From the NCBI GenBank assembly GCA_963667255.1, contig OY762940.1, forward strand, positions 1,523,897 through 1,587,896: 64,000 nucleotides of DNA, given 5' to 3'. Under the pieces are notes generated by a model. It did no database searches. It had not been told where the DNA came from and was given only the letters and a program-made list of their open reading frames with translations. How positions within the stretch are numbered: position 1 is the stretch's first letter; each line of letters opens with the position of its first letter. The stretch is from Candidatus Cloacimonadota bacterium. GTDB lineage: Bacteria > Cloacimonadota > Cloacimonadia > G963667145. Shown here one piece after another: positions 1-64,000 of this stretch. Position numbers and translations under genes: made by a program.

Positions 1-756
1 TTTGCCAATTTGCGACCATCAAAGATGCACAAAGCTTTGTATAAGGCATGTGTGCTAAAAGAAGAGATTGCTCAACAAGGCTTGGACATTATGATTTTAC
101 GCGAACTCACAGGCGGTATCTACTTCGGCAAACGCGAAGACAAAGGTGATGTCGCTTACGACACTATGCTCTATCGCACCGAAGAGGTGGAGAGAATCGT
201 TCGCTTGGCTTTCCAAATGGCAAAAAATCGTAGTAAAAAAGTGACCAGTGTGGATAAAGCTAATGTTCTCGATAGCTCTCGCTTGTGGAGAAGAACGGTG
301 GAAAAAGTGCATGAGGATTTTCCTGATATCGAACTTATTCATATGTATGTAGATAACGCAGCTATGCAGTTAGTTCGCAATCCATCTCAATTCGATGTGC
401 TGGTTACCGGAAATATGTTCGGCGATATCCTATCCGACCAAGCATCTATGATTACTGGCAGTATCGGTATGTTGCCCTCGGCATCTATGGGCACAGGCAA
501 ATTCGGTTTGTATGAGCCAATTCACGGCTCTGCTCCTGACATAGCTGGTCAAAATAAGGCGAACCCTTTGGCTACTATCTTGTCGATTGCAATGATGCTC
601 AGACATTCTTTTGATATGCAGGAAGAAGCTCAAGCCATAGAAGATGCTGTAAACAAAGTGTTAGACCAAGGTTACCGCACACAAGACATCGCCAGAGATT
701 CTGAGAAAATCGTCAGCACCACCGAGATGGGAGATTTGGTAACGAGCAATATTTAA
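1..756 (+). CDS. leuB: 3-isopropylmalate dehydrogenase (5' truncated by window edge)
   Basis: Frame open from base 1 (FANLRP...); motifs [40 protein letters not shown]. Confidence 0.96.
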
Positions 757-774
757 GGAAATAAAGGTAAAAAA

Positions 775-2433
775 ATGAAAAGCAATGTAGTAAAAAAAGG
801 AACCGACAAGACTCCGCACAGAAGCCTATTCAAAGCCTGTGGATATACCGATAGAGAGATTGACAGACCGCTTATTGGGATAGTCAACTCCAAAAACGAA
901 ATCGTCCCAGGACACACGGAATTGGACAAAATCGCCTCTGCCGTAAAGGCGGGAGTGCTATCTGCGGGCGGAACGCCAATAGAGTTCAATACCATCGGTG
1001 TCTGCGACGGCATTGCCATGGGACACGAAGGAATGCACTACTCACTGATTTCCCGAGAGATTATCGCCGACTCCGTGGAAATCATGGCGAAAGCTCACGG
1101 TTTCGATGCTTTGGTTTTCATTCCCAATTGTGACAAAATCGTGCCAGGAATGCTGATGGCAGCCATTAGACTAAACCTGCCTGCAATCTTCATCTCTGGA
1201 GGTCCAATGCTCGCTGGAAGAATTGACAACCGTGCCATCAGCTTGTCATCAACTTTCGAGGCAATCGGCTTATACAATTCCCAAAAAATCGACGAAGCAA
1301 AACTCAAAGAATATGAAGAGGAAAGCTGTCCGACCTGCGGTTCTTGCTCGGGAATGTTCACTGCCAACTCTATGAATTGCCTAACCGAAGCCATCGGAAT
1401 GTCTTTGCCAGGAGCTGCCACCGTGCCTGCCGTTTACAGCAAGAGAATCAGACTTGCCAAAGAAAGCGGATACAGGGTTATGCACTTACTGGAGAACAAT
1501 ATTTGCCCCAAAGATATCATGAGCGAAAAAGCTTTTGAAAACGCTTTGGCTGTGGATATGGCTTTGGGTTGTAGCACCAACTCCGTTTTGCACTTGCCCG
1601 CCATCGCCAACGAAGCGAACATCAGCATCTCTTTGGACAAAATCAACCAAATCAGTGCCGGCACTCCTAATCTCTGCAAGCTGTCCCCCGCAGGCGACAA
1701 ACACATCGAAGACTTGGACAGAGCAGGCGGGATTCCCGCTGTGATGATGGAGTTACACAAAAAAAATCTGCTTCATACCGAACTTCCTACCGTTTTCGGA
1801 ACAGTGCTATCCAGAATCGAAAACACTGTCAATTGCGATACCACAACGATTAAACCCATCGAAAACCCGCATTCCGAGCAAGGAGGACTTCTGATTTTGA
1901 AAGGAACTCTGGCTCCCAATGGTGCTGTCATCAAAAAATCTGCGGTTGATAAATCGATTTACGAATTTGTCGGCAAAGCCAAAGTTTTTTACAGCGAGCA
2001 AGAGTGCGTAAATGCTATCACTTCAGGGAAAATCAAGGAAGGCGATGTTATCGTTATCGCTTACGAAGGACCGAAAGGAGGTCCGGGAATGAGAGAGATG
2101 CTCTCGCCCACTTCGCTCTTAGCAGGAATGGGATTGGACAAAAGTGTTGCTTTGCTCACGGACGGGAGATTTTCCGGAGCCACCAGAGGTTTAGCCATAG
2201 GTCATGTTTCGCCAGAGGCAGCATCAGGTGGACCAATAGCTTACATCCAAACTGGCGACACTATCAAGATAAATCTCAATGCGGGCACACTCGATGTGGA
2301 GATTGACCCTGCAAAGATGGAGAAAAGAAAGAAGAACACAACATTGAAAGAACCTAAAATCAAAACCGGATATTTGGCAAGATACGCCACGATGGTGCAG
2401 TCTGCCGACACCGGAGCGATTTTAAAAGTTTAA
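775..2433 (+). CDS. ilvD: dihydroxy-acid dehydratase
   Basis: [46 protein letters not shown]. Confidence 0.97.
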
Positions 2434-2450
2434 TTTATAAGGGGAGAGTT

Positions 2451-4112
2451 ATGAAATTAACAGGAGCACAGATTGTTATTAAGGCATTGATTGAGCAAGG
2501 AGTTGACACCGTTTTCGGTTACCCTGGCGGCACAGCCCTGCCTATCTACGATGAACTTTACAAAAATAGAGATAAGATAAGCAATATTCTGCCCTCTCAC
2601 GAACAAAATGCCGCTCATGCAGCGGACTCTTATGCCAGAACTACGGGCAAAGTCGGAGTTTGTTTGGCTACCTCAGGTCCTGGTTCCACCAACTTGGTAA
2701 CCGGCATAGCCACAGCCCATATGGACTCCAGCCCTATTATCGCCATTACCAGCAATGTCCCTCTCTCGATGATAGGCAGAGATAGCTTTCAAGAGATTGA
2801 TATAGTTGGGATTACCATTGGGATTACCAAATACAATTACTTCGTGAAAGATGCAAATGACTTGGCAAAAATCGTCAAGGAAGCTTTTGTTATCGCAAGC
2901 TCAGGCAGAAAAGGTGCAGTGTTAATCGACATCCCCAAAGATGTTGCTTTGCAAGAAGTTGAGTATGAAGAACCTGCCTCCTACACTTTGGAAACTCCTC
3001 ATCCCGAAAAAAGCAAAATAGAAGAGGTTGCCAAATACATCAACGAAAGCGAACGACCTTATGTATATTTCGGCGGAGGTGTAAACTCGCCCGAGAACTC
3101 CAAAGCTCTTAACGAATTTGTGAAGAAAATCAATTGTCCTGCGACTTCCAGCCTGATGGGCTTGGGTGCAATCGACCCAAATTATCCGCTCTACACGGGA
3201 TTAATCGGAATGCACGGCACAAAATTTACCAATATCGCCATCCAAAAAAGCGATATGGTTATCGCCATCGGAGCCAGATTTAGCGACAGAGTAACCGGAA
3301 AAGCCAACGCTTTTCTAAAAAAAGCTCATGTCGTCCACATAGACATCGACGAATCGGAAATTAGCAAAAACATAAACTCAACTATCGACCTCGTGGGAGA
3401 TGCCGGCAAAATCTTGAGCGAACTGACCAAATTGATAAAGCCCAAGAATAATCCTGAATGGACGAAGACTATTTTAGAACTCAAAGACAAGCACGATATG
3501 GATTACAGCAAGCCGGAAGGAAAATTGACCCCATACTCCATAATCAGAGAGTTGGACAAATCTACACCCGAGGAGACTATCGTCGCCACAGATGTGGGTC
3601 AACATCAACTTTGGACAGCCCAATATTACAACTTCACCGCTCCGAGAAAGTTCATCACTTCTGGTGGACTGGGAACTATGGGCTTTGGGCTTGGTGCCGC
3701 CATCGGTGCACAATTCGCTTGCCCCAAAACTCCTGTTTTCCTGATAACAGGCGACGGCTCATTCCGCATGAACCTGCACGAACTCTCCACTGTTACAGCC
3801 TACAATCTGCCTATCAAAATTGTTTTGCTGAACAACGGAACTCTGGGAATGGTGCGACAATGGCAAACTCTATTTTACGACAAGCGCTACTCTGCCACCA
3901 CTTTGGACAGAGGACCACATTGGGACAAATTGGCAGAAGCTTACGACTTTACCTATTTCAATTTGGATACCAAAGAGAACTTGGAAGCAACCATGAAAGA
4001 TTTCGTATCTTGCTCGGGACCTGCTATCCTGCACTGCAAAATTGACATAGACGAATGTGTGTTCCCCATAGTGCCTCCAGGAAAAGCCATAGAAAATGCA
4101 ATAACTAAATAA
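2451..4112 (+). CDS. ilvB: acetolactate synthase large subunit
   Basis: FGYPGG, HEQ, TSGPG, TDVGQHQ, SGGLGTMGFG, GDGSF...NN TPP-binding motif, GMVRQWQ. Confidence 0.96.
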   Translation: MKLTGAQIVIKALIEQGVDTVFGYPGGTALPIYDELYKNRDKISNILPSHEQNAAHAADSYARTTGKVGVCLATSGPGSTNLVTGIATAHMDSSPIIAITSNVPLSMIGRDSFQEIDIVGITIGITKYNYFVKDANDLAKIVKEAFVIASSGRKGAVLIDIPKDVALQEVEYEEPASYTLETPHPEKSKIEEVAKYINESERPYVYFGGGVNSPENSKALNEFVKKINCPATSSLMGLGAIDPNYPLYTGLIGMHGTKFTNIAIQKSDMVIAIGARFSDRVTGKANAFLKKAHVVHIDIDESEISKNINSTIDLVGDAGKILSELTKLIKPKNNPEWTKTILELKDKHDMDYSKPEGKLTPYSIIRELDKSTPEETIVATDVGQHQLWTAQYYNFTAPRKFITSGGLGTMGFGLGAAIGAQFACPKTPVFLITGDGSFRMNLHELSTVTAYNLPIKIVLLNNGTLGMVRQWQTLFYDKRYSATTLDRGPHWDKLAEAYDFTYFNLDTKENLEATMKDFVSCSGPAILHCKIDIDECVFPIVPPGKAIENAITK

Positions 4113-4147
4113 ACTATCTGCCTTCCTCAAAACTCGGGGAAGGCTTT
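4110..4147 (+). repeat. terminator-like hairpin, copy 1 of a direct repeat (copy 2 at 4816-4858)
   Basis: TAAACTATCTGCCTTCCTCAAAACTCGGGGAAGGCTTT; GCCTTCC/GGAAGGC stem with only a short T tail. Confidence 0.85.
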
Positions 4148-4164
4148 ATAAATCAAAATAAAAA

Positions 4165-4818
4165 ATGAATAATTTAGAATCTTTTTTGAAAATAGACAAT
4201 TTATATAAATTTATATCTATTTTAGGAATTATACTATTTATAGCTCCATCTATTCTTGGCAATAGACTTGAAAAATTGCAAATAGAAGCCCTAAAACTTC
4301 AATCAGAAAGTAAAATTGTTAAGGAAAGCGCCAAAAGTCTTAATAACAAAGTGAAAAAATTTGAGAAAGACTTCATCAAAATTGAAAATAAAATAAAAAT
4401 ATCACATATTAATTTATATAAATTATGTGAAGAAAAATATAAGTTACTTAGTAAACAAAAAGAAAACATTTCATTATTAGAAAAAAAACTTATAGATAAA
4501 AAACTAAAAGATTTGAATAAAAGAATTAATTCAATAATACAAAAAAATAGAAAAAACTTTGATATTATGAATTATTATAATTCCCAAAATAATGAAAATT
4601 ATAAATCTGCCATTGAAAAACAAAAACTTGCAGAAAATCTTCTTATTAAAGCTAAAACCACAGAAATTGAACTTAACAATTATATGAAAGACTTATACAA
4701 AGAAGAAATATCAAAAATAATAGGTATTGCTTTAATAATATTAGGCGTTATTCTTTGGTATTTTAAAATACAAATTTATATTGACAAAGAAATTAAAAGT
4801 CAAAGTAAAACTCAATAA
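4165..4818 (+). CDS. AT-rich hypothetical membrane protein (TM - coiled coil - TM)
   Basis: 217-aa ORF with hydrophobic segments at both ends and a K/E/N-rich middle; markedly more AT-rich than its neighbours. Confidence 0.75.
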   Translation: MNNLESFLKIDNLYKFISILGIILFIAPSILGNRLEKLQIEALKLQSESKIVKESAKSLNNKVKKFEKDFIKIENKIKISHINLYKLCEEKYKLLSKQKENISLLEKKLIDKKLKDLNKRINSIIQKNRKNFDIMNYYNSQNNENYKSAIEKQKLAENLLIKAKTTEIELNNYMKDLYKEEISKIIGIALIILGVILWYFKIQIYIDKEIKSQSKTQ

Positions 4819-4858
4819 AATATCCGCCTTCCTCAAAAATTTGGGGAAGGCTTTTTTT
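4816..4858 (+). terminator. intrinsic terminator, copy 2 of the direct repeat
   Basis: GCCTTCCTCAAAAATTTGGGGAAGGC followed by T7; lies between convergent genes. Confidence 0.85.
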
Positions 4859-4860
4859 AT

Positions 4861-5940
4861 CTAATACTTTTTAGCCTCTTCTTCACCGTTGAGAACACGG
4901 AAGCACGCCAAAGCTAAAGCCTCCATCTCCATCTCCCCCGGAATCTCGATTTGTCTGCCCAAAAATTCCAAATGCTCTTTAATAAACGGCATCAAATATT
5001 TTTGTGAGTACACCAATCCGCCGGTATAAATAACACCATCCACTTTGCCCTTTAGCACTGCCGCATAAGCTCCGGCATCTTTGGCAACTTGGTAACCCAT
5101 AGCTTTATAAATAAGTTCTGCCTTCTTGTCGCCTTTGTCAATTCTCTCTTCGATTTCCCTACCGTCATCAGTGCCGAGATAGGCAATCAACCCACTTTGT
5201 TTGGCAAACTTTACCTCCAACTCTTTTTGAGTATATTTACCGGAACAAGCCAACCTGATAACTTCCCCAAGAGGCAAAGTTCCGGCTCGTTGTGGAGAAA
5301 AAGGTCCTGTGCCCAACAAAGCATTATTGAGATCTATGCATTTACCCTTTTCCACAGCCACCACAGAGATACCACCCCCCATATGAATGGCAACAAAATT
5401 GCACTCATCCATAGGTTTGCCCACCATCTCGGCAGCTTTCCGCACACAAGCTCTAATATTGAGAGCATGCAACAAAGACCTTCTGCTTATTTCGGGAACT
5501 CCGGAAACTTTCGCAATCTCACTCATCTCGTCCACCGCAACAGGATCGGCGATATAACTACCAACTCCGATACTATCTGCCAAAGATTTAGCCAAAAAAG
5601 CTCCCAAATTAGAAGCATGAGTTCTTCCCCAAATCTTATCGGAAGTCAAATCATCAAGCATCGACTGACTAACTCTGTATGTCCCTCCCGCTACGGGTTT
5701 CATCATGCCACCGCGACCAATTATCGCCGACATATCAGTCAATTTCATCCCCGATTGCTCGACAGTATCCAAAATAATCTTCTTTCTAAATTCCGCTTGC
5801 TCTTCCATAGTATCCAATTTTGCCAACTCTTCGTTGGGATGCCTTATCGTATTTTCAAAAAGCTCACCACTTTCATCATAAATCGCAATTTTTGTCGAGG
5901 TAGACCCCGGATTAATAATAAGTATTTTTTTACTCATCAT
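4861..5940 (-). CDS. buk: butyrate kinase
   Basis: INPGSTSTK, GRGG, HASNLG, HALN, HMGGGISV. Confidence 0.95.
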   Translation of the reverse strand: MMSKKILIINPGSTSTKIAIYDESGELFENTIRHPNEELAKLDTMEEQAEFRKKIILDTVEQSGMKLTDMSAIIGRGGMMKPVAGGTYRVSQSMLDDLTSDKIWGRTHASNLGAFLAKSLADSIGVGSYIADPVAVDEMSEIAKVSGVPEISRRSLLHALNIRACVRKAAEMVGKPMDECNFVAIHMGGGISVVAVEKGKCIDLNNALLGTGPFSPQRAGTLPLGEVIRLACSGKYTQKELEVKFAKQSGLIAYLGTDDGREIEERIDKGDKKAELIYKAMGYQVAKDAGAYAAVLKGKVDGVIYTGGLVYSQKYLMPFIKEHLEFLGRQIEIPGEMEMEALALACFRVLNGEEEAKKY

Positions 5941-6110
5941 GACTCCTTAGATAATAATCACATTTAGTTTTATTGAAATTTGATATTTGTCAACTATTTT
6001 GTTTCCCCATTTACAAAGAAACTAAAATAATTCATATGCCATTGCTAATCAGCTAAGATAAAAAGTTTACAATTATGGAAAATTCCAAAAATTCTCTTTC
6101 ACTAAAATAT

Positions 6111-6155
6111 TTGACAAATTTTCCCAATCCTAAATCTTGTTCGTAAAAATACGAA
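6111..6155 (+). promoter_or_regulatory. TTGACA (6111-6116) and palindromic operator TTCGTA-N4-TACGAA (6140-6155), probable ArsR site
   Basis: Perfect inverted repeat just upstream of the ArsR gene; a near copy lies at 6824-6839. Confidence 0.7.
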
Positions 6156-6170
6156 ATGAGAGGTTCATAA

Positions 6171-6455
6171 GTGCTAACAAGCAAACAAGAAAAAATCGCC
6201 AGATTCGCCAAAGCCATGGGTCATCCTGTGCGGATATTCGTTTTGCAACTGCTTTCCAAACAAAGCTGTTGCTATAGCGGCGACCTCTCGGAAGTGCTTC
6301 CTATCGCCAAGTCAACTCTCTCCCAACATTTGAAAGAGTTAAAATCCGCAGGACTAATCCAAGGCGAAATCGAAGCTCCAAAAATCAAATATTGTATCAA
6401 CAAAGAAAATTGGCAAGAAGCTCAAGAGTTGTTTAAAGAGTTTCTAAATATTTAA
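6171..6455 (+). CDS. arsR: ArsR/SmtB family transcriptional repressor
   Basis: AKAMGHPVR, CC, STLSQHLKELKSAGLI winged-helix signature. Confidence 0.9.
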   Translation: MLTSKQEKIARFAKAMGHPVRIFVLQLLSKQSCCYSGDLSEVLPIAKSTLSQHLKELKSAGLIQGEIEAPKIKYCINKENWQEAQELFKEFLNI

Positions 6456-6475
6456 TTTTGAAAGGAGAACAAATT

Positions 6476-6805
6476 ATGCGTTTACTTCAAGAACTATTTC
6501 CGAAATTTGCAGAAGAGTTTGATAAAATTGATGAGCTCTATAAAGAAAAACGAACAATTGATGAGAAGACCTATCAATTTATCTGCTTTGCACTCTCTAT
6601 AAAAAATCGCTCTAAACCTTGCCTTATAAAACACTTTTTAGGAGCACTTGAGGCAGGAGCAAGTGTTAAAGAGCTGTCTTACATAATGGCTTTAACATTT
6701 AGAGAAAGTGCAGGAGGAGATGACTGCTGGACTCACGATGCTTTAGGGGACTATAAAAAGATGATTGAAGATGGGCTAAAATCATCTGATTGTTGTTCAA
6801 AATAA
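6476..6805 (+). CDS. carboxymuconolactone decarboxylase/AhpD-like protein
   Basis: IDEKTYQFICFALSI...HFLGALEAGASVKEL pattern; C-terminal CC; ATG 6476 follows an AGGAG RBS. Confidence 0.7.
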   Translation: MRLLQELFPKFAEEFDKIDELYKEKRTIDEKTYQFICFALSIKNRSKPCLIKHFLGALEAGASVKELSYIMALTFRESAGGDDCWTHDALGDYKKMIEDGLKSSDCCSK

Positions 6806-6823
6806 TTTTTTTTGCCCAAATAT

Positions 6824-6839
6824 TTCGTAGTTTTGCGAA
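6824..6839 (+). promoter_or_regulatory. second ArsR-like operator TTCGTA-N4-TGCGAA
   Basis: One-mismatch copy (in the arms) of the 6140-6155 palindrome, in the gap before the thioredoxin gene. Confidence 0.6.
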
Positions 6840-6866
6840 GAACGAATTATAAAAAAGGAGAAAAAA

Positions 6867-7103
6867 ATGGAAATCAAAATCTTGGGGACAGGTTGTTCCA
6901 AGTGCAAAAAATTAGAAGAAATCACACGGGAAGTTGCAAACGAGCTAAAACTAAATGCAAACATCGAGAAGGTGGAGGACATCCAAAAAATCATGGAATA
7001 CGGAGTGATGAGCACTCCTGCTTTGGTTATCGACGGCAAAGTTGCTCTGTCGGGTAAATTACCAAAAGCCAAAGAGTTAGAAGAAATCTTAAAGGGAAAT
7101 TAA
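6867..7103 (+). CDS. small thioredoxin-family redox-active disulfide protein
   Basis: IKILGTGCSKC...YGVMSTPALVIDG. Confidence 0.9.
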   Translation: MEIKILGTGCSKCKKLEEITREVANELKLNANIEKVEDIQKIMEYGVMSTPALVIDGKVALSGKLPKAKELEEILKGN

Positions 7104-7110
7104 GCAAAAT

Positions 7111-7524
7111 ATGAAAAAAATATTACTGCCTATTTTGCTTATCTTCAGCTTGTTGCTTGTCTCTTGCACCAAAAAAACCGAAAAAGCAGCAGACCCAAAA
7201 CCGATAGTAAATAACAATCAAGTGCAAGTTTACTATTTTCATGCCAGTCGCAGATGTGCTACCTGCAAAGCTGTAGAAACTGTCAGCGAAAAAGCCGTCC
7301 GAGAAAATTACGGAGACAAAGTTGCTTTCCAATCCATAAATATTGAAGATGAGAAAAATAATGCTTTAGTGCAAAAATACCAAATTTCAGGGCAAAGATT
7401 GCTTATACTCAAAGGCGAAAACGGCTTTGATTTGACCTATTTTGCCTTTATGAATGCGATGAACAATCCTGATAGACTCAAAGAGCAAATCAAAATTTTT
7501 GTGGATTCGTGCAAGGGAATGTAA
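7111..7524 (+). CDS. thioredoxin-fold lipoprotein, ArsF-like
   Basis: Lipobox LLVSC; VYYFHASRRCATC motif. Confidence 0.75.
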   Translation: MKKILLPILLIFSLLLVSCTKKTEKAADPKPIVNNNQVQVYYFHASRRCATCKAVETVSEKAVRENYGDKVAFQSINIEDEKNNALVQKYQISGQRLLILKGENGFDLTYFAFMNAMNNPDRLKEQIKIFVDSCKGM

Positions 7525-7529
7525 TTTGT

Positions 7530-8228
7530 ATGGAAATTTTACAAAATTTACTGGAACACTCTCAATTTCCGATAGTTACAGCTTTCATTTTGGGGTTGAT
7601 GACCGCCATCAGTCCTTGTCCTTTGGCGACAAATATCACCGCTATCGGCTTTATCAGTAAGGAAATCTCCAGTCGCAAAAAAGTTTTCCTCTGTGGTCTT
7701 GTTTACACTCTCGGCAGAGCGATAACTTACACTGGCATCGGCTTGATTTTCTTTTTTGGAGCAAATCAATTTGAGTTTGCAAGTTTCCTACAAAAATGGG
7801 GCGAAAAAATTTTAGGTCCATTGCTGATAATCATCGGCTTATTTATGCTCGGAGTTATCAAAATCAACTTTTTGGGAACAAACTCCTTGGCGGAAAAAAT
7901 AAGCAAAAATACGGGAAATAGCTTTTGGAAAGCACTTTTGTTGGGATTTTTTTTCGCTTTGGCTTTTTGTCCATATAGCGGAGTTTTGTATTTCGGAATG
8001 CTCATTCCTATGAGTGTTGCCAGTCCCAGCGGACTTTTTTTGCCTGCAATTTTTGCCCTTGCCACAGGTTTGCCAGTCATCTTTTTCGCTTGGCTGATTG
8101 CTTTCGGACTTTGGTCAATCGGCAAAATATACGATAAAATAAAAAAATTTGAATTGTGGTTTCGCCGTGTAATCGCCTGTCTCTTCATTGCCGTTGGGAT
8201 TTACTACATCATCACAATTTACCTTTAA
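7530..8228 (+). CDS. ArsG-like/CcdA-type membrane protein
   Basis: ISPCPLATN and LAFCPYS motifs, about 6 TM segments. Confidence 0.8.
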   Translation: MEILQNLLEHSQFPIVTAFILGLMTAISPCPLATNITAIGFISKEISSRKKVFLCGLVYTLGRAITYTGIGLIFFFGANQFEFASFLQKWGEKILGPLLIIIGLFMLGVIKINFLGTNSLAEKISKNTGNSFWKALLLGFFFALAFCPYSGVLYFGMLIPMSVASPSGLFLPAIFALATGLPVIFFAWLIAFGLWSIGKIYDKIKKFELWFRRVIACLFIAVGIYYIITIYL

Positions 8229-8244
8229 TCAATAGGATACGATA

Positions 8245-9288
8245 ATGAAACACAAAATTTGCGAATTTAACCAAAAAATGAACGGCTGTCTTTTCCCCAT
8301 AATTTTATTGCCGATTTGGATTTTTCTCTATCATCATCTACAAACTTTCGCCGACTTCATCATCAACGACATTTTCCAAATGAGCACAGGCAAGCACCTG
8401 ACCGAAACTTTGCGGTTTTTCATCTTTGAAGTGCCGAAAGTCCTGATGCTCCTCGTGTTAATAATCTGGGGAGTTGGCATCATCAGAACCTATTTTACCC
8501 CCGAACGAACAAGAAAAATCTTGCAAGGGAAATCGCTATTTACAGGCAATATTCTCTCCGCCTTGCTCGGCATCGTTACCCCGTTTTGCTCCTGCTCTGC
8601 CATCCCTCTGTTCCTCGGATTTGTGGAAGCCGGAGTCCCCTTGGGAGTCACTTTCTCATTTCTGGTCGCCGCTCCAATGATTAACGAGGTCGCTTTGGTA
8701 ATGCTAATCGGACTTTTCGGCTGGAAAGTCGCTCTAATCTATGTCGGCACAGGGCTATCAATCGCCATCACTTCGGGCTGGATAATCGGCAAATTGGGCT
8801 TGGAAAAATTCGTTGCCGAATGGGCTTACACCATCAAAGCCAACCTCGAGGGCGAAGTTGAAGAGAAAATAAGTTTCGCCCAAAGAATAAACTCTGGCTA
8901 CCAAGCAGTCAGCGAAATCGTGGGCAAAATCTGGATTTACATCGTTATCGGTATCGCTGTGGGAGCGGGAGCTCACGGCTATGTTCCCGAAGATTTTTTG
9001 GGACAAGTTCTCGGGAAAAACAACTGGTTCGGAGTTCCTTTGGCTATCGTTTTGGGAGTTCCCATGTATTCCAATGCGGCAGGCATCATTCCCATCGTGA
9101 GTGTCCTCATCGAAAAAGGTGTCTCGCTCGGCACGGCTCTGGCATTCATGATGTCGGTCATCGCTTTGTCTTTGCCGGAAATCATCATCTTGAAAAAAGT
9201 GCTAAAATGGCAATTGATAAGCATCTTCGTGGGAATTGTATCCGCGGGAATTGTAGCAGTTGGGTTTATTTTTAATTATGTGATGTGA
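8245..9288 (+). CDS. DUF318/ArsP-family permease
   Basis: TPFCSCSAIP, FLVAAPMINE, GVPMYSN, MMSVIALSLPE. Confidence 0.88.
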   Translation: MKHKICEFNQKMNGCLFPIILLPIWIFLYHHLQTFADFIINDIFQMSTGKHLTETLRFFIFEVPKVLMLLVLIIWGVGIIRTYFTPERTRKILQGKSLFTGNILSALLGIVTPFCSCSAIPLFLGFVEAGVPLGVTFSFLVAAPMINEVALVMLIGLFGWKVALIYVGTGLSIAITSGWIIGKLGLEKFVAEWAYTIKANLEGEVEEKISFAQRINSGYQAVSEIVGKIWIYIVIGIAVGAGAHGYVPEDFLGQVLGKNNWFGVPLAIVLGVPMYSNAAGIIPIVSVLIEKGVSLGTALAFMMSVIALSLPEIIILKKVLKWQLISIFVGIVSAGIVAVGFIFNYVM

Positions 9289-9410
9289 TTCAGCAGAAAA
9301 ACTACTTGTCAAAAAAAATAGCTTCAATATTATGCTTGTAAAATAAGAGAATATTAAAAAAATTCTTAATTAATCTAGTAGTTTAAAATTTCAATTTAAG
9401 ATCTAAATTT

Positions 9411-9884
9411 ATGGTAAAAAATATGAATAAAAAGAATCAAACTGATTTATTAGAAGGTTATAAATTTTTATCACGAAATCATAGAACATTACACAATCAA
9501 AGACGAAAATATGAATGGAAAGTTGTATTTACAATTTTAACATTATTTGTTTTGACTGTTTCCGCCTTTTATACAAATAATTTTAAAATTTCAAATGACC
9601 ATAAATATTTTGTATTTGTATTGGTACTTCTTAGTTTTGTAAGTCTAATAATTATTTCATATAAATTTTTAAAACTATTACATAAAGCAAATGCAAAAAA
9701 CAAGCAAATAGCCGAATATTCAGAGGATAATCTTAACAAACTAATTAATAAAAAAGAATTAATATTTGAAAATTTTCAAAACATGCACCCAAATTTTGAT
9801 TCTTGGGCATTTCGTTGGCAAATTTTAACAATTATTCTTTTCGCATTAATTGCTATAGGTTTAATATTTTTAAAAGTATGGTAA
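9411..9884 (+). CDS. AT-rich hypothetical membrane protein (3 TM)
   Basis: 157-aa ORF with three hydrophobic stretches; very AT-rich. Confidence 0.7.
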   Translation: MVKNMNKKNQTDLLEGYKFLSRNHRTLHNQRRKYEWKVVFTILTLFVLTVSAFYTNNFKISNDHKYFVFVLVLLSFVSLIIISYKFLKLLHKANAKNKQIAEYSEDNLNKLINKKELIFENFQNMHPNFDSWAFRWQILTIILFALIAIGLIFLKVW

Positions 9885-10181
9885 TTAAAATTTAAGTACT
9901 TATATTTTAAAACAATTTGATAAATAACTACTCCCCATCTCATAATGTTCATATTCTCATCATTATAGCCAATAATCAGTCTAAAGAAAAAATCAAACTC
10001 CATTGAAATTATCGCCTTTAAATTCCTTTTCAACCACACAATGTAAATCACTTTCTAAAAAACTACTTGCCAAGATTTTCTATAAGAACAACATTGGATT
10101 ATCGGGGGGTCTGTATATTTTATCTGTAAAAAATTTGCTTGTCGCTTTACTATGTAAATAACTCAATAACAAGGAGATGTT

Positions 10182-10601
10182 ATGAAAATAAGTGCAAGAA
10201 ATTTGTTGAAAGGCAAAATCGCCTCAATCGAAAAAGGTGCCGTTAACTCCGAAGTTGTTTTGGAATTAGACGGCGGAACCCCCATCACAACTATCATCAC
10301 CAATAAATCCGTGGACAATTTGGCGATTTCCGTTGGCTCTCCAGCTATGGCTATCATCAAGGCCACTCATGTCATCATCGGCACAGGCGATGCCAAACTA
10401 AGTGCTAGAAATATTTTAGCTGGAAAGGTTGCCGGCATAGAAGTTGGAGCTGTTAATACGGAAGTGAGTGTTGAAATTGGCGGAGGAAATGTGATTACCG
10501 CTATGATTACCAAAAAATCTGCCGAAAATTTGGGATTGGCAAAAGGAAGCCCGGCCAAAGCTATTGTGAAAGCTTCCTCAATTATTTTGGCAGTTGACTA
10601 A
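10182..10601 (+). CDS. di-TOBE/Mop molybdate-binding protein (ModG-like)
   Basis: Two SARN...GAVN.EV...IT..S...L...G repeats; AGGAG RBS. Confidence 0.93.
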   Translation: MKISARNLLKGKIASIEKGAVNSEVVLELDGGTPITTIITNKSVDNLAISVGSPAMAIIKATHVIIGTGDAKLSARNILAGKVAGIEVGAVNTEVSVEIGGGNVITAMITKKSAENLGLAKGSPAKAIVKASSIILAVD

Positions 10602-10620
10602 TTTACAAGAAAAGTTACTC

Positions 10621-10650
10621 AAAAGACAGGCTGAAAAAGTCTGTCTTTTG
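10621..10650 (+). terminator. intrinsic terminator
   Basis: AAAAGACAGGCT-GAAAA-AGTCTGTCTTTT hairpin. Confidence 0.75.
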
Positions 10651-10664
10651 TTTATGTATTCAAA

Positions 10665-11531
10665 ATGAACTCTAAAATAAAAGCTCTCGTCAATACCCTT
10701 TTATGTGTTATATTGTGGGCACTTCTTCCTGTTGTTTCCAAATTGGGACAAACAAATCTCGATAACCATCAATTCCTTTTTTGGTCGAGCTTGGTTTCGT
10801 TCTTGATTTTTTTCGGAATAATATTGCCTCAGAAAAAAATAGAAACAATCGCAAAATTTTCCGTAAAAGACTGGGCTAATTCCATATTTTTAGGTTTCCT
10901 CGGTTCTTATTTGTATTACATATTACTCTATTTCGGATATGCAAACGCTCAAGGAATTGAAGTTTTGATAATTCAATTTTGTTGGCCTATTTTCGTGATT
11001 TTCCTTTCAATTTTCATTTTAAGAGAAAAAATAAATTCAAGAAAAGTGATGTCGGTTATTATAGGATTTTTTGGTGTCTTTTTGGTTTTGAGCAAAGGCA
11101 ACTTTGGAAATGTCCATCTTGAAAATTTATTCGTTGATGGCATAGTTTTATTTGCTGCATTTGTCTTCGGACTTTTTTCCGTTTTGAGCAAAAGAGTTAA
11201 AACCGATTCTCTGTCGCTTGTGACAATCTATTTTTTGTCGGCAACGATATTTTCTTTTTTTCCAATGATTCTGTTTTCAGACTTTAAGTTGCCAACCAGA
11301 GAGACAATTATGTCCATTCTACTCAACGGTGCTTTAGTAAACGGAATTTCGTATATTTTTTGGATAGAAGCATTGAAAAACGGGAAAGCATCTTTTATTG
11401 CCCCTTTTTTCTTTCTGACTCCTGTAATTTCCACAATACTACTAATCTTGCTTTTCAAAGAACCTTTCCATTTAATTTACCTGTTTGGAATGAGTTCAGT
11501 GATTTTAGGGGGTCTATTAAACAAAGAATGA
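10665..11531 (+). CDS. EamA/DMT family transporter
   Basis: About 10 TM segments with two EamA-like halves. Confidence 0.88.
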   Translation: MNSKIKALVNTLLCVILWALLPVVSKLGQTNLDNHQFLFWSSLVSFLIFFGIILPQKKIETIAKFSVKDWANSIFLGFLGSYLYYILLYFGYANAQGIEVLIIQFCWPIFVIFLSIFILREKINSRKVMSVIIGFFGVFLVLSKGNFGNVHLENLFVDGIVLFAAFVFGLFSVLSKRVKTDSLSLVTIYFLSATIFSFFPMILFSDFKLPTRETIMSILLNGALVNGISYIFWIEALKNGKASFIAPFFFLTPVISTILLILLFKEPFHLIYLFGMSSVILGGLLNKE

Positions 11532-11576
11532 ACTTCATATTGTAAAATAAACCAAATAAATAAAAAGGACAATAAA

Positions 11577-11596
11577 ATGCAATAACAACATTGCAT
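11577..11596. promoter_or_regulatory. perfect palindrome ATGCAAT-N6-ATTGCAT, putative operator
   Basis: Intergenic, 24 nt upstream of ATG 11621. Confidence 0.45.
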
Positions 11597-11620
11597 ACTG
11601 GTAAAAACAACATTAATACT

Positions 11621-12154
11621 ATGAAAAATCCCCAAACCTACATTCTCACCGGAAATTTCAACTCTGGCAAAACGAGTTTCCTAATAAAATTAATCGAAGT
11701 TTTAAAAGAGAAGAAAATAAAAATCAATGGAATTTATTGCCCAAAAGTTTTTGAGAACAAAAATTTTCTCGGCTTTGATGTTGTTGATATTCAGACAAAT
11801 AAGAGCGAGCCCTTCCTCCGCACTTACACCAACGGAACAACAGACAAAATCGGAAATTTCTATATTTACCAGCAAGGACTAAAATTTGGACTTGAATGCC
11901 TAAAGATTGCCAACGAAACAAAAAATCAAATTGTCGTTATCGATGAAATCGGCAGACTTGAGAATTGGGGAAAAGGCTGGGCAAGTGAATTGCAAAATAT
12001 GCTAAACCCCCAAAACAAACATCTTATTTTGGTAATCAACGAAGAGTATCTTGAAGAAGTAATTGACAAATGGAAATTTAAAAATACAAAAATTATCAAA
12101 ATTTCAAAAGAAGATTTTGTGGCAACAGCGAATCGAATAATTAGGGAGATTTAA
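11621..12154 (+). CDS. P-loop NTPase (NTPase_1/THEP1-like)
   Basis: ILTGNFNSGKT, GFDVVDI, VIDEIGRLE. Confidence 0.82.
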   Translation: MKNPQTYILTGNFNSGKTSFLIKLIEVLKEKKIKINGIYCPKVFENKNFLGFDVVDIQTNKSEPFLRTYTNGTTDKIGNFYIYQQGLKFGLECLKIANETKNQIVVIDEIGRLENWGKGWASELQNMLNPQNKHLILVINEEYLEEVIDKWKFKNTKIIKISKEDFVATANRIIREI

Positions 12155-12169
12155 AAAAGGGAGATTCAC

Positions 12170-13276
12170 ATGCAAGAACAATTTTATATGCCGGTAAAAA
12201 CAATCATCGGTAGAGACTGCCTAAAAAATAGCAGTGAATTTTTGCAAAAATACGGCAAAAAAGTGCTCATCATTTGCGGTTATAAATCCGCTGATGAAAA
12301 CGGTGCCATCAACGATGCCACTCATGCTCTAGGAAGTGCCAATATCGCTTACGAAATATTTCGCGGAATAGACCCAAACCCAAGCATTGAGCAAGTCCAC
12401 CAAGTCTCAGAAATTGCCATCAAAGGTAATTGCGATTTTATCTTGGCGATTGGCGGTGGCTCTGTAATCGATGCCGCTAAAGCAGTGGCAATCCTCAGCA
12501 AAAACAAGCTGATAGACGACGAACTTTTCACTACAAAAAAATTCACCTCCGTGCTCCCCCTCATAGCTGTGCCTACCACTGCCGGAACAGGTAGCGAAGT
12601 TACTCAGTATTCCATCATCACCAACGATAAAAAGAAAACAAAAACCTCTATCGCTTGTGAACAAATTTTCCCCGAAATAGCTTTTTTGGACGGGAAATAC
12701 ATGAAAAATCTACCTTTTGAGACTACCGTCAACACAACTATCGATGCTCTGAGTCATGCTGTAGAAGGATACTTAGCTGTTAGATCTACGGCTTTGGGCA
12801 GAACCCTCGCTATAGAGAGCATTAAATTAATTGCACCCATCATCGTAAAAATGAAAGACAATTTACCTCTGACATTGAAAGACAGAGATACACTCCTCTA
12901 CGCTTCCATGTTGGCAGGTATCGTTATTTCTCAAAGTGGCACCACAGCAGTTCATGCCGTCGGCTACTCTCTGACCTACTTCAAACATGTTGACCACGGC
13001 AGAGCGAACGGACTTCTGATGCCCTACTATATGGAATTTTTGCACAAAGAAAGAAAAAACGATATTTCCAATATTCTATCAGCCTTAAATTTGCCCTCGT
13101 TAAACGAATTTAGAAATCTGTGTTTTTCATTGCTCACCCCCGAACCGCTAACAACAGAGGAAATAGACAAATTTTCTGAGATTGTCATCCAAGCGGGCAA
13201 CATCCAAAACACATCACCACAACCGACAATAAAAATCATAAAAGAAATGTTGATAGACGCCTCAAAAAAGGAGTAA
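12170..13276 (+). CDS. iron-containing alcohol dehydrogenase family protein
   Basis: GGGSVIDAAK, PTTAGTGSE, DALSHAVE, H...HG metal ligands. Confidence 0.92.
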   Translation: MQEQFYMPVKTIIGRDCLKNSSEFLQKYGKKVLIICGYKSADENGAINDATHALGSANIAYEIFRGIDPNPSIEQVHQVSEIAIKGNCDFILAIGGGSVIDAAKAVAILSKNKLIDDELFTTKKFTSVLPLIAVPTTAGTGSEVTQYSIITNDKKKTKTSIACEQIFPEIAFLDGKYMKNLPFETTVNTTIDALSHAVEGYLAVRSTALGRTLAIESIKLIAPIIVKMKDNLPLTLKDRDTLLYASMLAGIVISQSGTTAVHAVGYSLTYFKHVDHGRANGLLMPYYMEFLHKERKNDISNILSALNLPSLNEFRNLCFSLLTPEPLTTEEIDKFSEIVIQAGNIQNTSPQPTIKIIKEMLIDASKKE

Positions 13277-13279
13277 ATT

Positions 13280-14434
13280 ATGAAAAAAATATCTGTCTTC
13301 CTAAAAGGAATAATTTTAATTGCATTTGTAATAATCGCTTCATTTTTTTCTGTAAAAATTTGGAATGATAAACCTGAATCCATTGAATACTCTCATGAGA
13401 TTTATTTCGAAAATGAGATGACAGTTTCAGAATTTGGGGAGAAAAATAACCTCGATAGACCTCTGCTAAAAAAACTTTTTGAGCTAAATACAGAAAGCGA
13501 CTTGCAAAGGAGACTTGGCGACTTCAATTATTCTAAGGAAGCTGTTTCCGAAATAATAAAAAAAGCGACCGTTCTCCAATCTGAAGAAGAATCAAAGAAC
13601 TGGAAGAAAATCTTTTCCAAATTTCTGCTCTGGGTAATTTTCCTTTTTGTAATGTTCCTTTTCATTAAAAAAAAGAGATTAAATAATAGCCTAAGAATAG
13701 TTTTTTACGGTTTCGCTGTCCTACTTTTTGGAATAATCCTCGGTTCTGACCCAGGTCCTATGGGCACCATAAAAGATGCCATTATACTCTTTGGAACTCA
13801 TAAAGTAATTTTCCCCCCACGAATGATTGCCTTAGCATTTTTTCTGATTTTGGTATTTGTCGCTAACAAATTCATCTGCTCTTGGGGTTGCCAAGCAGGT
13901 ACATTACAAGATATTTTGTTCAGAATAAATCGAGACAAAGAAGACAAACCAATCATAAAACAATATAAAATCCCCTTTTTCGTTAGTAATTTAATTCGTG
14001 CTGCCTTTTTCTTAATTTTGACTGCTGTGGCACTTATCTGGGCATTCGACATTGTGGAGTTTATCGACCCGCTCAAACTTTTTAAACCGGAAAAATTAGG
14101 TGCTATCGGATGGATATTTCTTGGTGCTATGCTCTTTTGCAGCCTCTTTGTTTGCCGACCATGGTGTCATTTATTCTGCCCTTTCGGACTAATCGGGTGG
14201 TTAGTAGAAAAAATTTCAATCTTCAAAATCGTTGTCGATTACGATAAATGTATAGGATGTGGGGAATGTGCAACTGCTTGCCCCTCAACAGCCATGAGTT
14301 CAATTCTCAAAAGAGACAAAGTAATAGCTGATTGTTTCTCATGTGGTTCTTGCATAGAGGCATGCCCTGTAAATGCCATCGAATTTAAAAGAGGCAAACA
14401 ACTTAAACCGCCTAAAGACAAATTTAAAAAATAG
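13280..14434 (+). CDS. membrane 4Fe-4S binding protein (NapH/MauN-like)
   Basis: CSWGCQAG and WCHLFCPFG motifs; two CxxCxxCxxxCP ferredoxin motifs at the C-terminus. Confidence 0.85.
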   Translation: MKKISVFLKGIILIAFVIIASFFSVKIWNDKPESIEYSHEIYFENEMTVSEFGEKNNLDRPLLKKLFELNTESDLQRRLGDFNYSKEAVSEIIKKATVLQSEEESKNWKKIFSKFLLWVIFLFVMFLFIKKKRLNNSLRIVFYGFAVLLFGIILGSDPGPMGTIKDAIILFGTHKVIFPPRMIALAFFLILVFVANKFICSWGCQAGTLQDILFRINRDKEDKPIIKQYKIPFFVSNLIRAAFFLILTAVALIWAFDIVEFIDPLKLFKPEKLGAIGWIFLGAMLFCSLFVCRPWCHLFCPFGLIGWLVEKISIFKIVVDYDKCIGCGECATACPSTAMSSILKRDKVIADCFSCGSCIEACPVNAIEFKRGKQLKPPKDKFKK

Positions 14435-14569
14435 GAAAGCTTTCATTTTTTGAGAAGAAAATTTTGGATTGACAAAAATTGAAAGAAAATTCAAGAAACC
14501 TAGAGCATGCAGGTAGACAAAAGTATTGATTTACTCTTGGTTCTATATCATTCTCAAGGTGGAAATCTA

Positions 14570-15637
14570 ATGTATATTCAAACTACACATATTTGGTCTA
14601 GGCTTTTTAGCCCTATTTTTTTTATTTTTTATTTTTTCATATGGATAGGGACATTTCTTATTTTATTGCCTATATTCCCCAATAATTTTTTGATAATTTT
14701 TGCATTTATTGGTTCTTTTGGTTTTTCATTTATCGTATTATATTTTATTGGTGGTTTTTTCCATTATCTACAAACCTTTCTATATGTTAACATCAACCTT
14801 GGGACAAAGATTACATTTAAAGAAGCTAAAAGTTTAACATTTCTTTTTCTACCTAATGATGAAGGAACTTGGTACCCAATGAAGGGAATTAAAGAATTAC
14901 CAAAAGAATATAGGAGAAAAGTTTTATTCGAAAGTACAAAAAGAATTTGTGATGAAATGAATTATATTTTTGATTTGGAAGAATATTTCTCAACTATTGA
15001 AGAAAAAGAAGATTATTTTCCCATATTACCAGGACTTACTAATTTGATCTCTATGTTTAGTAAAATTGCTAAAAGTGATGGTATTATTACCAAAGAAGAA
15101 ATAGAAGTAATAAACAATTTTTTAACAAATACTTTAAAACTGAATAATTATGACAAAAAAATTGTTGTGGAAATTTTTAACAAATCTAAAAATAGTGATA
15201 TCCCTTTTGAATTCCATGCAAGAAAATTTATGGAATTTCATAATTCTGAACCTATTTTATTAAAAAATGTTATTCAACTACTAATTGATATTGGGTATAG
15301 CGATGGTATATTAAGCTCTGAGGAAAAAATTCTTTTGAAGGAAGCTTTATTAATTTTTAAACTGAAAGAAAGTGATTTTTTCTTTAAAGAGAACTCTTCT
15401 AATTTTAATAACACAACTAATTTAAAAAAAGACTATTTATATTATGCAAAAATTTTAGGTATTACTAATGAAATTACTAAATCAAATGTAAAAACTGCTT
15501 ATAGAAAATTAGTTTTAAAATATCATCCTGATAAAGTATCACATCTAGGCTTAGAAGCCATAAAAATTGCTGAATGTGAAATGAAAAAAATTAATGAAGC
15601 CTATGAATTTTTAAAAAAATATTTTACTGATTTATGA
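14570..15637 (+). CDS. AT-rich TerB + DnaJ domain membrane protein (DjlA-like, extended N-terminus)
   Basis: KIAKSDGIITKEE and SDGILSSEE TerB motifs; YRKLVLKYHPDK...INEAYE J-domain. Confidence 0.85.
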   Translation: MYIQTTHIWSRLFSPIFFIFYFFIWIGTFLILLPIFPNNFLIIFAFIGSFGFSFIVLYFIGGFFHYLQTFLYVNINLGTKITFKEAKSLTFLFLPNDEGTWYPMKGIKELPKEYRRKVLFESTKRICDEMNYIFDLEEYFSTIEEKEDYFPILPGLTNLISMFSKIAKSDGIITKEEIEVINNFLTNTLKLNNYDKKIVVEIFNKSKNSDIPFEFHARKFMEFHNSEPILLKNVIQLLIDIGYSDGILSSEEKILLKEALLIFKLKESDFFFKENSSNFNNTTNLKKDYLYYAKILGITNEITKSNVKTAYRKLVLKYHPDKVSHLGLEAIKIAECEMKKINEAYEFLKKYFTDL

Positions 15638-15646
15638 TACTCTCCT

Positions 15647-15751
15647 CACTCCACATCTTTATCATTAGCGAATAAACCATAGACAAAAAGTTTCATTGAA
15701 ATTAGTTGGTAGTTTGTGTAAGGAGTTTTAAGAAAATGCAAAAAGATATTC
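15647..15751 (+). repeat. direct repeat copy A of the rpmE upstream region and first 5 codons
   Basis: About 105 nt, roughly 9 differences by hand alignment from 16483-16588. Confidence 0.95.
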
Positions 15752-16164
15752 GTTGGCAACAAAGATTTATAAATTTTAAAAAAGCTTTCAAACAATTATC
15801 CAAATTTATTGAGCATAAAGAACTGAATGAAATGGAGAAACAAGGATTAATAAAAGCTTTTGAATACACCTACGAATTAAGTTGGAAAACTCTTCAAGAT
15901 TTGTTGAGAGAAAAAGGCTATAATCAAATTGCAGGACCAAAACCTGTAATAGAGCAAAGTTTTCAAGATGGCTATATCTCAAATGGTAAAGGCTGGATGA
16001 GAATGCACCAAAGAAGGAATTTGACAAGCCATGTTTATGATGAAGAGATCGCTAGCGAAATAATCGAGGGTATAAGAAACGAGTCCTTTTTTCTTTTACA
16101 GGATTTGGTAAAGAGATTAGAAAAAGAAGAATCCACCTATCAAAAGTCTTTGTTTGATGAATAA
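15736..16164 (+). CDS. HEPN-domain protein (HI0074-type nucleotidyltransferase substrate-binding / toxin)
   Basis: DIRWQQRF, GLIKAFEYTYELSWK, RNLTSH (RX4H). Confidence 0.9.
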   Translation: MQKDIRWQQRFINFKKAFKQLSKFIEHKELNEMEKQGLIKAFEYTYELSWKTLQDLLREKGYNQIAGPKPVIEQSFQDGYISNGKGWMRMHQRRNLTSHVYDEEIASEIIEGIRNESFFLLQDLVKRLEKEESTYQKSLFDE

Positions 16165-16462
16165 AAATGTAAATAGCGGTTTGAGTTGTGAAGACATAGA
16201 GAACATTGTTAAAATTATAAAACATTGTTCTAAAGTAAGCGAAATAATTCTCTTTGGCTCAAGAGCAAAAGGCAATTTCACTAATGGCTCTGACATTGAT
16301 ATCGCCCTAAAAGGTAACAATATTTTGCTCGATGATGTTCTTGATATCTCTATTGAGTTAGAAGAATTAAATCTACCCTATCGTTTTGATTTAGTTATTT
16401 TTAACCGCATAAAAGAAAAAGCCTTAATTGAACATATTTCAAGAGTGGGGATTATTTTATAA
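16157..16462 (+). CDS. minimal nucleotidyltransferase (MNT antitoxin)
   Basis: LFGSRAKGNFTNGSDID = GSX10DXD; overlaps the HEPN gene stop. Confidence 0.9.
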   Translation: MNKNVNSGLSCEDIENIVKIIKHCSKVSEIILFGSRAKGNFTNGSDIDIALKGNNILLDDVLDISIELEELNLPYRFDLVIFNRIKEKALIEHISRVGIIL

Positions 16463-16482
16463 AAAACAAACTCATTCCAACC

Positions 16483-16588
16483 CACTTCACATCTTTATCA
16501 TTGACAAATAAACCATAAACCAAAGAGTTGCATTGAAATTAGTTAGTAGTTTGTGTAAGGAGTTTTAAGAAAATGCAAAAAGATATTC
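16483..16588 (+). repeat. direct repeat copy B (native rpmE promoter/RBS; TTGACA at 16501-16506)
   Basis: Matches 15647-15751. Confidence 0.95.
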
Positions 16589-16782
16589 ATCCAAAATACG
16601 AAGAAGTCGAAGTTAAGTGTGCATGTGGCAACAGCTTCAAGACTAAAAGTTGTAAATGCGAAGACAGTGTGTTGCATACTGAGATTTGCTCGAATTGTCA
16701 TCCATTCTACACTGGCAAACAAAAGATTGTTGACTCTGCCGGTAGAGTGGAAAGATTTAAGCAAAGATACAACAAAAAATAA
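16573..16782 (+). CDS. rpmE: 50S ribosomal protein L31 (Zn-ribbon, Cys-containing type)
   Basis: [32 protein letters not shown]. Confidence 0.98.
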
Positions 16783-16800
16783 TTATTATTTATTTTTACA

Positions 16801-16830
16801 AGACCTTAGGATAATAAGGTCTATTTTTTT
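16801..16830 (+). terminator. hairpin with T tract after rpmE
   Basis: AGACCTTA-GGATAA-TAAGGTCT-ATTTTTTT. Confidence 0.6.
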
Positions 16831-17775
16831 ATGAAACAAAAATTGGACAAAGCCGGTGGACAAGCGGTAATCAAGGGTGTGATGATGAAGTCAGGTAACA
16901 AAATCGCCACGGCAACTATCCGTCTTGACAAGACCATTGAGCTCCACCAAAGAGCTTTCAAAAGTCTGCAGAAAAAGTTCAAAGTGTTCGGCTTGCCTGT
17001 CATCAGAGGCTTTGTAAATCTGCTCCAAATGATGACGATAGGCTATTCCACTTTGCAATATTCAGCCGACCGTGCTATGCTGGACGAAGGCACTGCGATT
17101 AACAAATCCAAACTTAGAGAAAAAATCGAATCGGGCTTAACTTTCCTGATTTCGATACTTATCGGCTTGGGACTGTTTGTGGCTCTCCCCTATTTTGTTT
17201 CCGAACAACTACCAAATAGTGAAAACAATTTTTCTTTCAACATCATCGCTGGAATTATCCGCGTAATCCTTTTCCTTGTTTACTTGATAGCGATAAGTTG
17301 GCTGAAAGATATCAAAGAGATTTTCCAGTTTCACGGAGCGGAACACAAGACGATTAACTCCTATGAAAAAACCTCGGAACTAAATCCCGAAGACATTAGC
17401 AAAGAGACAAGAATCAATCCCCGTTGCGGGACAAGTTTCATCTTTTTGGTGCTAATAATCTCCATATTTTTGTTTTCCATTCTGGATAGTTTGGTCAGTC
17501 TGAAATTCGGCAGACCTCTTTTGCCAATCAGAATTGCTTATCACATTCTCTGCATTCCCATCGTTGCCGGAATTTCGTATGAAGTATTGAAGTTTAGCGA
17601 TAAACATATCGAGAATAAACTTGTTGCTTTTTTGATTAGCCCAGGGCTTTTGTTGCAACGGATTACCACCAAAGAGCCAACAATTGAACAAATCGAAGTG
17701 GCTGTTGTCGCACTGAAAGCAGCGTTGGATTTGCCAATAGATGCCACAATAAAACGAGTAGAAACAGATGTTTAG
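16831..17775 (+). CDS. DUF1385 membrane protein
   Basis: GGQAVIKGVMM, FHGAEHK, PRCGTSF, PGLLLQRITTKEP; usual rpmE-prfA context. Confidence 0.92.
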   Translation: MKQKLDKAGGQAVIKGVMMKSGNKIATATIRLDKTIELHQRAFKSLQKKFKVFGLPVIRGFVNLLQMMTIGYSTLQYSADRAMLDEGTAINKSKLREKIESGLTFLISILIGLGLFVALPYFVSEQLPNSENNFSFNIIAGIIRVILFLVYLIAISWLKDIKEIFQFHGAEHKTINSYEKTSELNPEDISKETRINPRCGTSFIFLVLIISIFLFSILDSLVSLKFGRPLLPIRIAYHILCIPIVAGISYEVLKFSDKHIENKLVAFLISPGLLLQRITTKEPTIEQIEVAVVALKAALDLPIDATIKRVETDV

Positions 17776-18832
17776 CAAAAAATTAGACAAATTAAAAACG
17801 GAACACGACGAATTAGCAAACAAGGTTTTAGACCGTAAACTTATGAGCAATCAACGAGAATACGGCAAAATCAGTTCCCGCTTCAACGAACTGGAAGAAA
17901 TCCTTGCTTGTGCAAATTCCGTGCAAAATTTGAACGAAGAGATTAAAGAAGCCAAAAAGATGTTGGATGCCGAGTCCGACAAAGAGATGATAGAGCTTGC
18001 CAGAGAAGAAATTGAGACCTTGGAAGAGCAATTAGAAACGAAAAACGAAGAATTGAAAAAGTTGCTTGTTCCCAAAGACCCCAACGACAAAAGGGACTGT
18101 ATCGTAGAAATCCGTGCAGGAACTGGTGGAGACGAATCTGGTCTTTTCGTGGGAGACTTATACAGAATGTACTCTTATTTCGCTGAGCAAAACAAATGGA
18201 AAAAACAGGTCATCAGCTCCAGCCCCAGTGGCAAAGGCGGTTACAAGGAGATAATTTTTTCTTTGAGCGGAAAAGATGTTTACGGCACTATGAGATTTGA
18301 GAGTGGAGTTCATCGCGTGCAAAGAGTGCCGGCTACAGAAGCCAGCGGTCGCATTCACACCTCCGCCGTTACAGTGGCTGTCTTGCCGGAAGCGGACGAA
18401 GTCGATATCCAAATTGACCCAAAGGATTTGAAAATCGATGTGTATCGCTCCAGTGGCAATGGCGGGCAATCTGTCAACACCACAGATTCCGCCGTGCGAA
18501 TTACTCACTTGCCGACCGACACAGTCGTAACTTGCCAAGACGAAAAATCACAATTAAAAAACAAAAATAAAGCGATGAAAGTCCTTTTGTCGCGACTTTT
18601 GGATGCCGAAGTAGCTGCTCAAGAAGCTGAAATTGCCAAAAACAGAAAAACACAAGTCGGCACCGGCGACAGAAGCGGGAAAATAAGAACCTACAATTTC
18701 CCGCAAGGCAGAGTAACAGACCATAGAATCAACCTGACACTATACAGACTGGAAGGCATCATGGGCGGAGATTTGGACGAAATTACCAATTCTTTACAAG
18801 TCGCCTATTACGAAGAGCAAGGCAAGGAGTAA
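17768..18832 (+). CDS. prfA: peptide chain release factor 1
   Basis: HRVQRVPAT (PxT), GGQSVN, IRTYNFPQGRVTDHR. Confidence 0.97.
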   Translation: MFSKKLDKLKTEHDELANKVLDRKLMSNQREYGKISSRFNELEEILACANSVQNLNEEIKEAKKMLDAESDKEMIELAREEIETLEEQLETKNEELKKLLVPKDPNDKRDCIVEIRAGTGGDESGLFVGDLYRMYSYFAEQNKWKKQVISSSPSGKGGYKEIIFSLSGKDVYGTMRFESGVHRVQRVPATEASGRIHTSAVTVAVLPEADEVDIQIDPKDLKIDVYRSSGNGGQSVNTTDSAVRITHLPTDTVVTCQDEKSQLKNKNKAMKVLLSRLLDAEVAAQEAEIAKNRKTQVGTGDRSGKIRTYNFPQGRVTDHRINLTLYRLEGIMGGDLDEITNSLQVAYYEEQGKE

Positions 18833-18838
18833 TTTCCC

Positions 18839-19300
18839 GTGGCAAAATACACTAAATTAGAAGAAAAAATCTCCGCAATGGAGAATAGAACTAATTTGGT
18901 TGAAATTTTACAATTTGCTCAAAAGGAGTTTTCCTACCTTTCATCAGAAACTCTGCAAAAAATCTCCGAGCTTACCAACATACCACTTACTCAAATATTC
19001 AGCGTTGCGTCTTACTACAGAAAGTTCAGACTCAATCCTGTGGGGAAGCACATTATCAAAATTTGCGAAGGGATGTCTTGCTATGTGAATGGTGCTGCCA
19101 AAATTAAACAAGCCGTGCTTTCCCATCTAAAAATAAAAGAAAACGAAATGAGCAAAGATAAATACTATTCCGTGGAGAAAAGTTTTTGTCTCGGATGTTG
19201 CACGCAATCGCCGATTATGATGATTAACGATAAGATTTACAGCAAACTTACTCCCGATGCAGTCGGCGAGATTTTGGATAAATTCAGAGCAAACCACTAA
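18839..19300 (+). CDS. NuoE/HydC-like [2Fe-2S] thioredoxin-fold protein
   Basis: VASYY, ICEGMSC...CLGCC..SP. Confidence 0.85.
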   Translation: MAKYTKLEEKISAMENRTNLVEILQFAQKEFSYLSSETLQKISELTNIPLTQIFSVASYYRKFRLNPVGKHIIKICEGMSCYVNGAAKIKQAVLSHLKIKENEMSKDKYYSVEKSFCLGCCTQSPIMMINDKIYSKLTPDAVGEILDKFRANH

Positions 19301-20124
19301 TGCTAATAGATAATTGCGGACGCGAAATCAACTATATCAGATTATCGCTGACGGACAAATGTAATTTTTGTTGTCGATATTGCCGTGAAGAAAACGGCGT
19401 TCCCGACATTCCTCATCAAAATGTTCTCAGCTTAGAAGAGATGTTCCAAATAGTCAAAGAGTTTGTCAGCCTTGGAGTAACTAAGGTCAGACTGACAGGC
19501 GGTGAACCTTTGGTAAAGAAAAATTTTCTCTGGTTGGTAAAAAAACTAGGGAAACTGGAAAATTTAAAAGATTTGTGCATCACCACCAATGGCTCTCTTT
19601 TCCCCAAATATGCACAAGAACTAAAAGATGCAGGAGTGAACAGGGTAAACTTCTCCCTCGACACATTAGACCCTGACAAATTCAGATATATTACCAGAAA
19701 CGGAAATTTAGAAGATGTCTTAGCCGGAATCAAAACCGCTCAAAAGCTCGGATTTTCACCCATCAAGATTAACACTGTTCTAATAAAAGGGTTTAACGAT
19801 TCGCCTGAAGACCAAGCCAAGATGAAAAAATTTTGTGAAGACCAAAACATAATCGGCAGAACTATCAAAGAGATGTGTCTGGAAAACGGCTCTTTTGAAG
19901 CGTTAATCACAAACGAAAAAGACACAACCGCAGGGGTTTGTCATAAATGCAACAAGCTCAGAATTACTTGCGACGGGAAAATTCTCCCCTGCCTTTTTTC
20001 TGACATCTCCATAGATATTCGCCAAAAAAAATCGATAAAAACAGCCATTTATAAAGCGTTAAAGCTCAAGCCAAAATCCGGCGAAAGCAATTCAAATTAC
20101 AAAATAAATCAAATCGGAGGATAA
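19300..20124 (+). CDS. moaA: GTP 3',8-cyclase MoaA (short form)
   Basis: YIRLSLTDKCNFCCRYC, RLTGGEP, CHKCNKLR...PCL, C-terminal IGG. Confidence 0.85.
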   Translation: MLIDNCGREINYIRLSLTDKCNFCCRYCREENGVPDIPHQNVLSLEEMFQIVKEFVSLGVTKVRLTGGEPLVKKNFLWLVKKLGKLENLKDLCITTNGSLFPKYAQELKDAGVNRVNFSLDTLDPDKFRYITRNGNLEDVLAGIKTAQKLGFSPIKINTVLIKGFNDSPEDQAKMKKFCEDQNIIGRTIKEMCLENGSFEALITNEKDTTAGVCHKCNKLRITCDGKILPCLFSDISIDIRQKKSIKTAIYKALKLKPKSGESNSNYKINQIGG

Positions 20125-20125
20125 A

Positions 20126-20749
20126 TTGTCCAAAAAACTAACTTTACTCTTTGCCGTATTTATTTCCCTATACACCGCTTCCAACCTATTGGGAATCAAA
20201 ATCATCACATTTATGGGTGTAAATGCGTCCGTAAATATTTTTATTGCTCCTCTTCTTTTCCTCATAACAGACGCTATTGAAGAGGTTTACGGGAAAAATG
20301 TTGTTTTCAATTTGATAATTTCCGCACTCATCAGCTTAGTTCTAATTTTTTGCTTTTTACTTCTGGCGATTTGGATGAAACCGGCAACAAGATTTGAATT
20401 CAACACAGAATACATCACAATTTTCCATTTCTCACTAAGAATGATTTTCGCCAGTATTGCAGCATTTTTCATCTCACAATTCAACGATATGCTGGTTTTT
20501 GCGTATCTGAAAAAGAGAACAAATGGAAAATTTTTGTGGCTTCGCAACAATGTTTCCACAATTATCTCTCAAACTTTGGACACCTTCATTTTTATGTATC
20601 TCTTTATGTATAAAATGACACCAAAATTTGACGCCTTTTTTGTATTCCAATTAGCTTTACCCTACTTAGCTTTAAAAATATTTTTTGCCCTTTGCGACAC
20701 ACCTTTTGTTTATCTTTTGGTAAAATGGCTTAAAAAAACGGAGAAATAA
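20126..20749 (+). CDS. yhhQ: queuosine precursor transporter (YhhQ/DUF165)
   Basis: FLITDAIEEVYG, RMIFASIAAFFISQFND, WLRNNVSTIISQTLDT, DTPF. Confidence 0.9.
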   Translation: MSKKLTLLFAVFISLYTASNLLGIKIITFMGVNASVNIFIAPLLFLITDAIEEVYGKNVVFNLIISALISLVLIFCFLLLAIWMKPATRFEFNTEYITIFHFSLRMIFASIAAFFISQFNDMLVFAYLKKRTNGKFLWLRNNVSTIISQTLDTFIFMYLFMYKMTPKFDAFFVFQLALPYLALKIFFALCDTPFVYLLVKWLKKTEK

Positions 20750-20752
20750 GAG

Positions 20753-21118
20753 ATGGAGAATAAAAACATCAACTGGGAAAAAATGAGTTTCACTAAACTC
20801 AAAGAAAAACAAGAGCAAATTGAAAAACAAAACAAAGATTTGAAGAAGAAAAATACACGAAGAATAATAGAAGAAACTATGATTTTGGTTCTTATTATTA
20901 TGCTCTTTTATTATGTGATTCCTATGCTTGCCAAATTTTGGCCTAATGTTGAATTTTTGGTCTCACTGAAAACAACTTTCAAAAAAATGTTCGGCTTTAT
21001 TCTTGTCGTTCCTATTTCTGTCTTCCTCATGAGTAAGATGAGTAAACAACCTCTCAAGATTGTAGAAAACAACAAAAAACTGAAATTAATTCAAGAATTT
21101 TTGGAAAAGAAAAAGTAA
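20753..21118 (+). CDS. hypothetical membrane protein
   Basis: 121-aa ORF, two hydrophobic segments, 3 nt after yhhQ. Confidence 0.6.
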   Translation: MENKNINWEKMSFTKLKEKQEQIEKQNKDLKKKNTRRIIEETMILVLIIMLFYYVIPMLAKFWPNVEFLVSLKTTFKKMFGFILVVPISVFLMSKMSKQPLKIVENNKKLKLIQEFLEKKK

Positions 21119-21148
21119 ATTCCTCAAGAAATTGAAATAATCTAGAAC

Positions 21149-21238
21149 TGGTGCAGGTGACTGGACTTGAACCAGCACGCCCTATAAACGAGCACAAGAA
21201 CCTGAATCTTGCGTGTCTACCAATTTCACCACACCTGC
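21149..21238 (-). tRNA. tRNA-Leu(CAG)
   Basis: Reverse complement folds as a class II tRNA; anticodon arm CAAGA-TTCAGGT-TCTTG; GTTCAAGTC T-loop; encoded CCA. Confidence 0.96.
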
Positions 21239-21248
21239 ATAAAAAAAA

Positions 21249-21337
21249 TGGTGCAGAAGACTGGACTTGAACCAGCACACCCAAAAGCGGGCACAAGATC
21301 CTTAGTCTTGCGTGTCTACCAATTCCACCACTTCTGC
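21249..21337 (-). tRNA. tRNA-Leu(AAG)
   Basis: Anticodon arm CAAGA-CTAAGGA-TCTTG; long variable arm; encoded CCA. Confidence 0.93.
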
Positions 21338-21351
21338 ACTAAAATGAAAAC

Positions 21352-21639
21352 TTATTTAGCTAACTCTTTTTTCAATTCCTCGCTAACTCCTGTATTGACA
21401 TTGGAAGTGTTCATTCCCTTGGTATAAAATGCCAATCCTAAGCAAGAAATTGCGAAGATTAAGATAAAATATTTAGTCCATTTTTTTAATATTGCCTCAG
21501 CCTCATCACCAAAAGAAGCTGTGCTGGCACTGCCACCAAAAGCACCGCCCAAAGCACCGCCTTTGGAAGTTTGGGACAAAATCACCAAAATCAACAAGAG
21601 CGATACAACAATATGAACTCCAAGCAAAAAATAAAACAT
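21352..21639 (-). CDS. secG: preprotein translocase subunit SecG
   Basis: LILVILSQTSKGGALGGAFGGS; two TM segments; followed by tRNA-Leu. Confidence 0.93.
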   Translation of the reverse strand: MFYFLLGVHIVVSLLLILVILSQTSKGGALGGAFGGSASTASFGDEAEAILKKWTKYFILIFAISCLGLAFYTKGMNTSNVNTGVSEELKKELAK

Positions 21640-21717
21640 CTAATCTCCTTATTTAGCGTAACTCACAACAATCTTTTTTTTTGTGGTTTTGTGTCAACTA
21701 TTTATTCTTCAAAAAAT

Positions 21718-22650
21718 TTACGCAAAATACAAATACGAAAAATACACCATCACCATAATAATCCCCATAGCCACAGGCTTCTTACACCCTTTGTATAGTG
21801 CAAAAAAGGTTATGCAAATTATAAGCGAAATCCAGCTAAACAAAAACGAAATTTCCGAGCTACTCACACTAATCGGGTGAATAATTGCAGAAATCCCGAC
21901 AATTCCAAAAATATTCAAAACATCTGAACCAATAATATTGCCTATCGCAATATCCAAATGCCCTTTTCTCGATGCAACAAAAGAGGTGATAACTTCTGGC
22001 AGTGATGTCCCCAAAGCCACGATAGTAACAGCAATCATAGCCTTGCTCATTTGGAAAAATTCGGCAATATACACAGCACAGCCGACAACGACTTTGCCCA
22101 AAACAACGACCATTAACAAAACAAAAATAAAGCCGGCTATGTATAAACTTATGTGCTTAACAGGTTTTACTTTTTCTACTTTCCCTTTATTGGAAGTCCT
22201 GACGACCTGAAAAAAATAGAACACCAAACAAACAGGAAAAAAAAGTGCTTCCCTTAAAGATAAAACTCCATCCGCAAAAAAGTGAAACAAAGCTGCCACA
22301 CCTATAACCAAAAACAGAAGCATATTCACAAAATATTTTCTATTGAAAGTTGAACATTTACCGAACCCAATGGCGATAAATCCCAACCCCAAAGCAAGAG
22401 ATTCGTTGCAAATAACGCTGCCGAAACCGTTGCCAAAGCCAATCTGGGAGTAGCCTTGCACAGATGCCAAAATGCTCACTGCAAACTCCGGAGCAGAAGT
22501 AGCAAAACCGACTATCACAATGCCTGTAACGATTGTCGGTATGCCAAAATATGCCGAAATAGTAACCGATAAATCAACAAATTTTTCGGCAAAATAGAAC
22601 AACAACCCAAAACTCAACGCGAGCAAAATAAAAGCGTAATAAATATTCAT
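21718..22650 (-). CDS. calcium/sodium antiporter (YrbG/CaCA family)
   Basis: GFATSAPE and ALGTSLPE alpha repeats, GNIIGSD. Confidence 0.92.
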   Translation of the reverse strand: MNIYYAFILLALSFGLLFYFAEKFVDLSVTISAYFGIPTIVTGIVIVGFATSAPEFAVSILASVQGYSQIGFGNGFGSVICNESLALGLGFIAIGFGKCSTFNRKYFVNMLLFLVIGVAALFHFFADGVLSLREALFFPVCLVFYFFQVVRTSNKGKVEKVKPVKHISLYIAGFIFVLLMVVVLGKVVVGCAVYIAEFFQMSKAMIAVTIVALGTSLPEVITSFVASRKGHLDIAIGNIIGSDVLNIFGIVGISAIIHPISVSSSEISFLFSWISLIICITFFALYKGCKKPVAMGIIMVMVYFSYLYFA

Positions 22651-22667
22651 CTCATCCTAAACCCTAA

Positions 22668-24485
22668 TTAATCAAAAAGATACCAAATAAAATTGATTTT
22701 GAAATGCCGACGATAAGTGGGTGCACCCAAATAAGTTTCAGCCTTATCGTAATTTTTGAGGTCCATCAACATAGAGAATTTCTTCGTCAAATCCAATTGT
22801 AAGTAATAATCCAAAATGCGACTTGAAGCGACAGCGTTAGCTTTTTTCAGGTCGGCAAACGAACTGTAAAATGTTGATGCATTATACTTCCGCATCCCCA
22901 GAGTCAAAATATTGCCATAATTGAAGTAGAAAATCAACTCATAACTGTTCATCATTTGCAAATCGGGCGAACTATAAGGTAAGCTCCCCGTGAGGAACTT
23001 GCGAGCTTCCAAGCCATAAGCAAAAGCCAGTTTTTGACTCCACAAGCGGAACGGAAGCCGAACTTTCATATCTGTTTCCAAAAGCGTATTGGAATATTGG
23101 GCAGATTGAACAGTATGAACGCTATCAACAATCATGTGCTCGGAAATTTTTTGCTCCAATTTCCCCAAAGCAGCTCTTCCGCTTAGAAATCGATTGTTAA
23201 ATCCTAACCCGAAAAAAGAAGATTTGTAGTTGTCTATCCACTTAAAGGAGATGTTGTCCATGATTATCAAAGAAGAATCGACAGCTTGATTTTCCTTGTC
23301 CACATAGTCACAAAATAGATTGAATCCCCAAGGCAAGCCTTTGTTAAAATTGAAAGTTGTGCTTGCCTCATCGTAATAACCGCTGACAGTCGTGCCATAC
23401 CACCATTCACAATTGAGTTTGCCTTTGTAATAGAGCCTGTCTTTCACTTTGGTAGATTCAAAGTTGTTATAACTCTTGCGACCGACCGCCAAATTTTGTC
23501 CCCAAAAATCCAAGTCAAGTGCGTAAAAGTAACTTTCCAAATCGTATTCTTTATCAATTTTGATTACCGAATCGATGAAAAAATCGCTGTGCGAATAGCT
23601 GTAACCTGCATCAAAAATTATAGACCGAAAAACTACATAGTGCTGTTGAGATTTGTAAGCGATGTGTTGCATATCCAGAAGAGAATCGAAAACAGCTGTT
23701 GTTTCCGTTTTGCTGAAAAATAACTTCTCGCTCGGCAAATCATGGTTCAAGAATAAATATGAGTATTCCAAGGAAAAGAAATCCCGAAAATAGCAACGAA
23801 GGCTTCCAAAAACATCTTTTGTTTTCTCTTTGGTCTCACCCGAAAGCCAATAGCCATTTGTTCCGTTGAACCCGAGATGCAAATCTAAACAGTTGTAAAT
23901 CTGACCTTTATAAAGATTTACCACAGCCTGATCATAATCGCTACTATTGTAACCCTGACTGAGTAGTGCCTTTGTAGTCAACACAGGCAAATTGTAATCA
24001 CTTCCTGTAAAATAGACATTTCCTTCTTGCAAACTCTCGTCCCAAAACGGCTGATAATCTTGATACAATTGGTAGTTTTGCAGAAGGAGCGGATGAATAT
24101 AAAGCTCATTAAATTGAACATTCTGTCTTATGGGAGTTTGCGTATAAAAATGCTGATTTTCCTGATACAAAAACAGCGGGATTTTAGTCTTAGCCTTATC
24201 TTTGTCTATGTAATCGGAAACATTCTTATCAAAATTTTGGCGGAATTTATCCAGCCGCTCATCCTCATCGACAATAGGAATGCTATCGGAAATTCCGGTG
24301 AAAATAGAGTCGCCTTCCACCATTTTCTCAAATTCCGACCTCTCCCTCTTGAGCGAATCTCCTAAACTAACAGTATTTATAAAATCTTGAGACTCGGTTA
24401 TCCCTTCCAATGAGTCGATTTCCATCCCCCACAAGCAAGTGAAAAGGCAAAGCGAAAGAAAAACAAATTTGTTAAAAAATCTCAT
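22668..24485 (-). CDS. hypothetical outer-membrane beta-barrel protein
   Basis: Signal peptide; aromatic-rich alternating strands; C-terminus FKINFIWYLFD. Confidence 0.65.
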   Translation of the reverse strand: MRFFNKFVFLSLCLFTCLWGMEIDSLEGITESQDFINTVSLGDSLKRERSEFEKMVEGDSIFTGISDSIPIVDEDERLDKFRQNFDKNVSDYIDKDKAKTKIPLFLYQENQHFYTQTPIRQNVQFNELYIHPLLLQNYQLYQDYQPFWDESLQEGNVYFTGSDYNLPVLTTKALLSQGYNSSDYDQAVVNLYKGQIYNCLDLHLGFNGTNGYWLSGETKEKTKDVFGSLRCYFRDFFSLEYSYLFLNHDLPSEKLFFSKTETTAVFDSLLDMQHIAYKSQQHYVVFRSIIFDAGYSYSHSDFFIDSVIKIDKEYDLESYFYALDLDFWGQNLAVGRKSYNNFESTKVKDRLYYKGKLNCEWWYGTTVSGYYDEASTTFNFNKGLPWGFNLFCDYVDKENQAVDSSLIIMDNISFKWIDNYKSSFFGLGFNNRFLSGRAALGKLEQKISEHMIVDSVHTVQSAQYSNTLLETDMKVRLPFRLWSQKLAFAYGLEARKFLTGSLPYSSPDLQMMNSYELIFYFNYGNILTLGMRKYNASTFYSSFADLKKANAVASSRILDYYLQLDLTKKFSMLMDLKNYDKAETYLGAPTYRRHFKINFIWYLFD

Positions 24486-24708
24486 AATTCTTCAAATAGT
24501 TGAGAACTCTCTCAAAAAAAGAAACCAAGCTATTGCTCACAAAAAAAATCAAAACTCCTCTATCCTCTCTCGAAGTCGTATGATTTGCCAAACCCGAGAA
24601 AGACTCCACAATACTGGCGAAAAAATATTGCTGACTCGTGGGTATCCGCAAGTGGTAAAAATTACCGCCCATATTGTCGTTCACGACATCAATCAACTCT
24701 ATATTCAC
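24472..24708 (-). CDS. small protein, DUF4911-like
   Basis: YFFASIVESFSGLANHTT...GVL pattern; overlaps both lon and the downstream gene. Confidence 0.6.
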   Translation of the reverse strand: MNIELIDVVNDNMGGNFYHLRIPTSQQYFFASIVESFSGLANHTTSREDRGVLIFFVSNSLVSFFERVLNYLKNYEIF

Positions 24709-27062
24709 ACAAGTGCCTCGGCAAGTACCTGCTCCACAGTCTCCACTGGGACTATCTCCAAGCCTTCCTTAATCTCGGGAGCGATTTCCGTTAAATGCGG
24801 TAAATTGTCTTTGGGTATCAAAACTTTTTTTATCTCCGCTTGCCCGGCAGCCACCAGTTTTTCTGCCAAGCCTCCTATTGCCATCACTTCGCCTTTCAGA
24901 GAAACCTCGCCTGTCATGGCAATGTCCGCTCTAACCTTTCTGTCCGAAAGAATGGATATTATCGCCGTGACCATCGTGACTCCGGCAGACGGACCATCTT
25001 TGGGGACAGCACCCTCAGGAATATGCAAATGCAAATCGATTTTCTTGTAAAACTCTTTTTCCAAGCCATATTTTTCCGCATTGACTCTAGCGTAAGTGTA
25101 AGCTGCCTGTGCAGACTCTTTCATAACATCACCGAGATTGCCCGTAAGTTCTATTTTGCCAGTGCCAGCAAATTTGCTAATCTCAATGCGTAAAATCTCT
25201 CCACCTACCATAGTCCAAGCGAGTCCGGTAACCACTCCAACCAAATCCTCTTTCAGAACTTTAGTCGGTATTACCTGTGAAACACCCAAATAGTCGGTCA
25301 ATTTTTTCTCGTTCAATTTCAATTCAACACTTTGCTCATTCTTTTGTATCATCTCTCTGATGACTTTGCGATAAACTTTTTCGATTTGTTTTTCCAAAGA
25401 ACGAACACCCACTTCCCTTGTGTAATTTTTAATAATATGCTCAATAACCACATCGCTGAACTCAATCTCAACTTTACCTTCAGTCTTAAAAGTCTCAATT
25501 TGTCTGCGAATAAGATGCTTTTTGGCGATGTTAATTTTTTCGAAAAGCGTATAACCGGGAAGTCTGACCACTTCCATCCTATCCAAAAGTGGAGAAGGAA
25601 TGGAAGACAGCGTGTTTGCCGTGGTAATAAAAGTAACCTGAGACAAATCGTAATCAAAATCCAAGTAGTGGTCTCTGAAAGAGTTGTTTTGCTCAGGGTC
25701 CAAAACCTCAAGCAAAGCCGAAGCAGGATCTCCGCGAAAATCGTTGGAAAGTTTGTCGATTTCGTCCATCATAATCACAGGATTGACCGTTCCCGCTTTT
25801 TTCATAGAGCCAATAATCACCCCGGGAAGAGCACCAATATAAGTCTTGCGATGCCCTCTAATCTCGGCTTCGTCACGCACACCACCAAGAGAAAGCCTAG
25901 CAAACTTCTTGCCGAGAGCCTTGGCAATAGCTTTCCCCAGAGATGTCTTACCCACACCCGGAGCACCCACAAAGCACAAAATTTTCCCTCTGTTTTCCTG
26001 AACAAATTTGAGCACCGCAACATATTCCAAAATAACATCTTTTATCTTTTTCAGACCGTAATGATTTTCATCCAAATCTTTTTGAGCCTGATCCAAATCA
26101 AAATCTTTCAGTTCGGAAGAAGACCAAGGCAAATCCCTAATCCAACTCAAATAGTTGTAAATAACAGTATATTCTGGAGAACCCGTAGGAGTTTGCTTTA
26201 GTTTGTCCAGCTCGGTATCGGCAATCTCTCGCACCTGCTCACTGAGCAGCAACTTCTCCAAAGCCTCTTCCATCTCGATAATTTCCGCACTATTATTTTG
26301 GTCTATGCCCAGCTCTCTTTCGATTTCCTTCAGTTGCTCCCGCAGATAATATTCTCGTTGTTGCCTATTCAATTTGTTGTTCACATTAACATCAATCCGT
26401 CTCTCTAACTTCAGTATTTCCAACTCCTTATGCAGAAGTCGAAGAAGCTGATTCAATGCTATATTGATATTTTCAGTGCGAAGCAAAGCAATTTTTTTAT
26501 CCACAGAAGAAGTGATATTTGCCATCACATAATAGAAAAATTCCCTTGCTTTGGTAATCTCGTCCAAGGGCTTGAGAACCTCCTGAGGAATATTGCCATC
26601 GACCGAAATGTATTCCGCAAAAAGCCGCTTGATAGCTCTAATCTCAGCTTGCAACTCCAACTCATCACTCTTCTCATAGACCATCTCATGAAATTTAGCT
26701 TTAAAAAATCCGTCCCTTGATTTGTGAAGTCTATCAATGATAACGCATTTCAAACCTTCCACCAAAATTCTCAAATTCCCATCCGGCAATCTGAAAACCT
26801 GCAAAATGCTGCAATATGTTCCTACTCGATACAAATCCTTGCTTTCAGGGTAATTAAGCCGTTTATTATCCCGCTTCTGAGTAAGGCAAATTATCCTTTT
26901 ATGCTTGGCAAGAGCGTCCTCGACAGCATCCACAGTAACTCTGCGACCGACCAAAATCGGGGCAACAATCTTGGGAACCATTATCATATTGCGTAAAGGC
27001 ACAACATTCAAATCTTCCAATAATTCCACGGCGTTTTCTTCTACCAAAATATCCTCTTTCAT
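24705..27062 (-). CDS. lon: ATP-dependent protease La
   Basis: VVPLRN, GAPGVGKT, RGHRKTYIGALPG, DEIDK, PKDGPSAG. Confidence 0.97.
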   Translation of the reverse strand: MKEDILVEENAVELLEDLNVVPLRNMIMVPKIVAPILVGRRVTVDAVEDALAKHKRIICLTQKRDNKRLNYPESKDLYRVGTYCSILQVFRLPDGNLRILVEGLKCVIIDRLHKSRDGFFKAKFHEMVYEKSDELELQAEIRAIKRLFAEYISVDGNIPQEVLKPLDEITKAREFFYYVMANITSSVDKKIALLRTENINIALNQLLRLLHKELEILKLERRIDVNVNNKLNRQQREYYLREQLKEIERELGIDQNNSAEIIEMEEALEKLLLSEQVREIADTELDKLKQTPTGSPEYTVIYNYLSWIRDLPWSSSELKDFDLDQAQKDLDENHYGLKKIKDVILEYVAVLKFVQENRGKILCFVGAPGVGKTSLGKAIAKALGKKFARLSLGGVRDEAEIRGHRKTYIGALPGVIIGSMKKAGTVNPVIMMDEIDKLSNDFRGDPASALLEVLDPEQNNSFRDHYLDFDYDLSQVTFITTANTLSSIPSPLLDRMEVVRLPGYTLFEKINIAKKHLIRRQIETFKTEGKVEIEFSDVVIEHIIKNYTREVGVRSLEKQIEKVYRKVIREMIQKNEQSVELKLNEKKLTDYLGVSQVIPTKVLKEDLVGVVTGLAWTMVGGEILRIEISKFAGTGKIELTGNLGDVMKESAQAAYTYARVNAEKYGLEKEFYKKIDLHLHIPEGAVPKDGPSAGVTMVTAIISILSDRKVRADIAMTGEVSLKGEVMAIGGLAEKLVAAGQAEIKKVLIPKDNLPHLTEIAPEIKEGLEIVPVETVEQVLAEALV

Positions 27063-27086
27063 AACCTTATCTCATTTAATTAATAA

Positions 27087-28889
27087 CTAATAATACTGGA
27101 TTATTTCCGGTGCTCCCGCATCTAAATTGGGCTCGGAATAATCTTTCTCTCCCGACAATCTGAATTTATAAGCTCCATCGTCTTGTTGCACAGGGAAATA
27201 AGCAAATCGCAATTGTAAAGTTTTAAATACCAAATTTTCATTTCTAATCCGAACTCCAAATCCAATACTCGATGCAAATTTCCCGCCTACAGCTATATTT
27301 TCATTTTCAGACAAAAATCCTCCATCTGCAAAAGTGAAAAAAGCAAAACGAAATCCTACCAAATTGTAAGGAGCAAAAGAAACCATCTCTGTGGACAAAA
27401 CAAACTTTTGCTCATTTTTTTCACTCAGAGACAGCTCACGAATCTCCTCATCTCTAAATCCTATACTGTCATTTAGCGACCTTCGGACACTTGTAACATA
27501 GTTCAAATCAGCAAAAAAACGAGTATAGTAAGTTCCCCATTTATACAACAAACTGAAATACGAGGTTCTCATTCTGAGCGTTAAATCTTCCAACACATCA
27601 TTATCCGAAACCCAAAATCCGCCCAGAGACAATTTATTATATAGGTAGCCTACATTTTTGTAAAATTTTGCATACGAATAAGATATGCCAAAATAGTCTC
27701 TGCTGACAAACTCTCCGCTTTCACGACCGTAAACTAATTCCAATTTCTTGCCGTAAGGAATATACTCCGTCACACCAAATCCGTAAATCAAACTACTTCG
27801 ATAAAAATCTTGCGTATTAAAACTGAACGAAACAAGCCTAAAATAATTCACATTATGATAACTTCGCAGTGAATCGGATTTGACCCCAGCAGGTCTGATA
27901 AGGTAGTTGGCAGACTTATGACGAATGGCAATTGCCATCCCCTCAAATCCCAACAAAGGCTTCCAAAGATTGTATTTCCGCCCAAACCAACAATCAAAAA
28001 TCTCCTTCTTGGACTTTGGAGTTGATATGGTAGAAATCCCTTTTACTTCGCTTTTCTGCTCCTTTTCCTCCTCAATATGCCAGTCAAGCCCACCACCATA
28101 TTTTTTGCCTGTAATATAGTTCCTGTTTAAACTCCCTCCATATTTTAGTCGGCTATAATCATCAAAATAATCGATAGTCAAGTCAACAAAACTCTCGTCA
28201 ATATTTCTGATGGTGTAGGAAAAATCGTTGCCCCACTCCGGACTTTTGCCCTTTTCATACTTTGCAGTATATTTAAATTCATTCCCAAGACCAAGGAAAT
28301 TTTTGTCGTATATACCCAGCTTAAACTTATCTTGGCTTGTCAAATAACCAACAACTCCTATAGTCCATTTATCTCTTACTATTAAAACCAAATCCACAAA
28401 ATCCGTGCTGCCCTTGACCGGGACCAAATAAAAATTTGCATCGTTGATATACGACAAATCGTTGATATATTTTTCGTTCTCCGCCAGCAGTTTCGAATCC
28501 ACCATAGAGTATTCCTGAAAAAACAAACCACCTCGAATAATCATCTCTCTGGTTTGAATATGCGATTTATTCGCTGCTCGAGAAAGAAAATCTTTACCAT
28601 CAAAGACATCTTCCTGTTTAATCAAAATCTTGCGGATTCTTTTCCCGTCATACTTCTTGAATCTCTGAGCACTGACAGTCACATTATTTTGAGTTTTCGC
28701 TGTTTTTTTCTCACTTTCCTGAACATCAAAAACAACTTTGAAAAGCTCTTTGCTCCACAAATATTTGGAAGTTTTCTTCTTCAAATCCTTATAAACAGTT
28801 GTTTTCTCTTTTGTCTCCGACAAACAAACTGAAAAAAAAACACTAAAAATTAGAAATAGAAATACGCTTTTTTTGCTCAATTGCTTCAT
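27087..28889 (-). CDS. Omp85/TamA-like outer-membrane protein
   Basis: Signal peptide, POTRA-like segment, DKNFLGLG, GFGVRIRNENLVF. Confidence 0.65.
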   Translation of the reverse strand: MKQLSKKSVFLFLIFSVFFSVCLSETKEKTTVYKDLKKKTSKYLWSKELFKVVFDVQESEKKTAKTQNNVTVSAQRFKKYDGKRIRKILIKQEDVFDGKDFLSRAANKSHIQTREMIIRGGLFFQEYSMVDSKLLAENEKYINDLSYINDANFYLVPVKGSTDFVDLVLIVRDKWTIGVVGYLTSQDKFKLGIYDKNFLGLGNEFKYTAKYEKGKSPEWGNDFSYTIRNIDESFVDLTIDYFDDYSRLKYGGSLNRNYITGKKYGGGLDWHIEEEKEQKSEVKGISTISTPKSKKEIFDCWFGRKYNLWKPLLGFEGMAIAIRHKSANYLIRPAGVKSDSLRSYHNVNYFRLVSFSFNTQDFYRSSLIYGFGVTEYIPYGKKLELVYGRESGEFVSRDYFGISYSYAKFYKNVGYLYNKLSLGGFWVSDNDVLEDLTLRMRTSYFSLLYKWGTYYTRFFADLNYVTSVRRSLNDSIGFRDEEIRELSLSEKNEQKFVLSTEMVSFAPYNLVGFRFAFFTFADGGFLSENENIAVGGKFASSIGFGVRIRNENLVFKTLQLRFAYFPVQQDDGAYKFRLSGEKDYSEPNLDAGAPEIIQYY

Positions 28890-28955
28890 CCCCTGTATAT
28901 TTTTCTCCGTTAAAACGAAAAATATATCACAATGTCAATTAAAAAATAGTTTCTG

Positions 28956-28990
28956 AAAAAAACCCGACCCTACTACAAAGTAAAGTCGGG
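28956..28990 (-). terminator. intrinsic terminator of hppA
   Basis: Minus strand CCCGACTTTAC-TTTGTA-GTAGGGTCGGG-T7. Confidence 0.85.
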
Positions 28991-29010
28991 AAGTTAAACA
29001 AATTACAAAA

Positions 29011-31272
29011 TTATTTAGCGTCAACTTGAGTTGTCACAATATTTTTCGCTTGGTTACTGTCTGCAGAGCTGTATAAGCTCTCCACCATTGGTGAATAAGC
29101 TATCACCAAACCGGCAAAAACGATTGAAACCATTGACATAAGTTTAATCAAAATGTTGATAGAAGGTCCGGATGTATCCTTGAAAGGATCACCAACTGTA
29201 TCGCCAACTACACAAGCTTTGTGAGTATCGGAGCCTTTTCCGCCGAAATTACCGGCTTCAACATACTTTTTGGCGTTGTCCCAAGCTCCACCGGCATTAT
29301 TCATCATAATAGCCAAAGAAAAGCCTGTAGCCAAGCCACCAACCAAAAGCCCCATTACACCGGGAACTCCCAAAAGCAACCCAACAACAATCGGAGTCAA
29401 AATTCCCAACAAAGCTGGAGCAACCATCTCTTTTTGTGCACCAATGGTAGAAATTTCCACACATCTAGCATAGTCAGGTTTAGCGGTTCCTTCCAAAATT
29501 CCGGCGATTTCTCTGAACTGTCTTCTAACCTCCGCAACCATATCCGAAGCAACTCTACCAACAGATTTCATAGTCATAGCTGCAAAAACGAAAGACACCA
29601 TCGCACCGATGAAAACACCGCAAAGCACTTTCGGGTTCATCAAGGTAATGCTGTAGTAATTAACAAAATCGGCAATTCCGGCTTTGGAAATCTCGATAAC
29701 CTCTTTCACTCCGCTGGAATAAACAACGGTGAAAGTTTTCATCCCCATATTCATAAAACCGATTCTGATTTGCTCGATATAAGAAGCGAGAAGAGCCATA
29801 GCTGTGAGAGCCGCAGAACCGATAGCAAAGCCTTTGCCTGTAGCGGCAGTGGTATTACCAACGGAATCAAGAGCATCCGTGCGTTTTCTAACCTCTTCGG
29901 GCAATCCGCTCATTTCGGCGTTTCCACCAGCGTTGTCGGCGATAGGACCGAAAGCGTCCATTGCCAAAGTTACACCCAAAGTTGAGAGCATACCAACTGC
30001 TCCAAAGCCTATTCCGTAAAGTCCCAATTCCATTTGAGTAAATCCGCCTGAAACGCTAAACGCTGCGATGATAGCCACAACTATTACCAAAACAGAAGCA
30101 AAAGTAGATTGCATTCCCACAGCAAGACCGTCTATTATCACGGTAGCAGGTCCGAAACTACCTTGAGCGGCTATCCCTTGAGTAGGAGCATACGCATCGG
30201 AAGTGTATTTCTCTGTGAAATAACCAACTAAAATACCGGCAGCAAGCCCGATAACAGTAGCAAGAAAAATTCCTAAAGAGATTTCGGCAGGCAACAGCAA
30301 CTTGGTTACAAAATAACCGGCAACAACGGTGAGTGCGGAACTTACATGCACGCCTTTATTCAGGCTCGCCATAAGCTCTTTGATGCTGGCACCCTCTTTG
30401 GTAGAAACCAAATAGATACCGACAATCGCCAAAATCGCTCCGACTCCAGCCATAACCATAGGGGCAATTACAAAATTCATCGCACCTGCACCAAGTCTGG
30501 CGGCTGCGGAAAATCCCAAAATAGATGTAGCCAAAATAGAACCTGTGTAAGATTCGTATAAGTCAGCCCCCATACCGGCAACATCACCAACATTGTCACC
30601 AACATTATCGGCAATAGTAGCAGGATTTCGAGGGTCATCTTCCGGAATACCGGCTTCAACTTTGCCCACAAGGTCAGCTCCGACATCAGCAGCTTTGGTA
30701 TAAATACCACCGCCAAGACGAGCAAACAGAGCTTGTGTAGAAGCACCCATTCCAGAGGCAAGCATAATAGTAGTGATAGTTTGCAAATCAAAACCCAATG
30801 CGTTCAAAGCAAAAAACTTAACACAAATATCAGCCAAAGCCAAACCAACAACAACGAGTCCCATAACGCCACCGGCTCTAAAAGCAACTTTGAGAGCAGA
30901 GTCCATGCTTTTAGTAGCAGATTGCACAGTCTTCACGGAAGCTATAGTAGCTGTGTTCATACCGAAAAATCCGGCTAAACCACTCAAAATACCTCCGGTC
31001 AAAAATGCCCATGGAACGAGCGGATGTAGCACTCCCATCCCCCAAGCCATTATGTTAAAAATAACAAAAGCAATTATAAAAAAGATTCCAACCCCTTTAT
31101 ATTGCTGTTTGAGATAAGCAAACGCCCCCTCGCGAACATGCTTACCAATAGTCTCCATAGTCTCGTTTCCGGCAGGTTGCTTCTTAACGCCCGCAAAAAT
31201 AATATAAGCGAAAACAAGAGCTATCAAAGCACCTACAGGTGCCAAATACCATATACCAGGTATTACATTCAT
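29011..31272 (-). CDS. hppA: membrane-bound ion-translocating pyrophosphatase (K+-dependent type)
   Basis: DVGADLVGKVE, EDDPRNP, DNVGDNVGD, GNTTAA, GDTVGDPFKDTSGP. Confidence 0.96.
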   Translation of the reverse strand: MNVIPGIWYLAPVGALIALVFAYIIFAGVKKQPAGNETMETIGKHVREGAFAYLKQQYKGVGIFFIIAFVIFNIMAWGMGVLHPLVPWAFLTGGILSGLAGFFGMNTATIASVKTVQSATKSMDSALKVAFRAGGVMGLVVVGLALADICVKFFALNALGFDLQTITTIMLASGMGASTQALFARLGGGIYTKAADVGADLVGKVEAGIPEDDPRNPATIADNVGDNVGDVAGMGADLYESYTGSILATSILGFSAAARLGAGAMNFVIAPMVMAGVGAILAIVGIYLVSTKEGASIKELMASLNKGVHVSSALTVVAGYFVTKLLLPAEISLGIFLATVIGLAAGILVGYFTEKYTSDAYAPTQGIAAQGSFGPATVIIDGLAVGMQSTFASVLVIVVAIIAAFSVSGGFTQMELGLYGIGFGAVGMLSTLGVTLAMDAFGPIADNAGGNAEMSGLPEEVRKRTDALDSVGNTTAATGKGFAIGSAALTAMALLASYIEQIRIGFMNMGMKTFTVVYSSGVKEVIEISKAGIADFVNYYSITLMNPKVLCGVFIGAMVSFVFAAMTMKSVGRVASDMVAEVRRQFREIAGILEGTAKPDYARCVEISTIGAQKEMVAPALLGILTPIVVGLLLGVPGVMGLLVGGLATGFSLAIMMNNAGGAWDNAKKYVEAGNFGGKGSDTHKACVVGDTVGDPFKDTSGPSINILIKLMSMVSIVFAGLVIAYSPMVESLYSSADSNQAKNIVTTQVDAK

Positions 31273-31341
31273 TATATTTCTCCTTTACCTTTATTATTAC
31301 TAAATAAAATACTATCAGTAAACTGCTGATATTTGTAAAAA

Positions 31342-32331
31342 CTATTCTTCTGTATTAATCTGCCACTCGGCAAAAGAGTTCAATATCTCCTGCCTGCTGA
31401 CACTCACTACGCCTATTCTCCCACAAACTACTCCGGCAGCGTGATTGGCAATGCGAGACGCCTCCACAATGTCAGCACCTGCACCTATTGCCAAAGCCAA
31501 CGAGCTGATAACAGCATCTCCGGCTCCACATACATCATAAACAGTCTGTGCAAAAGTAGGAATGTCAACCACCTGTTCACAAGCTTTCTGGAAAACAGAC
31601 AATCCATCTCTACCTTTGGTAACAACTAAAAATTCACACTGCAAATCGTCCACCATCTTCCAAGCCTTTTTCTCAAAATCTGCAAAATTGGTCAGCCCGC
31701 TCAATGAACAAAACTCAGCCATATTCGGCTTAAATACAGTCACTCCCTTGTAAGAAGTGAAATTGTTAAATTTCGGGTCAACACATACCGGCAAATTATG
31801 CTTCTTGGCAATTTTGATAACACCCTCTATCAAAAAAGCAGAAAGAAACCCCTTGTTGTAATCTTCCAAAATAACTCCCGAACATTCCGAAGCTACCCGT
31901 TCAAACCTGTCTAAAACCTCTTGAGCCAACTCGTTGTTAATAAAAGACTTGTCCTCAAAATCAATTCGCACTACTTGTTGATTACCGGCTACAACTCTGC
32001 TCTTGAGAGTTGTGGGACGATTTTCGCTAACGACCAAATAGTCCGCCGAAATTTTTTGCTCCGCCAAGCAATCGCGAAGATGTTGCCCTGCCATATCTTT
32101 GCCACAAACACCAAACATAAAAGGCTCTGCTCCGAGAGACGAAATATTGGCAGCCACATTGGCAGCACCGCCCAAACTGTATTTTTCTTCCCGCACATCC
32201 ACAACGGGAATAGGAGCTTCCGGAGAAATTCTGGAAACAACTCCATTGATATAATGGTCAACCATCAAATCGCCAAAAACGGCAATCTTCAAATTTTCAA
32301 AAGATTTTAATCGCTCTTTCAGACCTTTCAT
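31342..32331 (-). CDS. hldA: D-glycero-beta-D-manno-heptose-7-phosphate kinase (stand-alone RfaE domain I)
   Basis: RISPEAPIPV, GGAANVA, DYNKG, VDPK, DVCGAGD. Confidence 0.9.
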   Translation of the reverse strand: MKGLKERLKSFENLKIAVFGDLMVDHYINGVVSRISPEAPIPVVDVREEKYSLGGAANVAANISSLGAEPFMFGVCGKDMAGQHLRDCLAEQKISADYLVVSENRPTTLKSRVVAGNQQVVRIDFEDKSFINNELAQEVLDRFERVASECSGVILEDYNKGFLSAFLIEGVIKIAKKHNLPVCVDPKFNNFTSYKGVTVFKPNMAEFCSLSGLTNFADFEKKAWKMVDDLQCEFLVVTKGRDGLSVFQKACEQVVDIPTFAQTVYDVCGAGDAVISSLALAIGAGADIVEASRIANHAAGVVCGRIGVVSVSRQEILNSFAEWQINTEE

Positions 32332-32337
32332 AAAATA

Positions 32338-32973
32338 CTACTTTTTCTCTCTCTCATTTATCTTGAGCTCAGTCCCATTGAACAGTCGCTTGATATTACT
32401 GATGTGTTTTAGCCAAATAAAAATTGCAATCAATCCAGTCAACACCAAAATTGCCAACAAATCGGCACTTCCAGTGAAATAAAAATATAGATTTGCCAAA
32501 AACAAGGCAAGAGTAGCCAAAAGTGAGCCCAAGGAAACATACCGAGTTGTTGCCACAGTCAAGCCGAAAACGATAAAAGCAACCAAAAATGCAACTGGGC
32601 AAAGTCCGACAAAAAGACCTGCCGCACTCGCCACACCCTTGCCACCTCTGAACTTCAAAAAAATCGGAAAGATATTACCAAGTATTACCACAAGAGCCGC
32701 AAAAATCAAAAGAAAAGATTGATTTGTAAGGAAATGCCACTTCACAATTTGGATAAAAATCAAAGCCTTCAGAAAATCGGCAAAAAAAACAAGCACCCCG
32801 AACTTCCAACCCAAAATGCGAAACACATTAGTCGTTCCGATATTCCCACTACCATGCTCACGAATGTCTATGCCTTTCAAAAACTTGCCCGCAAGATATC
32901 CACTGGGAACGCTCCCGATAAGGTATCCGATTAGAAAAATAAAGAAAGGACTACTCATCGTTGATGTTGTCAT
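32338..32973 (-). CDS. plsY: glycerol-3-phosphate acyltransferase
   Basis: GYLIGSVP, DIREHGSGNIGTTN, FRGGKGVA, HISNIKRL. Confidence 0.96.
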   Translation of the reverse strand: MTTSTMSSPFFIFLIGYLIGSVPSGYLAGKFLKGIDIREHGSGNIGTTNVFRILGWKFGVLVFFADFLKALIFIQIVKWHFLTNQSFLLIFAALVVILGNIFPIFLKFRGGKGVASAAGLFVGLCPVAFLVAFIVFGLTVATTRYVSLGSLLATLALFLANLYFYFTGSADLLAILVLTGLIAIFIWLKHISNIKRLFNGTELKINEREKK

Positions 32974-34288
32974 TTTTCCCTCTTTGCTTATACGAGATTT
33001 TCACGCTAACTCCATAAAACCCAAACTCTTGCTTGAAATTGTTCAAAATATACCCTTTGTAAGCCGAACCGAGATTGTCGGGATTGGAGCAAACCATAAC
33101 AACCTTCACGGGATTGGTCTGTATCTGCGTTGCATAAAAAATCTTCACCAATTTACCTGTCGATTGACGAGGTGGAAATTTGTCCAACCATCTTTGCAAA
33201 GCCTCGTTCAACTTGGCTGTGGGAACTCTGTGCGAGCTCCTATCATACAAATCAATTCCCTCTTGCAAAATTCTCCCAACTCGTTGACCGGTGATGGCAG
33301 AAGTAAAAATTATCGGACAGTCATCCAAAAATCTAAAAAATTTGAAAGCCCTCTTTTTGTATTCATCGTAAGATTTGTTGTCTTTTTCGACTAAATCCCA
33401 CTTATTAACCACAACCAAAATATTTTTGTAATGCTTTTTGGCAAAAGCCCCGATTTTCTGGTCTTGATTAGAAAAATCCTGTGTAGCGTCCAACACAAGA
33501 ATAACAACATCACTGGAAATAATGGAAGCGATAGCTTTTTGCGAACTGAAATAGTCGACACCATAGTCAATCTTGCTCTTCCGCCGAAGACCAGCTGTGT
33601 CCACAAAATGAATCTCTCTGCCTTTGTAGGTAATGTCGCTCCCTATGGCATCTCGAGTAGTGCCGGAAATATCGCTAACAATAGAAATTTCCTCTCCGAA
33701 AACACGATTGAGCAAACTCGATTTCCCCACATTCGGACGACCAACGACACTAAACCGAATTTTGTTTTTCAGCTTCTCTTTCTCTTTGTCAACATTCACC
33801 CTCTCCCCTGCAATATCAACAACCATATCCAAAAGTTGCCTCGTCCCGCGATTTAACTTGGCAGATACAGAAACAGGCTCACCCAAACCCAAAGCCAGAA
33901 ATTCAAAATTTTGTGCGGCATCCATCTCCGAATCGCACTTGTTGGCTATCAACAAAGTTTCCTTATTTTGCAAAAGCTTGGCGATTCTCTTCTCCACAGG
34001 CAACAAACCTACCTGAACATCGACAACAAAAAGAATTAAATCAGACTCACGAATTACGCCTTCGACCTTCTCCAAAATCTCCTTATCAAAATCGTGCTTG
34101 CCAAAGAGACCACCAGTATCCACCAACTCAAACATTTTGCCATCCCAAAGCACAACATAACTTTTATTGTCTCTAGTAACACCCTCGGTAGGGTCGACAA
34201 TGGCGGAAATAGTTTTGGACAACCGATTGAACAGGAAAGATTTACCTACATTCGGTCGCCCAATAATAGCAACTTTTTTTATTGGCAT
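32951..34288 (-). CDS. der: ribosome biogenesis GTPase Der
   Basis: Two GRPNVGKS G-domains; GTTRD, DTAG, NKWD. Confidence 0.97.
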
Positions 34289-35565
34289 ATAGGGAAGGTT
34301 CTACAAAAATCCTTAACTTCCAAGCCTATTTTGGATAACTCAAATTCGTCTTCGTAGTTATTGTAAACACGAGAAATGAAGTCGGCAATTATTTGCATAT
34401 CAGACTCTTTCATCCCTCTAGTGGTCACTGCCGGAGTTCCCAAGCGAATCCCTGAAGCCACGAAAGGAGAGCGAGTGTCAAACGGCACAGCATTTTTGTT
34501 CACGGTAATCTCAGCAAGTCCCAAAGCGGTTTCCATCTTTTTGCCGGAAGGTCCGCCACTGTCTTTATCGCCCAAATCCCAAAGCATCAGATGATTGTCC
34601 GTTCCACCGGAAACCAAATCGAACCCGTGGCTCATCATACTCTTCGCCAACGCTTGAGCGTTAAGCAAAACTTGCTTTTGATACTGAACAAAATCATCGC
34701 TGAGAGCCTCGGCAAAAGCTACAGCTTTGGCAGCGATAACATGCTCAAGAGGTCCACCTTGCAAACCAGGGAAAACGATTTTGTCGATTTTTTGAGCGTA
34801 TTTCTCTTTGCACAAAATAAGTCCCGATCTTGGTCCTCGCAAAGTCTTGTGCGTAGTGGTCGTTACGATGTCGGCATACGGAACGGGAGACTGATGCAGA
34901 CCTACAGCTACAAGCCCCGCTATATGTGCCATATCCACAACCAAATAAGCACCAACCTTGTCGGCAATTTGTTTGAAACGAGCAAAATCCAACTTTCTAG
35001 CATAAGCGGAAGCTCCTGCCAAAATCATCTTCGGCTTGCACTCCTCCGCCAATTGCTCTATTTTGTCATAATCAAGCATCCCTGTGGATTGCTCAACGCC
35101 ATAATGAACAATATCGAAAAGCATACCAGAAAAACTGAGCGGGCTGCCGTGAGTGAGGTGACCGCCATGACTCAACTCCATAGATAGAACTCTATCTCCG
35201 GGCTCAAGCAAAGTAAAATATGCAGCCATATTCGCCGTAGAACCGGAGTGAGCCTGCACATTCACATGTTCAGCACCAAAAAGTTCCTTAGCTCTCTCTA
35301 TTGCGAGCCTCTCGATTTTGTCCACAACACCACAACCGCCATAATAGCGACCGTAAAGATTGTAGTTCAACTCATCGGTTTTTTTGCTCCAGCGATAAGG
35401 GTAGCCCTCGGCATATTTGTTGGTCAAAACGCTTCCGGTTGCCTCCAACACTGCCGGAGAAACATAATTTTCCGAAGCTATTAACTCCAACCCCTCTTTC
35501 TGGCGTTGTGTTTCTTTCAAAATCAAATCATAAATTTCTTTATCTCTGTTCTTTAAATTTTCCAT
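34279..35565 (-). CDS. glyA: serine hydroxymethyltransferase
   Basis: [33 protein letters not shown]. Confidence 0.98.
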
Positions 35566-35626
35566 ATTACCTCTTCATTTTATCTAATCTTAAGGGCAAA
35601 AAAGCTGTCCATGTGTCAAATGTTTT

Positions 35627-36514
35627 TTACCCTCTCGGATGATATTTTTTGTGCACGCTTATCAGGTGCGATTTATCAATATTCGTGTAAATTTGCGTCG
35701 TGTTAATACTGGCGTGACCCAACATCATCTGAATAGCTCTGATACCAGCTCCGGCTTCCAACAAATGAGTAGCAAAAGAATGTCGCAAAATATGCGGAGA
35801 AATCTTCTTGCGAAATCCTGCCAAATCAGCCGCTTTTTGGATAATCTTCCACACACCCATTCGAGACAATTTTTTGCCGAACTTATTCACAAAAACCAAA
35901 TCGATAATATTTGTCTTTACCAAAAGCGGACGATAATTTTGAATATAACTTTTCATAACAGCCATCGCCGTATCACAAATGGGAATAAATCTTTGCTTGT
36001 TGCCCTTGCCTATCACTCGGATAACTTCTTGGTCAAACAACAAATCGTTCAATTTCAAATCAATCAACTCACTCTCCCTAAGCCCGCAAGCGTAAGCTAT
36101 CTCCAACATCGCTCTATTGCGAACACCCAAGGAAGTGCTGTCCTCGGCAAAAACTGCCAACAATTTTTCCACCTGCTCTATCGACAAAACAGACGGCAAT
36201 CGCAGACCCTGCTTGATTTTCGGAAAATCCGTGAGAGAGATAGGCAGCTCCTGTTGCACCTGCAAAAAATCGTAAAAGCCCTTAATCGAACTCCGCTTCC
36301 TCATCAACGATGCAGGCGACAAACCGTAGGACTGCAATTTAACCAAATAGTTTACCAAGTCTTGATTGTCAATTGCCTCAAGCTCTTTATTCACGAAGAG
36401 GATGAAATCTTCCAAATCCGCAAAATAAGCCTGCAAAGATTTCTCCGCAAGTCCCTTTTCTACCTGCAAATAGTAGCGGTAAGAATCAAGATGAAACTTT
36501 GTTTGTGGACGCAT
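35627..36514 (-). CDS. xerD: tyrosine recombinase XerD
   Basis: RNRAMLEIAYACGLRESE, GKGNKQR, HILRHSFATHLL, LGHASINTTQIYT. Confidence 0.88.
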   Translation of the reverse strand: MRPQTKFHLDSYRYYLQVEKGLAEKSLQAYFADLEDFILFVNKELEAIDNQDLVNYLVKLQSYGLSPASLMRKRSSIKGFYDFLQVQQELPISLTDFPKIKQGLRLPSVLSIEQVEKLLAVFAEDSTSLGVRNRAMLEIAYACGLRESELIDLKLNDLLFDQEVIRVIGKGNKQRFIPICDTAMAVMKSYIQNYRPLLVKTNIIDLVFVNKFGKKLSRMGVWKIIQKAADLAGFRKKISPHILRHSFATHLLEAGAGIRAIQMMLGHASINTTQIYTNIDKSHLISVHKKYHPRG

Positions 36515-36526
36515 CGCTTACAAATT

Positions 36527-37108
36527 TTACAGGATTTTCCTGATAATATCGGCAAGCTCTTTCACGGGAAGACCAACCACAGCGAACCAATCGCCATAAA
36601 TTTTGGTGATGAACTGTCCGGCAAGACCCTGCAAAGCGTAACCTCCTGCTTTGTCGTAAGGCTCTTTTGTCATCACATACTGGTCGATTTGCACCTTGTC
36701 AATTTCGTCAAAAGTCACCTTTGCTTTACCGTAACTAACCAGCGTTTCCTTCTTGTAATGGACAGCCAATCCCGTGTAAACTGAGTGAGTGCGACCGGAG
36801 AGTTTTTGCATAAAAAATCTGGCTTCCTCAACATCTCTCGGCTTACCAATAATTTTGTTGTCCAAACAAACAAAAGTATCCGCACCAATCACTATGCACT
36901 TTTCGTCACAATTTTTGGCAACATCCTCGGCTTTCAGCTTCGCCAACTCTTTGCACAACATAAGAGGAGTCAATTTTCTGTCCAAATTTTCATCAACATC
37001 GGAAACTATTTTCACAAACTTCACGCCCAACATCTGCAAAATCTTTTCCCGTCGCACGGAAGCCGAAGCCAAAACAACCTTCTTGCCTCGTAGTAAATTG
37101 TGTAAAAT
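36527..37108 (-). CDS. maf: Maf family nucleotide pyrophosphatase; probable ATT start at 37108
   Basis: VVLASASVRR, IGADT, GKP, DKAGGYALQG, VVGLP; frame extends upstream to ATT directly after AAGGAGG. Confidence 0.9.
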   Translation of the reverse strand: MLHNLLRGKKVVLASASVRREKILQMLGVKFVKIVSDVDENLDRKLTPLMLCKELAKLKAEDVAKNCDEKCIVIGADTFVCLDNKIIGKPRDVEEARFFMQKLSGRTHSVYTGLAVHYKKETLVSYGKAKVTFDEIDKVQIDQYVMTKEPYDKAGGYALQGLAGQFITKIYGDWFAVVGLPVKELADIIRKIL

Positions 37109-37129
37109 CTCTCCTCCTTTTAGCTAAAA

Positions 37130-38911
37130 CTACGCCTTATCAGCTTTCATCACAGCCAAAAAAGCCTCTTGCGGAATAGAAACAGAACCTATCTCTTTCA
37201 TCCGCTTTTTGCCCTTTTTCTGCTTTTCCAAAAGTTTTCTTTTCCGAGTAATATCGCCACCGTAACATTTAGCAGTCACATTTTTCCGCATCGCAGTTAT
37301 CGTAGAGCGAGCTATCACATCATTACCTATCGCCGCTTGAATAGGAATTTTGAACAGGTGTCGCGGTATCAAATCTTTCAATTTATCCGTAATATTCAGC
37401 CCCCACGAACGAGCCTTGTCTTTATGAGCCATAAAACTCATCGCATCCACTTTGTCGCCGTTGACCAAAATATCCACCTTCACAATCTCCGAAGTCCGAT
37501 AATCCGCGTAGGAGTAGTCCATCGAAGCGTATCCACTGGATACCGATTTCAGTCGAGAATAAAAATCAAAAATCAACTCCAGCAACGGAATATCGTAATG
37601 CAAACAAACCCTATCCTCATCAATGTATTCCATATTTTTTTGGATGCCCCGCTTGTCTATGACCAGCTTCATCACATTCCCGATAAATCGCGACGGAACG
37701 ATGATTTCCAAATTCATATACGGCTCTTGGATGTAGTCGATATTTTTCTGCTCGGGAAGATTAATCGGATTGTGAACCTCTACCATCTGACCAGACCTGT
37801 CAAAAACACGAAACGGGACAGACGGTGCAGTAGTAATAATCGCCACATCATACTCGCGATAGAGCCTCTCCACCACGATTTCCAGATGCAACATTCCCAA
37901 AAATCCACAGCGAAACCCGAAGCCCAAAGCCAAAGAGTTTTCCGGCTCATAAACCAAAGAAGCATCGTTCAACTTCAGCTTCTCCAAAGCATCCCGAAGT
38001 TCTTTGTATTCGTCGCTCGCCACAGGGAAAACGCCACTATAAACCATCGGCTTGACTTCCTGAAACCCCGCCAACGCTTCGGCACAAGGCTTGCTCACGC
38101 CCGTCACGGTATCGCCGACTTTGGCATCTTCTATGTCTTTTATTCCGGAAATAATATAGCCGACATCTCCCGCTTTGAGAGTTTTCTCGGGTTTCAAATC
38201 CAAACCAGCATAGCCAAGTTCATCAACAACAAACTCATAATCGTTCGACCAAAATTTTACTCTATCACCCTTGTTCAATGTCCCATCAAAAACTCTGACG
38301 ATAATGACCACACCTCTATATTTATCGTAAAATGAGTCAAATACCAAAGCCTTAACCGGCTGTTTCTCATCGCCTTTCGGAGGAGGAACATCTCGTATAA
38401 TCCCTTCGAGAAGTTCCTGAATGCCAATATTTGACTTGGCGGACACCTTGTAAATATTGTCTTGGCTCAGTAACTCTATCAACTTCTCCTCGCACGCCGG
38501 CACATTGGCAGACGGCAAATCGATTTTATTAATCACGGGAATTATTTCCAAATTGTTTTCCAAAGCAAGATAAAGGTTGCTCATAGTCTGAGCCTCCACT
38601 CCCTGAGCAGCATCCACCAGCAAAATCGCAGCTTCGCAGGAGTTCAAACTTCGCGAAACTTCATACGAAAAATCCACATGCCCCGGAGTATCGATAAGAT
38701 TGAGAACATACTCCTGACCCTGATATGTGTAAGTCATTCGCACAGCCTTGGACTTGATGGTAATCCCGCGTTCCTGCTCCAACTCCATATCGTCAAGCAC
38801 CTGTCCGTTAGCATCGTCAAGCACTCCCGTGAGTTGCAAAAACCTGTCCGAAAGAGTCGATTTGCCATGGTCTATATGTGCGATTATACAAAAATTTCTG
38901 ATATTATTCAT
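37130..38911 (-). CDS. lepA: elongation factor 4
   Basis: IRNFCIIAHIDHGKST, ERGITIK, DTPGHVDF, KCYGGDITRKRKLL; start moved to ATG 38911. Confidence 0.98.
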   Translation of the reverse strand: MNNIRNFCIIAHIDHGKSTLSDRFLQLTGVLDDANGQVLDDMELEQERGITIKSKAVRMTYTYQGQEYVLNLIDTPGHVDFSYEVSRSLNSCEAAILLVDAAQGVEAQTMSNLYLALENNLEIIPVINKIDLPSANVPACEEKLIELLSQDNIYKVSAKSNIGIQELLEGIIRDVPPPKGDEKQPVKALVFDSFYDKYRGVVIIVRVFDGTLNKGDRVKFWSNDYEFVVDELGYAGLDLKPEKTLKAGDVGYIISGIKDIEDAKVGDTVTGVSKPCAEALAGFQEVKPMVYSGVFPVASDEYKELRDALEKLKLNDASLVYEPENSLALGFGFRCGFLGMLHLEIVVERLYREYDVAIITTAPSVPFRVFDRSGQMVEVHNPINLPEQKNIDYIQEPYMNLEIIVPSRFIGNVMKLVIDKRGIQKNMEYIDEDRVCLHYDIPLLELIFDFYSRLKSVSSGYASMDYSYADYRTSEIVKVDILVNGDKVDAMSFMAHKDKARSWGLNITDKLKDLIPRHLFKIPIQAAIGNDVIARSTITAMRKNVTAKCYGGDITRKRKLLEKQKKGKKRMKEIGSVSIPQEAFLAVMKADKA

Positions 38912-39033
38912 AAGCCCACGCTTAAAAGCAGTGAGAAATTGTAAAGAAAATCCAAAAGGAAAAAAACAAATTTTCTTGTTGACATTGAGACTCATTCTCA
39001 TCTAATGAGTCCAAAAAAACTATAGGAGAAAAA

Positions 39034-40344
39034 ATGAAAAAATTTCTAACACTTATTGCTGCTTCCTTTTGCGTGTTATCTCTTTCAGCCTTTGACCTTG
39101 ACTGGTCAGGCACAGCCAGAGCCCGCGGAGGAATTGTCAGCAATCCCGACTACAACGACGACTCTCACACGCAAACATGGAGAAGTCAGCGGGTGCAAAT
39201 CTTGATGGAAGGGAAAACCGATGACAATGTCCAATTGTTTTTGGAAGTAAAGTGGGGCGATGGCGACCCGCTAACAGACGCAAACAAAACGGTAAAATTG
39301 AACAAAGCGTATATCTTCGCTCCAAATTTTATCCCAACCGTTGAACTCTCTGCAGGTATTTATCCGTTCGCTGCAAACTCCGGCATGGTCTTGGATGACA
39401 ACTTCTTCGGTTATCATGCGAAAACCACTATTGCCGAAAAATTTGATTTGTCCATTGGCATGTTCCTCATAGACAAAGGCAATAACGACAACGCAGATAA
39501 CGATGCTCATGGTATAGTTGCCAATCTCTCTGCTCCAACCGGCGAAGTCGGAACTCTCGGATTGGATTTCTTGGCAAAAACAAATTGCTTGCCCGAAATT
39601 GAGGTAAAATATTACAATAACAATTCAATCGGCACTTTCAAAACTGACGGGAACTATAAAAGAGGGAATCTATTTTGGTTCAATCCCTACTACAATTTTG
39701 ACGGCAATTCCCTCGGGATAAATGGCGTAACAGTCGATTTCACAGCAACATATATGGTAGGAAGTTGGGATGCAATAAGCTCAACATCCAAAAACATTGA
39801 TGCTCAAGCTTTCGCCGTCAGCTTAAAACCAACCTACACATCCGAGCAAGGAACTGTCGTTGCCTTCGATGTGTTCTATAGCTCTGGTGCAAAGGGCAGC
39901 GATGTAGTCGACGGAGATTACAACGCTTTCATGGGGATTGCTCCAGCTTACTCCAACGGTTTGGAATACTTCGGAGATGGCGGACCAACAGACGAATCTG
40001 TGATAAATTTGGGAGCAAGCAAATTTGGCGATGACAAAACTAACACGCACGGTGCTTTGATGTTAGCATTAGTGTGCGACCAACCCATCATAGACAAACT
40101 CTCCGCTCACGCTGCTATCGGCTGGGCTCAAACGGCTGAAGATGTGATTTGGGTAGAGAATAGCAACAAAAAGAGTAGCAAAGAGTTAGGAACGGAATTT
40201 GATTTGGGCTTCAATTATCAAGCAACGGAGACACTTTGCTTGAAAGTAACCGGAGCATATATCATCCCGGGCGAAGCTCTCTACACCAGTGGGAGCAGTG
40301 ACAATAGAGCACAAGTCGGCTCTTATTTGGAATATTCATTCTAA
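39034..40344 (+). CDS. outer-membrane porin-like protein
   Basis: AGGAG RBS, signal peptide, ELGTEFDLGFNY motif, C-terminal YLEYSF; own terminator. Confidence 0.75.
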   Translation: MKKFLTLIAASFCVLSLSAFDLDWSGTARARGGIVSNPDYNDDSHTQTWRSQRVQILMEGKTDDNVQLFLEVKWGDGDPLTDANKTVKLNKAYIFAPNFIPTVELSAGIYPFAANSGMVLDDNFFGYHAKTTIAEKFDLSIGMFLIDKGNNDNADNDAHGIVANLSAPTGEVGTLGLDFLAKTNCLPEIEVKYYNNNSIGTFKTDGNYKRGNLFWFNPYYNFDGNSLGINGVTVDFTATYMVGSWDAISSTSKNIDAQAFAVSLKPTYTSEQGTVVAFDVFYSSGAKGSDVVDGDYNAFMGIAPAYSNGLEYFGDGGPTDESVINLGASKFGDDKTNTHGALMLALVCDQPIIDKLSAHAAIGWAQTAEDVIWVENSNKKSSKELGTEFDLGFNYQATETLCLKVTGAYIIPGEALYTSGSSDNRAQVGSYLEYSF

Positions 40345-40364
40345 GAATATACATACTACCTCCT

Positions 40365-40397
40365 GCAAGCCTCTGTAAAAAGGGGCTTGCTTTTTTT
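40365..40397 (+). terminator. intrinsic terminator
   Basis: GCAAGCCTCT-GTAAAA-AGGGGCTTGC-T7. Confidence 0.9.
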
Positions 40398-40416
40398 GGG
40401 GAGCAATTCTCCATTC

Positions 40417-40525
40417 CCTCATACTCGTGAAAACAGGCATCCATTCTCATTTTCGTGCTTACGCAACAACTGCATGTAAATCCCAAACCCAACTCAACTG
40501 GTTTCCCGCCTACGCGGGAATGAGG
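40417..40525. repeat. degenerate REP-like inverted doublet (TTCCC-N8-GGGAAT type)
   Basis: TGGTTTCCCGCCTACGCGGGAATGAGG at 40499-40525; decayed inverted partner at 40417-40443. Confidence 0.6.
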
Positions 40526-40581
40526 ATAGTAAAGTATAGGAAGTAAAGAACACGCTTTTTCTTCTGCCATGACCAAAGAAA

Positions 40582-40663
40582 CTCTTGCTCCCAAGCCGGA
40601 GCTTGGGAGTATATTTGTTCCAAATTTCCCGTATGCATTCCCAAGCTGGAGCTTGGGAATGAG
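40582..40663. repeat. pair of REP-like palindromes TCCCAAGC(C/T)GGAGCTTGGGA
   Basis: CTCCCAAGCCGGAGCTTGGGAG and CATTCCCAAGCTGGAGCTTGGGAATG about 25 nt apart. Confidence 0.8.
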
Positions 40664-40702
40664 GGAAAAAGGAAAAAAATAATTTCTATCTAAAACTATA
40701 TG

Positions 40703-43546
40703 TTAGGGAGTAAGCCCATTAGCTATATTTTTTAGGATTTGCCTTCCAGCAAGACCAATATAGCCTCCTGATTTTGTTGATTGTTTAAATGTCCATTGTA
40801 ATTGACTAATAATAACAAATCTACCCTCTCCATGTTTCCATTCTCTAATAGTATTTACTTCAGTACCAACATTCCATCCTGTACCAAATCCTTTGGCTAA
40901 ATATCTATCTGGCTCTACCTTCCAACCTGTAACACCATATCTACCAGTATAACTTTTTGAATTATCAACTCTAAAAACTAAAAAATCAAAATCCTCTGAT
41001 GCCCAATAAGAAACACTTTTTGACTGAGGCTCAATATCAGTTGTTTTAACACCTTTCAATAAAGGTTCATTAGGATTAATGTATGTTAAAAATTGACCGT
41101 CTTTCAGTGATGGGTACCACCCCCCTAATTTACCAAAACTTATTACACTATTAAAATGACTTATAATTTCAGAACTTGCATTACTATTTGAAATATAAGT
41201 AGCACCATCATTAACTCTATCAATTATTCTTTTTGCAACAACATCATCAAGATTTGAAATATTACTCAATCCACCGTAAATAAAACTTGCAATTACTTTA
41301 TATTCATTTAAATTTACTTTATCATTTTTTATCTGTTCTCCATCGATGAGATCAACAGAAGTTTCTTCAGTCATAATTTTATAAAATTCATTACTTACTA
41401 CATCAATATTATTTACATCATTTACCAACAAAGCTACACTTCCACCACTACCATTCTTTGTCGTAAAACTCCTCACAGCACTTTCCACACTCTTACCGTC
41501 TTTCTTGCCTATTACTTTCCAATAATAAGTGGTACCTCTATCCAAACATGGGATTCTGCAAGTTTTTCCAGAAAAATCAGTTAATACTTTATTCAAGTTC
41601 CCATTGTTTTTTCCAAAATAAACATCATAAGTTTCAACATTACCATGCCACTTTAGAGTAACACTAGTATCATGATTAGTAACACCATTTGCTGGAGAAG
41701 TGAGAACTACATTAATATCACTTAAACTACTTGCTGTAGTAAATTGCCTAACATCACTTTCCTTACTTTCATTACCTCTTTTGGCTATTACCTTCCAATA
41801 ATAAGTTTTACCTGCTGTAAGATTGGTAATTTGATATTGTTTATCAGTAATAGTGCTTGTATTGTGTTTGGTCAAATTGTTACTGCTTTCTCCAAAATAA
41901 AAATCGTATTCGTCTCCATTACCAGACCATACAAAATAAGTAGAAGTTTTTTGCATAGACACAGCATTTACAGGTGAAGTAAGAGAAATATATAAAGGAA
42001 CAGTAATTATTTCGGTATTATCAATATTTTTATCAGCAAAATTTACAGTATAGACGAGATTAGAGGGTGCAAAACTTAGACTAGCTAAAAAAGGACCTAA
42101 ATCATTAATTGCATCGAGTGCCATAACAGCCCAACCATAAGGATTTGAAACTTTTGCCGTAAATTTTGCAACGATTTTTGCTACGAAAGTTTTTGTTTTT
42201 TCATTAACAGCTTTTTTAGCATGCTTTTTAATAATGTCATTTACAGCACTACTGGCAACTATATTACCGGCTGTTTCAAATATAGAAGAAATATTAGAAC
42301 CTGAAATAGGGTCTGCTAAATTTATTGAAGAGGCTAAACTTGAAATTTCTGAAGCAACTTCTAATAGTGCAGCCTTAGTTGATAAAGTATTTGCAAAAAG
42401 CTCAAAGATAGAGCCATCAGCTACCAAATTGGCAATAGCGGTTGACAAATGAAGAAGATTAACTCCAGTTAAACCCCAATAACGAAGTTCTCTCCAATTA
42501 CTCCCCCAAAATTTCCTAATCTTTATGATATAATTTTTTGAAGGGTCAAAAGTAAAATTCAAATCTGTTTGCAAATAGGTCAAAGCTGCACCGGAATTTC
42601 TAAGTTTTTGAAGCATTGTGGAATTGCGACCTACAAATCGCCAATCCAAAAAATTACCACTTTCATCATAAATGTCTGCAATATAAGAAATATTAGTAGG
42701 ATTCCCCAAAGCATATTTCTTGGAACTTGATACAGAACTCTTATTGGAAATTGCCACAAATGTAGGTTCTACAACTTTTATTTTTGATGCTGTGCCATAC
42801 CAAATCCAAGGTTCATAAGTATTCCATGGACTTATGTATGCAAACTTATCTTCCACTCCAGTTATTCTGCTAAAAAGTATATTATTACTGGTTTGGATGC
42901 TTGAAGCATAAGAATTATAAACCGTTTCGGCTATATTTTTAATTTTTACCACAATATTAGGATACTTCATTATTTTATCAAGAAAAGTATTGTCCTTTTC
43001 CCATTCAGTAAGCAATAACTCTTGAAGTGCTGCAAATTCGGTATTTTCTAACACTTTCGTAATTAATGCCGCCTTATCTGTGGCATCTTCTATTCCTCCC
43101 ATTCGCATCATTACCAGAGCCAAGGCAGTAGAACGAATAGAAACTTCCACAGAACTGGTAGAAAAAGAATAGCTGTTTTTCAGTCCAATGTTGTTCGCAA
43201 GTATATTTTTTTGTAATTTAGTAGGAAGAGCATATCCGAGAAAAATAGTATTCCCTGATGCATCTTCAGCCATCACAACAGAAGGCTTTTCATTTGACAA
43301 TATTTTTGCCTCATCTGCCACAAAAGAGGTTATTTTTATATCATTTTTAGAAACTGTAGCATTTTCAGGTAAATCTATTTCGTAAGTAAAAGATTCTTCA
43401 CCTCCCAAAGAAACTTCTTCTGTAGCATCATCAGTAGATGTTTCCTTATTCGGATTCCCAGTAGAACTACTGCACCCACCATCACACGAAAATAAAAACA
43501 ATACTAAAGCAAAACTTAAATACAATAAAACTCTTCTTGACTTCAT
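40703..43546 (-). CDS. large AT-rich lipoprotein with two FN3-like repeats
   Basis: MKSRR...LFLFSC lipobox; two LTSP.N....YD.YFG....TYYWKVI....FTT repeats; the frame also extends up to 43645. Confidence 0.8.
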   Translation of the reverse strand: MKSRRVLLYLSFALVLFLFSCDGGCSSSTGNPNKETSTDDATEEVSLGGEESFTYEIDLPENATVSKNDIKITSFVADEAKILSNEKPSVVMAEDASGNTIFLGYALPTKLQKNILANNIGLKNSYSFSTSSVEVSIRSTALALVMMRMGGIEDATDKAALITKVLENTEFAALQELLLTEWEKDNTFLDKIMKYPNIVVKIKNIAETVYNSYASSIQTSNNILFSRITGVEDKFAYISPWNTYEPWIWYGTASKIKVVEPTFVAISNKSSVSSSKKYALGNPTNISYIADIYDESGNFLDWRFVGRNSTMLQKLRNSGAALTYLQTDLNFTFDPSKNYIIKIRKFWGSNWRELRYWGLTGVNLLHLSTAIANLVADGSIFELFANTLSTKAALLEVASEISSLASSINLADPISGSNISSIFETAGNIVASSAVNDIIKKHAKKAVNEKTKTFVAKIVAKFTAKVSNPYGWAVMALDAINDLGPFLASLSFAPSNLVYTVNFADKNIDNTEIITVPLYISLTSPVNAVSMQKTSTYFVWSGNGDEYDFYFGESSNNLTKHNTSTITDKQYQITNLTAGKTYYWKVIAKRGNESKESDVRQFTTASSLSDINVVLTSPANGVTNHDTSVTLKWHGNVETYDVYFGKNNGNLNKVLTDFSGKTCRIPCLDRGTTYYWKVIGKKDGKSVESAVRSFTTKNGSGGSVALLVNDVNNIDVVSNEFYKIMTEETSVDLIDGEQIKNDKVNLNEYKVIASFIYGGLSNISNLDDVVAKRIIDRVNDGATYISNSNASSEIISHFNSVISFGKLGGWYPSLKDGQFLTYINPNEPLLKGVKTTDIEPQSKSVSYWASEDFDFLVFRVDNSKSYTGRYGVTGWKVEPDRYLAKGFGTGWNVGTEVNTIREWKHGEGRFVIISQLQWTFKQSTKSGGYIGLAGRQILKNIANGLTP

Positions 43547-43779
43547 CAAAACACCTCTGACTTTATGATTTTGAGAGACTGATATTACAATTCTAAAATA
43601 ATGTAAAGGACAAAATCTTTTTTTTACCCCCCCCCCCATATTCATAATTCCTTATATATCAGTCAATTATGTCAAGCAATTAGTTATAAACAGAAATAAC
43701 AAGCTTCCAAGTAATATTTGACAAATTCCCCCCAACTTCGACGAATAAAATCAATACTATTTTCACGAAGGAGACACAA

Positions 43780-44319
43780 ATGATTACACGAGAAAGAGCT
43801 TTCCAATTGTTAGACGAATATCTGCAAAACGAAAACCTGCGGAACCACAGCTTGGCTGTCGCCTACATTATGGAGGGACTTGCCAAAGCCACAAACAACG
43901 ATGCTGACAAGTGGTTCATCACTGGGCTGTTACACGATTTGGATTACGAAGAGACTAAGGACAAGCCAGAACTACACGCTCTCAAAACCGCCGAATATCT
44001 GCAAAATGAAGATGTTGAAAACGATGTTTTGAATGCCATAAAAGCTCACAATTGTCTCGCTGAAAAGACCGATTTATTGAGCAAGCATCTTTGGGCGAGC
44101 GACCCTGTTTCCGGTTTGGTAATCGCCGCAGCGTTGATGAACCCCGAGAAGAAAGTGGAAGCTGTGCAACTGAAATCGCTCAAGAAAAAATTCAAATCGA
44201 CCAGTTTCGCCAAAGGTGCAAATCGCGAGCAAATCGCCGACTGCAAAGACTTTGGAATGGAGTTGGAAGAGTTCTTGCAACTATCTATCGATGCGATGAG
44301 CGGGAAAGATTTGCTGTAA
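43780..44319 (+). CDS. HD/HDIG-domain hydrolase
   Basis: NHSLAV, GLLHDLDYE, AIKAHN, FAKGANRE. Confidence 0.9.
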   Translation: MITRERAFQLLDEYLQNENLRNHSLAVAYIMEGLAKATNNDADKWFITGLLHDLDYEETKDKPELHALKTAEYLQNEDVENDVLNAIKAHNCLAEKTDLLSKHLWASDPVSGLVIAAALMNPEKKVEAVQLKSLKKKFKSTSFAKGANREQIADCKDFGMELEEFLQLSIDAMSGKDLL

Positions 44320-44321
44320 AA

Positions 44322-45368
44322 TTACCCTAACTCGCCACCACCGATGAGCAAATCGCCTTGGTAAAAAACCGCCGACTGCCCGGGAGCGATAGCCTTTAGC
44401 GGACTTACCGTTTGCACAAGATAACCTTTGCCTTTGGGAGAGACAAAATCTACCGCGACAGGCTTGGTATTGTAGCAAGTTTGCACGGTCAGATTTCCCA
44501 AATTCTCGATGTCGTTGTCCCAAAAATTCGTGTTCTTTATGTAAAATGTGGAAGTTGAAAGCAAATTCCTATCCTCCACAACAGTAATCGCATTGGTTTT
44601 AGCATCTTTGGACTTCACATACAGGGGCGTTTCGTGGGGCAACGCCAAGCCTCGTCTCTGCCCGATGGTGTAATAAGCGATGCCCTTGTGTTCACCTATC
44701 TTCTGCCCATTCAAACGAATATGACCTGGATTAGTCCCAATGAGCCTATTCAGAAGCTCTTTGTAATCGTTCTCAATGAAGCAAACGCCCTGACTCTCGC
44801 TCGTATTCGCCACCAAACCGAGTTGCAAAGCCAAAGCTTTGATGTCTGCTTTTTTCAACTCTGAAAGCGGGAAAAACATCCGCGAGATTTGTTCCTGTGA
44901 TAACCGCCAAAAAAAATAGGTTTGGTCTTTCGTGTCGTCCTGTGCCTTATAAATCTTGCAGCTACCGTTCTCAACCTTCACTTTGGCATAATGACCGCTG
45001 GCAACTTTGTCAAAACCCTTGTTTATCAAGCGATTAACAAACACGCCCCACTTGATATGAAAATTGCAATCTACACACGGATTAGGTGTCAACCCCGCTT
45101 GATATTTGGACAAAAACGGTTGCAAAACCGCCTTGCTAAACTCATCACTCAAATCAATCACTTCAAAAGGCAATTGCAACTTTTCCGCAACGGCTCGCGA
45201 TTTTTCGATTGTTTGCTCATTGCCGCGACCTTCGAGGAAGCCCAACAGTTTATCATCAAATAGTTTCATGGTAAAGCAGTGAACGGCATAGCCTTGCTGT
45301 TGCAAGATGTAGGCACAAACCGACGAATCTATGCCTCCAGACAACGCCAATGCGATTTTCTTCTTCAT
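44322..45368 (-). CDS. mnmA: tRNA 2-thiouridine synthase
   Basis: ALSGGIDSSV, TPNPCVDCN, SGHYA, DQTYF, YTIGQRRG, PGQSAVFY. Confidence 0.96.
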   Translation of the reverse strand: MKKKIALALSGGIDSSVCAYILQQQGYAVHCFTMKLFDDKLLGFLEGRGNEQTIEKSRAVAEKLQLPFEVIDLSDEFSKAVLQPFLSKYQAGLTPNPCVDCNFHIKWGVFVNRLINKGFDKVASGHYAKVKVENGSCKIYKAQDDTKDQTYFFWRLSQEQISRMFFPLSELKKADIKALALQLGLVANTSESQGVCFIENDYKELLNRLIGTNPGHIRLNGQKIGEHKGIAYYTIGQRRGLALPHETPLYVKSKDAKTNAITVVEDRNLLSTSTFYIKNTNFWDNDIENLGNLTVQTCYNTKPVAVDFVSPKGKGYLVQTVSPLKAIAPGQSAVFYQGDLLIGGGELG

Positions 45369-46090
45369 TTATTCAGCGTTGCCCTTGCCATCTCTAAATC
45401 TTCGGGTGTGTCGATGCCCACGACTTTGTCATCAACCAGTGCCATTTTTATTCGTTTACCCATCTGCAAAAACCGCAACTGCTCCAAGTTCTCCGCAATC
45501 TCCAGCGAAGTTTTGTCACTATTGACGAACTCTTGCAAAATGGCTTTGCGATAGGCATACAGACCGATGTGCCCGAAATAATCAACCGCATTCGCATCAC
45601 GATTGTAGGGAATAGCGTTTCTGGAAAAGTAAAGAGCAAAATTTTGCAAATCGCAAACGACCTTAACGCAATTCGGATTGTTTATAGCCTCTTCATTTTC
45701 AAGCAAATACATCGCAGAGCCAACATCTGTCTTGTCATCTTCAAACAATCGCAAAACAGACGAAACAGCCTCTTTGGACAAAAACGGTTCATCGCCCTGA
45801 ATATTGAAAACGATGTCGCAATCGGCATTTTGCACCACTTCCCAAATCCTATCACTGCCCGTGCGATGCTCCGCCGAAGTGAGCACCACCTCTCCGCCAA
45901 AATCACGCACACAAGAGAAAATCCGCTCATCATCAGTCGCCACAACTACTTTATCAAAAATGCCAAAATCACGAGCATTTTCGTAAACCAGCTGTATTAG
46001 CGGTTTACCGCACAAATCGGCCAACGGCTTGCCCGGAAGCCGAGTCGAAGCAAAACGAGCAGGGATAACTGCCCAAATTTTTTTACTCAT
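45365..46090 (-). CDS. kdsB: CMP-KDO synthetase
   Basis: IPARFASTRLPGKPL, NIQGDEP, ALYFSR, LEQLR. Confidence 0.96.
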   Translation of the reverse strand: MSKKIWAVIPARFASTRLPGKPLADLCGKPLIQLVYENARDFGIFDKVVVATDDERIFSCVRDFGGEVVLTSAEHRTGSDRIWEVVQNADCDIVFNIQGDEPFLSKEAVSSVLRLFEDDKTDVGSAMYLLENEEAINNPNCVKVVCDLQNFALYFSRNAIPYNRDANAVDYFGHIGLYAYRKAILQEFVNSDKTSLEIAENLEQLRFLQMGKRIKMALVDDKVVGIDTPEDLEMARATLNK

Positions 46091-47387
46091 CGCTCTCTCC
46101 TACCAATTCACCTTTCAGAGTCCAACCAGTCGCTGAAGTTATTTTGACCTTCACATATTTGCCTATCAAATCAACATCTCCCGCAAAAATCACAACCTTA
46201 AAATCTTCGGACTTGCCAGCCAACTCAGCCGAATTTTTCTTGCTGATTTTCTCCACCAACACTTCCTTGATTTTGCCAATCTGCTCCTCATACTTTTGCG
46301 TTGTTATCTCATTTTGCACTTCGATAATCTCCTGCAACCTCTTCAACCTTTCCTGTTCAGGAATTTGGTCAGCAAAGGTAGCAGCTGTTGTTCCCTCTCG
46401 CGGAGAATATTTGTAGAGGAAAGCATAATCGAAACGGATTTTTTGCAACATCGTGACAGTGTCCAAATATTGCTCATGAGTCTCGCCGGGGAAGCCCACG
46501 ATAATATCCGTGGTAATGGCAATATCGGGAATAGCTTTACGCAAATCGTTCACCATCTGCAAATATTGAGCAGAAGTATATTTGCGATTCATTCGTTGCA
46601 AAATTGCATCGTTGCCCGACTGCAAAGCGACATGAATATGCGGACAAATCTTGGGGAAATTTTTCATCGTCTCGATTAACTCGGGGGTAATATCCTTGGG
46701 ATGAGAGGTCACAAAACGGATTCTTTTCACACCGTCAATTTCGGACAATTTCTGGAGCAAGCCCGAAAAATTAAGTTCATCATAAGAATAAGAGTTTACA
46801 TTTTGTCCCAGTAGCGTAATGTCAGAAAAACCGTGCTCAACAGCGTCGGACACATCTTTGAGAATCTCCGAAAAAGGTCGCGACCGCTCTCTGCCACGAA
46901 GATGCGGGACTATGCAGTAAGTGCAAAAATTGTCGCAACCTCGCATAATCGTCACATAGGCGGTAAAATCCTCAAAACGAACTGGAACCAAAGATTCGTA
47001 AATCTGTCCCGAGTCAAAATCCGCACTCAAAATATTTTTCTCCAAGCCCAATGACTCCACTATTTTAGGCAAATATTGATATTTGTCCACACCCACGACA
47101 AAATCTACACCGTGCTCAAACAACTCCCCTTGCAGTCGCTGAGCCATACAACCTATCACTCCCAAATAGAAATTGTCTTTTTTCTCTTTGAACGACAACA
47201 AACTGGCTATCCGCCCCAAAACCCGCTGTTCTGCGTGTTCCCGAACACTGCAAGTATTAAATATCACCAAATCCGCCTGCTCAACATCGTCCACCATCGT
47301 ATGCTCGGCATCCTGCAAAATCCCCGCCACCAACTGGCTATCGGCAATATTCATCTGGCAGCCGTAAGTTTCTATCTTAATCTTCAT
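46083..47387 (-). CDS. miaB: tRNA methylthiotransferase
   Basis: TYGCQMN, NTCSVRE, GCDNFCTYCIVP, LLGQNVNSY, TRAM domain. Confidence 0.96.
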   Translation of the reverse strand: MKIKIETYGCQMNIADSQLVAGILQDAEHTMVDDVEQADLVIFNTCSVREHAEQRVLGRIASLLSFKEKKDNFYLGVIGCMAQRLQGELFEHGVDFVVGVDKYQYLPKIVESLGLEKNILSADFDSGQIYESLVPVRFEDFTAYVTIMRGCDNFCTYCIVPHLRGRERSRPFSEILKDVSDAVEHGFSDITLLGQNVNSYSYDELNFSGLLQKLSEIDGVKRIRFVTSHPKDITPELIETMKNFPKICPHIHVALQSGNDAILQRMNRKYTSAQYLQMVNDLRKAIPDIAITTDIIVGFPGETHEQYLDTVTMLQKIRFDYAFLYKYSPREGTTAATFADQIPEQERLKRLQEIIEVQNEITTQKYEEQIGKIKEVLVEKISKKNSAELAGKSEDFKVVIFAGDVDLIGKYVKVKITSATGWTLKGELVGESDE

Positions 47388-47468
47388 TCACTTTCCTATC
47401 ATCGTGCTATTTTTATTGCAAAGTGAAAAATGGAGAAAATCGGTCAAGAATGTTTGAAGATTTTGCTC

Positions 47469-47504
47469 AAAAAAAACACCTTCCAAAAATAATTTGAAAA
47501 GTGC
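47469..47504 (-). terminator. intrinsic terminator closing the 11-gene operon
   Basis: Minus strand GCACTTTTCAAA-TTATT-TTTGGAAGGTGT followed by a T run; 12-bp stem with G-U pairs. Confidence 0.7.
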
Positions 47505-47525
47505 TTTTTGTTTAGATTCGGAAAA

Positions 47526-49277
47526 CTACTCTTCCCAACACCACTTTGCATCTGGTTTGCTAAACGAGCGATTGACAATATCGGGATTGTAATCTTGTTT
47601 ATAAAATTTTTTGTAAAATTCTTGGGCACCTTTGAGCATATCAAAATCAAAAATATGCGGATAAAGTTTTTGAGCAATGAACATAATTCCCAAAATTATT
47701 CGCGGAGAACCAAAGTCCCAAACCTTTGGAACAAGAAAAATATTTTGATTTTTTTTGGCTTTTATTTGCAAATTGCTTTTCTCCAATTTATTGTAAATAG
47801 CCGATAAATCATCAGCCAAAAATCCTGAAATGAAAATGAAATCGGGGTTTAAACTTTCTAACTCCTTGTCTAAAATAAGAAACCCGGGGCGACTTTTTTT
47901 CTCGGCTATAGTTTTATTCAAACTTATTCCGCCTGCCAATTCCACCAATTTATTCTCCAATCTCTCCGATTTCAAAACAAAATTTGGCTGTCCCATACAA
48001 TACAAAACTTTTTTTCGCTCACTTTTTGGAGGGATTTTTTCGGCTATTAAGTCCAACTTTGCCCTAAAATATTTTGTCAAATCTTGAGCCTCTTTTCCCC
48101 TATCCAACAAAATCCCAAATTTTTCTATCAATTTCAAATATGCTTCCACATCTTGCAATTGTTCGTGAAAATCTTTGAAATTTTCTATCTTCAACATCGT
48201 TTGCCAAAGTTTAATCATCTTGCTGTGTTTGGTCTCTTGCAAGGCGATAGCAATCGCTTCCATCATATCCAAAGCTCTGGTAAATGGATAACCTCCGCTA
48301 AAACCGGACTCACTGAAAATTTCTTCGTTTGGCAAATTCGCACCAACAATATTTTTGGAGCAATTGTCGCACTTGGATAAATCAAGGGAAACGGATCTCA
48401 CTTTTGCTCCCATCGGACCGTAAAAATCCCTTTTGTATAAGAGATTGCCACACTCTTTGCAAGCAGTATTCAGCAAGTCCGTTCCCGGAGAATTAAACAA
48501 ATATACAAAATCCAAAATCGATTTTAACTCCTCGACAAATTTTTCCGACTCATAAATGGAAGGCTCAAATTGCGGAAGAGAATCTTCCAAAGGAATAAAT
48601 CGCATTAACTGAAGTGGAATAGATTTACTCAAATTGGCAATTTCACAAGCGGTTTCCTTCAAACTTGCTTCACTTCCTTTGCTGTGAATAACCGCAATTT
48701 CCACATGAACACCCTTTTCATAAGCAGAGAGAATATTGGAAAAAACTGCCTTTTTCTCTGCCAAATTGGAATAAGCTTTTACTCCGAAATTTATAAAATC
48801 AAGATATGGCAAAAGTTTGGCAAAAGCCGTTTGAGTAAACAAAGCATTGCTCGCACAACCGATTTTCAAATTGTGCTTTTTCGCCTCCCGAGCAAGTGCC
48901 AAAAAAGTATAAAAAGAAGCGATTGGGTCGTTTATCAAAAAAGTGATGCCCAAACATTTTTCTTCCATTGCTTTTTGGACAATTTCCTTTGGCGAAAAGT
49001 GATAAAGAAAATCCTCGTTCCCCGCAATTCCTTTGGCGATAATTTTGGCAACACAGCCTTTGCAATTTAGATTGCAGCCGAAAGTGGTAACCTGAAAAAA
49101 TCTGCCTTGCGGATAATAGTGCAACATCGGCATAGTTTCGATGGAAATCGGACAACAAGTCAAATATCTGTCAGGAAATCGCTCCTTTATCTCACTTCCG
49201 TCAAAATAGTAATTTCCGCACCTCCCGTAAGATTTTTCGCTTAGCTCACAGCCAAACACACAAATATCACATTTCAT
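47526..49277 (-). CDS. radical SAM protein (AmmeMemoRadiSam/PFL-activase-like) fused to a C-terminal class III binding-protein domain
   Basis: CDICVFGC...GRC, GCNLNCKGC (CX3CX2C), CKECG; C-terminal LVELAGG...LNPDFIF...WDFGSPRIILG...LYP. Confidence 0.85.
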   Translation of the reverse strand: MKCDICVFGCELSEKSYGRCGNYYFDGSEIKERFPDRYLTCCPISIETMPMLHYYPQGRFFQVTTFGCNLNCKGCVAKIIAKGIAGNEDFLYHFSPKEIVQKAMEEKCLGITFLINDPIASFYTFLALAREAKKHNLKIGCASNALFTQTAFAKLLPYLDFINFGVKAYSNLAEKKAVFSNILSAYEKGVHVEIAVIHSKGSEASLKETACEIANLSKSIPLQLMRFIPLEDSLPQFEPSIYESEKFVEELKSILDFVYLFNSPGTDLLNTACKECGNLLYKRDFYGPMGAKVRSVSLDLSKCDNCSKNIVGANLPNEEIFSESGFSGGYPFTRALDMMEAIAIALQETKHSKMIKLWQTMLKIENFKDFHEQLQDVEAYLKLIEKFGILLDRGKEAQDLTKYFRAKLDLIAEKIPPKSERKKVLYCMGQPNFVLKSERLENKLVELAGGISLNKTIAEKKSRPGFLILDKELESLNPDFIFISGFLADDLSAIYNKLEKSNLQIKAKKNQNIFLVPKVWDFGSPRIILGIMFIAQKLYPHIFDFDMLKGAQEFYKKFYKQDYNPDIVNRSFSKPDAKWCWEE

Positions 49278-50298
49278 CTTCCACCTCCATAAACTTTTTT
49301 ACCTCAAAATCTATTTTTTGCCCCAATCTGATTTTTTGGCGAATTTGGGAAATTTTGTCATCTATAAATTGCAAATAAGCCACATTTTTTCGTTCTTTTT
49401 CTTGGCAGGAAATTTCGCCGATTATTCCACCATTTTTGATGATTAACCTTTTATCTGCCATCAAAGCTAAAATAGGGTCATGAGTGGACATCAAAACAAT
49501 TTTCCCCTTTTTCACCAGCAATTCCAAAGCTTTTTTTCGGTCAATTCCGGCATTTTCAATTTCGTCGATAAGAACGATGGGAGACTTGCTCAAAAGTGCC
49601 GTGTCGGCTATCATCAAAGCCCGAGATTGCCCACCACTAAGCTGAGTAAGAGAAGTTGTAGCCGAAAACTTTTCTCCAGAAAGTTCGTTGGCACACTCAA
49701 CTATCGAATTGAGCAAATTTTGGCAATTGTTCACCATTCTGCTTTGAATATGCAAGAGCAAAAACTCTTCCACGGTCAAATCCATCACAAAATTCATATT
49801 TTGAGAAAGTTGAGCCACGAGTTTGCCCGAAAAATTCAATTTCATATTTTTACAGGGAACTTTGCCATTTACCAAAATTTTTCGGTTTGTTATCGTATCG
49901 CCTTGAGTCAAAAGCTCTACATCGGCAAGCAATCTGCTTTTCCCCGAGCCTGTTGGTCCTACTATGCTAACAATTTTCCCTGCAACAAAATCCACTTTAT
50001 CAAATTCGTTTTTGCCGTCTTTGTCTCTTCCGCCTATCAAAGTGATGCTCTTAATTTGCTCTTCGGAATTTTCTTTGATTAACTCCTGCATTTTTCGCAA
50101 ATATTCCCCAAAACGAGGAAAAATATCATTTTTTTCAATGGAACAAGCTTCCAATTGCTCTTCACTCAAATTTTCCAAATATTGTTCGAAAGTTAAAGCA
50201 TTTTCTGCAAGAGGCAAACCGAGATTAACAAAAAAATCTTTGGCAAATTCGTTTTCGGCAAAAATTGTTTCCAACTTTAGGTTTTCAAAGTTTTTCAT
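49267..50298 (-). CDS. ABC-type ATPase with N-terminal extension, no cognate permease
   Basis: GPTGSGKS, LSGGQ, LIDEIE, STHD; ATG 50298 overlaps the upstream TGA. Confidence 0.88.
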   Translation of the reverse strand: MKNFENLKLETIFAENEFAKDFFVNLGLPLAENALTFEQYLENLSEEQLEACSIEKNDIFPRFGEYLRKMQELIKENSEEQIKSITLIGGRDKDGKNEFDKVDFVAGKIVSIVGPTGSGKSRLLADVELLTQGDTITNRKILVNGKVPCKNMKLNFSGKLVAQLSQNMNFVMDLTVEEFLLLHIQSRMVNNCQNLLNSIVECANELSGEKFSATTSLTQLSGGQSRALMIADTALLSKSPIVLIDEIENAGIDRKKALELLVKKGKIVLMSTHDPILALMADKRLIIKNGGIIGEISCQEKERKNVAYLQFIDDKISQIRQKIRLGQKIDFEVKKFMEVEDEM

Positions 50299-50978
50299 AT
50301 TTGCATCTTCTTTATGTTGCCATGCTGAAAATCTTTGCCGATTCTTTTTTCGCCCAAACAATACGAACAAACACTCATCGGCACAGAAAACCGCAATCTT
50401 GTGCCATACAAATTTTCCACTTCTTTGGCTTGAAGCAAAAATTCACTAAAATTGGCAATTCCTTGACCACTAATGCCATTGACACTCAAAATCGCTGCTT
50501 GCGGATTTGATTGCCTGACTTTGAAATAAAAAACTTCTCTTTCCGCTTGGGAAACGATGTCGCCTTTGGTGATTACAACCACATCGGCAAATTTGAGCAT
50601 TGGTCCGATTTTCGCCGGAGTGTTAATCCCCGAAAGATTGTCTATCACACACACCGACAAAAATTCTCTGATATGCGGAGAACAGCGATTGCAAAGTCCA
50701 GCACTTTCGCAAATCAGATAGTCAAATTTATTTTCTTTGCCCCAAGCCACACAATCTTCAATATTGGTAACGAAATAGTGGTCTGGACACAAAGCACCTG
50801 CCAAACCAACCTTACAAGCAAAGCCGTTTTTTTCGTATTCTTCGTTGTCAAAAGTCGATAAACAATCAAATTTCACAATGCCGACCTGAAGTTTTTTCTC
50901 TCGCAAAAGAATTGCTGATTTTATCAAAACGGAAGTTTTCCCTGATGACGGAGGTCCGGCTATGGTTATCAATCTCAT
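50295..50978 (-). CDS. G3E-family GTPase (HypB/UreG/CobW-like)
   Basis: GPPSSGKT, CPDH, ESAGLCNRC, TKGD, C-terminal CSYC. Confidence 0.85.
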   Translation of the reverse strand: MRLITIAGPPSSGKTSVLIKSAILLREKKLQVGIVKFDCLSTFDNEEYEKNGFACKVGLAGALCPDHYFVTNIEDCVAWGKENKFDYLICESAGLCNRCSPHIREFLSVCVIDNLSGINTPAKIGPMLKFADVVVITKGDIVSQAEREVFYFKVRQSNPQAAILSVNGISGQGIANFSEFLLQAKEVENLYGTRLRFSVPMSVCSYCLGEKRIGKDFQHGNIKKMQI

Positions 50979-52156
50979 TTTTTTCCCCAAGCACTTTCAA
51001 AAATTTTGACTACCGTCTCTTTCAATAAACCCATATCCTGATTTTTTACATAATCCCAACCAAGCCATTTCAAGCGAACTTCATTTTTGTTTTTCACAAG
51101 CTTATTCATAAAGGGATAACAATTGTTCGCTGCAAATTTTCCGAACTCTCCGCCTGTCAAAGCCTCAACGAAAACCGCCAATCTTTGCTTGGCTTCCTTT
51201 TTTATCAGGCAATACAAAGGGCTGATAATAGCTCCATCTTTCGGCCAAAAAATTTCCAAATTGTCTTTGCTTCGACAATTTTCCGCAAAAAACCAAGGAA
51301 GAATGTAAATTGCTGCAGTTTCTTCACTTTGACCAACTGCTACTTTGGCAATTTTGGAAGGATGAAAAATCGCTTTCACATTTTTCGCCAATTTTTTCAC
51401 CCCCTCTTGCCCTTTGTCCTTAAAAATATAAAGTGGCAACAAATAGGGAATTTCATTTTCATGACCAGACAAAATTATATTGCTTGTATAGCATTCCTTG
51501 AGCAAATCTTCCCATTTTTCTATGCTTGGCAAAGTAGCAAATTTTCGCTTGTCCAACACCATCACATAAGGAGTTGCTCCATACATAGTATATTCATCAT
51601 CGACAAAATCTATCTGCCGAAACTTTTCTTCCGCCTTATTTTGATTGAGCGAACTAAAATATCCTTTTCCGATAAATTTCTCCAAAAATGGCTTTTCCAA
51701 ATAGTCGCCAATACCCATTGCCGCAAAAAAATCGGGAAACTCGTTTATATCGTCCATTAACCAAAATTTTTCCGATTTGACTACTCCAGTGCATTCTCCC
51801 GGGACAAAATAGTTAAATTTTTCGTCAGAATTTGCAAGCACTTGATTTAAAACTTCTTTGAACTTTTTTCGCAAAGGACACACCATATAAGCAAAAAAAT
51901 CCAATTTGCCGCTGTAAGTTTCGCCGTCTTCGCTCAACTCCTGCTCATTCAATTTTTCGTTCAGATTTTTGACAAACTCAGCCACATTAACAGATTTTAT
52001 TTTCAGCAATGTTTCCAAGCTCATGTCCTTGCCAGTTTTTTTCAAAATCTCTTCGGCAGAAAGTCCTTCAAACCCCAAATTGGCAAACATTCCTCCAAAT
52101 TTATCAAACTCGGATAAAACCTTTTCCAAGCTCATTTCTTTATTAATTTTTTTCAT
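50975..52156 (-). CDS. signal-less solute-binding-fold protein with DUF1858-like N-terminus
   Basis: INKEMSLEKVL...F..LGF N-terminus; WEDLL, WPKDGAIISP class II SBP motifs; no signal peptide. Confidence 0.7.
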   Translation of the reverse strand: MKKINKEMSLEKVLSEFDKFGGMFANLGFEGLSAEEILKKTGKDMSLETLLKIKSVNVAEFVKNLNEKLNEQELSEDGETYSGKLDFFAYMVCPLRKKFKEVLNQVLANSDEKFNYFVPGECTGVVKSEKFWLMDDINEFPDFFAAMGIGDYLEKPFLEKFIGKGYFSSLNQNKAEEKFRQIDFVDDEYTMYGATPYVMVLDKRKFATLPSIEKWEDLLKECYTSNIILSGHENEIPYLLPLYIFKDKGQEGVKKLAKNVKAIFHPSKIAKVAVGQSEETAAIYILPWFFAENCRSKDNLEIFWPKDGAIISPLYCLIKKEAKQRLAVFVEALTGGEFGKFAANNCYPFMNKLVKNKNEVRLKWLGWDYVKNQDMGLLKETVVKIFESAWGKK

Positions 52157-52176
52157 TTTTCCCCTCTGAAACTCTT

Positions 52177-53226
52177 TTATGGATTTTGGTGTTTGAGCAT
52201 TTTCTCAGCTTGCTCTCTACTCAAATCATAGCGAAAAAATTGCCGATAAAATTTTTGCACTTCACCTATCATATCAAAGTCTGCAAACAATTCGGGGTTG
52301 AGAATTTTTGCCATCCATTGCAACATCAAAATACTTTGCACTCCAAAATCCCAAAACATCGTCCCCGTAGGCACAATATAAACCTGTTTATTTTTGATAG
52401 CGGAAACTTGAGCCAATCTTTCATTTTGATAAATACGCCTGACAATCTCTTCGGGAGTCACTTTTTCCATCGAACCGACATTATCCAAAAAAATCATATC
52501 GGGATTCATTTTGATCAATTGCTCCACATTTACTTTTGATTTTACCACACCGGAAATGCCTTTACTAACATAACTTCCACCAGCCAAAGCCACAATTTCT
52601 GGGAGATGAGTTCCTTTCCCCGCAGTCCAAAAAATATCTTGAGTAGCAAAATAGATTTTTTCCTTCTTATCTTGCGAAATATTTTTGGTTCTTGATTTTA
52701 CAAACTCAACTCTGCTATCAAAATATCGGGCATAATCTTGAGCAATTTTAACTTGCTTTTTGCCTAAAATTTGGGCATAAACCATCAACAAATTTTTCAC
52801 ATCATCAAAATCGGAAGAAAAAGGATTGCCTACAGATATGATTTTCATTCGCTTCATTTGGAACAAAAGTTTTGGTTTATCCCAATAAAAAACCGCTTGC
52901 AAATCCTCATCAAGCAAAGTTTCCATATTTAGATTTGTATGTGGCGAGCTAATGCTTTTCACCTTCTCCAAATTTTGATAAACAAGATTCGACCACGGAA
53001 AAGCAGTTTTATGCAAATCGGCACAAAGCACAATTTTATCCTCAGCATCCAGCAAATAAATTTTTTCGTAAGATGGAGTGTAAAGAGCGGCAACTCTCTG
53101 CACTTTGCTTTCAATTTCAATGACTTTGCCATCAATATTTTTTATGCTTTTGGCAAAACTAAACGATACAAAAAGCAAACAAACAAGCAAAGCAAACAGC
53201 TTATTTACTTTTGAAAAATTATCCAT
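52177..53226 (-). CDS. class III (BtuF/FecB/MolA-like) periplasmic binding protein
   Basis: Signal peptide; ALAGG, NVEQLIKMNPD, AIKNKQVY, WMAKILNPELF. Confidence 0.9.
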   Translation of the reverse strand: MDNFSKVNKLFALLVCLLFVSFSFAKSIKNIDGKVIEIESKVQRVAALYTPSYEKIYLLDAEDKIVLCADLHKTAFPWSNLVYQNLEKVKSISSPHTNLNMETLLDEDLQAVFYWDKPKLLFQMKRMKIISVGNPFSSDFDDVKNLLMVYAQILGKKQVKIAQDYARYFDSRVEFVKSRTKNISQDKKEKIYFATQDIFWTAGKGTHLPEIVALAGGSYVSKGISGVVKSKVNVEQLIKMNPDMIFLDNVGSMEKVTPEEIVRRIYQNERLAQVSAIKNKQVYIVPTGTMFWDFGVQSILMLQWMAKILNPELFADFDMIGEVQKFYRQFFRYDLSREQAEKMLKHQNP

Positions 53227-53828
53227 AAGCCTCTCTCATCGTTTATCATCTCAAACTCAATTCCCAAAGTTTTGACAATCCCTGCGATGAACTCGCCTGA
53301 CTGGTCGGCTCTGATTTTTTTGATTTTGTTTTGCCAAGCATTCCCCGACCGCTCTTTCATCTGTTGATGGACTTTTTCTTTCAATTCTCCTGAACCAAAA
53401 CCGCATCCAAAATAAGCCCAACCACCTTTTGCCAAAACTCGATAAATTTCGGAAAATGCCTTTTGCTTCTGCTTCCAAAACCACAGCGAACCGCGGCTTA
53501 TCACCAAATCAACGGAATTATCCGCCAAAGGAATATTCTCCACATTTGCAAGAAGATAAGAAAATTTATCTCCATAATTTTGCTCTTTGGCAATCTCTAT
53601 TGCCTCAGGGTCAACATCTAATAAAATGAACTTCAAATCTTCGGCTCTATCTGAAACTGCTTTTGCCAAAAATCCTCCCGAACTTCCCAAATCCAAACAT
53701 AACCCCTTGCTAATCTTCGTCTTATCAAGGATTTGCCCTGCAATCAAATCGTAACAAGGCAAAAAAACCTGAGTGGCTATTTCAAAAAAACCTCTTGCAC
53801 CTTTTTCCATATTTTTATCTTCAATCAT
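53205..53828 (-). CDS. class I SAM-dependent methyltransferase
   Basis: CLDLGSSGG, NIPLADNSVDLVISRGS, EIYRVLAKGG. Confidence 0.92.
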   Translation of the reverse strand: MIEDKNMEKGARGFFEIATQVFLPCYDLIAGQILDKTKISKGLCLDLGSSGGFLAKAVSDRAEDLKFILLDVDPEAIEIAKEQNYGDKFSYLLANVENIPLADNSVDLVISRGSLWFWKQKQKAFSEIYRVLAKGGWAYFGCGFGSGELKEKVHQQMKERSGNAWQNKIKKIRADQSGEFIAGIVKTLGIEFEMINDERGLWIIFQK

Positions 53829-53831
53829 AAA

Positions 53832-54890
53832 TTATTTCCTCTCACTTCCCAACAAAATCTCATCGATTTCATCATCACTTAACATTTTGTGATAAAAGAG
53901 CTTATATATTTTTTTCACTTCAGCTTTCACATCATAATTAAAATATTTGGGATAAAGCAAATTGGAGAGCCAAACAATACCCGAAATACGATTGATTGAC
54001 GGAGGTCTGTCGCAAAAATTAAAAGGCTTGTAAGGGATTTTGTAAACTTGCTTATTTTCAACTGCTTTCACTTTTTCCCACAAAGAGTTGGAATAAATTT
54101 TGCTATAAAAATCTCCATCGGAATTGAAACCTTGGTCAATGCAAACAATAATCATCTCAGGGTTCCAATTCATTATCTGCTCCATACTAACAGTGGCTCT
54201 GCCGTAGCCTTTCATTTTTTTGACTTTGGCAACATTGATACCGCCCACAAATCTCAAAACTTCTGTATGCAAAGAGCCTTCAGGGTCGGTTTCCAAACCT
54301 TCATTACCCTCGGCATAATAAACTCTTATCTTTTCATTTTCAGGAATTTTTGCAACAATTTTCTTGGTGCGGTCTAACAAATCTTGAGTATAATCGGCTA
54401 AAATTTTAGCTCGTTTTTCTTCGCCCAAAAGTTCGCCCAATTTCTTATAAGTTTGCGGAATACTCATCAGCGAACCATCTAAAAGAATAACCGGAATGCC
54501 CAATTTTTTTTCCAAGCGGTCGGCGGCAGATACATAAAAATCACTCACATCGCCCATGGAAATCGCCAAATCACAACCAACTTGAATAACCGCCTCACAA
54601 TTCGTCTTATTATCTTTGCCAAAATCACCGCCAAGCAAAGGCAAATTTTGATAATATTGCGAAAGATAGAGCTTCTCATTTGCTGAAATTTTCGTGTTCA
54701 ATCCGCCCAACTTTTTCTCATTCAAAGAGTAAATGAAATATGTTCCAATCGGACTGGTGGAAAAAACCTTTTTCACCTTTGCGGGAATTTCCCTCGTTCT
54801 GCCAGCATCATCGGTAAAAGTTCTGCTTTTGGCAGATAAAAAAACAAAACTTGCCAATATCAAAATTATTGAAATTAATTTTCTTCTCAT
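53832..54890 (-). CDS. class III periplasmic binding protein
   Basis: Signal peptide; FTDDAGR, YYAEG, SMEQIMNWNP, DRPPSINR. Confidence 0.92.
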   Translation of the reverse strand: MRRKLISIILILASFVFLSAKSRTFTDDAGRTREIPAKVKKVFSTSPIGTYFIYSLNEKKLGGLNTKISANEKLYLSQYYQNLPLLGGDFGKDNKTNCEAVIQVGCDLAISMGDVSDFYVSAADRLEKKLGIPVILLDGSLMSIPQTYKKLGELLGEEKRAKILADYTQDLLDRTKKIVAKIPENEKIRVYYAEGNEGLETDPEGSLHTEVLRFVGGINVAKVKKMKGYGRATVSMEQIMNWNPEMIIVCIDQGFNSDGDFYSKIYSNSLWEKVKAVENKQVYKIPYKPFNFCDRPPSINRISGIVWLSNLLYPKYFNYDVKAEVKKIYKLFYHKMLSDDEIDEILLGSERK

Positions 54891-54902
54891 AATTTTCTCC
54901 TC

Positions 54903-55958
54903 TTATTTTCTAATACTTCCATCTAAAATGGCATTGACTTCTTTACTATTTAACTCTCTATGATAAAAGAGTTTATAGAATTTCTTAACTTCTGCTTTTA
55001 TATCGTAATCAAAATACTTGGGATAAAGCAAGTTGGACAGCCAAACTATGCCGATAATTCTATTGGTGGACGGCGGACGATCAAAAAAATTGTAAGGCTC
55101 ATAAGGAATTTGATAAACTTGCTTATCTTTTATCGCTTTGACATTTGTCCACAATTGGCTTTTGAAAACCTTTTCAAAAAAATCACCTTTGTTGAAACTT
55201 CGTTTGTCCGTGCAGGCGATTAGCAATTCGGGATTCCAATTCAACACCTGCTCCATAGAAACTTTGGCTCTGCCATAGCCTTTCACGGCTTGCACTTTGG
55301 CAACATTGATGCCGCCCACAAAATCCAAAAGTTCACTATGCACCGAACCACTTGGGTCAGTTTCCAAGCCATCGTTCCCTTCCGCATAATAGGCTTTTAC
55401 CCGTTTTTCTTCAGGAATGTTTGCGGCAATTTTTTTGGTTCTTTCCAAAATTTCTCGACTATAATCCGCCAAAAGTTTGGCTCGCTTTTCTTCTCCCAAA
55501 AGTTCGCCCATCTTCAAATAACTCTCATCAATTTTGTCGATATTCACATCAAAAACCAAAACGGGAATCCCCAATTTCTTTTCCAAAGCATCGGCGGAAA
55601 TTTTGGATTCTTCGCAGATATTCCCAAAAGACAACACTACATCTGTTTTCAATTTTATGATTTGCTCATAGTTGGTGGTATTTGTTCTACCCCCAAAATT
55701 ACCACCCAAAATGGGAAGTTGGCAAAAAGAGCGAAGAAGATATTTTTTCTCTTTTTTAGTCGCTGCATAGTTCAAACCGGTAGTTTTTTGAGGTGCCAAA
55801 CAATACAAATAAATCGTTCCCAAAGGATTGGACGAATAAACTTTTTTCACTTCCAGTGGCACTTTTTTAGTTCTGCCACACATATCTGTAAACATTCGCT
55901 CGGCTGAAAACAACAAAGAAACTCCGAGCAAAAGCACAAAAATCATTATTTTTTTCAT
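54903..55958 (-). CDS. class III periplasmic binding protein (tandem paralog)
   Basis: Signal peptide; FTDMCGR, YYAEG, SMEQVLNWNP, DRPPSTNR. Confidence 0.92.
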   Translation of the reverse strand: MKKIMIFVLLLGVSLLFSAERMFTDMCGRTKKVPLEVKKVYSSNPLGTIYLYCLAPQKTTGLNYAATKKEKKYLLRSFCQLPILGGNFGGRTNTTNYEQIIKLKTDVVLSFGNICEESKISADALEKKLGIPVLVFDVNIDKIDESYLKMGELLGEEKRAKLLADYSREILERTKKIAANIPEEKRVKAYYAEGNDGLETDPSGSVHSELLDFVGGINVAKVQAVKGYGRAKVSMEQVLNWNPELLIACTDKRSFNKGDFFEKVFKSQLWTNVKAIKDKQVYQIPYEPYNFFDRPPSTNRIIGIVWLSNLLYPKYFDYDIKAEVKKFYKLFYHRELNSKEVNAILDGSIRK

Positions 55959-55980
55959 TATAATTTCTCCATAAATGGAT

Positions 55981-56754
55981 TTACATTATGGGCATACAGC
56001 TTCGATAAACTTTGCCCTCAAGCTCAAAATCCATAATCTTCACGGTAATTCCGTAAATTTTCTCCATATTTTCCTCTGTAATCACAAGGCTGGCTTTATC
56101 ATAGCAAATTAGCGAACCTTCAAACATTATGGCGACTTTGGACGGACAAAGAAAAGCATGATTGGGAAAATGCGAAGTCATAATGATGGTTCTCCCTTGT
56201 TTTGAAAGTTCTTTAATTTTGTTCAAAATCTTTATTTGATTGCCAAAATCGAGATTGGAAGTCGGCTCGTCCAAAACCAAAATGTCCGTCTGTTGAGTCA
56301 GCACTCTGGCAATAAGAGCCATCTGTCTCTCTCCACCACTGATTTGGTTGTAGTTGCGGTCTTTCAAATGAGCAATGCCCATCATCTCCAAAGAGTTCTC
56401 GGCAATTTTATAATCTTTTGCAGAGGGCGAAGAGAAAAACCCCAAATGACTATTTCTACCCATCACCACCACATCTAACACCGAAAAAGCAAAAGGAGTG
56501 TTGTGAGCCTGCGGAACATAACCAATTTTTTGGGCAATCTGCTTCCTTTTGCAATCACACATACACATATCGCCAAGATAAACTTCGCCATGATGCATTT
56601 TGAGAAAGCCCAAAAGTGTCTTAAAATAAGTGGTTTTCCCCGTGCCATTAGGACCAAGCACACAAACGATTTCGCCCTTTTCCACCTTCATGTTGATTTT
56701 TTCCAAAACGGTTCTATTTCCATAACCGCAGGACAAATTATTTACTTTTAGCAT
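55981..56754 (-). CDS. ABC transporter ATP-binding subunit (FecE/MolC-like)
   Basis: GPNGTGKT, ISGGERQ, LDEPTSNLD; ATG 56754 overlaps the permease TGA. Confidence 0.95.
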   Translation of the reverse strand: MLKVNNLSCGYGNRTVLEKINMKVEKGEIVCVLGPNGTGKTTYFKTLLGFLKMHHGEVYLGDMCMCDCKRKQIAQKIGYVPQAHNTPFAFSVLDVVVMGRNSHLGFFSSPSAKDYKIAENSLEMMGIAHLKDRNYNQISGGERQMALIARVLTQQTDILVLDEPTSNLDFGNQIKILNKIKELSKQGRTIIMTSHFPNHAFLCPSKVAIMFEGSLICYDKASLVITEENMEKIYGITVKIMDFELEGKVYRSCMPIM

Positions 56755-57794
56755 CAAAAATTTTCTTTCTTGTTTTTGAATAAGAGATAGAGGAAAAATG
56801 GACCACCAATAAGCGAAGTCAAGATTCCCAAAGGAATTTCCACACTCGCTATATTCCTGGCAAAATTGTCCACTATCAAAAGGAAAACACTGCCCAGCAA
56901 AGCGGAAGCAGGAATCACATATTTGTAATTTTGACCCACAATATACCTGCACATATGTGGCACTATCAAGCCAACCCAACCTATCATTCCGCAAATGGAA
57001 ATGGAAGCAGCCGTCAACAATGTCGTGCCAAAAATTATTACCATTCTCAGAGTTGAAGTCGGTATCCCCATCGACTTGGCTTCGTCATCGCCAAAAGCCA
57101 ACAAATTGATTTTCCAGCTGAGCAAAACCAAAGGGACAAAACCGATTGTCAAAGGAATGATAATCAAATAAATGTCTAAAGCGGTTACCGAAGACAAAGA
57201 GCCCATCAGCCAAAAAGTGATCGCAGGGAGCTTGCTATCGGGGTCAGCCATATATTTAGTCAACGATATAAAAGCAGTGAACAAACTGCTCACCACCATT
57301 CCCGTAAGAATCATCGTCAAAGTTATATTTCCTTTTCTGGCAAGCAACTGGCTACCACAAAAAGTTATCAAGACAGCTAACAACCCGAAAGCAAAAGCAC
57401 TTATTTGGATGAGAACAAAATTACAGGAGAGAAGTATCGCCAAAGCTGCTCCAAAGCCTGAACCAGCAGCAGCTCCCAATATGTTTGGAGAAACCATTGG
57501 ATTGCGAAACACTCCCTGACTTGCGGCTCCCGCCATAGACAAAGCACCGCCCACCAGCATTGCAGCTGTTATTCTGGGCAATCGAACTAACAAAACCACA
57601 GTTTGAAAAACTTTGTTTACCTCGATGTTCAATATTCCTAATTTGTTGAGCAACACTTTTGCCACATCTAAAGGAGAGATGAAAAATCTGCCCAGAACCA
57701 AAGAAGAAAAGAAGACAATTACCAGAGCTACAAGAATAATAGAAATCTTCGCTCTGGGCGATTTTTTAATTAGGAGTTTTTCATACTTAGTCAT
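56754..57794 (-). CDS. FecCD/BtuC/MolB-type permease
   Basis: VRLPR, QGVFRNPMVSP, ITFWLMGS, GDDEAKSMG, GWVGLIVPH. Confidence 0.95.
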   Translation of the reverse strand: MTKYEKLLIKKSPRAKISIILVALVIVFFSSLVLGRFFISPLDVAKVLLNKLGILNIEVNKVFQTVVLLVRLPRITAAMLVGGALSMAGAASQGVFRNPMVSPNILGAAAGSGFGAALAILLSCNFVLIQISAFAFGLLAVLITFCGSQLLARKGNITLTMILTGMVVSSLFTAFISLTKYMADPDSKLPAITFWLMGSLSSVTALDIYLIIIPLTIGFVPLVLLSWKINLLAFGDDEAKSMGIPTSTLRMVIIFGTTLLTAASISICGMIGWVGLIVPHMCRYIVGQNYKYVIPASALLGSVFLLIVDNFARNIASVEIPLGILTSLIGGPFFLYLLFKNKKENF

Positions 57795-57805
57795 TATATA
57801 AATTT

Positions 57806-58705
57806 CTACAAACTATATACTAATTTCAAAAACAATTTAAAATCAGGCTCCAAGCCACAATAATCATAGTGCCTATATATCGGAAATTCGATACTGGCAT
57901 CATAACTCAAATCCGACCATATTCTGCCACCAACACCAAAAAGCCAATCTACAGTTTTGCTTCCATCATTTTGAGTAGCACCATCAGTCTTGCTATCTGC
58001 CACAATAGTTCCGGTCAATTCAGTTTTGGCACTCATATATTTAAGAAAATATCTCGTATAAGATAAAGTGCTACTCCTCTCATCTCCATCTTTTTCTTTG
58101 CGATTCCCTTCGGCAGCAATCCTATAAGAACTCGAAACAAAGAAATTATTTCGACCAAAATCTTTCCTCAATTTCAACTCCAATCTATTAGCAAAAGCAC
58201 CTTGCCCAATATCCATCATATACGGTTTTGTTGAGCTTACTGGCGAAGAACTGGTATTATCCTTACCAGTTGGCAAAGTGATGCTATAAAAAGCAGCCAA
58301 AGCCCAAGGCTCAGCAGTCTTTTGAGCCCAAAGCCCATATTCAAAAAACACTTGAATATCAGCCAAACCAAAATTATCGTCTTTACCAAACTTTGTTTCA
58401 ACATGCTTATGAGCGACAGGAATTTGAAGTTTAGCACTAATGTTATGCCCAAAACCATGACGAAGCATCAAATTTTCTCTCCACATCGTCACTGCTTGAT
58501 TCATTGGGTTAGTTTCCTTAGTAGAACCCTTGTAATAGTTCTCTTTTTTAAAATACATTGTTTTAGAAATAAAAATCGTTTTCCCCTTAGGCAAAATCAA
58601 ACCCTTGAACGGATTTGGACAATTCGGGTCTTTTACTTCTTGTGCCATCAAAATTTGGCACATACTCATTGCTGTGAGAGCAATCACTAACAACATCTTT
58701 TTCAT
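57806..58705 (-). CDS. outer-membrane 'transporter'-type beta-barrel (SphA/MetA-pathway-like)
   Basis: AGGAG RBS, signal peptide, GLADI...LPTG...IGQG pattern, C-terminal LVYSL. Confidence 0.65.
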   Translation of the reverse strand: MKKMLLVIALTAMSMCQILMAQEVKDPNCPNPFKGLILPKGKTIFISKTMYFKKENYYKGSTKETNPMNQAVTMWRENLMLRHGFGHNISAKLQIPVAHKHVETKFGKDDNFGLADIQVFFEYGLWAQKTAEPWALAAFYSITLPTGKDNTSSSPVSSTKPYMMDIGQGAFANRLELKLRKDFGRNNFFVSSSYRIAAEGNRKEKDGDERSSTLSYTRYFLKYMSAKTELTGTIVADSKTDGATQNDGSKTVDWLFGVGGRIWSDLSYDASIEFPIYRHYDYCGLEPDFKLFLKLVYSL

Positions 58706-58728
58706 TTTTTCTCCTACATTTATATTTT

Positions 58729-58752
58729 CGATATTTTTTGCAAAGTATAACG
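58729..58752 (-). promoter_or_regulatory. ModE-like box 1
   Basis: Minus strand CGTTATACT-TTGCAA-AAAATATCG, 24 bp; dyad extends into flanking TTTT/AAAA. Confidence 0.7.
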
Positions 58753-58793
58753 AAAAAATAAAACCATTGCTCCCCAGAAATAATTTTACTTCC

Positions 58794-58817
58794 GGATATG
58801 TTTTTGAAAGTATATCG
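58794..58817 (-). promoter_or_regulatory. ModE-like box 2, just downstream of TTGACA (58828-58823)
   Basis: Minus strand CGATATACT-TTCAAA-AACATATCC, 24 bp; near repeat of box 1. Confidence 0.7.
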
Positions 58818-58906
58818 ATTTGTGTCAATACACTTTTCCAAAATTTTTATTTTTTTACACTGGAACTTTTTAGAACTTACTCATCTAAAAACAGATGTAA
58901 TCTTTT

Positions 58907-59533
58907 TTACGATGAAAAGTATTGAAAAATATTTACCTCATGCTGACACGCCATCAGAAACGAGAGCTCCATTTTCTTGCGAACAACCGCATCAGTTTTT
59001 TGCCAATTCTTATCGATAATCTGCACAAATCGAGAAATATATTCTGCATACGGCTCGCCAGAATATGTAGAGATAAAATCTTGATACTTGTTACTTCCTA
59101 CGCTCTCTGCAACCAAAAATTTCCCCAACTCCGCATATAGTAAATAGCACGGCAGAAAGGCAGTTATAGCCACCTCATAGCTTTCGATTTTTAGTTGCGT
59201 TTCCAAAAACATCCTGTAAATCAAAAAATTGGGTAGCTCAATTTTTGAACTGGCAACTCCGAACGAGGAGAAAAACTTTTCCTGCATCTCCGTCTCTATC
59301 TGCAAACAATCTTGCCTCATCTCCTCAAAAAAGAGCCTTTCTTTTTTGCTTTTTGCCAAGTTGGAAAGCTGACGAAAATGGTCTGCTTCTTTTCGCAAAT
59401 ATAAAGCATCTTGGGATAAATATTCCTGAAATATTTTTACAGGCAACTCTCCACTTACCAATTTTTGCACGAACTCACACGACTTGATTTCAGCCAAATA
59501 AGGCTCTGCCAACTTATAAAAATCAATCGTCAT
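58907..59533 (-). CDS. tenA: thiaminase II / TenA family
   Basis: YLSQDALYL, FLPCYLLY, YQDFISTYS, HEVNIF. Confidence 0.88.
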   Translation of the reverse strand: MTIDFYKLAEPYLAEIKSCEFVQKLVSGELPVKIFQEYLSQDALYLRKEADHFRQLSNLAKSKKERLFFEEMRQDCLQIETEMQEKFFSSFGVASSKIELPNFLIYRMFLETQLKIESYEVAITAFLPCYLLYAELGKFLVAESVGSNKYQDFISTYSGEPYAEYISRFVQIIDKNWQKTDAVVRKKMELSFLMACQHEVNIFQYFSS

Positions 59534-59535
59534 TT

Positions 59536-60342
59536 CTACTCCCAAAATTTGTGAAAATGATGAACCGGACCGTGTCCTTCTCCAAGAGTATAATCAGCTC
59601 CTACCTTGATAGCTTCGGACAGATATTCTCGTGCCAAGCAAACCGACTCCTTCAGCGAGTGTCCTTGAGCCAAAAACGCAGCCAAAGCCGACGAAAGCGT
59701 GCAACCTGTGCCATGCGTATTTTTCGTAGATAACCGCTTCGATTGAAGCAAATTAGCTTTCTTCTCCTCAAAATCGTAAAACACATCAACAAGTTCATCA
59801 TCCTGCAAATGACCAGCTTTCAACAAAACACTTACCTTATACCTCTCCGCCAACTCCAGAGCAAACTCTGGTAGTTGCTCTTGATTGGTAATTTTCTTAT
59901 CCAACAATATCTCCGCTTCGGGGATATTAGGAGTGATAATCCTCGCCAAAGGAATCAAGTCTTGTTGCAAACTGCAAATCGCCTCATCCTGCAAGAGTTT
60001 ATCTCCGGAAGTCGCCACCATCACAGGGTCTAAAACCACATTTTTGACAGCAAATTTGGAGAGCATCTCGGCAACAACCTTAATCACCTCGCTACTGTGC
60101 AACATCCCAATTTTAACGGCATCCGTGCCAATATCTTCCAAAACAGCAGAAATTTGCGAAGACAATATTTTTGCGGGTATCGGATGAATATCTCGAACTC
60201 CCAAAGTATTTTGAGCGGTAATCGCCGTGATGGCAGAAGTGGCAAAACACCCGCAAGCACTGATGGATTTGATGTCCGCCTGAATCCCCGCTCCACCTCC
60301 ACTATCGCTCCCCGCGATGGTCAACACTCTACGATATTTCAT
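59536..60342 (-). CDS. thiD: HMP/HMP-P kinase
   Basis: LTIAGSDSGGGAGIQAD, TAQNT, DPVMVA, HGTGCT. Confidence 0.96.
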   Translation of the reverse strand: MKYRRVLTIAGSDSGGGAGIQADIKSISACGCFATSAITAITAQNTLGVRDIHPIPAKILSSQISAVLEDIGTDAVKIGMLHSSEVIKVVAEMLSKFAVKNVVLDPVMVATSGDKLLQDEAICSLQQDLIPLARIITPNIPEAEILLDKKITNQEQLPEFALELAERYKVSVLLKAGHLQDDELVDVFYDFEEKKANLLQSKRLSTKNTHGTGCTLSSALAAFLAQGHSLKESVCLAREYLSEAIKVGADYTLGEGHGPVHHFHKFWE

Positions 60343-60343
60343 G

Positions 60344-61354
60344 TCATTCCCCTTTGTTAAAATGGTCAAAACCTTTAAATTTCAAATCAACAATTTCGCC
60401 GTTTTTTCGCCAAACGATTTTGTTCGGACAAGCACAAAGTTCGCCCACAATGTAAAAACTCTTGCCAAACTTTTTTCCGTAATCGTCCTGCAATTTGTGA
60501 ACTTCATCTCTCGCCACAGTAAATAGAAGCTCATAATCTTCGCCACCTGCCAAAGCCAAATCCAAAACCGACCAATTTTGCTCTGTGCAAACCTGCGATA
60601 ATTCCGCAGAGATAGGCAAATCGTCCAACCAAATCTCACAGCCCAAATCGGAAGCCTTGAGAATATGTCGCAAATCGGAAGCCAAGCCATCGGAGATATC
60701 CATCATGGCATGCACACAATCTCTTTTGCCCAAAAAAATCCCCTCAGTAACTTTCGGTTTAACATTGTTGTGGCTATCGACTAAAAATTTGCAATTGCCT
60801 TCAATTCCAATCTCTTGTAACAAGACTTGCAAACCTCCGGCGGAATCTCCCAAATATCCCGTAACGCAGACCAAATCTCCAAGCTGACTGGCAGAACGCA
60901 ATTTGGCTTTCCCCTTTGCCACCTTCCCTATCACGCACACATTGATAACGAATTTGTCCTTTGAGGAAGAGGTGTCTCCACCCAATAGTGGAATTTTGAA
61001 CTTTTCGGACAATTCGCGATACCCTCTCGTAAAATCCGTTAGATTTTCGGAATTGACTGATGACGGCACACCCAGAGACAAAAAAGAAGCGAAAGGAGTT
61101 GCTCCCATTGCAGCCAAATCGCTAAGATTGACCGCCAGAGATTTTTTCCCCAACTCATAAAAGCTAACCCTATCCAAAAGGAAGTGAACACCCTCCAAAA
61201 GCAAATCCGTGCTAACAACAAAATCTTCGTCCTCTCCCGCAGAAAAAACAGCACAATCGTCGCCAATTCCCTGCATTTCAGACGAACAAAGAGATGCAAA
61301 TTTTTTGGAGATGCTCTCTATGAAACCAAATTCGCCCAACTCTTTCAAACTCAT
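60344..61354 (-). CDS. thiL: thiamine-monophosphate kinase
   Basis: GIGDDCA, VNLSDLAAMG, GGDT, DISDGL, GGEDYEL. Confidence 0.96.
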   Translation of the reverse strand: MSLKELGEFGFIESISKKFASLCSSEMQGIGDDCAVFSAGEDEDFVVSTDLLLEGVHFLLDRVSFYELGKKSLAVNLSDLAAMGATPFASFLSLGVPSSVNSENLTDFTRGYRELSEKFKIPLLGGDTSSSKDKFVINVCVIGKVAKGKAKLRSASQLGDLVCVTGYLGDSAGGLQVLLQEIGIEGNCKFLVDSHNNVKPKVTEGIFLGKRDCVHAMMDISDGLASDLRHILKASDLGCEIWLDDLPISAELSQVCTEQNWSVLDLALAGGEDYELLFTVARDEVHKLQDDYGKKFGKSFYIVGELCACPNKIVWRKNGEIVDLKFKGFDHFNKGE

Positions 61355-61986
61355 TTTCTCTTACTCTTTGCGTTTCCCACAATCCTCTTGAGATTTTCGG
61401 CAACCAACCTGAGATTATTCGCAGACATTATCGCCGAAACAACAGCAACACCATCTGCTCCAGCCTCTATCACTCCGCTTGCATTCTCTTCATTAATCCC
61501 ACCGATAGCAACTCCGGGCAAGTTTGCCAAAGACGAAATTTCTTTCACACCATCCAAGCCGAGAGGCAACGAAATATCATCTTTAGTGTTCGTGGCAAAA
61601 ACAGGCGAAAAAGCGATATAGTCGATTGCTTCCAAATCCAAACACTGCTCGGCACTCTCAATGGACAAACCGATAATCTTGTCCTTGCCCAAAATTTTGC
61701 GAGCAACTGCACAAGGCAAATCCGACTGCCCAAGATGCACACCGTCAGCATCCACCGCCAAAGCAATGTCCAAGCGGTCATTTATGATAAGCGGAACTTT
61801 GAACTCTGCCAGCATTTTTTTCAAATCCATAGCCATCCGGTAAAACTGCAAACTGTCCGCCTTCTTCTCCCGCAATTGCACCATCGTCACACCGCCTTCC
61901 ACAGCTTGTCGCACAGTTGCCAAAAAATCTTTGCCCTGGAGCAAATCTCTGTCGGTTACCAAATACAAAGATAGGTCAAAATTCAT
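61351..61986 (-). CDS. thiE: thiamine-phosphate synthase
   Basis: LYLVTD, VQLREK, INDRLD, GVHLGQSD, AIGGI. Confidence 0.96.
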   Translation of the reverse strand: MNFDLSLYLVTDRDLLQGKDFLATVRQAVEGGVTMVQLREKKADSLQFYRMAMDLKKMLAEFKVPLIINDRLDIALAVDADGVHLGQSDLPCAVARKILGKDKIIGLSIESAEQCLDLEAIDYIAFSPVFATNTKDDISLPLGLDGVKEISSLANLPGVAIGGINEENASGVIEAGADGVAVVSAIMSANNLRLVAENLKRIVGNAKSKRK

Positions 61987-62783
61987 AACTCTCCCAAGCT
62001 CAATTTCCCTGCGGACAGCTGATAAAGCGTATCGATAAAAGCCACTTGGAAACTGCCAGAACCTTGCACTTTAGCTGATAGATAGCTTCCCACTTTGCCC
62101 ATCAACACGGTGCCGTTTACTACAGCCTGCAAATAATTTTCGTTCACTGCCAAAAACGCTCCCAGCAGAGCGGAAGCCGTGCAACCCATACCGGTTACTT
62201 TCGCCATAATCGCACTACCAGTATCGTTGTAAATCGTGCTCTCTCCATCCGTAACGATGTCCTGCTCTCCGCTCACAACCACCACACATTGCCGAGACGA
62301 AGCCAACAGCTTGGCGGACTCCAAAGCATCAACAGTGGAGTTGGCTGAATCAACACCTTTGCTCGCTACAGTCATCCCCGATAACGCCATAATTTCCGAA
62401 GCGTTCCCCCTGATAACAACAGGATTAACCCTGCTCAAAATCTCCGTTGCAACCTCGTTGCGATAGCTCGTCGCACCCACACCAACGGGGTCAAATATAA
62501 TCGGAATCGCCCGAGATTTTGCCTTTTCCCCAGCCACTATCATCGCCTCCACCCATTGCCTGCTGAGCGTGCCGATATTCAGCACCAAAGAAGAAGCGAT
62601 ACCAACCATCTCTTCCACCTCCTCCAAAGCGTGTGCCATCACGGGAGAAGCTCCAATCGCAAGCAGAGCGTTCGCCGTATTGTTCATCACCACATAATTG
62701 GTGATATTGTGCACAAGCGGAGCCGACTGCTTGATTTTCCACAAATCTTCGTTCAACAAAAATAGATTTCCCATAATAACCAC
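61983..62783 (-). CDS. thiM: hydroxyethylthiazole kinase
   Basis: PLVHNITNYV, GASPVMA, DPVGVGA, RGNASE, TGMGC. Confidence 0.96.
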   Translation of the reverse strand: MVIMGNLFLLNEDLWKIKQSAPLVHNITNYVVMNNTANALLAIGASPVMAHALEEVEEMVGIASSLVLNIGTLSRQWVEAMIVAGEKAKSRAIPIIFDPVGVGATSYRNEVATEILSRVNPVVIRGNASEIMALSGMTVASKGVDSANSTVDALESAKLLASSRQCVVVVSGEQDIVTDGESTIYNDTGSAIMAKVTGMGCTASALLGAFLAVNENYLQAVVNGTVLMGKVGSYLSAKVQGSGSFQVAFIDTLYQLSAGKLSLGEL

Positions 62784-63487
62784 TAACCTTTTTTAGCACA
62801 AATGGCGACATAATCTCCACAATCATAGCCGGCAATCGGCTCTTCTTGCACTACATTGGAATACAACGGATGTTTGGTAAGTGTCTGGGCAAACTCAAAA
62901 TCGGAAAATCCAGCTTCTTTCAACATCTCAATTTTCTCTTCAGTCGTTCGCCAATTGGCAACTTTAACCAACTCGAGAGGATACGGGTCTTGCGGATGTA
63001 TCCCCTGTAGCAACGAATGTTCCCAAGTCCCCAAACTCTTGGCAAGATTATACATAATCGCATAGGAACTCTCTTTGGGGACATCTATCACCACTATCTT
63101 CCCCCCAGATTTCAGAGCAGCATAACTCTTCGCAAAAGCCTTTTTCAAATCGGAGATATAACTCGGTGTGCCATTAAACAAAATCGTTTCGTATTCATCC
63201 TCTAGCAATTCCATCTCTTCAGCAGTCACGATTTTCACTTCCATCCCTCGTTTGCGGGCAATCTCCGCCATACTCACTGACGGCTCAATCCCGTATTTTA
63301 TATCAATATTGAAATTTTCGGATAGAATAGACTCAAAGATGCCACTACCACAACCAACAGAAAAAATCTTGGATTTTGCATCCAAAAAGTAGGCAACTAA
63401 TTTGGCTTCCGAATAAAGAAGATTTTGATTTTCCAAGAACCAAGCATCATAATCCGTAGCAAATTCATCAAACTTAAGATGCTTCAT
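62783..63487 (-). CDS. class I SAM-dependent methyltransferase heading the thi operon
   Basis: FDEFATDYDAWF, SVGCGSG, GIEPS; stop overlaps the thiM start. Confidence 0.88.
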   Translation of the reverse strand: MKHLKFDEFATDYDAWFLENQNLLYSEAKLVAYFLDAKSKIFSVGCGSGIFESILSENFNIDIKYGIEPSVSMAEIARKRGMEVKIVTAEEMELLEDEYETILFNGTPSYISDLKKAFAKSYAALKSGGKIVVIDVPKESSYAIMYNLAKSLGTWEHSLLQGIHPQDPYPLELVKVANWRTTEEKIEMLKEAGFSDFEFAQTLTKHPLYSNVVQEEPIAGYDCGDYVAICAKKG

Positions 63488-63608
63488 CTTAGCACCTCAC
63501 AAAGAGACAGGCAAATCCCAAACATAAACAACACTCTCCTCAAAATAAATTTGCCCCTTGTAAAGACACACGAAAATAATCAAAAATTTTTGCAACTAAT
63601 TTTGCAAA

Positions 63609-64000
63609 CTAAAATTTCAGCTCAAGTCCCACAGGACAATGATCGCTCCCCAAAACCTCAGTTCGAATGAAAGAGTCAGCCACATTCGGCATAAATTTCT
63701 CATTAGTAAAAAAATAGTCTATTCTCCAGCCTGCATTGTTTTGGCGAGCATTGAAGCGGTAACTCCACCAAGAATATTGCACCTTGTCAGGATAAAAATA
63801 TCTGAAAGCATCAACATATCCGCTATCAGTCAGCTTATCCATCCACTTCCGCTCAATCGGCAAAAATCCTGATCTCTCCGCATTAGCTTGGGGATTTTTC
63901 AAATCAATCTCCCGATGAGCCGTGTTGTAATCGCCACAAACAAGCAAATTTTTGCCACTGTCCACTATCTCGTTCATCTTCGCCAACATCACCTCATAAA
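63609..64000 (-). CDS. xth: exodeoxyribonuclease III (5' part outside window)
   Basis: CGDYNTAH, YSWWSYR, GWRIDYF, SDHCP. Confidence 0.95.
   Translation of the reverse strand, partial: YEVMLAKMNEIVDSGKNLLVCGDYNTAHREIDLKNPQANAERSGFLPIERKWMDKLTDSGYVDAFRYFYPDKVQYSWWSYRFNARQNNAGWRIDYFFTNEKFMPNVADSFIRTEVLGSDHCPVGLELKF

Follow-up and report, generated by a model that had tools for sequence, protein, structure and literature searches.

Insertion with long target duplication of restriction-modification (R-M) genes was reportedly described by Nobusato et al. in 2000. In the account of Furuta, Abe, and Kobayashi (2010; PMC2853133), the repeats flanking such R-M insertions often span translation starts or stops, and one case is a gene fusion. 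Direct repeats, mostly of <30 bp, commonly (10-18%) flank variable segments (PMC2884548). For the tandem arrays of T6SS effector-immunity genes, homology-facilitated illegitimate recombination has been proposed (Kirchberger et al. 2017; PMC5361080). Among toxin-antitoxin (TA) systems, the class I HepT/MntA pairs (type VII TA) are defined by the motifs RX4HXY and GSX10DXD (Yao et al. 2020; PMC7641770).

Here, we analyzed a HEPN-MNT pair lying between two copies of the leader of rpmE, the gene for ribosomal protein L31, in a 64,000-nucleotide stretch (the window) of a Candidatus Cloacimonadota genome. The locus works like the R-M long target duplication class without being a member of it. As in that class (PMC2853133), a small addictive cargo without a mobility gene is flanked by a direct repeat of >30 bp that is single copy in relatives, the repeat lies over a translation start, and the target gene stays whole. 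The insert is <20 kb, the repeat is not dispersed, and no mobile element was found linked to it among the open reading frames scanned. Unlike in that class, the cargo consists of HEPN and MNT only, not of R and M genes, and no DNA-cutting enzyme travels along; sequence comparison places the donor in another phylum; the microhomology is in frame and lies at codons 3 to 5 of a gene for a ribosomal protein; and decay has affected the duplicated promoter but not the ribosome-binding site (RBS). A single leader is present in all five congeners, but behind other upstream genes, and no exact djlA-leader-rpmE allele was found. The T6SS arrays (PMC5361080) would resemble the locus in that a module is added through a homologous anchor at one end and an illegitimate joint at the other, without loss of the old cargo, at a site where alleles also exchange by ordinary recombination. 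Here, however, the anchor would lie downstream (rpmE), with the joint inside the anchor gene's own 5′ end, and a duplication with a translational fusion is seen in place of orphan 3′ genes. In the openly accessible literature searched, we found no report of such an arrangement and no TA or ribosomal-leader case of long target duplication, nor was one found under promoter capture with microhomology or TA systems of Cloacimonadota. The geometry and the TA family are already known.

The rpmE leader is present twice around the HEPN-MNT pair

Copy 1 of the repeat (105 nt; 15647 to 15751) comprises a decayed rpmE promoter region, an intact RBS, and rpmE codons 1 to 5 plus one base, and copy 2 (106 nt; 16483 to 16588) comprises the intact rpmE leader and codons 1 to 5. 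All window features given here are on the forward strand. The copies are spaced 836 nt apart and are identical in 97 of 106 columns (91.5%; blastn E value, 1e-36). Their eight substitutions and one indel agree with the earlier note, which had counted about nine differences over ~105 nt by hand. The differences fall at copy 2 positions 16487, 16503, 16504, 16506, 16518, 16520 (the indel), 16525, 16530, and 16545, the alignment having nine equal optima at 16518 to 16520. All nine lie within the first 63 columns, the promoter part (P value, 0.007), and the final 43 nt, which hold the RBS and the five codons, are identical between copies (P value of zero differences at the rate of the variable part, 0.001).

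The same note had named a dispersed repeat or an assembly artifact as findings that would overturn its reading. Only two copies are present in the 1,587,896-nt single-contig genome, the next match being 37 nt long (E value, 0.001). In public contigs from X1 to X3, which are three runs of two samples, the djlA-like gene and the 5′ part of copy 1 (14446/14300 to 15738) lie on one record, and HEPN-MNT and the 5′ part of copy 2 (15722 to 16517/16575) lie on a separate record. Since the divergent 5′ halves were assembled separately, each with its own neighbors, an artifact is unlikely. These short-read contigs do not phase across the identical 43-nt tail, which X1 and X3 hold as a separate collapsed record; X1 and X2 possibly derive from the source sample, and the junction of copy 1 with HEPN has 30 letters on the repeat side against a threshold of 31. 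Overall, we consider an artifact or a dispersed repeat to be very improbable.

The cargo has the features of a class I HepT/MntA pair

The HEPN gene (15736 to 16164; 142 amino acids [aa]) encodes a predicted toxin of the HI0074 family (PF08780, E value of 8e-37; TIGR01987), with RX4HXY at codons 94 to 101 (16015 to 16038). The adjoining gene (16157 to 16462; 101 aa) encodes a predicted MNT antitoxin matching PF18765 and PF01909 above cut-off, with GSX10DXD at residues 34 to 48. Both motifs are intact (R94-N-L-T-S-H99-V-Y101 and G34-S35-X10-D46-I-D48), and this adjacency of a PF08780 toxin and an MNT gene is that of the class I HepT/MntA pairs (PMC7641770), from which the locus differs by its borrowed leader. 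The NCBIfam MntA model scored 42.1 on MNT, under its cut-off of 60, and PADLOC gave weak MNT matches only. The start of MNT and the stop of HEPN share 8 nt, an overlap also present in L023 and L027, the closest two Bacteroidota loci, and the toxin-first order is that of the Bacteroidales relatives. The best structural matches were PDB 8XDJ and 8XEH, both of the Legionella HEPN-MNT system; the Mg-site residue is Q44 in that system (PMC11586414) but Lys here, as in 119 of 119 homologues listed among the best 120 of 1,543.

Three private HEPN substitutions, S93R, T100V, and Y117S, were absent from these 119 listed homologues (best 120 of 1,543) at columns that are at least 95% conserved, and two of the three lie in or beside the RX4HXY loop. 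As many private changes were seen in one of the 119. Attenuation of the toxin after capture is possible on this evidence; the private loop substitutions may affect its predicted RNase toxicity, which in the class is neutralized by AMPylation of the motif tyrosine. Pseudogenization of the toxin was rejected overall. The dN and dS values to Labilibaculum were 0.087 and 1.55, respectively; four deviations at columns at least 90% conserved were matched by 16 of the 119 listed homologues (best 120 of 1,543); and the HEPN terminal branch (0.16, versus a median of 0.17) gave no sign of a raised overall rate. Both reading frames are open, a state that survived in 1.7% of simulations with 0.14 neutral substitutions per site, the argument being weaker at 0.07 per site (P value, 0.12).

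Downstream of the pair, a 20-nt C-rich linker (16463 to 16482) follows the MNT stop codon, and rpmE (16573 to 16782), encoding a zinc-type L31, is followed by a DUF1385 gene and prfA. A terminator-like hairpin 3′ of rpmE (16801 to 16832) was the only one found between 15400 and 17000, with 0.7 expected by chance. Upstream, the slot contains a second cargo, a djlA-like gene (14507 to 15637) with TerB and DnaJ domains and a GC content of 24%.

The pair is of Bacteroidota type

The best non-self HEPN matches were up to 85% identical, and all organism-named ones among the best 120 of 1,543 were Bacteroidota. The same HEPN-MNT pair was found in seven Bacteroidales loci, with HEPN identities of 80 to 84%, and the Labilibaculum DNA was 81% identical over 15742 to 16452, that is, from codon 3 onward. 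Within the host's own class, a HEPN homologue was present in 31 of 231 other genomes, the best being 49% identical. A 50-row tree placed the window HEPN in a 17-row clade with 16 Bacteroidota rows (support, 100/100); these rows had been picked as top matches, and two long branches meet elsewhere in the tree. Constraining the protein to group with 28 same-class homologues was rejected (AU test; P value, 0.0003). Together, the Bacteroidota clade and this rejection show that the pair is foreign, in line with the capture proposed in the earlier note, and, by sequence, place its origin in another phylum than that of its host.

HEPN is fused in frame to the start of rpmE

The HEPN protein starts MQKDI-RW and L31 starts MQKDI-HP, in line with the shared MQKDI start noted earlier. 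HI0074-type proteins had been said to begin often with DIRW, and this motif was indeed found near the start in 110 of 119 other listed homologues, with an MxKDIRW start in 17 (best 120 of 1,543). Among the 26 homologues starting MxxDIRW in that list (best 120 of 1,543), none had Q at position 2. Codon 5 is ATA in six of the seven donor-like loci and ATT in both window copies. Against the commonest donor start, the start of rpmE agrees at 13 of 16 nt, and only 9 of 3,108 open reading frame starts in the genome score as high; against the other two donor starts, it agrees at 12 and 11 nt. These comparisons indicate an rpmE origin for codon 2 and the 89 nt upstream, and probably also for codon 5, which places the joint within 15742 to 15751, where AAAGATATTC (codons 3 to 5 plus one base) is common to rpmE and the incoming HEPN gene. 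Microhomology at the joint is a feature of homology-facilitated illegitimate recombination.

The relatives of this HEPN start MNKDIRW without a Shine-Dalgarno (SD) motif. An SD 4-mer was present in none of seven donor-like Bacteroidales leaders versus 366 of 869 long host open reading frames (background, 8.8%), and the anti-SD sequence is present at the end of both host 16S genes. Bacteroidia have been described as lacking SD sequences (PMC13000457). With donor leaders lacking an SD motif and a host using it, the joint probably replaced an SD-less leader with the AAGGAG motif of rpmE (15720 to 15725), which by sequence lies 10 nt before the HEPN ATG. At the sequence level, HEPN is thus fused in frame to a duplicated rpmE RBS and first five codons.

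The copied promoter has decayed, and the ribosome-binding site has not

The rpmE −35 hexamer, TTGACA in copy 2 (16501 to 16506), reads TTAGCG in copy 1 (15665 to 15670), and the earlier note was correct in attributing this to three of the differences. TTGACA is shared by copy 2 and congener G001, so that TTAGCG is the derived form. Copy 2 equals G001 at all eight differences that G001 covers; a relative's contig in run X4 has G at 16519, like G001, and one difference may therefore be derived in copy 2. The proposal that the −35 was lost and the strong RBS kept holds in that copy 2 preserves the ancestral TTGACA and copy 1 has an altered hexamer, with the RBS part identical; the loss itself is compatible with plain drift. 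Three of nine changes in the hexamer gave a P value of 0.03 within the variable 63 nt, post hoc. Synonymous divergence (dS) between the host and G001 was 0.85 to 1.32, and the 14% divergence of the promoter part therefore needs no positive selection. For the RBS tract, the identity of the two copies suggests purifying selection or conversion. By eye, TTAGCG-AATAAA in copy 1 resembles the leader of three related Bacteroidales loci, and the flanking bases follow rpmE.

The other elements of copy 2 are a degenerate −10-like AAGAGT (16523 to 16528) and an SD motif (16557 to 16562). TTGACA is retained in six of six rpmE leaders, followed after 16 nt by nAnnnT in five and after 15 nt in G005. No TATAAT-like −10 follows TTGACA; only the degenerate nAnnnT fits, and a consensus scanner made no promoter call. 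Genome-wide, nAnnnT lay at 16 nt in 30 of 116 TTGACA sites before an SD-led ATG (18, 9, and 9 sites at 15, 17, and 18 nt, respectively), and TTGACA promoters in this genome appear to be paired with a degenerate nAnnnT at 16 nt, not with TATAAT at 17 nt.

Two candidate promoters for the pair were rejected: a replacement in the djlA tail (15610 to 15638; 9 of 12 positions) was within chance (8 found, 6.7 expected), and a TTGACA inside HEPN (16021) had no fitting −10. Terminator prediction gave nothing in the djlA-HEPN and MNT-rpmE intervals, which makes read-through the likely source of transcript for the pair. An L31-type leader RNA was not apparent, with no Rfam match near cut-off and folding z-scores of 0.3 to 2.0. 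C-rich, G-poor tracts follow both cargo stop codons (15630 to 15660 and 16461 to 16495) and also precede the rpmE −35 in G002 to G004; the copy 2 tract is in the top 0.5% of TTGACA sites, and our guess is that such tracts could be Rho-loading sites.

The slot upstream of rpmE is variable

Comparison with relatives lacking the pair, as the earlier note had proposed, revealed a single rpmE leader in all five congeners, with neither the repeat nor HEPN-MNT at the site and with a different neighbor upstream in each: a short remnant after a TOBE-like gene in G001, a FAD oxidoreductase in G002, a NOV_C protein in G003, an N6-methylase with an S subunit in G004, and an ACT protein in G005. The distance from the TOBE-like gene to rpmE is ~5.9 kb in the host and ~0.26 kb in G001. 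The djlA-like gene had no DNA match in the five congeners.

Variation was also seen between strains. A 5,269-nt contig of run X1 (depth, 3.1; contig depths are not copy numbers) follows the window through a TTGACA(A) before the djlA-like gene (14469 to 14475), the left edge of the slot, then carries 5,204 other letters in place of 14476 to 16482, and rejoins at 16483. The relative's contig in X4 likewise matches only from 16483 onward and has a different flank before that point. These two contigs indicate that slot alleles coexist and that on the right they end where copy 2 of the repeat starts. The content of the slot thus varies between species and between strains. Flank comparisons with the congeners gave no clear boundary signal at 16483, which lies in a C-rich tract, and the shared edge may reflect fast local change. 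Shuffle tests found no match of 16463 to 16482 to donor DNA after MNT or to the copy 1 flank. Neither djlA joined to a single leader nor this HEPN-MNT with its own leader before rpmE was present in any genome examined, and pattern scans of metagenomes returned no conspecific locus (0 loci; 1 unrelated locus).

Several side observations were made in this region. The stretch from 10602 to 16482 has the look of an island accreting directly upstream of rpmE, with EamA, NTPase, Fe-ADH, ferredoxin-domain membrane protein, djlA-like, and HEPN-MNT genes. In G001, the short gene-like remnant (L017, 8290 to 8400) abuts the rpmE −35, so that the slot edge differs from that of the host. The same G001 locus holds an 89-nt decayed duplicate of an arsR-like leader and first codons (4386 to 4474 and 4772 to 4860), 386 nt upstream of the real leader and after an Mrr-type gene. 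In G002 (L020, near 3401 to 4670), two tandem paralogues are present of a 207-aa membrane protein that is single in the window (20126 to 20749).

Two alleles of the slot may have been stacked

The earlier note proposed that the pair was captured without a transposase by duplication of a ribosomal-protein leader. The pair is foreign, and no transposase or integrase was found among the open reading frames scanned between 9.4 and 18.8 kb (a TOBE-like frame at 10182 being left out), which agrees with the first part of this proposal. The nearest tyrosine recombinase lies ~19 kb away, the ends carry no inverted repeats that would point to a site-specific element, no structure above shuffles was seen in four folded segments, and no Rfam match came near cut-off. 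The second part, a one-step duplication from this chromosome, did not hold to the same degree, the hypervariable slot and the X1 allele fitting the stacking of two slot alleles at least as well.

We lean toward the latter, a fusion of the pair to a duplicated rpmE start by homology-anchored illegitimate recombination. DNA of a sister strain carrying HEPN-MNT-leader-rpmE would have undergone ordinary recombination within rpmE at its right end, and its left end would have been joined illegitimately at the shared AAAGATAT(T)C inside the start of the resident rpmE. The resident djlA-leader-rpmE and the incoming HEPN-MNT-leader-rpmE would thereby be stacked in tandem, copy 1 being the leader of the resident and copy 2 that of the donor, and the joint would have given the pair a strong host RBS in place of a leader of the donor type, without an SD motif. 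Decay of the promoter half of copy 1 would have come later, with the RBS half under purifying selection or homogenized, and HEPN-MNT would probably be transcribed by read-through that starts on the djlA side. The host has ComEC and DprA genes, as do 10 of 14 control genomes, and these are not proof of competence. Neither parent allele was found, however, and an extra earlier capture is needed, which makes this account less parsimonious than one insertion.

A single insertion with long target duplication is the main competing account, which we regard as possible but distinctly less probable. HEPN-MNT DNA would have been joined illegitimately twice, once at rpmE codons 3 to 5 and once ~90 nt upstream, the latter on a sister chromosome or through a template switch, with the leader copied in the process. 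It requires one acquisition only and has the geometry described by Furuta et al. 2010, in which repeats often span a translation start or stop (PMC2853133); the clean empty site at rmlD in G001 (see below) fits it equally well. The two copies also share states specific to the host genome relative to G001, which indicates that they separated after the split of these two genomes. However, its second joint would be free to fall anywhere upstream of the promoter, yet it matches an edge that the djlA allele has in common with the X1 minor allele and the X4 relative. Copy 2 is also free of any djlA tail, and in five donor-like loci the DNA after MNT has no microhomology to the leader.

Whether it arose by stacking, which we favor, or by one insertion, the pair should be hard to lose. 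Promoter decay would have a ratchet effect: crossing over within the 43-nt tract would delete the pair, removing the antitoxin and leaving rpmE behind the broken −35 (TTAGCG), and restoring the promoter on deletion would need a crossover in a 15-nt perfect tract, the only one upstream of the −35 changes. The reciprocal product of such a crossover would put the pair under an intact rpmE promoter.

Duplicated 5′ gene ends recur in the genome

Self-comparison of the host genome revealed 16 two-copy local direct repeats of 35 to 300 nt. Local duplication of this kind lends some plausibility to a third history, in which a tandem duplication of rpmE came first and HEPN-MNT later replaced the upstream copy from codon 6 on, giving the same final sequence. 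It would take two rare events and the precise loss of the remaining copy, and no second rpmE or remnant is present in the host or five congeners; we therefore rate it as improbable.

Two further repeats duplicate the 5′ end of a gene around a cargo. At rmlD, the RBS region and ~16 codons are duplicated (C1:722823/724869; 722823 to 724939, L077), flanking glf and a DUF4422 gene, and G001 has a single-copy empty site (L079). At degT, the 5′ end is duplicated (C1:4614/3906; 3906 to 4689, L078) around an ORF6N gene, with a fragment of 23 codons, and no empty site was found in the congeners. At both loci, the TGA of the fragment overlaps the ATG of the next gene (ATGA), which has no SD 4-mer of its own. 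Coupled cargo was seen at three of six duplicated 5′ ends examined, rpmE included, and the other three had none. The nearest named relatives of the glf cargo are Arcobacteraceae, and those of ORF6N are of mixed taxa; these affinities rejected the idea of SD-less donors for all such cargoes, and the SD-less-donor argument holds for HEPN-MNT only. Other duplicated 5′ gene fragments were noted in a polysaccharide locus, mixed with insertion sequence (IS) pieces (C1, 41207/44091, 22062/30827, and 42679/42992), and a 1,111-nt IS has many near-identical copies across the genome.

Repeats of at least 60 nt bracketed 7 of 42 other HEPN-MNT loci, compared with ~1% of random segments of the host genome. 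This recurrence would be expected of an active cassette that moves without an integrase, in which the repeats would recombine with each other to release a circle or to amplify the pair; the circle would put HEPN-MNT under an intact rpmE promoter, a crossover in the identical 43-nt tract setting TTGACA before HEPN, and would reenter the rpmE leaders of relatives. Amplification of repeat-flanked R-M genes is also discussed by Furuta et al. (PMC2853133). Against frequent exchange, the two copies are 8.5% diverged. Three of the seven bracketed loci represent one lineage, several of the repeats look dispersed or tandem, and the genome used for the baseline is not that of the loci compared. No viral contig had the rpmE-start pattern (0 in a viral scan), and altogether an active cassette seems quite unlikely. 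In the lineage concerned, a Bacteroidales one (L024, L025, and L026), the final 96 nt of the upstream gene are repeated on the other side of the same HEPN-MNT pair; in L026, the repeat extends to 273 nt and also takes in the leader and a 5′ piece of HEPN broken by a stop codon.

At the locus described here, long target duplication is extended from R-M genes to a TA pair without a DNA-cutting enzyme, which bears on whether the mechanism needs a nuclease in the cargo. The alternative X1 allele in a public run makes the stacking of two alleles testable. As a tentative and rather speculative generalization, duplicated host 5′ ends might be, in this lineage, a recurring, selected route to translation starts for foreign genes (by in-frame fusion at rpmE and by ATGA coupling at rmlD and degT), with HEPN-MNT made SD-led in one joint, locked before rpmE-prfA by promoter decay, and still switchable onto a full ribosomal-protein promoter by repeat recombination. 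The integrating joint would itself supply the RBS, so that a gene without mobility functions would cross a phylum-level expression barrier, and such a gene-capture scar would hand incoming genes a ready-made translation start.

Follow-up and report, generated by a model that had tools for sequence, protein, structure and literature searches.

The twin 24-bp palindromes upstream of an 11-gene uptake operon in the window (the whole stretch of DNA analysed, 64,000 nucleotides) are very probably operators of the short ModE encoded in the same genome. As judged from the sequences, this short, sensor-less ModE probably represses the 11-gene operon, modABC and its own gene at Mo/W sufficiency, responding to an indirect signal. 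The genome of the window (G000, 1.59 Mb) was compared with the genomes of five congeners (G001 to G005).

Both boxes are located on the minus strand, in a 201-nt gap between tenA and the 11-gene run, which are on the same strand. By inspection of the sequence, the distal box is CGATATACTTTCAAAAACATATCC (58817-58794) and the proximal box is CGTTATACTTTGCAAAAAATATCG (58752-58729). They are 65 nt apart and identical at 19 of 24 positions, in agreement with the preliminary description. The distal box is self-complementary at 16/24 positions and the proximal box at 18/24. The distal box starts 5 nt behind the end of a predicted -35 hexamer TTGACA (58823-58828, minus strand), supported by the sequence and by word enrichment. 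The proximal box is in the predicted leader, and is followed by an AGGAG ribosome-binding site (58711-58715, minus strand) after 13 nt and by the ATG at 58705 after 23 nt. The reported placement of one box just behind TTGACA and of the other near the ribosome-binding site was thus confirmed. Within the 201-nt region, the two most similar 24-mers share 20/24 positions, a level attained by one of 500 dinucleotide shuffles. There are no letter differences in the box region in contigs from two of two sequencing runs, both from one study, which is perhaps the source of the window.

The palindromic form CGNTAT...ATANCG with a length of 24 bp is seen in both boxes; the ends are CG/CG in the proximal box and CG/CC in the distal box. 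The available part of PMC545781 gives the E. coli ModE box as ATCGNTATATA-N6-TATATANCGAT. Among its 16 defined positions, the proximal box shows four mismatches and the distal box five. The scan with this generic consensus found 52 positions in G000 with four or fewer mismatches. Due to the loose fit and these equally good positions, the ModE consensus alone cannot establish the operator claim. There is no exact match to TATAT-N7-TAYAT in either box. The length and the CG-type ends given in the preliminary description are present, but the inner TATA of the E. coli form is not. Position 9 of the motif is T in all 22 half-sites, where the E. coli consensus has A, and position 10 is mostly T, leading to about CGATATWTTT-N4-AAAWATATCG. 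By their letters, the boxes are classed as a lineage variant (T-tract) of the ModE box, not as the E. coli form.

The matrix trained solely on the twin boxes of the window was scanned over the 1.59-Mb genome. The best match other than the boxes themselves is just before modA-modB-modC (C1:261050), where modA passes the TIGR01256 cut-off (81.4 against 62.5). The fourth precedes the sole ModE-family gene of G000 by 9 nt. The second and the third are not at Mo genes, and the one examined is inside a coding region. Matrix scoring against the genome, suggested earlier as a check, was thus informative with the two-site matrix, while the published consensus did not discriminate. When each of the four sites was left out in turn, it ranked first among the non-training positions, and the scores with the four-site matrix are 27.6-29.6 against 20.1 for the next position in G000. 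With a matrix made from the boxes of the modE promoters of G002 to G005, the four sites rank 1 to 4 among 153,871 intergenic positions (the proximal box first, the distal box third) and 1, 2, 5, and 12 genome-wide; since the G000 matrix had served to find these sites in the congeners, this held-out ranking is a test of consistency and not fully independent. With a matrix of ten canonical boxes from other phyla, the G000 sites rank 1, 3, 4, and 14 among intergenic positions, the proximal box being the first.

The box is absent before the second modA, wtpA, moeA, moaA, moaC, modG, and the AOR operon, and at three regions of the xanthine-oxidase family. These boxless Mo/W promoters score -3 to 12 with the congener matrix, against 21.6-24.6 at the true sites. 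The suggested check of whether the motif precedes modABC or wtp genes was thus positive for modABC, but not for wtpA or the second modA.

TTGACA is found 1-6 nt ahead of the box in all three box-bearing promoters of G000. In 600 upstream regions of the genome, TTGACA and CTTGAC are the two most enriched hexamers, and TTGACA was seen 169 times against 50 expected. Further signals in 129 (C)TTGACA promoters are T at +22 (60%), A at +29 (57%), and A at +30 (53%); the -10 consensus is weak across G000. The distal box occupies +6 to +29 after the -35 hexamer, and would thus overlap the spacer, the -10 and the transcription start, which is predicted near 58794. The T at +22, present in 60% of the TTGACA promoters, is missing from all three box-bearing promoters, and the promoter position is therefore uncertain. 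No -10 was found behind TTGACA, as already stated in the preliminary description, and the sigma-70 scan of 58600-59100 did not find a minus-strand promoter. The Rfam search of the whole window revealed no riboswitch and only two tRNAs. A thiamine cluster (methyltransferase, thiM, thiE, thiL, thiD, and tenA; window 58907-63487, minus strand) ends 78 nt before the -35 hexamer. Because the terminator scan of 58600-59100 found none after this cluster, read-through into the operon is possible.

The search of G000 for ModE found only one protein, of 123 aa (C1:1159799-1160170, with the stop codon at C1:1159799). The ModE-like helix-turn-helix regulator that was looked for is thus present in the genome. 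It matches TIGR00637 with 51 bits (E 1e-13), below the cut-off of 98.5. Its AlphaFold model (pLDDT 89) consists of the ModE winged helix and a long C-terminal helix, and all nine Foldseek matches with E<=0.001 are ModE structures. The N-terminal winged helix of ModE is thus recognized by Foldseek, with TIGR00637 remaining below its cut-off. The best sequence match in PDB is the 135-aa ModE of Agrobacterium (2IJL), and the orthologues are 122-135 aa long. There is no match to a Mop/TOBE domain at the modE locus, and the protein is not a full-length ModE; it belongs to the short type, in which a winged helix of about 110-135 aa stands alone and its gene is linked to mod genes. The tree of 30 ModE domains was not resolved. 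Without the TOBE domain, direct binding of the oxyanion is not available to this regulator, and its sensing is likely to be indirect. The repressor assumed earlier, a ModE bound to molybdate or tungstate, does not agree with the only ModE found. One query for a MobA-like partner found none in G000.

Among 40 relatives searched, orthologues of the regulator with 65-87% identity were observed in all five congeners, and of 232 genomes of the phylum, 8 contain it according to the family search. The box is upstream of the modE-like gene in every congener, and thus in 6/6 genomes when G000 is included; a TTGAC-type hexamer is 6-7 nt before this box in 5/5 congeners. The presence of a ModE-family gene, and of the motif before modABC and modE with conservation in the genus, supports the initial assignment as ModE-type operators. 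The modA gene directly follows modE in four of the five congeners, and in G001 the box is present at both modA copies. In the five congeners, modE and moeA are adjacent and divergent, while in G000 a run of riboflavin-synthesis genes from ribD (C1:1160542-1163967, plus strand) separates them. The first gene of the window operon and its GTPase were found in none of the five congeners, so the congeners offer no orthologous comparison for the twin sites. In G004, two identical strong boxes were observed at C1:1023840 and 992782. They precede an NMT1/SsuA-type ABC transporter and a gene remnant, not Mo genes, and both are beside insertion-sequence-like ORFs. They may belong to a further importer under Mo control or to a promoter that has moved, and they count against a purely Mo regulon.

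G000 contains four xanthine-oxidase-family enzymes and one AOR as clients of Mo/W, and has no nitrogenases. A Moco/Tuco riboswitch (RF01055, 56.5 bits; C1:1091761-1091887, plus strand) is before the AOR operon. This operon encodes a ferredoxin-like protein, AOR, NuoE/NuoF-like subunits, and a MoaD/ThiS protein, and adjoins mobB, moeA, and wtpABC. A stand-alone di-TOBE (ModG/molbindin-like) gene is located in the window (10182-10601, plus strand). Its protein shows 154 bits against TIGR00638 (cut-off 55) and aligns to positions 123-260 of NF007957, the C-terminal half of E. coli ModE. The window also includes a short MoaA-like gene (274 aa; 19300-20124, plus strand), below the TIGR02666 cut-off, immediately after prfA and a NuoE-like ORF. 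A 10,889-aa open reading frame is present elsewhere in G000 (C1:526171-558840, plus strand).

All genes of the operon behind the twin boxes are on the minus strand of the window. The first gene (57806-58705) encodes a likely outer-membrane channel of the MetA-pathway/transporter family (PF13557, E 6e-5; Atlas 0.98); its single-sequence fold was uninformative (pLDDT 31). It is followed by a FecCD/BtuC-type permease (56754-57794; PF01032, E 3.7e-82), an ABC ATPase (55981-56754; PF00005), and two periplasmic binding proteins of the Peripla_BP_2 family (PF01497). The closest structures to binding protein 1 (54903-55958) in PDB are 4PAG and 4OVK, followed by MolA (3PSA, E 3.9e-18), and that to binding protein 2 (53832-54890) is 4PAG (E 7.5e-55). 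Then come a SAM-dependent methyltransferase (53205-53828; PF08241), periplasmic binding protein 3 (52177-53226; PF01497), a DUF1858-like and SBP_bac_6 protein (50975-52156; PF13343, E 2.9e-56, with PF08984 just below the cut-off), a CobW/HypB/UreG-type GTPase (50295-50990; PF02492, with TIGR00073 below the cut-off), and a second ABC-type ATPase (49267-50298; PF00005). A fusion of radical SAM and Peripla_BP_2-like domains (47526-49277; PF04055, PF13353, and weak PF01497) is likely the last gene of the operon.

A paralogous operon of five genes (C1:584890-580465, minus strand) is divergent from xdhC. The two operons show 63-83% identity in the first gene, permease, and methyltransferase. Their promoters can be aligned, and each box of the paralogue is 23 bp, 1 nt short. 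The proximal one alone still scores well, and it alone stands out in the scan for 23- and 25-bp variants of the motif. These 23-bp boxes are either decayed or retuned.

T-rich boxes are also seen beside ModE-like genes in unrelated genomes. One, with a score of 23.9, is just downstream of a 109-aa ModE (L229). Another, with a score of 25.0, is at 2409 of L239, just upstream of a gene (1468-2391, minus strand) that encodes a fusion of a MobA-like NTP-transferase domain with a ModE-like helix-turn-helix; xdhC follows this gene. Similar MobA-like/ModE-like fusions of 290-320 aa occur in several loci. By its domain composition, such a fusion is a candidate for a one-component cofactor sensor.

Relatives of the operon were collected through its GTPase (79 loci from the best 80 of 128 confirmed stretches). 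The genus matrix found a site in none of these 79 distant loci, while permuted matrices found 0-2. Canonical boxes with four or fewer mismatches, the threshold chosen first, are present in 8 of the 79 loci, a number also attained by two permutations in a set of 50 and by two in a set of 200. Under the threshold of three or fewer, picked afterwards as were all stricter ones, 6 of the 79 loci contain 10 sites; none of 200 permuted consensuses reached six loci (mean 0.4, maximum 3). Twin canonical boxes 65 and 67 nt apart precede the FecCD permease in two Chlorobiaceae loci, and a single box is present in a third. All three of these genomes have a ModE above the family cut-off. As the three loci are kin, they were counted as one lineage. 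A Moco riboswitch is before the module in three loci (L083 and L084, two copies in one genome, and L138) and before an adjacent modA in a fourth.

A Mo/W gene, box or riboswitch accompanies 12 of the 38 loci with a permease or binding protein, against 5 of the 41 loci without. There is none of these in 62 of the 79 loci from the best 80 stretches, many of the loci being cut short. Mo/W genes are present in 12 of the 79 loci, against a baseline of 8-10% of G000 genes, and this excess is only modest. In the own phylum, 27 other genomes have the GTPase, and neither FecCD genes nor a convincing box was found in any of the 20 that were fetched. A trio of DUF1858, GTPase, and ATPase genes occurs there without transporter genes in a recurring context (L174-L193). 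Since the trio is present without transporter or box, it has other uses.

Repression, which we infer from the position of the boxes, would proceed as follows. RNA polymerase would be blocked jointly by two dimers: one on the region after TTGACA that spans the spacer, the -10 and the start, and the other on the leader, at a distance of 65 nt (about six helical turns) downstream. As the regulator lacks an oxyanion pocket, the signal would be indirect, which is the weakest step of the proposal. It would most likely be the status of the pterin cofactor (Moco/Wco), transmitted via a partner in cofactor synthesis. Indirect sensing is suggested by the moeA neighbourhood, the MobA-like/ModE-like fusions such as that of L239, and a reported result in Agrobacterium. 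The short ModE there is reported to bind to two Mo-boxes and to require Moco synthesis.

The promoters of the operon, modABC, and the regulator share the boxes, and the operon is therefore likely under Mo/W control. It is likely to be a back-up route for some Mo/W species, not an ordinary iron importer. It is possible, though doubtful, that it belongs to a widespread and hitherto undescribed system for scavenging and processing complexed Mo/W species (a metal chelate or the pterin cofactor), which would have come, on independent occasions, under the control of ModE boxes, in a twin arrangement with a conserved 65-nt spacing, and of Moco riboswitches; the sensor-less ModE of this genus would read cofactor status through MoeA. 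Such a system would combine a channel or TonB receptor, a BtuCD-type importer, and several binding proteins with a cytoplasmic module of GTPase, ATPase, methyltransferase, and radical-SAM proteins.

It is unlikely that the boxes are ModE operators while the operon imports iron or another metal for the clusters of Mo/W enzymes, or while ModE activates it. The domain labels of the operon are of iron/B12 type, comparable operons are called iron transport by their authors in the available parts of PMC12327845 and PMC11725836, and lysine K221 among the MolA ligand residues is aligned with serine in binding protein 1. However, the NCBIfam iron/B12 equivalogs are all far below their cut-offs for the operon proteins, and a Mo/W cargo would explain at least as well why different phyla use ModE boxes or Moco riboswitches for control. 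The -35 hexamer and the box are separated by a variable distance (1, 5, 6, or 7 nt), as would be expected for occlusion more than for activation. It is quite improbable that the short ModE senses free molybdate or tungstate through a separate TOBE protein, either ModG-like or the TOBE domain of ModC. This would rescue the oxyanion-dependent repression of the preliminary description, and it is favoured by the existence of the di-TOBE protein of the window, which aligns to the C-terminal half of ModE. But the gene of this protein was found in only one of the five congeners, whereas the regulator and the box are in all five; it is not preceded by a box, and modE is ~370 kb away.

The binding of another transcription factor to the motif, with a secondary likeness to the ModE box, is very unlikely. 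The inner part of the motif is a T-tract/A-tract and not TATA, and one congener has sites before non-Mo genes. Against this, the box directly precedes the modE gene in all six genomes, and the T-rich variant appears beside ModE and the MobA-like/ModE-like fusion in the unrelated genomes of L229 and L239. There is hardly any probability that the similarity is functionless, due to chance or to duplication of AT-rich sequence at the locus. The generic consensus fits the 52 genome positions as well as it fits the better site, and 7 of the 252 intergenic regions of G000, including that of the window, hold a pair of 24-mers with at least 19 identities. Yet only the 24-mers recur, at the distant modA and modE promoters, and both the ranks of 1-4 in the held-out scan and the leave-one-out ranking argue against chance. 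The preferred reading remains that of operators for the short ModE.

Under this reading, the regulon marked by the boxes is small and clean, with modABC, the regulator, and one 11-gene operon under a sensor-less ModE, and the boxes give independent evidence that a common "iron ABC transporter" module of anaerobes belongs to Mo/W supply. The operators themselves are an ordinary kind of site. The locus is of value as a compact test case in two respects, a ModE that lacks the sensor and a transporter whose label as iron uptake is probably wrong. ModE boxes, DNA-binding-only ModE, ModE at "Fe ABC" clusters, Tuco riboswitches, and a molybdate-repressed type II importer are already in print. The literature search, with most subscription journals outside it, found no description of this operon or of the motif variant.

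The regulator and its boxes can be compared with three ModE systems. The E. coli ModE box has the same 24-bp core, equally spaced CG ends, and TAT at positions 4-6, and E. coli ModE has the same winged-helix fold and a box at the modA promoter. The G000 system differs in the T at position 9 and mostly at position 10 of the motif and in the lack of tandem Mop domains. A single-domain ModE was noted in Desulfovibrio, and its signal was called an open question in the available part of PMC545781. The short ModE of A. tumefaciens (2IJL) is similar in size (135 aa against 123 aa) and likewise has no sensor domain; the lineage of G000 is distinct in its own motif variant and in the divergence of modE from moeA in 5/5 congeners. 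In M. acetivorans, as described in the available part of PMC12327845, ModE binds upstream of "Fe ABC transporter" clusters, ma1234-1224 was shifted in EMSA, and DNA binding was unresponsive to molybdate in vitro. As far as that part goes, the regulon resembles that of G000 in molybdate transporters, "Fe ABC transporter" clusters, likened to the window operon by description, and a radical SAM gene. In contrast to G000, the motif is RTTATGT-N8-RCATAAY, one Mop subdomain is kept, and the regulon is tied to nitrogenases (PMC12327845, same part), which are absent from G000.

The operon itself can be compared with two transport systems. MolBC-A of H. influenzae is a type II importer of molybdate/tungstate, and molB is repressed by molybdate (PMC4031551, available part). 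Both systems include a FecCD-type permease and a Peripla_BP_2 protein, MolA being the third PDB match of binding protein 1, and Mo control of the window operon is suggested by its boxes. The ligand residues of MolA are K221 and R264 (bioRxiv 10.64898/2026.10.15.759412, available part). When MolA is locally aligned to binding protein 1 (with an inferred offset of the numbering), Ser stands in place of K221, and Lys, beside a gap, in place of R264. As K221 is not kept, the operon is not classed as MolABC. It also differs from MolBC-A in having three binding proteins, a GTPase, a second ATPase, a methyltransferase, a radical SAM protein, and a likely channel. According to the available part of PMC11725836, Tuco riboswitches control "Fe" ABC operons in E. 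limosum, where fetABC1 increases when W is limiting. The fetABC1/2 operons, likened to the window operon by their description in that part, are thus also "Fe ABC-type" transporters wired to the status of the tungsten cofactor, but their control is RNA-based.
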